Below, in pieces: positions 1 through 32,000 of a stretch of 32,000 nucleotides of DNA. Made by a program: the position numbers and the translations under genes. Origin of the DNA: Candidatus Bathyarchaeota archaeon (GTDB lineage Archaea > Thermoproteota > Bathyarchaeia > 40CM-2-53-6); NCBI GenBank assembly GCA_963833125.1, contig CAWHWX010000028.1, forward strand, positions 97,985 to 129,984. The letters run 5' to 3'. Below the pieces are notes generated by a model. That model did no database searches, was not told where the DNA came from, and worked only from the letters and a program-made list of their open reading frames with translations. Numbering within the stretch: position 1 is the first letter of the stretch; each line of letters opens with the position of its first letter.

Positions 1-15
1 TACATCAACTGCCGG

Positions 16-444
16 TTAGACATCGCCTATAGCCTGTAGGACAACATCTCGTCGTGACCTGGGTCCGTCCAACTCGACGAAGAAAATATTTTGCCAAGTC
101 CCTCGGATGATTTTGTGGTTCATGATCGGAAAGGTCTTCGCATGTCCTAGGAACGCTGATGCGAGATGCGAATCAGCATTATCATCTATTGCGTTATGGG
201 AGTACGCCGCAGATTTTGGGAACAACGTTTCAATTTTGTGCAGCAAATCATCAAGTAACCCTGTCTCATGTTCATTCGCGATTATCGCAGCTGTTGCATG
301 AGGGACGCTGACCATGCAAATTCCATCTCTTACACCCGACTCGCGTACAAATAATTCCACATCAGACGTAAGATCGATTAACTGCCTTCTTCCCGAGGAT
401 TTCAGAGTCAGCACTTTGTTTACAACCACCAACCCATCACACAT
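16..444 (-). CDS. YjbQ/UPF0047 family protein (secondary thiamine-phosphate synthase-like)
   Basis: 142-aa ORF. The translated stretches SVPHATAAIIANEHE, DDNADSHL and GTWQNIFFVELDGPR match the conserved blocks I recall for the YjbQ family. Confidence 0.7.
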   Translation of the reverse strand: MCDGLVVVNKVLTLKSSGRRQLIDLTSDVELFVRESGVRDGICMVSVPHATAAIIANEHETGLLDDLLHKIETLFPKSAAYSHNAIDDNADSHLASAFLGHAKTFPIMNHKIIRGTWQNIFFVELDGPRSRRDVVLQAIGDV

Positions 445-586
445 CCCTCGGCACCAAGACGACTAAGTCAGCGATAATCATACCGAAATCGACAAATACG
501 CAGCATGAGAATGGAAGGGTTAGGCAAACGACCCGACAGGTAACTCTACGTAAGAAAACATTGCTCGACTAGGAGGTGACAGATGC

Positions 587-919
587 TTGGCACAGGATGA
601 GAGCTCTTCCGGCGCGAAGGAGCCGATGCACGCAAGGGAACCTATCCCACCAGATACAATTTTGATCGGTAAGAAACCGATTATGGCTTACGCGACAGCG
701 ATAATGATGCATTTGCAGACCGGAGCGAAGACACTTACAGTAAAGGCGAGAGGACGAGCCATTAGCACGGCAGTCGATGTTGTTGAAGTCACCCGCAGAA
801 GATTCTTCGCTGGAAAACTGGCAATCAGGGAGATCAGCATCGGCACTCAGGTAATAGGTGAAGCCGGAGACTCAAGGAACGTTTCGACAATCGAAATCAA
901 ACTGGAGAAGACCGGTTAA
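587..919 (+). CDS. albA: Alba DNA/RNA-binding chromatin protein
   Basis: 110-aa ORF with IGKKPIMAYATAIM...KARGRAISTAVDVVEV...STIEIKL, the typical Alba fold signature. A GGAGGTG lies about 8 nt upstream of the TTG at 587. The alternative ATG start is at 626. Confidence 0.8.
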   Translation: MAQDESSSGAKEPMHAREPIPPDTILIGKKPIMAYATAIMMHLQTGAKTLTVKARGRAISTAVDVVEVTRRRFFAGKLAIREISIGTQVIGEAGDSRNVSTIEIKLEKTG

Positions 920-1263
920 ACCGCATCGCGCGGCACTCCGATTGGCGTAACCCCCCCAGCTTTTGTTTACATCTGGGTATTCTCAGGTCGAATTCCGAAG
1001 GTTAGTCGGTTCGCTGAAGGGTTTTTGGTAATCAACGAACTCAACACTTAGGATTAGTGTTTCCAACGAGCGTATTCTTCCCTACACTGCGTGGAATCAG
1101 AATAGCGAGCTCTTCGAGATCGTCAATGATGATTGTGAGAAATCGGTTTCGATGACTCACCTATTCTTGACAGTTTTCTTTAATGAAATTTGAATAGTAT
1201 TCGTTCGAGTACGCAGAACAAACACCGGGAATTGTTGCAAGCACAAAAGTGGAGAATGAACGA

Positions 1264-1905
1264 ATGGACCACAGTTTCCTAAACGACTGGGATACAGAGT
1301 CAAGAGAGCCAGTAATCTCGAAAGTTGGAGCTCATTTCCACCATAAGGTATCAACGAAAGAACAAGTTTCTTCGGCGCTCTACAGGCTCAAAACTCAACA
1401 AAACAAACTGGAATCAGCAGCTGTTAGAATGCAGCAACATGACAAGGAAATTTTCAATAAATGTGTCAGTTCCCAACTCACCCATGATACTGCACGAGCA
1501 GCAATGTACGCGAACGAGTGCGCAGAAGTGCGAAAGATGGCGAAAGTGACTTTACAATGCCAAATGGCGCTTGAACAGGTATCACTTCGACTAGAAACGA
1601 TCGAAGAGTTCGGCGACGTCGCTCGAATGATGCTTCCCGTAGCCAACGTGGTGCACTCGATCAAGAACCAGATCTCAGGCGTAATGCCTGAAGTTGGCTT
1701 TGAACTTGGCCAAATTGGCGAAGTACTCAGCGGCGTAGTAGACGACACAGGTGAAGTCACAGGATCTGCATATGATACCGCCGCTCCCACCGAGGAAGCC
1801 AACAGAATTCTAGGAGAGGCCAGCACGATCGCTGACCAACACATCAGAGACAAATTCCCGGAACTGCCAACCCAGAGAATAGGTGAACACGGAATCTCAC
1901 AATAG
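1264..1905 (+). CDS. cdvB: CdvB-like ESCRT-III (Snf7 family) protein, paralogue 1
   Basis: Helical protein with the block AAMYANECAEVRKMAKV...LEQVSLRLETIEEFGD, shared with the two other paralogues in this window. The acidic C-terminus ends in FPELP. The ORF opens at a GTG at 1249; the first ATG is at 1264. Confidence 0.8.
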   Translation: MDHSFLNDWDTESREPVISKVGAHFHHKVSTKEQVSSALYRLKTQQNKLESAAVRMQQHDKEIFNKCVSSQLTHDTARAAMYANECAEVRKMAKVTLQCQMALEQVSLRLETIEEFGDVARMMLPVANVVHSIKNQISGVMPEVGFELGQIGEVLSGVVDDTGEVTGSAYDTAAPTEEANRILGEASTIADQHIRDKFPELPTQRIGEHGISQ

Positions 1906-1917
1906 GATAGGGTTAGG

Positions 1918-2601
1918 ATGAGTATCACTGTAGAAGAAATCGGCAAGTACCTCGGGCAATCGGTTCAAGATATGATGGGCCGACCTACAGGAAAACTGGT
2001 CGGTCTTACAGCCGACGTCAAGAATGACGTCCAATCTATTCAAATAGCCCGAACTGAGGGCGACGTCACTGAACACGCAATCAACTTCGTTAGGATCATT
2101 GACGGACATCCTATTCTCCTACAAGCGTGGCGCATCGAGGCCGAGGATCTGAAGAAAGAACATGACATCATAAAACGCAGACGACAAGCAATTGACTTAC
2201 TACTCAAGGACGGAGACATCGACCAATCCGAGTACAATCAGTTACGCAGTGGCTACGAGGACATCCACAAAGACATCATTACAAAACGTGACAGCCTTGT
2301 AGAGACATTGACAAACACTGAAACGAAACTGGACCAACAGATCAAGGACCTAGAAACCGCATTAACCAATAACAAAATGCTCTACACAGTTGCCGAAATC
2401 GACGCAAGCACATATCAGACAGTAACGGAATCCGTACGAGCAGGCCTAGAAATTTCAAGGAAAGAAAGAAAGGACCTAGATAACACCCGCGAATCTCTGC
2501 ACGACATAGGCTCGCTAGAAACTCCACAGATACCGAATCAATCCTCGGCCCCGAATTACATCCCTGACGTCGTCGTAATCAAAATGCGCGAATCAGCTTA
2601 A
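1918..2601 (+). CDS. cdvA: CdvA cell-division protein (PRC-barrel N-domain, coiled coil, C-terminal beta-strand tail)
   Basis: 227 aa. N-terminal GKYLGQSV..GRPTGKLVGL...HPILLQAWR is PRC-barrel-like, followed by a long heptad-rich helical region and the C-terminal tail IPDVVVIKM. It sits between cdvB genes and upstream of vps4. Confidence 0.8.
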   Translation: MSITVEEIGKYLGQSVQDMMGRPTGKLVGLTADVKNDVQSIQIARTEGDVTEHAINFVRIIDGHPILLQAWRIEAEDLKKEHDIIKRRRQAIDLLLKDGDIDQSEYNQLRSGYEDIHKDIITKRDSLVETLTNTETKLDQQIKDLETALTNNKMLYTVAEIDASTYQTVTESVRAGLEISRKERKDLDNTRESLHDIGSLETPQIPNQSSAPNYIPDVVVIKMRESA

Positions 2602-2612
2602 GCAACGGGGAT

Positions 2613-3407
2613 GTGACTGCCTTCTCTATCTTCAGGAGAGTTGAAGACAAACTGCACCCTGTGCCCTTGAAGGAGCGAATCGTACACGCTTCATTCAGGC
2701 TTCACGCACAGCTAGAGAAACTAGACCACATGTACGCTAAACTCCACCAACGAGATACTGACCTTTTTCAACGGTGCGTTGGGGCCCAGGCTTCAAACGA
2801 CCCCGGACACGCGAAAATTTACGCTAACGAGTGTGCGGAAATCCGGAAGATTGCAAAAGTGGTACTCTCAAGCCAACTTGCGCTTGAGAGAGTAATCCTC
2901 CGACTGGAAACGGTTGGGGAATTCAGTGAGGTCATGGTGGAAATAAGTCCACTCATGTCCATTGTGAAGGAAACAAAATCGAAGATCTCTGGCATAGTTC
3001 CGCAGGTTGCGACAGAGCTCGACGAAGTGAACAACCTGCTCGGAGATTTGACGGATGAGGCTGGCGACGTCTCGACTAATAATTTCACGATAGAGACTAA
3101 CGATGACGAAGCGAGGAAGGTCCTTGAGGAAACCGGCCTAATTGCGGAGCAAAAAGTTCGTGACCATTTCCCCGACCTATCAGCAATCGAATCCAGTCCA
3201 CCAGCAAAGATGGATGCCATTCCGGAATTCGCAACAACGATTCCCGATATGGAGGCTGGAATCGAAGATAGAGTCTACGATTATGCACGGAAACACAACG
3301 GTGAGCTGAGCATACATTCTTGTGCACAAGATATTGGTAAATCTCCTGAAGAAGTGAAAACCGCTATTCAAAGGCTGAGGGACACAGGGAAGGTCGCACT
3401 CGAATAG
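2613..3407 (+). CDS. cdvB: CdvB ESCRT-III protein with C-terminal winged-helix domain
   Basis: 264 aa with a GTG start. The Snf7-like core contains KIYANECAEIRKIAKV...LERVILRLETVGEF. A roughly 55-aa C-terminal extension (RVYDYARKHNGELSIHSCAQDIGKSPEEVKTAIQRLRDTGKV) reads as a winged helix. Only this paralogue has it. Confidence 0.85.
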   Translation: MTAFSIFRRVEDKLHPVPLKERIVHASFRLHAQLEKLDHMYAKLHQRDTDLFQRCVGAQASNDPGHAKIYANECAEIRKIAKVVLSSQLALERVILRLETVGEFSEVMVEISPLMSIVKETKSKISGIVPQVATELDEVNNLLGDLTDEAGDVSTNNFTIETNDDEARKVLEETGLIAEQKVRDHFPDLSAIESSPPAKMDAIPEFATTIPDMEAGIEDRVYDYARKHNGELSIHSCAQDIGKSPEEVKTAIQRLRDTGKVALE

Positions 3408-3427
3408 CCGAGCGAAGTGATCGTCTC

Positions 3428-4570
3428 ATGCAGGTCTCGGCATCTCAAGAACTCGAACTAATGGCAGCTAAGTTTGCGAACGAAGCTGTACAGTTTGATA
3501 GGCAAGGCGTGCGGTCTAATGCCATCTCACGTTACGAACGCACTACTGAGATTCTGCTGAAACTATGCAGCCTGTATCCCGAGGCCCCCCAAAATAAGCT
3601 CTACATGCAACAAGTTGAGAACTGCAAGCGTAGAGTGAAGGAGCTCAAAAACGGAGACGTTCCGCTAGACGAGAGAGATAGCTCCCAAGCTAAGATTCAA
3701 CCAAAGCTAGAACAATTGATACTTACTGAGAAGCCGGATGTAAAGTGGAGCGAAATAGCGAACTTACACGACGCTAAGAAAGCAATAGAAGAATCAATAG
3801 TCTTCCCGTTACGACGCGCCGACCTCTTTCCACTCGGTTGGCCAAGAGGAATTCTGTTCTTCGGACCGCCGGGTTGTGGCAAGACACTACTAGCCGCAGC
3901 GATAGCTACCGAGATTGACGCTGTATTCTACAGTGTAGACGCCCCGGCAATAATGTCAAAGTGGTTGGGTGAATCTGAAAAGAACGTGTCGGGTCTTTTC
4001 GCGTCCGCTCATAGAAGCGCCGCTGATGGTCACCCAGTAATCATATTCATTGACGAAGTAGATTCGCTCGTGGGAATCAGAGGCGACGAGGTAGGGGGCG
4101 AAGTTAGAACCCGAAACCAGTTCCTTCAGGAAATGGATAGCATCCTCGACAAAAAGAACCCGAGCCATGTCTACATTATAGGTGCAACAAACAAGCCCTG
4201 GGCTCTAGACGATCCGTTCATTCGCAGATTCCAGAAACGAATCTACGTTCCTTTGCCAGGTCCAGAAGCGAGGCGGGAAATGTTCGACATTTACGCTAAG
4301 AACCTGAAGCTTGCCAGAGATGTTGATCGGGAACTTGTCGTCGAGAAGACGAACGGGTATTCAGGGAGCGATTTGCGTGATATATTCCAGGGAGCTCAGA
4401 CTCGGGTCGTCCGAGAGTTTTTCGAAAATGATGCTCTCGGAACTAAAGGTCAGGCCCGTCACATAACGATGGACGACTTTAGGGAGATCCTAATGAGACG
4501 CAAGCCAAGTGTCTCACCGCAAATGCTCGGTTTGTATGATAAGTGGTTTGAAACTTACAAAGCGCTTTGA
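3428..4570 (+). CDS. cdvC: Vps4/CdvC AAA+ ATPase with N-terminal MIT domain
   Basis: 380 aa. Walker A GPPGCGKT, Walker B IIFIDEVD and second region of homology ATNKPWALDDPFIRRF are present. The N-terminal helical domain is MIT-like and the C-terminus ends in WFETYK, which is Vps4-like. Confidence 0.95.
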   Translation: MQVSASQELELMAAKFANEAVQFDRQGVRSNAISRYERTTEILLKLCSLYPEAPQNKLYMQQVENCKRRVKELKNGDVPLDERDSSQAKIQPKLEQLILTEKPDVKWSEIANLHDAKKAIEESIVFPLRRADLFPLGWPRGILFFGPPGCGKTLLAAAIATEIDAVFYSVDAPAIMSKWLGESEKNVSGLFASAHRSAADGHPVIIFIDEVDSLVGIRGDEVGGEVRTRNQFLQEMDSILDKKNPSHVYIIGATNKPWALDDPFIRRFQKRIYVPLPGPEARREMFDIYAKNLKLARDVDRELVVEKTNGYSGSDLRDIFQGAQTRVVREFFENDALGTKGQARHITMDDFREILMRRKPSVSPQMLGLYDKWFETYKAL

Positions 4571-4584
4571 GGAGAAAATAAAGA

Positions 4585-5082
4585 ATGTTAGATGCAATAG
4601 ACTACAAGATCTTGGCGGAACTGGTCGACAATTCGAAGTCGTCGTTCGCTGAGATTGGCCGCAAGTTGAGCCTTCACCCAAACGTAGTAGCCTACAGAGT
4701 GAACAAGCTCGAAAGAAGTGGCGTAATCAAGGATTACACCGCTGGCTTAGATCTTGAGAAACTAGGAGTCGCCGAACAGATTCTCGTAGGGGCAAGCTTT
4801 CCACGCGAGGCTGGCCGCGACGACATAATCGACAAGATCGCAGCCATCCCGCAAACAGTCAAAGTTGTGAGCTCTCTCGGTGAACCTGAAAGCCTTGTTT
4901 TCCTAGTCGGAAAGAACAAGACCGAGATAGAGAAATTGATGACCAAACTCAGGTCCTTGGACATTAAAATTCAGTACACGGGTTCGATAATACGAACCTT
5001 TGAGGAAGGCAGACTGGGGAACTTCCTCAAAATTCTCGCTCGTGAACACGAGACAGCGGAAATTCAGAACAGAACATTATGA
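4585..5082 (+). CDS. Lrp/AsnC family transcriptional regulator
   Basis: 165 aa. LDAIDYKILAELVDNSKSSFAEIGRKLSLHPNVVAYRVNKLERSGVI is an HTH_AsnC-type motif, followed by a RAM/ACT-like C-domain. It starts 14 nt after the vps4 stop and ends 16 nt before the next cdvB. Confidence 0.9.
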   Translation: MLDAIDYKILAELVDNSKSSFAEIGRKLSLHPNVVAYRVNKLERSGVIKDYTAGLDLEKLGVAEQILVGASFPREAGRDDIIDKIAAIPQTVKVVSSLGEPESLVFLVGKNKTEIEKLMTKLRSLDIKIQYTGSIIRTFEEGRLGNFLKILAREHETAEIQNRTL

Positions 5083-5098
5083 AGGGGTGATAGATAGA

Positions 5099-5704
5099 AT
5101 GTTCAAAGAAAGAACACCATTATCCAAGAAGATTAGGGAGGCTATACGACCCACACCAATGAAGAGACGCATAAGCGAATGCCTCTTCAAACTGAAGATG
5201 CAAGAACGAAAACTTGAGAGAACCTCATACCACATGCAACAACACGACCAAGCACTCTACGGCAAGTGCGTCCTTGCAGTCCAGGGCAAGAACACCGAAC
5301 TCGCATCCATGTACGCCAACGAATGCGCAGAGCTAAGGAAGATGGCTAAGGTAGTATTACACAGCGAACTCGCATTAGAGCAAGTAACTCTTAGACTGGA
5401 AACCGTGAACGAATTCGGCCAGGTCGCATACACCATGCTACCAGTCGTCGGTGTCGTGAGGACTTTGAAAACACAATTGGAAGGAGTACTACCTGAAGTT
5501 TCAATGGAACTATCACAGGTAAACGAAACATTAGAAGGGCTAACAGTGGAAGTCGGCGAGGCAACTGAAAACACCTTCGACATGTCGGCTTCAAGTGGAG
5601 AATCGCAGAAAATACTTCAGGAAGCAAATTTCGTTGCCGAGCAAAAGATGAAGGAGAGATTCCCGGAGCTCCCGCCAATACCTACCAGCGAAGCACGCGT
5701 CTAA
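5099..5704 (+). CDS. cdvB: CdvB-like ESCRT-III (Snf7 family) protein, paralogue 3
   Basis: The track ORF 5000..5704 overlaps lrp, so the ATG at 5099 (MFKERTPLSKK) is the sensible start. The core contains SMYANECAELRKMAKV...LEQVTLRLETVNEFG and the C-terminus is FPELPPIP. Confidence 0.8.
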   Translation: MFKERTPLSKKIREAIRPTPMKRRISECLFKLKMQERKLERTSYHMQQHDQALYGKCVLAVQGKNTELASMYANECAELRKMAKVVLHSELALEQVTLRLETVNEFGQVAYTMLPVVGVVRTLKTQLEGVLPEVSMELSQVNETLEGLTVEVGEATENTFDMSASSGESQKILQEANFVAEQKMKERFPELPPIPTSEARV

Positions 5705-5734
5705 CTTTACTTCAGAAACTCCTCCCTTTCGCCC

Positions 5735-5749
5735 TTTTCTATTATTTTT
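5735..5749. terminator. T-rich tract between convergent genes (possible archaeal oligo-T terminator)
   Basis: The sequence ttttctattattttt lies in the 57-nt gap between the cdvB stop (5704) and the stop of the minus-strand glycosyltransferase (5762). Confidence 0.3.
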
Positions 5750-5761
5750 CGGGTACCGAAC

Positions 5762-7063
5762 TTATGACGGTATTCTCTGAAACGGAAACATGAAGATGAA
5801 AATGTAGACTACCACAGCCAAGTAGAAAATCACTACGATCTTTGGGAGCTTGGTATCGGCTATCATATACGCGATCGCAGCGCAGATGGCCGGCACGGCG
5901 GGGAGGAAGTAGAATAGGTATGTAACTCGTTGTCCAAAGATTACTGCGGGGTAGAAGGGAAGGTAGGTTAAGGAAAACAATGCTATTGCGACAAGGCTAA
6001 GGTCGTCGCGTCTTTGATAGTAGTTGTAGGAGCAATACAGTAGAGCAGGAATCGTCAAGAACGAGATTGCTGGGTTCATGGCGCCGAGGAAGCTCACTGA
6101 AACGTAACTGCTGCTCGTTCCTCCAGAGCTTTGTTGAACGCTTACCCTCAGGTATGGAATGGTAAGTTGATTCAATAGCCACTGCCACGGGCAACTCACG
6201 ATTCCGCTTGGGCAGGATGAGGTGAGTGCTGCTGAGTAATCGAGTATGTATTTGATGTGATCGAGGGGATTGGAGAAACCGACGAAGTATCGGTCCATTA
6301 TTGTCAGTAGAATGATGAAGACGATAGCGTATGTCGCGGTGTATTTCTCAAACCAGGAGAAGAAATCTCCCCACTTCTTTCTCTTCGTCGGATCATTCAC
6401 GAATCTGACCAAGTGGATGCCGATAATCAGCGCAAACCCCGCGAGTCCTGTTTCCTTGCTCAACGCGCTTAGTACCATTCCTACTGCGCTGAGGTACGGG
6501 TGACCCGCAAAATACCAGTAGATGCCCAGCAGCATGAATCCTACGGCAAAGATATCCAAGACCGCGATTCTGCTGTGAACGAAAGCCAAGTTATCGAAGG
6601 AGAAGAGGAATACGGAAATTATTGGGATGGCCTCTTGCTTCGATACCTTCTTCATTAGAAGGTAGAGTGCCAGAATCGATATCGAGCCGAAGATTACGCT
6701 GGGAATCCGCCACCCAAATCCATTGTTGCCTATAATCGACATTGAGAGAGCAATCAACAACTTGGCCAATGGCATATGTTCGTGGTTAGGGTCGAGGCCT
6801 TGTGGAACGTTGACGTAGGGTGGCTGTCCGTTTGCCCCTACACTTTGAGGGATGTGCAAAATGACTCGGGCGACGTTTACGTAGTACCATTCATCGAAGA
6901 CCAAGGATCCTGGTGGTCTATCCAACCATATGACACGTAAGATGATATCGACGATGAAGAGAATTAGGAAGAGACGGTCGTAGAAGTTGCCTAGGCTCAG
7001 GTCTAGGTGGAGATAGCTTCTGATGTCGGGCCAAGTGATTTTTGGAGAGGATTTAATGGACAA
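5762..7063 (-). CDS. GT-C fold membrane glycosyltransferase (PMT/ArnT-like dolichyl-phosphate-sugar transferase)
   Basis: 433 aa with at least 10 predicted hydrophobic helices. An acidic DEWYY motif follows the first helix, as in PMT/GT39-GT83 enzymes. The proposed TTG start lies 4 nt after the argS stop. Confidence 0.6.
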   Translation of the reverse strand: MSIKSSPKITWPDIRSYLHLDLSLGNFYDRLFLILFIVDIILRVIWLDRPPGSLVFDEWYYVNVARVILHIPQSVGANGQPPYVNVPQGLDPNHEHMPLAKLLIALSMSIIGNNGFGWRIPSVIFGSISILALYLLMKKVSKQEAIPIISVFLFSFDNLAFVHSRIAVLDIFAVGFMLLGIYWYFAGHPYLSAVGMVLSALSKETGLAGFALIIGIHLVRFVNDPTKRKKWGDFFSWFEKYTATYAIVFIILLTIMDRYFVGFSNPLDHIKYILDYSAALTSSCPSGIVSCPWQWLLNQLTIPYLRVSVQQSSGGTSSSYVSVSFLGAMNPAISFLTIPALLYCSYNYYQRRDDLSLVAIALFSLTYLPFYPAVIFGQRVTYLFYFLPAVPAICAAIAYMIADTKLPKIVVIFYLAVVVYIFIFMFPFQRIPS

Positions 7064-7067
7064 TCGT

Positions 7068-9011
7068 CTACATCCTTTCGCTTAGCTTGATTCCGAGCAG
7101 CTCCATTGAGTTCCGAAGCACGACTTGGATTGAGGCGACTAGGGCGGCTCTCGCATTCTTAACTTGCTCGTCTGCGTGTATAACATCTACCTTTTCGTAG
7201 TATTCATGAAACTTTTCAGCGACGGCACTGGCGTACGTAGCCAACTCTTCTGGTTTCAACTGGTCTGCTGCTTCACAGAAGGCTTCCGGGAGTTGGGCTA
7301 TCTTGAAAAGTAGAATGTGTTCGAGTGGGTGAGTGAGAAGGGAACAATCGGGATTGTTTGGTGCCTTCCCTAGCTTTCTCAGAATGCTCCCTGCTCTTGT
7401 ATATGCGTAGTTTATGAACGGTGCACTGTTCCGCTCTAGGCTGAGAACCCGATCCCATGTGAAAGTCAGGTTCTTCACGCTATTGACACTGAGCATTGCA
7501 AACTTAATCGCACCGTAAGCTATGTTGCGTATTATGAGCTGAGTCTCCTCAGAACCCATTTCTTGTTTTCTTTCCGCTAGGGTTTGATCAACTCTGACCT
7601 TGGCTTGATCGACCACTTCGTCGAGAGTGATGAAATGTGCTCTTCTCTTGGACATTTTCACACCTGGCAATTCGACGAGGCCGTAAGCAAAGTGAATCAT
7701 GTTGAATGCTGCCTCCTTCTCTCCGAGTGCGTAGAGGGCAAGGCGAATCTGAAGTTGGGGTAGGGTCTGCTCACTCGCAATGACGTTGATGACTCGGTCA
7801 GAGTCCTTGAATTTGACTAGGGAGTAGGCTATGTCGCGTGTGGGGTAGAGGGTTGTTCCGTCGCTTCTTACTAGGGTTAGGTGTGGAACCTCGTAGTTGG
7901 GGGAGAGCCCAAACTGTTCCCTGAGATCATAAGCCTCCACAATCGCGTTTGGATCCAAAACCAGTGAAGCACCCTCTGGCTTGGTGAAGGGCAGTTGTGT
8001 CAGTTTGCTCAATGTCTTCTTCACCAAACCGTCCCAGAGGAGCTGGCTCTCCCAGTCCCATTTGTCGAAGTCTATGTCGATCTCGTGCAGAGACGTCTTG
8101 ATTCCTTCGAGGCATCGTTCGACCATTGTTCGAATAAGGTTGGTAGTTTCTTTGTCATTTTCCTCATACTTGCGGCCCAACTCCTGAATTGCCTTCTCCG
8201 GGTCAGCCTCGACCTGAACCGCCTTCACAACCTTCCCCAACAGTTCTTTGTTTATGGATTCGAGTTCGGCTGCGATGCCGACCCATTCGTCGAGATTAGT
8301 CTGAAGCTTCGCCCTTTCGTCGGTTTGGTCTGGTCTAAGTGTTTTCAGTTTGCGTTTGGTGGTTTCGATTTGGACGGCGCAGTTTGTGCATGCGTAGAGG
8401 CGTCCGAACCAGTGGTCCGCCTTCCCTTGGGGTTCGGGTCGGTTTATGAGGTGGTAGCCGTAGGCTAGAATCGAGACCTGTCTTCCAACATCATCCACAT
8501 AGAACCGTCTGATCACAGAGTGCCCTCTAGCCTTGCATAAGCGTGCCAATGCGTCGCCGAGGATTGAGTTTCGTGCCGTCGCCATCGTTACAGGCCCAGC
8601 AGGGTTTGAGCTTGTGTGTTCAACCGAGACTCTTCGCGGTTCAGCAATTTTCACTAATCCGTAGGTTTCGTTCTCGACGGAGACAGGGTCGAGGATCAAC
8701 GGTCCCGCCTTGGCATAGTTTAGCCGGAAGTTGATGTAACCCGAAGCATCCTCCACCGCTGCGATCAAAGACCTCTCATTCAGTTTGATCGCGCCACGAA
8801 TTTTGCGAGCAACATCTTGAGGTGCAAGCCCCTCCTTACGCGCGATCTCGTGCGCAACCGATGAGGCCAATTCCCCGAACTCCAGCGACCCCGGGACCGT
8901 GAGCCGCCGCTGTCCCCCAGATGCTTCCGGGTAGGTAGTCGACAACGCGGCGTCCAGAGCTTCCATACACTCCGCTCTGAACTGCTGTAAGACGATAGGC
9001 AAAGCGACCAA
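7068..9011 (-). CDS. argS: Arginyl-tRNA synthetase
   Basis: 647 aa. HTSSNPAGPVTMATARN is a HIGH-region variant typical of ArgRS, MSKRR is KMSKS-like, and the C-terminal anticodon-binding region contains PFINYAYTR. The start is TTG at 9011 or an internal ATG. Confidence 0.95.
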   Translation of the reverse strand: MVALPIVLQQFRAECMEALDAALSTTYPEASGGQRRLTVPGSLEFGELASSVAHEIARKEGLAPQDVARKIRGAIKLNERSLIAAVEDASGYINFRLNYAKAGPLILDPVSVENETYGLVKIAEPRRVSVEHTSSNPAGPVTMATARNSILGDALARLCKARGHSVIRRFYVDDVGRQVSILAYGYHLINRPEPQGKADHWFGRLYACTNCAVQIETTKRKLKTLRPDQTDERAKLQTNLDEWVGIAAELESINKELLGKVVKAVQVEADPEKAIQELGRKYEENDKETTNLIRTMVERCLEGIKTSLHEIDIDFDKWDWESQLLWDGLVKKTLSKLTQLPFTKPEGASLVLDPNAIVEAYDLREQFGLSPNYEVPHLTLVRSDGTTLYPTRDIAYSLVKFKDSDRVINVIASEQTLPQLQIRLALYALGEKEAAFNMIHFAYGLVELPGVKMSKRRAHFITLDEVVDQAKVRVDQTLAERKQEMGSEETQLIIRNIAYGAIKFAMLSVNSVKNLTFTWDRVLSLERNSAPFINYAYTRAGSILRKLGKAPNNPDCSLLTHPLEHILLFKIAQLPEAFCEAADQLKPEELATYASAVAEKFHEYYEKVDVIHADEQVKNARAALVASIQVVLRNSMELLGIKLSERM

Positions 9012-9200
9012 CTTTCCGAGTTAATCTGCTGACCCAACAGCGTACGTTTATTTGCTTAAAATTCGTTCGCTGACGAAGTCTGAGTACGCACCGGACGATT
9101 TTCTTGTCCTCGGATTATTTGTGAAATATCCAGTTGAGATTAGGTTTGAGATGGTTCTAAATCCCCACTCTTATACAGTCTGAAACCGTCTTTCATCAGA

Positions 9201-16493: not shown

Positions 16494-17519
16494 TTGCCAA
16501 AACGAGTCGCTCTAATCCGTGGAGATGGCACAGGACCTGAGCTCACCGAAGCAACCCTGAAAGTTCTCAAGGCTGTCGATACGGACGTCGAATTCATTGA
16601 ATGTGATGCGGGGGCCGAGTGGTGGCAAGCCCACGGCGGATCCGTTCTGATTCCCGATTCGAGTTGGAAGATAATTGAATCAGCTGATGCGTGCCTGAAA
16701 GGGCCCACTACTACGCCCGCAGGCCCGAAAACGCCACGCAGCGTTGCTGTGAGCATACGTCAAAGGATGAATCTCTACGCGAACATTCGACCGGTTAAGA
16801 CATTCGAAGGAACCAAACGGCCGCTCGGCGACGTGGAGTTGGTGTGCGTTCGTGAAGCCACCGAGGGGCTATACTCAGGTATTGAGCATAGGCTGTCAAA
16901 TGACGTCGCGATAGCCTTTCGCAAAATTACACGAGCCCCAAGCGAGAAGCTGTGCCGAACCGCCTTTGAAGAAGCCAAACGCCGCGGCTGGAAACGCACC
17001 TACGTAATCACCAAACAGAACATCCTGAAAGAAACCGACGGGCTATTCATGGAGGCAGCTAACGGCGCACACGCAAACTACCCCGAGATAAGCATGGACG
17101 AATATTTCATTGATAATTTCGCCCAACAACTCATCAAGAACCCTCAACGCTTCAATCAAAGCGTGATCTTCGGCACTAACCTCTTCATGGACATTATCTC
17201 CGAGGAAGTCTCCGCCCTAGTCGCCAGCATAGGCTGCATCTACTCCGCGAACTTTGGCGATGAGTACGCAATGTTCGAACCTGCTCACGGCAGCGCCCCT
17301 CAGTACAAAGGCAAGAACAAAGTGAACCCAACAGCCACCGTCCTAGCCGGAGCCTGGATGCTGGATTACTTAGGGGAGAAGAAGAAATCTGAAGTCATCT
17401 TCAAAGCAACCCGGGAAGTGATTGCGGAAGGAAAGAAGGTTACATATGACCTAGGCGGGAGCGCAGGCCTTTCAGAAATGTCGGACGCCATTGCTGACCG
17501 AGCTCGAAAGAGCCTGTGA
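16494..17519 (+). CDS. Isocitrate/isopropylmalate dehydrogenase family protein (beta-decarboxylating dehydrogenase)
   Basis: 341 aa with KRVALIRGDGTGPE at the N-terminus, plus SIRQRMNLYANIRP and EPAHGSAPQYKGKNKVNPTA. The conserved N-terminus leaves only the TTG at 16494 as a start. Confidence 0.85.
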   Translation: MPKRVALIRGDGTGPELTEATLKVLKAVDTDVEFIECDAGAEWWQAHGGSVLIPDSSWKIIESADACLKGPTTTPAGPKTPRSVAVSIRQRMNLYANIRPVKTFEGTKRPLGDVELVCVREATEGLYSGIEHRLSNDVAIAFRKITRAPSEKLCRTAFEEAKRRGWKRTYVITKQNILKETDGLFMEAANGAHANYPEISMDEYFIDNFAQQLIKNPQRFNQSVIFGTNLFMDIISEEVSALVASIGCIYSANFGDEYAMFEPAHGSAPQYKGKNKVNPTATVLAGAWMLDYLGEKKKSEVIFKATREVIAEGKKVTYDLGGSAGLSEMSDAIADRARKSL

Positions 17520-17707
17520 AATTTCCATCCGAACGTACGGACCCAACTAGAGTAAGTTCACGCCGGACCCTCTTCTCAGCCCTAATGGTCACTATCCATT
17601 CGAGAGGGCGATTAGATTTCAATAATTGTAGCTACAATGTTGATTGGATGGATGGAGTGTACGCAAATACCTATCTGTTGGTGTAATTCATAATAGAATT
17701 GATCCAT

Positions 17708-17905
17708 ATGGAATCCCCCGAAACCGAAGAAAAAGAATTCTCAGACGAAGAGCTTGAAGAAATAATTGACATGAAAGCCCCTACGGCGTTGATTAAGGAA
17801 TTCGAGGCGATGGTGAAAGAGAGCCCCCTCCTCGTCACGGGGTTGGTATTTGCATTTGGAATTCTCATAGGGGTCTCGCTCTCATCCGGTCGTAGAAGGC
17901 GCTGA
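17708..17905 (+). CDS. Small tail-anchored membrane protein (DUF883/ElaB-YqjD-like architecture)
   Basis: An acidic N-terminal part is followed by VKESPLLVTGLVFAFGILIGVSLSSGRRRR. It is a paralogue of the next ORF. The ATG is at 17708 and the ORF opens at a TTG at 17699. Confidence 0.5.
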   Translation: MESPETEEKEFSDEELEEIIDMKAPTALIKEFEAMVKESPLLVTGLVFAFGILIGVSLSSGRRRR

Positions 17906-17954
17906 AAGCTATTCTTTTATTGATTGTACGTTGAGTTAACGCGTGGTGTAGATT

Positions 17955-18170
17955 TTGCCGAAAAAGAAAGACCCACCTAGCGAGATCCCACGGTACATGA
18001 AGAGCCTTAGGAAAGATGTGGACTACCGACTGACAGATTTGAAGTCGGAGTTGGATGATGTCCAGAAGAGGGCGGCTAAGACGATGAAGGAACGGCCTAT
18101 GCTCGCCCTTGGAATCGCGTTCATGGTTGGAATGGCATTCGGCATCGCCCTAGCAAAGTCAGGGGACTAG
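17955..18170 (+). CDS. Small tail-anchored membrane protein (DUF883/ElaB-YqjD-like architecture)
   Basis: 71 aa. A charged helical N-part is followed by MKERPMLALGIAFMVGMAFGIALAKSGD, which resembles the ElaB C-terminus EKPWQGIGVGAAVGLVLGLLLARR recalled from E. coli. Confidence 0.5.
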   Translation: MPKKKDPPSEIPRYMKSLRKDVDYRLTDLKSELDDVQKRAAKTMKERPMLALGIAFMVGMAFGIALAKSGD

Positions 18171-18179
18171 GCGTTCGAA

Positions 18180-18479
18180 TTGCCCGAACCCGAGAAGCCC
18201 GCTCTGTCCGAAAAACTCGTGAAGTTAATCCTACGCGAAGCCCTCGGCGGCGTCGCTAAACCTGTGGAACATTTTGTCAAACGTCTGGTCCGCTCTGTTG
18301 CCTTGATTCTGGGCGGCATTGTGATAGCTGTGATTGGAATCGCATTCGTTGCAGTAGGGGCGGTGAGGTGGCTCAGCTCCCTAATGCCAACTTGGTTAGC
18401 GTGGGCGCTTGTGGGAATAATCCTCCTCCTCATCGGCGTAACCGTTACTTCAACGGCTTACGCTAGTGGACGGAGCTAA
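18180..18479 (+). CDS. Small two-TM hairpin membrane protein (YqjE/DUF1469 Holin-X-like architecture)
   Basis: 99 aa with a TTG start, an amphipathic N-terminus and two long hydrophobic helices (ALILGGIVIAVIGIAFVAVGAV and WLAWALVGIILLLIGVTV). It starts 9 nt after the previous stop. Confidence 0.45.
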   Translation: MPEPEKPALSEKLVKLILREALGGVAKPVEHFVKRLVRSVALILGGIVIAVIGIAFVAVGAVRWLSSLMPTWLAWALVGIILLLIGVTVTSTAYASGRS

Positions 18480-18530
18480 AGGCTCCCGACGATTCCAGCA
18501 TTCGACTTATCGAATCAGAATGTCGCTCAA

Positions 18531-18824
18531 TTACGGTGCGGCATTCTCAGTTGTTAGGAATCGAATAATCTTTCCCGCGCCAAGTTTCTCCGTAACTATC
18601 TTCTGTTCCTCCGCGTTCAGGGGTTTGTATTTGAGATGAGTTTCAGTGACGCCGGCGTAGCGGCCTGCGACTAGGTAGGCGCTTGCGTTCTTCTCTTTGT
18701 AGATGGTTATGGGTTTGTGAACGGCGGCTGGGTCCGTACCGGCATAAAGATAGCTAATTGCGTCGTCGTACTTCGCCTTGTCTTCAATCTTAAACAGGAC
18801 CACATTTGTCTCGTCGGGTTTCAT
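18531..18824 (-). CDS. Hypothetical protein
   Basis: 97-aa ORF of normal composition. I recognise no family. Confidence 0.4.
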   Translation of the reverse strand: MKPDETNVVLFKIEDKAKYDDAISYLYAGTDPAAVHKPITIYKEKNASAYLVAGRYAGVTETHLKYKPLNAEEQKIVTEKLGAGKIIRFLTTENAAP

Positions 18825-18950
18825 GCGAGCTTGACTTGTTTACAGGGGTAAAACTGTTACGGAGTCATCCAAGGCGCTCAGGCAAAGCGCGTCACTTTGC
18901 AAGAGGTTTTATGTCCGGTTCACCCATGCTTTGCGTAGGATCGTTAGAAG

Positions 18951-19445
18951 TTGATTAAGGCAACAGTACAGAAAGCGCTAAACGACCAAACAAGAAAGGA
19001 ATTCTACTCCCATTATCTCTACCTCTCAATGGCAGCGCATTTCGAATCAATCAACCTGCGAGGGTTCGCCCATTGGATGCGTGTTCAAGCGAAGGAGGAA
19101 ATGGAACACGCGATGAAATTCTTCGAATACATAATCGAAAGACAAGGGAAAGTGGTCTTAGAGGCAATCGAGGCACCCGCTGCGAAGTGGAGGACGCCTA
19201 AGGACATCCTCGGGGATGCCTACAATCATGAAAGAAAGGTCACCGAATCCATTCACAAGATAGTTGACCTTGCTGCGTTAGAGAAAGATTATGCCACCAT
19301 CATATTCCTCCAGTGGTTCGTGACAGAGCAAGTGGAAGAAGAAGCAAGCGCGAACGAAATTCTTCAAAAACTCCAACTCATCGGAACCGAAACCAGCGCA
19401 CTCTTCGTTCTGGACGGAGAACTAGGTAAAAGAGCTTCCAAGTAA
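18951..19445 (+). CDS. Ferritin (non-haem, Ftn-like)
   Basis: 164 aa with LNDQTRKEFYSHYLYLSMAAHF...AKEEMEHAMKFFEYIIERQG...YNHERKVTESI...LQWFVTEQVEEE, which carries the ferroxidase-centre ligand pattern. A TTG start is required by the conserved N-terminus. Confidence 0.9.
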   Translation: MIKATVQKALNDQTRKEFYSHYLYLSMAAHFESINLRGFAHWMRVQAKEEMEHAMKFFEYIIERQGKVVLEAIEAPAAKWRTPKDILGDAYNHERKVTESIHKIVDLAALEKDYATIIFLQWFVTEQVEEEASANEILQKLQLIGTETSALFVLDGELGKRASK

Positions 19446-19696
19446 TCAAGCGGACTTTGCCGCGTCTGAAGTTTAGGCTCTTTGCTTCTGATGGTGGGTC
19501 AACGATCAGCGCCATCTTTTCGTGCGAACACTTGACAATTTGATTGCCCGCACCATCAGACCCGCAAAACATATGCTATATAGAACGCAATAGCGCAACG
19601 TTGGACGTCCATAGCTGGGATGGGGGGTGGTGGTGTAATTTGTGGGGAGAACATGTTACTTTGCTGCGTTTGTCTTGTGTTTGGGTACACGTTAGG

Positions 19697-19891
19697 CTAG
19701 TTTAGTTCAGGATGTTTCTTCGTGTATCGGCAACCGCAGACTGCACAGCGTTGAAATCTTGAGTGAAATTGAAGCAAATGATGACAAACATCACAGCACG
19801 ATTCTCGATGAGCCGTCCAATGATGTTCATGCAGTTGGTCGTTTGAAGGAAACATCTTAGCTGGTTGACACAACTTACAATAGTGACTCAT
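19697..19891 (-). CDS. Small Cys/His-rich putative zinc-binding protein
   Basis: 64 aa with 9 Cys and 9 His. The N-terminal CKLC-x12-HEHH has C2H2-like spacing, followed by CCDVCHH and CAVCGC. Confidence 0.45.
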   Translation of the reverse strand: MSHYCKLCQPAKMFPSNDQLHEHHWTAHRESCCDVCHHLLQFHSRFQRCAVCGCRYTKKHPELN

Positions 19892-19988
19892 TGGGTGAAA
19901 CCAAACCGCAATAGGTGTGTCGGGTTATATGCTTGGAGTGTGTTGGAAGAAAGTATTGCGGTCTTGTGAGACTCGTTGGCATTCAACT

Positions 19989-20306
19989 TCATTGGGAGCC
20001 TCCGACTTTGGGAACCTCGAGTTGCCTGAAACCACTTTGCAGAACCAAGTATTGCATTGGGCCGATCTGAATCACATCTCCGACAGATAAATTCCGAGCA
20101 AGGTCCTTCTTCTTGAAAGGAATCCCGAAAGGAGTGGGCTCCAGGCGGAACATGGAGGCGATCATGTCAGGGGTTACGAGGTTCTTGAATTCTGCCTCCC
20201 AACCCAAATCGTAGAGGTTCTCAAGCATCCACTTTTGGATCGTTGAAGTTGCTTCTATCTCCGAAGGATCCGGTTTCCCCTTGAGTAGGAAAACTTTGAC
20301 CTTCAT
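19989..20306 (-). CDS. Hypothetical protein
   Basis: The ATG at 20306 (MKVKVFLLKG...) lies within track ORF 19989..20405. I recognise no family, and the upstream part of the ORF is low-complexity Ser-rich. Confidence 0.4.
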   Translation of the reverse strand: MKVKVFLLKGKPDPSEIEATSTIQKWMLENLYDLGWEAEFKNLVTPDMIASMFRLEPTPFGIPFKKKDLARNLSVGDVIQIGPMQYLVLQSGFRQLEVPKVGGSQ

Positions 20307-20731
20307 CCGCCGACTCCCCTTGACTCGTGGAATTGATTTTCTTTTCTGGTTCCATAAGTCGCTTGCGTTGGCTGAAGAACTCGATGGCGTGTCTGCCCAT
20401 CGCACTGCCCCCGCTTAGTCTCCGACTTCCTTTAACGGAAAATTTGGAGCGGGTCAGTTTGTTGCGAACGCTCCGCACTACTACACGCCTGAAGGCGCTG
20501 GGTACCTTAGCTAATGCGAATGTACGATCCTAGCGGTACATTCACGTTTTTGGCGTTGCTTGACCATGTGTCTGGTCGCCGGCGACCAACTGTATGGTCA
20601 GAAACCAACTCTTGCGACTTTCTTAGCGGTTTTCAGGTTGCTTGGCCACTCGCTGAAGGGTTTGGATCAAGGCGTTCTCTGCCCTCAAATATGTGATCAG
20701 ACCGAACCACCAAAGAATATAACAACACTAG

Positions 20732-20783
20732 TTGGAGCCGGGGATGGGAATCATATTACTAGTTCGGTTCCGTAACAATATAA
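20732..20783. repeat. Left copy of a roughly 52-bp direct repeat bracketing the 9.7-kb island
   Basis: ttggag-ccgg-gatgggaatcatattactagttcggttcc-gta-acaatataa. The 29-nt core (20743-20771) is identical to 30457-30485, and the flanking positions are mostly shared. Confidence 0.85.
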
Positions 20784-20987
20784 GGCAATACGATTATTGA
20801 ATTTCCAATGGCAAAGGAGATCAGCCTGAACTTTGGAGAAAGTTTCTCGTCCCCAAAGCTCTAGTCTCGCCTGGTCTAGTACATAGCATTTAGGCAGCCA
20901 GTAGTCTTCCAAGATACGTACCGATGCCATCTGCCAATTGCAGTGATTTGATCTCAGTTCCATCCGCTGTACCTTTTTGTGTGTGTG

Positions 20988-22038
20988 TCAATCCGAAGTT
21001 TCAATCCACTTCTTCTGTTGCGCAGCATCGTACGCTGTATCCATGAGGCGGTTCACGACGTAGCCGTCTCGGAAGCTTTCTCGCAGTGTTTGGCCTTTAG
21101 CAATGCATTCGACAAAATGTTGCAATTCGTACATGTAGCCTCCGGTTTCAAACTCACGCCAAGTTGGAAACATCCAACCCCTACCCACATCAGCCTTCTC
21201 GACGATGTAACCAGAACGACCCTCTGGTGCAGCCGTGAAGAGCCTAATGCCAGTTTCACGGGTGGCGTCAATGAAGATTGCACCGTCACTCCCGTAAACT
21301 TCCACTCGAACATCAAATCCACCTTTTGCCGACCAACTGTTTTCACACTGTCCAAGGGACCCGTCTTCGAATTTCAAGAGCACAAGGCTATTGTCCTCGC
21401 CCTTTATTTTATGAACGAGAGTTGCTGTCCAAGCTGCAACCTCCGTCGGTTTCTTCTTGTTGACGAGATATCGGACGGCTTCTATAGTGTGGCAACCCAT
21501 GTCCGATAGCACTCCGCCACCTGCGAGATTGGGATCCCAGAACCAATTGCTGTGTGGTCCAGAATGTGCTTCCCTTGCTCTAATCCATGTGAGCTTACCG
21601 ATGGCTCCGCTGCTGATGAATTCGAAAGCGACGAGTTATCTGTGGAATGAAAACCTGATTCTCCGCGTAGCAATTGAGAACTCCATGTTTTTCCACAGCG
21701 TCAAGCGCCTTTTTCGCTTCGGCCCCATTGCGGGCGAGAGGCTTCTCGCATATAATGTGCTTATGATTTTCAGCTGCCGTTATGATCGTTTGCAGATGGA
21801 AATTGTTCGGTATTCCGATGTCTACAACATCGACATCCGGATCTCTGCACATCTTCTCTATGGCATCATCACCGTGGTAGACTTTACTTATGTTCCATCG
21901 TTTCGCGAACTCCACGGTGTCTTCTATCCCAGCAACAGCAACCACGTTTGCAAGTTTGATTTCCGAGTAGGCAGGCATGTGAAAAGTGTTCTGTACGAAA
22001 CCTGTTCCCACAATTCCAACATTCACCTTCTGTGACAT
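20988..22038 (-). pseudogene. Gfo/Idh/MocA family oxidoreductase, one frameshift
   Basis: The N-part (in 21595..22074) reads MSQKVNVGIVGTGFV...ICEKPLA. The C-part frame, read back from 20988..21512, reaches LVAFEFISSGAIGKLTWIRAREAHSGPHSNWFWDPNLAGGGVLSDMGCH. The frames meet near 21636-21640. Confidence 0.8.
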
Positions 22039-22148
22039 AGACTTGACTGACCTCTTGTTATTCAGAGATGGCAAGTCCGTTTAAAAGATTCGGCTCCGTA
22101 AGGATGAAAACTAGCCAAGCACGATCTGTCAAATCCTCGGGTGATGCT

Positions 22149-23092
22149 CTAACTCCACCAGTCCATCACGAATACATCGGATCTGTTGTACGCCGGTTCA
22201 TTTGGTTTGTGCATCGTAACGTAAAGAGTTGATGTGAAGAAGCCTGTCTCTATCATGGTCTTATAGGCTTCGTGGCGTTCCATATTCATTCCAGCTGTAA
22301 TATTCACCAATCCTTTACTCACAGCGAAGGCCTCGCAGGTTTTCAGGAGTCTTTCGAAATCTGTGTGTTGATTAGATGATGGCTTAACTGCCCCAAATTT
22401 CACATAACAGTTTCCACTCCCTGCTTCTGTATACGCGGTCCGCAGTGACAGATAGCAAAACCAGCAAGTTCGGGGCCGTCCCAAAGCAGAATTGTATCGC
22501 CTAAAGCCTGATGGTAAACGGATCGTATCTCCGTTGAAAGATCCAAACCGCCGTAAATCGAATTGCTCACACGAAACGTTTGCTCAATACATTCTCGCTT
22601 TTCTTCTTTCCCAAGAGCCGAGAAAGTTGAGATCGCGAGTAAGTCTTCGCTTGGCTTAACGGGTTTTGTCATAATTGCAGTTAGGCATCTTGGCCAGAAA
22701 CCATACTTCTGATAAAGATGAATGTGCTTCGGGCTCTCAGGTTGAGTGACAAGACCAGCTTGCGATATGTGCCACTGTTCAAACAGATCCTCCGCTCTTT
22801 CAACCAGACGGGAAGCAACACCTTTACCCCATAGGTGGGGGTGAACAGCCATTCTACCGACAAAACTCACACTACCCCATCTCGTCACAACAACCGTTCC
22901 ACGAACGGTTCCTTCGGCTTCCGTGACGAGGATAACGCTAGTGCTACCTCTCCATCGGGAAGCTATCATGTCTCTGTCGCCAAAGGTTTCAAGAGGGTTA
23001 GTGAGCCCATATTGAGTCCCGAAGGTTAGTCGAAGTAGGCGATCCGCTTCGTCCAGCTCTTCTTCTCTGACTGGTCGAACGAGAATATCCAT
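22149..23092 (-). pseudogene. Two-domain GNAT acetyltransferase-like protein, one frameshift
   Basis: The N-part ORF 22400..23092 contains RMAVHPHLWGKGVASRLVE (acetyl-CoA site-like). The C-part ORF 22149..22484 contains TAYTEAGSGNCYVKFGAV.... The frames switch near 22425-22440. Confidence 0.7.
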
Positions 23093-23241
23093 GACACTCT
23101 TTCTATCTGAAGTTCATAAAATCCTTAACGCAAGAGGGCGGAAGTGTTGTGGTGTGAATGCACTGGGACGATAACCTGAGCCCCCCTCTTTGCCTAGTTA
23201 ATCTTCAGGTACTGTTCTGTCTTAGAAGTAGGCGTCCATTG

Positions 23242-24272
23242 TCACCGCTCGCCCCGTTTGATAGAATCCAGCGCTCCGAACATCATTGCCAAGCTTCTAA
23301 TGTTGTCTTGGGCACTGGTCTCCGGTTCCTTATCTTCGACAATGGATCGTGCAAACTCATGTAATGAGTAAGATCTGTCTTCTAGTGGCATGGGTATCAG
23401 TTCTGGTTCGAGGGTGGAAGCTCTCTCGGTCATTCCCCGCGTGTATACGCTCTTGAATGTGCGGGTCGGTTCTTGGAGTGTGACGTGAAGTCCGGTTTCG
23501 TTCCAGCATATTTCTCCTTCCGAGCCTTCGATGCGCCAATCACCATTCCACGTTGTTTCCCATCCTCGTGAAACCCAGCTGCCAAAGTAATTCACTCGAA
23601 TATCGTTTTTCATTTCAACCGAGACTTCAACTGTAGGGTTTCCATCAAACCAACTCCATTTCGGCCTCCAGCTCTTCGCGTAGATGCTAACGGGATCTAC
23701 TCCGAGCAGATACCTCATGAGATCGAAATGGTGAATCACCATCTCAGTGATAATTGGTTCGGGTAGTTTGAGGTAGTATATTCCCGTGAAAGGTGGTGCC
23801 TTGTGGAAGTTGACCGTAGCGTACCCCGCTTCACCCACAAACTCATCCTGCACAAGTTTTCTTATTGTTTGCTGGCGAACTCCTATACCTATAATTCTGG
23901 CTTACCATTAACTTCAACTTCGTCTTCTCTGCTGCCCGTCTCATTTCCCTCGCAGTTTTCCATCGTATCCGCCAATGGTTTTTCAATTAGGACATGCATG
24001 CCAGCATTCAAAGCAGCAATTGCGACTTCCGAATGGTAGTTTGCAGGTACAACTCCTAAGACCGCATCGGCGTCAACCTCTTTCAGTACACGACCAAGAT
24101 CCGTGTAACACTTTGAACTCGGAATTCCATTCTTAGCGGCGGTTCTCTGCAAATTGGCCTTGGATACATCAACGTAGGCAACAACTTCGAAATCTTCGGA
24201 TTGTCGAGCTATTGATGCCCAACTCTCACCCCAGCCACCAACTCCAACCTGAATAAGATTCAGCTTAGTCAT
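23242..24272 (-). pseudogene. Gfo/Idh/MocA family oxidoreductase, two frameshifts
   Basis: The N-part reads MTKLNLIQVGVGGWG...LIEKPLADTMENC. A second frame gives REMRRAAEKTKLKLMVSQNYRYRS. A third frame gives VRQQTIRKLVQDEFVGEAGYATVNF... (23242..23853). Confidence 0.8.
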
Positions 24273-24347
24273 GGAACAACTCGCATCCGAACGAATGGCG
24301 ATTCGTTCGTGACCTCAAATCTCGTGAGGAGTTTTGCTCAAAAGTTT

Positions 24348-25161
24348 TCAGTTAAGTAATTTCAGTAGGTACTCTTTGGTCCGCACTGCCGAGGTATCGC
24401 CTTCGCCTTGTTCTAGTTCGGCTGAAAGGTATCCTGAGTAATTGATCTCTCGCAAAGCCTTGACGATTGACTTGAAATCTATGTTCCCCTCTCCCGGTAC
24501 CAAATGTGCATCTCTAGTTGAGTCATTGTCGTGTATGTGTACGTGTATTATCTTGTCCCTCATCTTCAGCACCGATTTCGGTATGTCTTCCTTCACTACG
24601 TGGAGATGCCCTATGTCCAGTAGGAGTTGTAGACCGGGACTGTTGACCTCTCGCAGCATCTTGTCAGCGAGGTCTGAGGTGGAGATCAAGTTGCCTGGTT
24701 CTGGTTCCAGACCGATTATTCTCTTGTGGCTCTTCGCATAGTCCCACGCATTCTTCCAGTTCAGCCTTGAGCCAGTTCCATTGATCCCTTTCGTTTGTGC
24801 CTTCAATCATTGGGGTTCCTGTTACAATTTCTACCAGAGGTGCTTCGAGGTCTACGGCTAGGTCGACACATTCTTCCACGTGCCGAACTGTCGCTGATCT
24901 CACTCTCGGATTTGGATGGGTGAAGTGCCACTGGGGTGTGCCATTGAATGAGGTAATCGCAGCGACTTTCAATCCAAGCGACTTGGCCTCTGATAGTATC
25001 TTCTTTTTTTGCGAATTGTCATAATCTTCTGGCAACATGTGCGGACGGTTGGCAACTATTTCGATTGCGTCATAACCCAATTTCGCAGTTCTGTCTATGG
25101 CGATTTCAATTGGGTAACGAATGTAAGCGAACGAACTTAAGCAGAGTTTCAAGTCCCTCAT
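24348..25161 (-). pseudogene. Xylose-isomerase-like TIM-barrel protein (sugar phosphate isomerase/epimerase family), one frameshift
   Basis: The N-part ORF is 24664..25161 (LGYDAIEIVANRPH...) and the C-part ORF is 24348..24806 (IIGLEPEPGN...LLLDIGHLHV...HVHIHDN). The ORFs overlap in different frames and the switch is near 24745-24775. Confidence 0.8.
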
Positions 25162-25169
25162 CCTGGCTG

Positions 25170-26202
25170 CTACGGAAGAAGTACGGTCTTAAGGGTTTTC
25201 TTCGAATCGAATAGTTGAAACGCTTCAGACGCTTTAGCTAGCGGAAATCGATGTGTGACGGTTTCAGCCAACCGAATTTTCTTTCGGTTAACTAATCGAA
25301 TCATCTCATCGAAATCGGCAATGTTGAAGTACCACGAACCTCTGATGGTCAAGTCCTTCGTGATGACTTGTTCTACTGGCTTAATTTCTGTTCTGTGCCC
25401 CCATCCGACGAACGCTACTTTTCCATGCGGGGCAACACATTCTAACGCTTCACTTTCCGCAATCGCACTACCCGAACAGTCGATTGACTTACTGACAGCC
25501 TCGTCACCAAGCATTGAGTTGATCGACTCAACTACATTGACATCTCCCAAGTTCTGCAATGTATAGTCACATCCTAGCTTCTTGACGTGTTGTAGTCGCT
25601 CTTTCACTGGATCTATGCCGATTACCGCGGCGCCGAGGGATTTACAAACCATTGCCTCACAAACTCCAATTGGACCCATGCCGAAAATCGCAACATTGTC
25701 GAAAGGACCGACTTCCAGTTTTTTTGCAGCGGAGTAGGTTGTTCCCAGGAGATCGGTAGTAAGGCTCCCGTCAATGAAATCCATCCAAGCAGGTATCTTC
25801 AAGCAGTTTCTCGCCGGGGTTAACAGAAGCTCAGCATCGGCGCCATTCATGTCAAACCCAAAACATTTCGCCTCCTTACAGAACATCCATTCACCAGCAC
25901 GACATCCGTTGCAATGATTGCAACTTACGAATGTGTAAACTGCCACTCGATCGCCTACGATTACCGAATCAACGCCTGGCCCCACTTTCTCAACTAACCC
26001 GCATCCTTGGTGGCCCGGTATAACAGAACCATGGCCCTTTGTTCCAACCCCAGCATGCTGTCTCCCGTGGTACGGGTCTAGGTCCGCGGCGCATAGTGCC
26101 GCTGCTTTTATTCTAACCACAATCCTCCCCATAAGAGGGAGTAGGATCAGGAAAATCGATATAACGGACTTGTTCCGGGCCCGTGAATGAAATGGCCTTC
26201 GT
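25170..26202 (-). pseudogene. Zn-dependent medium-chain dehydrogenase (sorbitol/threonine dehydrogenase-like), frameshift and lost start
   Basis: The called ORF (25170..26132) starts inside the domain at IVVRIKAAALCAADL. The missing N-terminus KAISFTGPEQVRYIDFPDPTPSYGE is read in another frame upstream. The switch is at the G-run near 26123-26130, and ACG sits where the ATG before KAISF is expected (26200-26202). GHQGCG, the CNHCNGCRAGEWMFC structural-Zn lobe and GMGPIG are all present. Confidence 0.8.
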
Positions 26203-26232
26203 GTAGTTTTCCTCTTCGTTGAATTCGGCAGC

Positions 26233-27824
26233 CTATTCTGGTGGGATTGACATATACAGCAAGGAGAGGTCGATTCCCTCTCTGGCCCTATAGTACTTTG
26301 CCACCCCGTAAATAACTAGGGGTATGGCGAAACTGGCAAAGATAATCGCATACGATCCCAGGCTAGTTGGTCCGATAGCTGGAGTTACTGATGCGGCGTA
26401 GATTAGGAAGACTAGAAATGCAGCCGATAAGGCGGATAGGATTGAAACTACGGGGACCTTTGCGATGTTTATCTTCCAAATGCTATTTTCATACAAATCC
26501 TTCCTTCGATATGGGTAGACAATTCCAGCGATCGCAACTAGCAGTAGGTCTGCGGCAAACCAAATCGTGCCGTTGAGGAAGAATGAGAGATATGGAGTAT
26601 AGGCTGCAAAATAAAGCGCGATAAGAGACCCGATTCCTGCCACTATCGCCACGTAAATCGGTGAGGCTGTACGGGCTGATACTCTTGCAAATATTTCGGG
26701 CATAACTCTGTCAAACGCCCAAGCGAACATTGACCGGCTAGCTGTGAGAAGAAATGCGAGCATATTGAGTACCATAGCTAATGCCATATAGACTGAGATA
26801 ATCGATAACAAGACCACATTATTAGTGAGCAAACCAGCGTAGAAGTTAATCCAAGGAGGAGCGCTCAGCGGATAATGGGACGTTCAAAGAACAAATAGCC
26901 TGAAGCGCTGAGAAAGTCATAACCCGCAGTTTTCATCAACAGTTCCCCTCCGATCCAGTCCATTATGCCGCAGAACAGGAATCCTCCCATCAATGCCAGT
27001 GGGATTGTCTTCCGCGCGCCGATCTCACCTCGCCAGCCACATACACCGGATATGTTGGCCCCTGTCCTAAGAATACGAAGGCCGGCGCAGACGCTAACAT
27101 GGTCGCGAATAATGCGGGGCGTACCGATGTCCAACCATTTTGCGAGGCGGTTTGAATAATCCCAGAATATGTGGCAACTCCGTCTCGGTTTCTGGTTAAA
27201 GTTGGCGATGAAAGTCGCATTACTATTTAGCGCAAGCAGACCGAACACGACGACTACTCCTATCATACTTACAAAGAACAGAACCCGGTTCACTTGCGAA
27301 ATGATCTTTATGCGTAGAGCCAACACAGCGGTCATGAAGAGAACCACGACAACACCTATCGCAAATGCAGTATTCACATCCGTAAATTGAACTGCAAGGC
27401 TAGAAATGGCCGGATTTTGCAATGAAAATCCCATTGCTGCAAATCCTGGAGCAAGCATGAGAGTTGAAAGATAATAGGAGTCTAAGCCTATCGCAAAAAA
27501 GCACTCAGCGTTATTGAGAAGTTCATTATGAAACCATAACCTGGACTTATGGTCCTGCCCAGGAAGACATAGTCCCCCGCCCAGATCGAGGCATAGCCGT
27601 CGCGAAGTAAACATATACCGCCGCAATTAGCAGTCCAGGTATTAATGCTGCAAGGAATGTAAAAGCTGGATCTGCACGGGGTATAGATACCCAAAGAATC
27701 CATACCCTGCGGCACCACCAAATGGAATATCCGAAATCCCCACAGCGATTATGAAAGCGTCTAGCGCTGTCAGATCCCTTACAAGACCTGTTGCTTCCCG
27801 GACAAAGACCTTGGGCTTAGACAT
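26233..27824 (-). pseudogene. APC-superfamily amino acid/polyamine permease, at least five frameshifts
   Basis: The pieces 27642..27824, 27488..27721, 26865..27626 and 26233..26832 are in different frames. Joining frames by hand restores ...ADPAFTFLAALIPGLLIAAVYVYFATAMPRSG / GDYVFLGRTISPGYGFIMNFSITLSAF / FAIGLDSYYL.... One switch is at the run gggcggggg near 27568. Confidence 0.75.
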
Positions 27825-28082
27825 TCTTTCACAGTGAAAGAATTTCCAGCAACCTGTATTTATGTTATTGCCTTCTTCATCAAGTCATCTTCTCTCCCTT
27901 GATTATAGTTGTGTTTTTCAGTCGTGCGACCTGAAATTGTTCCTAATTTGGAAATTTGAAAAATAATACTAATCTTGACATATGATGCGTCGTGTGACCG
28001 TATGTTGTCGAGGAAGATTTGAAAAATAAATCTTCTTCACGCCATACAATCGAAAGTCCTTATTATGTAGTAACTCCCGTGT

Positions 28083-29184
28083 GTGATTGCAGTACGACCG
28101 AAATTGAGCAAGATCCGGGTCGGTCTTATCGGGCTGGGTATGATTTCCAAGAACCATTTAAGTGCTTACCAGAAGATAGGTGAAATCGCTGAGATTGTTG
28201 CCGTTGCCGACGTAAGAAAAGAATTGGTGCAGCGAACTGCAAAAGAAGTAGCTGCAGAGAGTTACTATGATTATCGGGAATTGCTTCAAGACGACAAGGT
28301 TGACGCTGTCGATATTATGCTCCCACACAACCTGCATCTTCAGGCAGCAGTCGACGCTGCGGCGGCAGGGAAGGACATATTTATCGAGAAACCACTTGCC
28401 AGAACTGCAGCCGAAGCAACCAAAATCGTCGAAGCAACGGACCGTGCTGGCGTAAGACTGATGATCGGAAACAATCTGCTCTTTCATCCGGGTGTCCAAA
28501 AAGCACGTGAGCTAATCGAAAAGAAATATCTGGGCAAAATTGTCCTCGAAAGCATGGTCATTAGGGTGGTTCCTTTACAATGTTGGTATATCCAAGTATC
28601 GAAAGTCTGTCGAGCAAACGGGGGGTGGTAGCCTAATTGACACGGGAACTCATTTCATCTATTTGCTGCGAAACCTTGTGGGTGACGTGGAATCTGTCGC
28701 TTGCTGCACAGGCAACCTGCTAAATGATCTTCACAAGAGTGTCGACCACGTTGACTTCGTACCTGAAGGAGAAGATACAGCTGTTCTTATTTTCAGATTT
28801 AGGAACTCGGCGCTTGGAGAACTCACAGTGAGTTATTCCACTGCTGGTTAGAAGGATGGGAAATGTTTTGGCCTTATGGGTGGGATCAGCGACTTCAATT
28901 ATACGGATCGGAAGATACCCTCTCACTAGATCTTCCAAACCTCACTCTCTCTGTCTCCTCTGAGAAGGACCTACAAGGTGATGTTAAGGGGAGGATTTCA
29001 ATTCCCGTGGCGGGTGACTATGGTGAAACCTTCGATGGTGAGATCAAACATTTCGTCGAAGGAAGTACTTCATAAAACGGATTTTATGAAAGGCGTTCGA
29101 GGGCAGGACGCAGTCGAAGATCTAAGAGTGATCGAAGCAGCCTACAAGTCTTCCAAACTTGGAAGCATGACACAAATCAACTGA
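28083..29184 (+). pseudogene. Gfo/Idh/MocA family oxidoreductase, at least three frameshifts
   Basis: The N-part is 28083..28631 (IRVGLIGLGMISKNH...FIEKPLA). The gene then continues through 28540..28851 (GGGSLIDTGTHFIYLLR), 28863..29075 and 28978..29184 (AVEDLRVIEAAYKSS), each in a shifted frame. Confidence 0.8.
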
Positions 29185-29289
29185 ACTCAATTCATATTGA
29201 TTAAGAGCATAATGTGAAACGTGCATCTTGAAGATGTCGTTGAAGCTTAAATTAAAGCAAGGGTCTCCGATCTCGAGGAAGCTTCGGAC

Positions 29290-30197
29290 TTGGGTCAATT
29301 CTTCGTGGGTCTAAACAACACATGGGCTGTGAAGAGATTCGCTGAACCTGAGGTTTGGGCGGAAATTGCAGCGACAAAAATGGACGTCGATCTCATACAG
29401 TTTTCATTCGATCTACTCGACCCAATGATTGGCGAAGACTGTCCTAAACGAAATGATACCAAGAACGCTAGATTCTTGCACGAAGTACGGAATAAAACTG
29501 CAAAGTTGTTTTACAGGCGTTATCGGATACACCAACAATCTTCTGTTACATCCCTCCTCGAAAATGAGAAAACACGCATTTGACTGGTACTCAAGCGCCG
29601 TCGGCATCAGCGGGAGGCTCCATGTGGAAACTGTAGGAGGCCATATGGGAGCGCTAACATTGAAGGATTTCAACGATACACGGCGGCGGGAGTCTCTGCT
29701 TTCGGAGCAAGTGGAGCATGTCACATCTTTGTCTCGATTATGTAAGGAGGCAGGATTGGAGACGCTATTATGGGAACACATGCCTGTATCCAGAGAACCA
29801 CCATCGACAATTGATGAGGCACGAAACCTACTACAACGAGTCAACAGAAACTCATCTGTCCCTGTCAAGTTATGTATCGATGTGGGTCATGCGTGCAATC
29901 CGAATGTGAAGGACCCTCGTGACAGAGACCCGTACACGTGGCTAAGCGAATTAGGTTCAGAATCTCCGTGCGTTCATCTTCAACAGACAGACGGAAAGGG
30001 AGATAGACACTGGCCTTTCACGGATGAATTCAACAAGCTAGGAGTAATTGACGGAAAGAGGATCATTTCATCGCTTGAGGAGAGGCGCTGGCAGGACGTA
30101 TCTTTATCTCGAAGCAATTCCAGCATTTGAACAAGACGATAATCAAGTAATCGAAGATATGACTAAGAGCATACAGTACTGGAAAGAATACGTGTAA
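29290..30197 (+). pseudogene. Xylose-isomerase-like TIM-barrel protein, at least two frameshifts
   Basis: The gene runs from 29290..29583 to 29429..30130 (ETLLWEHMP...KLCIDVGHA...VHLQQTDG). A third frame then gives GAGRTYLYLEAIPAFEQDDNQVIEDMTKSIQYWKEYV, with the stop at 30195-30197. Confidence 0.75.
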
Positions 30198-30445
30198 TTT
30201 GTATGCAATCGCACCACTACTCTCAAATTTGCTGCCCCAGTCTTCAAGTCAAGCTTTGGGTTACACTTGATATGTAGTTACGAGGCGTTTTTGCATAAAC
30301 CCCGGAAGTGCCCATTTCGACGGCACTCTGAACGCAGTTATTGTTTCTCTTGACGGAAAACTGCGGAACTATATGTTCGTGAACGGATAGAAACGTCGTG
30401 AAATTTTTAGATATTTGTCAGGTCGCAACCTGGTGTAGATAATAT

Positions 30446-30497
30446 TTGGAGTCCGAGATGGGAATCATATTACTAGTTCGGTTCCTTGACAATATAA
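30446..30497. repeat. Right copy of the roughly 52-bp direct repeat bracketing the 9.7-kb island
   Basis: ttggag-tccga-gatgggaatcatattactagttcggttcc-ttg-acaatataa. The 29-nt core (30457-30485) is identical to 20743-20771. Confidence 0.85.
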
Positions 30498-30944
30498 ATT
30501 GTCGAAGTAACACGGTTCTGTTAACAGAACCAGTAATACCCCAGGATTGGTTGATGCTTGCGTAGCTGAGGTCTACGTGCGCCGAGAGAGAACCCGGATG
30601 TGCAACTTCTTATTCGGATTGCTTTTTCGATGTCTCATTTAGTCCGGGATAGGTGACCCACAAGCCGCGAATAGAATTGTGAAAGAAGATCAATTGATTT
30701 AACCTCTACAAACTCGTCGGGACCATGCAGATTACCTCCTCGTTCGGAATGCAATCATCTTTTCGCCGCTAATGCTCTCGACAATCAATCCTGTTTCTGC
30801 ATCTTTGTCAAGCGTCTTTAGAAGTACAGGTTTAGCGTCTGGCAATTGATAACGTAAACTACTTTCCGTAAGCACAATTATGCTTTTTGCCTAAGCAAAA
30901 GCTCGATAAACAGGAGTTCACTTACCACGCTAGCGGTTTGAGAC

Positions 30945-31319
30945 TTGGATGTCGAGAAGTTCGCTCAAGAAGCGTTCAGGCGCGACAGCAAGATTCGATA
31001 TGTGGGAGTCGTGGACAGCCAGTTTCATCTTCTCCTCTCAAAGATGCGTGAGGGGGTTGAGAGCATATCTACTGCGGATGATGATCGAAGTTTCGTGCAA
31101 CTCATGCCTCCCATCATCGTCGATGCAGCCGAAAAGCTGCAACATATACTTGGCAACTTGGAGTCTGTGACGATCCGATATGAGAAAGTCCTCCTCGTAT
31201 TCTTTAGGGTCAAGAAACTTGTTGTAGTCCTTAGTTACAACCCAGAAGTTACGACGCCGTTCATTAGCGCCTCCTCAGACCTCATAGGAATGTTAGGAAC
31301 AACCTATCTTGGCGAGTAA
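30945..31319 (+). CDS. Hypothetical small protein, possibly Roadblock/LC7 (MglB-like) fold
   Basis: 124 aa with a TTG start. The alternating pattern IRYVGVVDSQFHLLL...IIVDAAEKLQ...VTIRYEKVLLVFFRVKKLVVVLSY suggests an alpha-beta-beta-alpha Roadblock-type fold. This is pattern recognition only. Confidence 0.35.
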   Translation: MDVEKFAQEAFRRDSKIRYVGVVDSQFHLLLSKMREGVESISTADDDRSFVQLMPPIIVDAAEKLQHILGNLESVTIRYEKVLLVFFRVKKLVVVLSYNPEVTTPFISASSDLIGMLGTTYLGE

Positions 31320-31574
31320 GATTTAGTGCTTTTATCCTCATGATTCTTGGAGGCATTTTGAATCAAAGTCAACCACTTGTCTTTTCATTCCACTTTGATT
31401 TTCGCAACTTCGGCGGGTGACTTACCTTTCACGCTCGATGTGGTCGAATGTTAATTGCGTTGTCCGCGCAAGCATACAATCGTCGTTCTCAAAAGCAAAG
31501 ATTAGAGGGAACAGAGTTCAAATTGCGGATTTCGTAACCGGCTGATCGGACTAGGTTTAGGACTGAGTAACTTT

Positions 31575-32000
31575 ATGGTGCGACGGGTTTCTGGGCTCGA
31601 TAGGTTGCTCACGTTCGTTCACTCTTTTGGTCCTGCCTGGGTGGTTATGATTGCTGACGTGGATGCCGCAAGCATATTGACTGCGGCAGCTGATGGCGCC
31701 CTGTATGGGTACTCGCTTGTCTGGTTTCTACTCCTTTTGATTGTACCTTTGTTCGTGATTCAGGAGGCTGCTGGAAGAATTGGGGTTGCAACTGGTAAGG
31801 GGTTGGGTGAGATTATCAGAGAGAATTATTCTCGGAGAATTGCGCTGCTGACGAGTGTCCCGATGGCGTGTACAGACATTCTGAGTTATGTTGCTGAGTT
31901 TACGGGAATCGCGATTGGTTTTCAGCTTCTGGGTGTTGCACCAATTCTCTCCTTACCCGTGGTCTACTTGGTTTACCTCGCTATTGTTTGGAAGCGAGGG
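31575..32000 (+). CDS. mntH: NRAMP family divalent metal (Mn/Fe) transporter, 5-prime partial (runs off the window)
   Basis: It is not in the ORF track because no stop is reached. The frame from the ATG at 31575 reads FGPAWVVMIADVDAASILTAAADGALYGYSLVWFLLLLIVPLFVIQEAAGRIGVATGKGLGEIIRENY, matching the NRAMP N-terminal consensus (GPG-x-x-x-x-x-D-x-G/A...Q-x-G-A-x-x-G...QE...RLG-x-x-TGK-x-L). Confidence 0.8.
   Translation, partial: MVRRVSGLDRLLTFVHSFGPAWVVMIADVDAASILTAAADGALYGYSLVWFLLLLIVPLFVIQEAAGRIGVATGKGLGEIIRENYSRRIALLTSVPMACTDILSYVAEFTGIAIGFQLLGVAPILSLPVVYLVYLAIVWKRG

Follow-up and report, generated by a model that had tools for sequence, protein, structure and literature searches.

Two 55-nt direct repeats exactly bracket a 9,659-bp block of disrupted sugar/inositol-type catabolic genes in the DNA of a Bathyarchaeia archaeon, and we tentatively read them as attL/attR-like junctions of an old insertion that now persists as an immobile, decaying remnant, a reading to which we assign a probability of roughly 45%. 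As genomic-island remnants go, a block bracketed by repeats in this way is nothing out of the ordinary. All positions refer to the window, that is, the whole stretch of 32,000 nucleotides that was analysed.

A repeat search of the 32-kb window identified the pair, whose copies have the same orientation and align without gaps:

20729-20783, plus strand: left copy of the 55-nt repeat, core at 20743-20771, orthologous to the copy in the closest relative retrieved (L008)
30443-30497, plus strand: right copy, core at 30457-30485, identical to the left copy at 49 of 55 positions
20784-30442, no strand: block between the repeats, 9,659 bp, disrupted sugar/inositol-type catabolic genes arranged as two divergent operons, no recombinase

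Both copies contain the perfect 29-nt core GATGGGAATCATATTACTAGTTCGGTTCC. The initial annotation had described repeats of about 52 bp with such a core around a 9.7-kb block, which the repeat search confirms, with two copies only; the matching flanks also stand, but the repeat is 55 nt long, extending 3 nt further on the left, and is gapless with six substitutions instead of containing an indel. All six substitutions lie in the outer arms and leave the central 29 nt free of any, a placement with a chance probability of p ~0.008 (our own arithmetic, C(26,6)/C(55,6) = 0.008). When up to 3 mismatches are allowed, the core matches the window at these two places alone (0 expected from 100 shuffles), and allowing up to 8 adds no further match. 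In agreement with the annotation, the four segments adjoining the repeats, outside and inside, were found to be mutually unrelated by alignment and self-BLAST. A pair far beyond chance that stands alone in the window, mismatches that all avoid the perfect centre and unrelated sequences on all four sides each argue for att sites or a crossover. Mismatches distributed in this way are typical of att sites, or of diverged homologous sites that have crossed over, and fit these better than a uniformly decaying duplication or a decayed target-site duplication.

It is highly improbable that the repeats are a target-site duplication, or remnants of flanking insertion sequences after an IS6/IS26-like capture of the block. 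Remnants of an IS240/IS6 transposase do lie 850 nt to the right, and full IS240/IS6 copies occur near the right-flank gene in relatives; however, 55 nt far exceeds known target duplications, the mismatches are unevenly spread, the block ends carry no terminal inverted repeats (the repeat search found no inverted repeats there at all) and the repeat is dissimilar to the IS copies in the related loci L001, L002 and L004. A transposon with target-site duplication was likewise rejected, given the length of the repeat, its imperfect edges, the lack of terminal inverted repeats and the lack of a transposase inside.

The block contains eight or nine disrupted catabolic and transport genes in two orientations, as judged from ORFs, Pfam and tblastn:

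20988-22074, minus strand: Gfo/Idh/MocA pseudogene 1, frameshift near 21630 (frame -3 to -1 at 21629-21632 by tblastn), N-terminal ORF 21595-22074, C-terminal ORF 20988-21512
22149-23092, minus strand: GNAT acetyltransferase spread over two ORFs that overlap, frameshift probable
23242-24272, minus strand: Gfo/Idh/MocA pseudogene 2, N- and C-terminal domains in separate ORFs and different frames
24348-25161, minus strand: xylose-isomerase-like TIM barrel pseudogene 1, AP_endonuc_2 positions 2-117 and 107-236 split between two ORFs that overlap and differ in frame
25170-26199, minus strand: Zn-dependent alcohol/polyol dehydrogenase, frameshift near the N-terminus
26233-27824, minus strand: amino-acid/polyamine-type permease pseudogene in at least three pieces, AA_permease_2 positions 81-236 and 271-424 in separate ORFs, N-terminal ORF 27642-27824 cut off by an in-frame stop
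28083-29184, plus strand: Gfo/Idh/MocA pseudogene 3, at least three frame changes by tblastn (3, 1, 3, then an ORF in frame 1)
29290-30130, plus strand: xylose-isomerase-like TIM barrel pseudogene 2, spread over two ORFs that overlap and differ in frame, with an AP_endonuc_2 match

At least 11 disruptions were counted, mostly frameshifts with some in-frame stops. The disruption of the GNAT gene is probable rather than proven, because its 111-aa C-terminal ORF has no Pfam match. In the Zn-dependent dehydrogenase, residues 2-26 of the homologue P0119 match in frame -3 and its residues 22-342 match in frame -1; the part that is still open measures 320 aa, where homologues have about 342 aa. No integrase or transposase domain was found by Pfam among all ORFs between the repeats, as had been claimed, and this weakens the att reading. 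Since metabolic pseudogenes take up the entire block, its end spacers being 204 and 312 nt, a hidden recombinase remnant is not possible; carrying no recombinase and no space for one, the block is not self-mobile.

Such a concentration of frameshifts, the bracketing by repeats, or both might also come from the assembly, either by joining contigs through a short repeat or by poor polishing of the consensus of a strain-variable segment. The source is indeed a metagenome-derived contig of 159.5 kb, L008 itself shows indel errors or frameshifts in a core gene (LeuB is split in two) and at least one of the island frameshifts lies at a C4/G4 run. We nevertheless regard an artefact as very unlikely, as all of the disruptions fall within the 9.7-kb block and include in-frame stops, homopolymer density is the same inside the block as outside, and the large flanking genes that were checked are open at Pfam-expected lengths (ArgRS 647 aa, Vps4 380, LeuB 341 and EamA 308). 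In addition, the left flank and the repeat are borne out as far as the breakpoint by a second, independent contig, and long-read or large-k assembly would not be misled by a repeat as short as 29-55 nt.

The block genes are rare: the best matches of the Zn-dependent dehydrogenase, with self excluded, are at 66% and 58% on short contigs, followed by 45% on L007. For the flank genes, by contrast, homologues number in the dozens, at 70-93% identity, and are Bathyarchaeia wherever a name is given. The match on L007 sits in a bacterial-type LacI/ABC/Gfo/TIM cluster. Comparison with such bacterial iol-type clusters (LacI/ABC/Gfo/TIM/ADH on L007) shows the same Gfo/Idh/MocA proteins, TIM barrels and Zn-ADH side by side, although identity is 25-45%, a permease takes the place of the ABC system and all genes of the block are broken. 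NCBIfam gives IolG-, IolO-, IolE- and IolM-like matches in the block, all far below the equivalog cut-offs.

The initial annotation had proposed a composition check of island against flanks. The tetranucleotide signature of the 9.7-kb block is host-like and shows no foreign signal, with r 0.69-0.77 between island and core regions and r 0.63-0.76 among core regions, whereas an element at a tRNA-Arg gene in the same window stands out at r 0.17-0.48. This host-like signature, unlike that of the tRNA-Arg element, weakens the case for an insertion.

The left flank is intact and comprises:

19989-20405, minus strand: small gene of 105-138 aa, no Pfam family
20406-20728, no strand: conserved non-coding spacer with a 40-nt palindrome at 20561-20600

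The small gene is 93% identical at the amino acid level to P0196 on L008, and a homologue at ~83% identity adjoins PolB and helicase genes, a context seen on contigs of 162 kb and 51.5 kb that were sampled as L012 and L013. L008, a 7-kb contig, aligns to window positions 15323-20787 (~5.5 kb) at 91.6% DNA identity and carries one repeat copy (1648-1702, reverse complement), which the left copy matches over its full 55 nt plus 4 nt (GGCA). Similarity is gone entirely 4 nt beyond the inner edge of the repeat. A variable segment thus has a genuine breakpoint at the repeat, and a single copy with similarity lost at this point supports the att reading. Because the whole 55 nt and GGCA are shared, however, the breakpoint lies just outside the repeat and not within the core, which weakens that reading. 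Of the single-copy site looked for in relatives, L008 shows the left flank and one repeat copy: beyond the repeat, it continues into methylmalonyl-CoA mutase (MCM) genes unrelated to the right flank of the window, and a clean empty site, with the same two flanks joined via one repeat, was not found among the retrieved relatives, which also counts against att sites. Next to the left-flank gene, none of the loci L008, L009 and L011 carries the block.

The right flank is itself rearranged, as the following features show:

30514-30531, no strand: perfect 18-nt palindrome GGTTCTGTTAACAGAACC, 17 nt beyond the outer edge of the right copy, from self-BLAST
30742-30861, minus strand: inverted, truncated 5' fragment of a V4R-domain gene, 120 nt, 81.7% nucleotide identity to L001 10785-10666
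30945-31319, plus strand: conserved 124-aa gene, Bathyarchaeia-wide, no Pfam family
~31343-31450, minus strand: C-terminal remnant of an IS240/IS6-family transposase, matching the 3' ends of DDE_Tnp_IS240 genes

By tblastn the V4R fragment corresponds to residues 1-35 of the V4R protein of L001 at 77% identity, and the transposase remnant also matches a 77-aa fragment ORF in L001, L002 and L004. The earlier statement that genes are broken inside the repeats and intact outside consequently applies to the block and the left side, but not to the right, with its V4R fragment and transposase remnant. The 124-aa gene has 117 homologues, the best full-length relatives reaching 80-86% identity and being Bathyarchaeia where named. 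In L001-L005 the block is absent beside this gene; its upstream neighbour in these relatives is a KaiC-like gene, with no repeat. They are too distant for this comparison (~75-77% nucleotide identity), and L010, at 87%, offers too little upstream DNA; the repeat is absent. The absence of the block beside the flank genes in relatives, together with the rarity of its genes, speaks for insertion. The proposal of att sites and insertion is borne out in part: the pair is real and non-random and brackets a block of different history, but no empty site was found in the relatives retrieved, the composition is not foreign and no recombinase could be linked to the repeats.

The sequence that follows the repeat differs in all three known copies, being the island, a 244-nt segment followed by the V4R fragment, and the MCM genes of L008. 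This would also suit a short, dispersed repeat that is specific to the lineage and sits where rearrangements occurred, with the block simply lying between two copies, which we consider the main rival, though rather unlikely. It might be, for example, a protein-binding or structural element, homologous recombination between copies shuffling the neighbouring DNA. The host-like composition and the lack of a recombinase are in line with it, as is the conservation of repeat and left spacer, which at 20406-20787 differ from L008 by 8 substitutions in 382 nt (2.1%, compared with 8.4% overall and far below nearby genes), suggesting a function. The copies are few, however: two in 32 kb, one in L008 and none at up to 9 core mismatches in ~150 kb of other related loci that were fetched. 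An exact core 22-mer gave 0 matches in GTDB species representatives, JGI metagenome and IMG/VR viral contigs, and a 21-nt variant with one N gave 0 in the latter two. The predicted hairpin of the repeat has no compensatory support and weak fold z-scores, and a directional regulatory role is made less likely by the opposite orientations of the two copies relative to the conserved genes nearest to them.

The conservation of the 320 nt upstream might instead reflect a small unannotated gene, either an ORF ending in ...DGNHITSSVP* or a non-coding RNA, whose 3' end forms the repeat and served as integration target. This reading, a special case of the att model with a defined target in which the second copy would be a displaced or element-borne gene end, is unlikely. 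The ORF end falls inside the repeat in all three copies, and in the last 36 nt 3/3 substitutions are synonymous or stop-to-stop (ATT>ATC, CCG>CCT, TAA>TGA), although three are too few for statistics. Against such a gene, a search of 1.84 billion representatives with the 71-aa ORF gave no credible homologue (just three multi-stretch repetitive matches), PHROG has no match for it, the gene calls on L008 do not include it, and a 1-nt indel shifts its frame between window and L008. The spacer at 20406-20728 has no Rfam match and no significant fold. At the repeats themselves no tRNA or Rfam model was found, ARAGORN and Rfam giving just the tRNA-Arg at 12498 and Rfam scans of the two junctions at permissive settings giving nothing or noise with E>6, which bears out the earlier statement that the target is not a tRNA.

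Returning to an insertion through att-like sites, we would picture the following course. A 9.66-kb sugar/inositol-type catabolic cluster may have been placed beside a lineage-specific recombination site of a Bathyarchaeia chromosome when a circular DNA recombined with that site through a related, non-identical copy of its own; this order of events, and an insertion here rather than a loss elsewhere, are what we infer. The agent could have been a site-specific recombinase encoded elsewhere and acting in trans, or a single Campbell-type crossover, and an exchange inside the 29-nt identical stretch would have left the outer arms slightly different. The block would later have lost its function, all genes being frameshifted or stopped, and the DNA to its right may have been further rearranged by IS6-family activity.

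In archaea, att sites share 40-50 bp of sequence and are sometimes intergenic, and mutated att sites and loss of the integrase are described routes to 'sequestered' elements (PMC8371274). The block resembles the att-bounded elements integrated by tyrosine recombinases (PMC8371274) in its direct repeats of ~40-55 bp with an exact core and in being an accessory block absent from relatives, and intergenic targets are documented for them. It differs in having purely metabolic cargo without an integrase or its remnant and without replication or mobility genes, in its host-like composition and non-tRNA target, and in that no empty site was recovered. Direct repeats with an identical core at both ends are thus present, but the element holds no integrase, all of its ORFs being metabolic or transport pseudogenes.

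Integrase-less or mobilizable islands and IMEX, which use a recombinase in trans, likewise have direct-repeat flanks and no recombinase of their own. An IMEX-like element at the chromosomal dif site, inserted by the host Xer recombinase, would explain the missing integrase, and the perfect 29-nt core is near dif length. A dif site consists of two ~11-bp inverted arms with a 6-bp spacer (PMC2958812); the best arms in the repeat are 7/11 at spacers of 4-10, which is the mode of 2000 random 66-nt windows, and the skew switches in the window all follow gene orientation. The Xer-dif architecture was rejected on this basis, and we give this origin only the slimmest chance. The lack of a dyad-symmetric core also weakens the att reading in general; the block further differs from these islands in being degraded and probably immobile, and no helper recombinase tied to the repeat site was identified.

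Integron attC sites have the core sites RYYYAAC and GTTRRRY, with IntI nearby and single-gene cassettes. GTTGGAG and CCGTAAC in the repeat misfit this consensus, nine genes in two orientations lie in the block, and the one integrase in the window is that of the tRNA-Arg element, so that an integron cassette was rejected.

The window also contains an integrated element at 9201-12575 with a textbook att pair, which served as an internal positive control. Like the 9.7-kb block it is a short block flanked by a direct repeat pair. Its 34-nt perfect repeat, however, is the 5' part of tRNA-Arg(CCG), a kind of target that the block lacks, and it has a deviant tetranucleotide signature and an adjacent tyrosine integrase, the sole integrase in the window, whereas the block has neither.

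Two sequences, 20729-20783 and 30443-30497, form a gapless direct repeat of 55 nt with 49/55 identical positions, as found both by reading the two sites and with a repeat finder. The centre of the repeat (20743-20771 and 30457-30485) is identical over 29 nt, as the initial annotation had proposed, and the one indel suggested there is not needed, since GAGCCGGGG and GAGTCCGAG differ by three substitutions. The sequence by which copies of the repeat can be counted is GATGGGAATCATATTACTAGTTCGGTTCC. Searching both strands of the window for the 29-nt core with up to 3 mismatches yielded these two sites only, and no site in 100 dinucleotide-preserving shuffles; with up to 8 mismatches the same two sites were obtained. 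All 6 differences between the copies are confined to the outer 26 positions of the repeat, which under uniform decay has a chance of 0.008 (C(26,6)/C(55,6), our own arithmetic), suggesting that the edges were never identical or that the centre was protected. Beyond the 55 nt, all four adjoining sides are unrelated in sequence. At a distance of 17 nt, the right copy is followed by a perfect 18-nt palindrome (GGTTCTGTTAACAGAACC, 30514-30531), of which the left copy has no equivalent.

The island between the copies (20784-30442) and the DNA to its right contain the following features, the gene strings being derived from ORFs and Pfam and the V4R fragment from tblastn and BLAST:

Within 20988-30130, minus strand: Gfo/Idh/MocA, GNAT, Gfo/Idh/MocA, xylose-isomerase-like TIM barrel, Zn-dependent dehydrogenase, AA_permease_2 transporter
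Within 20988-30130, plus strand: Gfo/Idh/MocA, second TIM barrel
30742-30861, inverted: truncated fragment of a V4R gene (first 35 codons), upstream of the gene for a 124-aa protein
About 31343-31450: C-terminal remnant of an IS240/IS6-family transposase, just after the gene for the 124-aa protein

According to the ORF listing and Pfam, the two divergent gene strings fill 20988-30130 completely, and only stretches of 204 nt and 312 nt and a 258-nt divergent promoter region have no assigned gene, so the island has neither a recombinase domain nor room for one; the initial annotation had likewise noted no integrase or transposase gene there. The genes of the island are indeed broken: each of them, the GNAT gene probably included, is distributed across ORFs that do not share a frame, with frame changes near 21630, 26130, 28548 and 28850 according to tblastn with homologues, and even a seemingly intact dehydrogenase of 320 aa has lost its first ~22 residues through a frameshift (tblastn). 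Altogether at least 11 disruptions are found within the 9.7-kb block, whereas the large flanking genes that were checked (ArgRS, Vps4, LeuB and EamA) are open and have the lengths expected for their domains. Homopolymers are equally dense in the block and in the DNA around it. Compared with NCBIfam, the enzymes show only sub-threshold similarity to the inositol-pathway proteins IolG, IolO/IolE and IolM-like, and their function can therefore be named no further than sugar/inositol-type catabolism. In the related-locus search against genome contigs, the island ADH gave a single match, which is bacterial and 23% identical. The compositional profiling proposed in the initial annotation revealed no foreign composition of the island, as GC content and tetranucleotide usage are host-like; in tetranucleotide signature the island and core regions correlate with r 0.69-0.77, as core regions do with each other, compared with r 0.17-0.48 for an integrated element at a tRNA-Arg gene elsewhere in the window.

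The informative relative is locus L008, a contig of 7.1 kb (ENA ERZ25039509 contig_68738), whose protein P0196 is 93% identical to that of the small gene in the left flank (19989-20405, minus strand). Positions 1644-7128 of L008 align with 20787-15323 of the window at 91.6% identity (BLAST), and the gene order EamA, LeuB, ferritin and small genes is common to both. On its reverse strand, L008 has a single repeat copy at 1648-1702 with one substitution in the core, and the similarity to the window stops 4 nt past the repeat. The remaining 1.6 kb of L008 code for a B12-binding subunit and for the N-terminal part of methylmalonyl-CoA mutase and have no match in the window. A slightly more distant relative, L011, has neither the repeat nor the block and carries an unrelated dehydrogenase gene 175 nt from the small gene, and a third one, L009, has a V4R gene at the corresponding place beside the small gene.

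Divergence between the window and L008 amounts to 8.4% over the whole 5.5-kb alignment and to 10-15% in the EamA gene, but the seemingly non-coding stretch 20406-20787 (1644-2027 in L008), which includes the repeat and a 40-nt palindrome (20561-20600), shows only 8 substitutions in 382 nt (2.1%). Constraint or recent exchange might account for this low divergence. That the repeat and the adjoining 320 nt on the left are conserved to such an unusual degree hints at a separate function of this DNA. A BLAST search with 20406-20800 gave no match in plasmid and phage collections, nor did the left-flank protein match viral contigs in the related-locus search. A homologue of the small gene (83.5% nt, about 83% aa) is located at 9853-10332 of L012/L013, on metagenome contigs of 162 kb and 51.5 kb, next to genes for a family-B DNA polymerase, two UvrD-like helicases, a PD-(D/E)XK nuclease, a DUF87 ATPase and ThiF; this neighbourhood is mobile-element-like and occurs on 15 contigs. 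LeuB (Iso_dh), intact in the window, is split into two overlapping ORFs in L008 (5126-5957), and several 1-nt indels separate the two sequences in non-coding DNA. The L008 contig probably has indel errors, which calls for caution when pseudogenes are called from such assemblies.

In the public collections searched, the repeat core was not encountered. An exact 22-mer of the core had 0 matches in 185,579 GTDB species-representative genomes, 241 million JGI metagenome records and IMG/VR, which argues against a widespread repeat family, and a 21-nt core variant with one N, allowing for the L008 substitution, had 0 matches in JGI metagenome contigs and IMG/VR.

On the right, the 124-aa protein (30945-31319, plus strand) has 117 homologues, the named ones being from Bathyarchaeia except for one labelled Candidatus Acidoferrum. 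Proteins P0053, P0118 and, judging by its length of 105 aa, P0229 are identical to sequence of the window; they are encoded on a 159.5-kb NCBI/ENA contig from which the window evidently comes. In five relatives of its gene (L001-L005, about 75-77% nt across the gene) a KaiC-like gene lies upstream and the repeat is absent; another relative, L010 (87% nt), extends only 107 nt upstream of the gene, which is too little to judge. In L001 the V4R gene follows the 124-aa gene and has the same orientation, whereas in the window it is inverted and upstream; full copies of the IS240/IS6-family element are found near the 124-aa gene in relatives. The V4R fragment and the IS remnant thus point to an IS-mediated rearrangement to the right of the island, and the earlier statement that the genes outside the island are intact holds on the left only. 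Later IS-driven rearrangement may also be the reason why no simple empty site was found.

The best-supported reading, in which we place a confidence of less than one half, is that the repeat copies are the junctions of a recombination event that carried the block to a pre-existing site. It is suggested by the direct orientation, the perfect centre with diverged arms, the exact bracketing of the block and the break of synteny with L008 at the same place. For archaea, att sites with a shared sequence of 40-50 bp have been described, which may lie between genes, and permanent capture through loss of the integrase or mutation of an att site is a described route (PMC8371274). The att-site interpretation put forward initially is partly supported: the repeat pair, its bracketing of the block and the synteny break speak for it, and a clean empty site and a trace of a recombinase were not found. 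The missing trace of a recombinase lowers our confidence, as do the breakpoint between L008 and the window, which lies 4 nt outside the repeat and not inside its core, and the three known copies of the repeat, each of which is followed by a different sequence. These last points would be explained equally well if the repeat were a short, lineage-specific one where rearrangements take place.

A further proposal, which we consider improbable, is that the 55-mer and the conserved 320-nt spacer constitute a dedicated recombination hotspot where a trans-acting recombinase swaps multi-gene metabolic modules without a local integrase. The sugar cluster would then have been exchanged in at this site in the window genome and the methylmalonyl-CoA mutase genes in the relative. 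Such a site would be like integrons/IMEX in function, namely the exchange of large cassettes, and differ from them in site architecture.

Several other natures of the repeat were rejected. A tRNA or known RNA is excluded (no Rfam match), consistent with the initial view that the target is not a tRNA. A predicted plus-strand hairpin (GGAGCCGGG...UUCGGUUCC) has weak z values of -1.3 and -2.6 and no compensatory pair in the alignment of the three copies, and the 391-nt spacer with the repeat folds no better than shuffles on either strand. Each of the three copies contains the end of an ORF, and over the final 36 nt of this ORF the 3 substitutions are either synonymous or exchange one stop codon for another; coding was rejected, as a search of 1.84 billion representatives gave no credible homologue of the ORF, PHROG gave no match, and the frame differs between the window and L008. 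The 11-6-11 dyad defining a dif/IMEX site is absent. Against a transposon speak the lack of terminal inverted repeats and of a transposase and a duplication that is too long. The 3' end of the repeat contains a TATA-like AATATAA/TTATATT, but no start codon or gene is common to the sequences downstream of the left and the right copy, and the copies are oriented oppositely relative to the nearest conserved genes, which argues against a promoter. Neither IS6 nor the tRNA-Arg att site shows sequence similarity to the repeat.

We regard the feature as a real, immobile and decaying accessory gene cluster with att-like bounds, situated in a part of a Bathyarchaeia chromosome that is prone to rearrangement, and as a fresh example of a familiar kind of thing. 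The block records gain and then loss of a carbohydrate/inositol-type catabolic module in uncultivated Bathyarchaeia; remnants of this sort are frequent among microbial genomes, and current understanding is not changed here. The 55-nt repeat is a candidate non-tRNA recombination site for this lineage, and its core can be used as a marker for strain differences at the locus and for reuse of the site.

A genuine small integrated element is present at 9201-12575. It exhibits a 34-nt perfect direct repeat (9201-9234 and 12498-12531) which is the 5' part of tRNA-Arg(CCG) (12498-12575), a tyrosine integrase gene (11591-12451, minus strand) that abuts the tRNA gene, and a tetranucleotide signature unlike that of the host. 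The pTN3-like integrases have been reported to insert into the 5' half of tRNA genes (PMC8371274), and the arrangement here is the same. One arm of a 127-nt inverted repeat (10414-10540 and 13400-13526, 89% complementary) lies in this element and the other past the tRNA gene, where it overlaps ORF 13413-13886 at the 3' end. Parts of this inverted repeat are similar to L003 11470-11553, adjoining IS fragments, and an IS or MITE may have left it behind. The tandem 24-30-nt repeats at 12980-13072 (4 copies, 79-94% identical) are a repetitive protein segment in ORF 12773-13381, which has no Pfam family. A Cdv-type cell-division cluster at 1918-5704 comprises a CdvA-like gene, an ORF of 264 aa that has no Pfam family, a gene for a Vps4-like AAA ATPase that includes a MIT domain, and an ORF weakly resembling Snf7/ESCRT-III. 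An AsnC-type HTH regulator lies between the last two, and Alba and ArgRS are nearby. Among the relatives, the RtcB RNA ligase contains an intein in L001 (5099-8080, 993 aa, Intein_splicing domain) and none in L004 (6642-8123, 493 aa).

Follow-up and report, generated by a model that had tools for sequence, protein, structure and literature searches.

Is a cluster of genes that is broken throughout a module caught in the course of its loss, or a stretch of poorly assembled DNA? The question arises from a 32,000-nucleotide window of an archaeal metagenome contig, the whole of the DNA analysed here, in which eight adjacent genes for a putative catabolic pathway are all frameshifted. An earlier note on this DNA took the cluster for a horizontally acquired module whose loss is under way, and named strain heterogeneity or low coverage in the assembly as the alternative.

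An accessory segment bounded by direct repeats

The eight genes occupy a 9.7-kb accessory segment (20729-30497; hereafter the island) bounded by two copies of a 55-nt direct repeat, at 20729-20783 on the left and 30443-30497 on the right, which were located by repeat search and by reading the sequence. The copies lie 9714 nt apart, are 89% identical (differing at 6 of 55 positions) and share a perfect 29-nt core, GATGGGAATCATATTACTAGTTCGGTTCC. Between them are three Gfo/Idh/MocA dehydrogenases, two xylose-isomerase-like TIM barrels, a Zn-dehydrogenase, an APC permease and a GNAT acetyltransferase, arranged as two divergent operons on either side of an intergenic region whose limits, 27825-28082, follow from the gene coordinates. 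These gene families and the operon layout, both proposed in the earlier note, were borne out by Pfam matches and frameshift-aware alignment. The existence of two repeat-bounded regions was likewise confirmed, the other being marked by an exact 34-nt repeat (9201-9234 and 12498-12531).

Direct repeats with a perfect core at both ends resemble att sites and liken the island to site-specifically integrated archaeal elements. Unlike such elements, the island has no mobility gene in or beside it: no integrase ORF or Pfam match was found within or next to 20560-30875, and hence none of the recombinases or integrases expected to be associated with an integrated island. Its repeat also lies outside the tRNA and Rfam families, with no match in searches against either, and no empty site was recovered, the loci reached through the right-flank gene being non-syntenic. 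The repeat core had no match among the metagenome and viral contigs searched. In two sister genomes (L005 and L006), synteny with the window holds up to the ferritin gene (window position 19450) and the sequences diverge beyond it, and the roughly 2 kb retrieved past ferritin held neither an island gene nor a repeat copy. When island fragments were looked up in a 15-billion-protein collection, the five that were found (six counting a Zn-dehydrogenase fragment) belonged to clusters without another member, except for the C-terminal fragment of the first dehydrogenase, Gfo1.

We take the island to be a genuine accessory segment, delimited by repeats, in a Bathyarchaeia-like genome. As to its horizontal acquisition, only the flanking repeat and the lack of similarity to island genes in the sister-genome stretch retrieved speak in favour, and its G+C is that of the host. 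The segment might instead be a mis-join, a chimeric insertion of DNA from a rarer organism whose low abundance left a poor consensus. The lesions do end at the repeat boundaries, and Gfo1 with 95 nt upstream recurs at 88.6% identity in an entirely different gene context (L003). We nevertheless regard a mis-join as very unlikely, since G+C (0.45-0.49) and skew run continuously into the flanks, and since a repeat with a perfect core at the junctions is the signature of site-specific insertion, long-read mis-joins needing far longer repeats.

All eight genes are frameshifted

Frameshift-aware protein-to-DNA alignment by dynamic programming (DP) of each gene to its closest intact homologues yielded 17 frame changes (1, 1, 2, 1, 1, 6, 3 and 2 in Gfo1, GNAT, Gfo2, TIM1, the Zn-dehydrogenase, the permease, Gfo3 and TIM2). 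This agrees with the gene-by-gene tally of at least 15 in the earlier note, the permease count now standing at six. The ORF map splits each gene across at least two frames, and adjacent fragments carry complementary halves of single Pfam domains, so that all three approaches confirm the disruption of every gene. Relative to intact homologues, then, the frames are broken as they would be in a genuine pseudogene cluster.

Six of the genes lie on the minus strand. Gfo1 (20988-22038) carries positions 1-115 of GFO_IDH_MocA on 21595-22074 and positions 43-217 of the C-domain on 20988-21512; its single +1 event, at about 21630-21631, is the T in CTCG[T]CGC. DP alignment to an intact homologue (L003:601-1650) recovered 349 of 349 residues with no stop, and blastn gave 88.6% identity over 1154 nt including upstream sequence and 89.1% in the coding region. 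The GNAT gene (22149-23092; Pfam Acetyltransf_1, with a C-terminal extension) has one +2 event (TA/AT, CGT[AT]ACA) at about 22431-22437, net +2 with all six references and flanked by sequence identical at 5-7 of 8 positions. Gfo2 (23242-24272), also divided into Pfam halves, has two +1 events, at about 23954 and about 23872-23878, both of which were net +1 in 5/5 references (P0215, at 65% identity, and four others). In TIM1 (24348-25161), positions 2-117 and 107-236 of AP_endonuc_2 fall on two fragments, separated by one +1 at about 24744 in the DP alignment to L004:1173-1991 (68% identity).

The Zn-dependent medium-chain dehydrogenase (25170-26202) has one +1 at about 26124, net +1 in 5/5 references (P0002, at 66%, and four others). 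It reads ACG at 26200-26202, where its L004 homologue starts with TTG, and no in-frame ATG, GTG or TTG occurs back to the upstream TAG. The ACG and the loss of a usable start described in the earlier note thus stand, although the homologous start is TTG and not the ATG it had supposed. The APC-superfamily permease (26233-27824; Pfam AA_permease_2) must be read in three frames, with changes at about 27676, at 27578 (+2 in GGG[CG]GGGG, 6/6 references), at about 27492 and 27176, at 27018 (+2 in a GC repeat, 5/6 references) and at about 26878; DP alignment to P0095-P0100, at 36-40% identity, gave a full-length match without stops.

On the plus strand, Gfo3 (28083-29184) changes frame at about 28548, 28847 and 29067 (tblastn frames 3, 1 and 3), with no stop in the alignment to L002:5549-6610 (43% identity). 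TIM2 (29290-30197) changes at about 29428 (+1 in 5/5 references) and at about 30083 (range 30074-30107), again with no stops against P0260-P0265, which came from a representative-library search.

Frameshifts that are real and yet tolerated, through programmed ribosomal frameshifting, transcriptional slippage or split subunits, would leave the genes functional. Nothing specific favours this idea beyond a few sites at short runs (the G-run at 27578, and about 27492 near a T6), and we consider it extremely improbable: the 17 sites are scattered over eight unrelated genes, share no slippery motif and mostly lie off homopolymers, six fall within one membrane permease, and the fragments cut through single Pfam domains. 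We know of no system that requires so many tolerated frameshifts.

Lesions are concentrated in two repeat-bounded segments

Ten core genes of the window, aligned to their L005 orthologues, contained no frameshift apart from one at an A7 run (14499-14505, minus strand), where the EF-Tu-domain-2 gene has lost one base at its 3' end, within the last 12 codons. With that base restored, the gene regains the C-terminus and stop codon that both sister genomes show. With this as the only frame change found in the ten, the contrast with intact surrounding genes drawn in the earlier note is real. One-base loss from such a run is a classic long-read error type. Under a uniform rate, the probability that all 17 events would fall inside the island is about 3e-9; within it, their distribution among the genes fits a Poisson process (chi-square p = 0.70).

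The second segment (9201-12575), recognised by its tRNA target, repeat and recombinase, has the canonical form of an integrated element. It ends in a tRNA-Arg(CCG) at 12498-12575, the 5' end of which is copied exactly over 34 nt at 9201-9234, and encodes an apparently intact tyrosine recombinase (11591-12451, minus strand). In both sister genomes the tRNA directly follows ArgRS. The cargo genes of the element, on both strands, contain at least five frame changes in about 1.3 kb, a density similar to or above that of the island.

An indel-only spectrum with an excess of insertions

The lesions could record genuine pseudogenisation, in which the module lost its selective value and is being discarded, its genes having acquired real small indels and, in one case, lost the start codon. 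Several features are consistent with this reading. All genes are affected, with events scaling with gene length as in neutral accumulation, the Zn-dehydrogenase start is missing through substitution, and several events coincide with short runs of G/C or with dinucleotide repeats, which are real slippage sites. Differences at 6 of 55 positions between the repeat copies are consistent with a non-recent insertion, the other mobile element is also degraded with its integrase intact, and the sequence conflicts with no independent copy of the island. The island also resembles the decaying genomic islands of Aliivibrio salmonicida, where contiguous disrupted catabolic and transport genes lie beside an intact core (PMC2627896).

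The types of lesion argue otherwise. In the island we found neither an in-frame stop codon nor a deletion of more than a few bases, and all eight repaired proteins are full length. The nine events that were stable across 2-6 references are all insertions, six of +1 and three of +2; the sole base-resolved event, in Gfo1, is a non-templated T, and only 5 of the 17 events lie near a run of at least four identical bases. Natural decay should be biased towards deletions and driven by slippage, and the mixed neutral spectrum of nonsense codons, deletions and deletion bias expected of genuine pseudogenes was sought in the eight genes and not found. Small indels alone, in genes that are full length and conserved once repaired, are what long-read consensus errors would leave.

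With the second element included, 22 frameshifts stand against no nonsense codon. Given a probability of 0.038 that a substitution creates a stop, as measured on island codons, the chance of observing none is 0.14 at 3 substitutions per indel, 0.04 at 5 and 0.0015 at 10. Frameshift-rich spontaneous spectra have been reported in some archaea, which weakens the argument from missing nonsense codons. Gfo1, the best-referenced gene (the others are saturated at synonymous sites), has a dN/dS of 0.154 against its intact homologue (89% coding identity), just above the 0.03-0.13 of core genes; decay that is recent would hardly have altered it. Where decay is genuine, premature stops and IS insertions occur alongside frameshifts (PMC2627896), unlike in the island, which has frameshifts only, an excess of insertions, full-length genes and a low dN/dS.

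The same signature in essential genes of related contigs

Lesions of identical appearance occur in contigs of the same lineage in places where they cannot be real. L006, which is 98% identical to L005, has 6 frameshifts and no stops in 13.6 kb, mostly non-homopolymer insertions, and these fall in essential ArgRS, in PMT and in an ABC permease. The 9.3 kb of core genes in L019 contain about 80 indels, and ArgRS, Vps4 and pyruvate:ferredoxin oxidoreductase are among the genes broken. Both contigs bear Flye-style names, and the presence of the signature in indispensable genes of comparable assemblies is as expected of consensus errors.

The indel-only spectrum, the insertion excess and these related contigs together favour the reading of low coverage or strain heterogeneity that the earlier note had offered as its alternative, and make the loss of the module the less likely of its two. 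We conclude that the frameshifts are probably consensus errors, limited to those segments of a long-read MAG that vary between strains and are poorly covered, and that genuine pseudogenisation is rather unlikely. The 17 frameshifts would then be absent from the organism's DNA and represent residual errors of a Nanopore, Flye-type metagenome assembly, concentrated in two repeat-bounded segments where fewer reads, or reads of mixed strains, may lie behind the consensus. Both the sequencing technology and the local drop in coverage are inferred, the latter from the coincidence of the errors with these strain-variable segments.

[quoted passage not shown] The island resembles the spurious pseudogenes of low-coverage Nanopore Flye/Medaka assemblies (PMC11017572, PMC8103633) in its small indels, missing nonsense codons and full-length repaired genes; in such assemblies their density depends on local support, and the signature extends, as in L006 and L019, to essential genes. 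It departs from typical long-read artefacts in that most events lie away from homopolymers and that the errors are confined to two segments of an otherwise clean contig, which calls for a cause acting locally, for instance low coverage or a mixture of strains.

Three further observations count against consensus errors. The Zn-dehydrogenase start was lost through base differences rather than an indel, which is easier to understand under real neutral drift; the three +2 events lengthen a dinucleotide or a short run, as real replication slippage does too; and an intact integrase within the second frameshifted element is somewhat surprising if errors arise at a uniform rate (P about 0.04-0.18). 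Minority insertions are normally discarded by an assembler that follows the majority path, and this too counts against such errors. That the frameshifts are real, so that in two integrated accessory segments nearly all the inactivating changes are +1 and +2 insertions, without nonsense codons or deletions, seems doubtful to us; it would point to an unusual insertion-biased mutation process acting on accessory DNA in this lineage, or a very recent and simultaneous relaxation across the whole module.

A putative sugar, cyclitol or polyol oxidation module

By family membership, the island appears to encode an intact-looking module for the oxidation of a sugar, cyclitol or polyol. The APC permease may import the substrate, the three Gfo/Idh/MocA enzymes and the Zn-dependent dehydrogenase would oxidise it, and the two TIM-barrel enzymes could convert keto intermediates as isomerases, epimerases or dehydratases; a GNAT acetyltransferase is encoded as well.

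The same protein families are combined in iol loci of the Bacillus type (IolG/IolE/IolI) and the Thermotoga type (IolG/IolM/IolN/IolO). NCBIfam matches of the Zn-dehydrogenase include IolM, and the best matches of the TIM barrels are IolO, fructoselysine 3-epimerase and IolE; IolO is described as the 5-keto-L-gluconate epimerase of the Thermotoga-type route in PMC12632266. A bacterial locus (L002) shows the same order of Zn-dehydrogenase, TIM, TIM and Gfo, beside sugar ABC transporters and a LacI regulator. Unlike iol loci, the island has an APC permease as its transporter and a GNAT gene, and its scores lie far below the NCBIfam equivalog cut-offs: 156, 110 and 133 bits for IolG (TIGR04380, cut-off 355), 56 for IolE (TIGR04379, 290), 137 for IolM (NF041097, 450) and 107 for IolO (NF041099, 300), so that no island protein reaches any of the four. 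IolB, IolC, IolD, IolJ and IolA are absent among the eight genes between the repeats. The 'inositol/polyol' label of the earlier note therefore holds at the level of families and not at that of specific enzymes. Its mention of a heterotrophic module raises no conflict with the host, given that the host lineage is labelled Candidatus Bathyarchaeia and that no ammonia-oxidation genes were identified within the window.

Implications for gene content in uncultured archaea

Should the lesions be real, the locus would record how an uncultured soil archaeon loses a module for using carbohydrates or cyclitols, through an atypical, insertion-only spectrum. If they are artefacts, the island would be an ordinary intact accessory catabolic module, and its 'pseudogenes' would be no evidence of gene loss. 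In that case, the locus would also serve as a caution that a long-read MAG with clean core regions may still be dense in errors in its strain-variable islands, which are exactly where claims about the gain and loss of metabolism arise.

Frame disruption in the island genes

Every gene between 20988 and 30197 was found to be split across frames, with neighbouring fragments carrying complementary parts of single Pfam domains. Using a purpose-written frameshift-aware dynamic programme, we aligned the closest intact homologues to the island DNA: P0094, on metagenome contig L003, for the Gfo/Idh/MocA dehydrogenase Gfo1 (89% protein and 88.6% DNA identity); P0002, in locus L004, for the Zn-dehydrogenase (66% identity); a further L004 protein for the xylose-isomerase-like TIM barrel TIM1 (68%); P0215 for Gfo2 (65%); P0216 for the GNAT gene (47%); P0095 for the permease (40%); a protein of the bacterial locus L002 for Gfo3 (43%); and P0260 for TIM2 (47%). 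All eight genes matched their references end to end, with 17 frame changes (permease 6, Gfo3 3, Gfo2 2, TIM2 2, and one each in Gfo1, GNAT, TIM1 and the Zn-dehydrogenase) and no in-frame stop codons, bearing out the claim of an earlier note that the whole gene set is frameshifted. Lesions so concentrated in the island would arise by chance with a probability of only ~3e-9, and their spread within it was that of a uniform Poisson process (p = 0.70).

The Zn-dehydrogenase had further been described as having its ATG changed to ACG. An ACG is indeed present at the start position (26200-26202), and upstream of it, as far as the stop codon of the permease, no start codon lies in frame. ATG, GTG and TTG are missing in every frame across the 33 nt separating that stop codon from the ACG (26200-26235); the start of the L004 homologue, however, is TTG. 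The ACG is either a substitution-type lesion or a case of unusual initiation. P0094 was the one near-identical homologue found for any island protein, and a genome-collection scan with the Zn-dehydrogenase returned a single relative, bacterial and 23% identical. This homologue provided an independent check of one of the 17 sites.

Architecture and predicted function of the island

A direct repeat of 55 nt (20729-20783 and 30443-30497) flanks the island on both sides; its copies are 89% identical, share a perfect 29-nt core and differ at six positions. A known RNA gene was ruled out for this repeat, as neither a tRNA nor an Rfam family matched. Searches of ORFs and Pfam found no integrase for the island, and an SSV-type split integrase was rejected at its ends, where the small ORFs across the repeats lack Pfam matches. 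Island G+C equals that of the flanks. A search for an empty site recovered none: the 29-nt core was unmatched in metagenome contigs, viral contigs and the sequence retrieved of the sister-genome contig L005, and 12 loci with the 124-aa gene of the right flank had no other gene in common with the window. Six genes form a minus-strand operon (permease, Zn-dehydrogenase, TIM1, Gfo2, GNAT, Gfo1) and two a divergent plus-strand operon (Gfo3, TIM2), the two-operon layout that had been proposed.

Synteny of the window with L005 and L006, a second sister-genome contig, stops directly past ferritin (19450), where both diverge from it. An EamA transporter gene and a cluster made up of a PhoU-like gene, two genes for ABC ATPases and one for an ABC permease lie in these contigs between ferritin and the 99-aa and 97-aa genes (L005:11047-18354) but are absent from window 17519-18951. 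This area is a hotspot of gene-content variation. Gfo1 with ~95 nt upstream (20986-22138) is 88.6% identical to L003:506-1652, where the gene is intact and has different neighbours (an MFS transporter, a cyclase, an SDR, a second Gfo and RidA). The similarity ends exactly at the stop codon, and the segment is a candidate gene-plus-promoter module common to different contexts.

Once repaired, the Gfo proteins matched the NCBIfam models for IolG, levoglucosan dehydrogenase and UDP-GlcNAc 3-dehydrogenase over their full length at the family level, the Zn-dehydrogenase matched those for threonine dehydrogenase and IolM, and TIM1 matched those for IolO (its role as given in a passage of PMC12632266 citing Rodionova et al. 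2013) and fructoselysine 3-epimerase; TIM2 had no NCBIfam match. The gene identifications originally offered were right. All island NCBIfam scores fell far under the curated equivalog cut-offs, and the island did not qualify as part of the iol pathway. In L002, Zn-dehydrogenase, TIM, TIM and Gfo genes are arranged as in the island, and their neighbours there are a LacI regulator and ABC transporters for sugars. Given the family-level matches, the scores below cut-offs and the L002-like arrangement, the module is best described as a predicted uptake-and-oxidation system for some sugar, cyclitol or polyol.

Lesion spectrum and selection

In prokaryotes, pseudogenes that decay naturally show a bias towards deletions. 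Real decay is disfavoured by the 17 frameshifts set against zero nonsense codons: computed on these island codons, the probability that a random substitution yields a stop is 0.038, giving probabilities of seeing none of 0.14, 0.04 and 0.0015 at 3, 5 and 10 substitutions per indel. When each gene was realigned with 2-6 references, nine events proved stable, and that all of these (9/9) are insertions, with no multi-codon deletion seen in the island genes and only one deletion-like event, also counts against it. Six are +1 events (Gfo1, two in Gfo2, TIM1, Zn-dehydrogenase, TIM2a) and three are +2 events (GNAT, permease 27578 and permease 27018); the latter are short-repeat expansions, which true slippage could produce, and some archaea have been reported to have frameshift-rich mutation spectra, both points in favour of decay. 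So is the missing Zn-dehydrogenase start codon, if taken as a substitution-type lesion, as well as the divergence between the two repeat copies. The sole event resolved at the base level, an extra T with G before it and C after it (CTCG[T]CGC), duplicates no neighbouring base, against decay. The dN/dS of Gfo1 relative to its intact homologue is 0.154, just above the 0.03-0.13 of core genes, and is compatible with very recent decay.

Only 5/17 sites have at least four identical bases in a row no more than 6 nt away (background 10%, p = 0.025), and a homopolymer-only error model was rejected on this count. If the lesions are artefacts, low support would be their cause, and not systematic miscalling of homopolymers.

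Indel artefacts in related contigs

L005 and L006, which are syntenic, bear Flye-style names and are 98% identical to each other, served together with L019 as positive controls. Across 13.6 kb of genes whose L005 counterparts are intact, L006 (ERZ25039509 contig_24899) carries 6 frameshifts and no stops. These are mostly single non-homopolymer insertions; they strike essential ArgRS as well as PMT and an ABC permease, and 3/6 cluster in the variable PLD gene. In L019 (ERZ25039509 contig_166153), from the same sample as L006 and 93% identical to the window, ~80 indels occur in 9.3 kb and ArgRS, Vps4 and pyruvate:ferredoxin oxidoreductase are broken. Since these indels fall in essential genes, public assemblies of the lineage demonstrably contain artefacts of this kind, at densities from lower to much higher than the one per 500 bp of the island, and their presence argues against real decay. 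Neither the gene calls of L006 and L019 nor any pseudogene counts based on these calls can be relied upon. Nanopore errors are chiefly indels, which worsen at low coverage (PMC8103633), and low-coverage artefacts account for many frameshift pseudogenes (PMC11017572). A workflow of Nanopore reads only, with Flye and a single Medaka round, is described in PMC12313526. From the sister contigs, together with NCBI and ENA provenance, we infer that the window stems from a Nanopore long-read project of this type.

Core genes and an integrated element

ORFs and Pfam matches of the window and its orthologues identified an archaeal core. A Cdv-type cell-division cluster (1249-5704) has all genes intact: three CdvB/ESCRT-III-like paralogues (1249-1905, 2613-3407, 5000-5704), CdvA (1918-2601), a Vps4-like MIT-AAA ATPase (3428-4570) and an Lrp/AsnC regulator (4585-5082). 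Further core genes encode a PMT-type glycosyltransferase, ArgRS, an EF-Tu-domain GTPase, an EamA transporter, isocitrate dehydrogenase and ferritin. The same frameshift-aware alignment of 10 core genes with their L005 orthologues upheld the view that surrounding genes are intact, with one exception: the EF-Tu-domain-2 GTPase gene has apparently lost a base at an A7 run (14499-14505), and its last 12 codons are changed as a result. With the base put back, the gene regains the stop codon and the C-terminus (NAKKTR...) of L005 and L006; this loss is a typical long-read homopolymer error.

A second repeat-bounded segment (9201-12575) holds tRNA-Arg(CCG), 34 nt that repeat the tRNA 5' end exactly (9201-9234) and an intact 286-aa tyrosine recombinase (11591-12451, minus strand). 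In both sister genomes, L005 and L006, the tRNA follows ArgRS directly, which identifies the segment as an integrated element. The cargo is readable only via at least five frame changes in ~1.3 kb, namely at least four in a secreted protein gene (11464-10530, minus strand) and at least one in a truncated secreted protein gene (10194-10527, plus strand), as judged by three-frame reading, a reference search having given none. That the integrase stayed intact in this frameshifted element has a probability of ~0.04-0.18 under a uniform error rate, and favours real decay.

A 127-nt inverted repeat (89%) lies at 10414-10540 and 13400-13526, with related stretches at 13286-13381 and 10536-10652. All of these encode one and the same C-terminal motif, in which a Thr-rich linker precedes (I/L)PEYP(Y/F/L)GL and a hydrophobic helix that ends in RR(R/K). 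Four proteins predicted to be secreted have this motif, which resembles an archaeal signal for C-terminal sorting or anchoring and is common to paralogues within and outside the integrated element.

Origin of the frameshifts and implications

On balance, the island frameshifts probably arise from uncorrected long-read consensus error, which would be confined to two strain-variable segments. With a local coverage drop, such an origin needs an assembler that retained a minority or mixed-strain path, which speaks for the alternative that the module is caught in the act of being lost. The lesion spectrum, the excess of insertions and the L006 and L019 controls make that earlier proposal the less likely one, though of appreciable probability. 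A mis-join is very improbable, and functional frameshifting, by which the split genes would be productively read, more improbable still.

Core proteins at least 90% identical to the window carry only the name "Candidatus Bathyarchaeia archaeon", for which reason an ammonia-oxidising host was dropped from consideration. This name, together with the lack of any identified ammonia-oxidation gene within the window, means that autotrophic ammonia oxidation is not to be assumed for the host, in which a sugar-oxidation module is unsurprising. As the evidence stands, the island is an ordinary accessory one whose pseudogenes are probably spurious.
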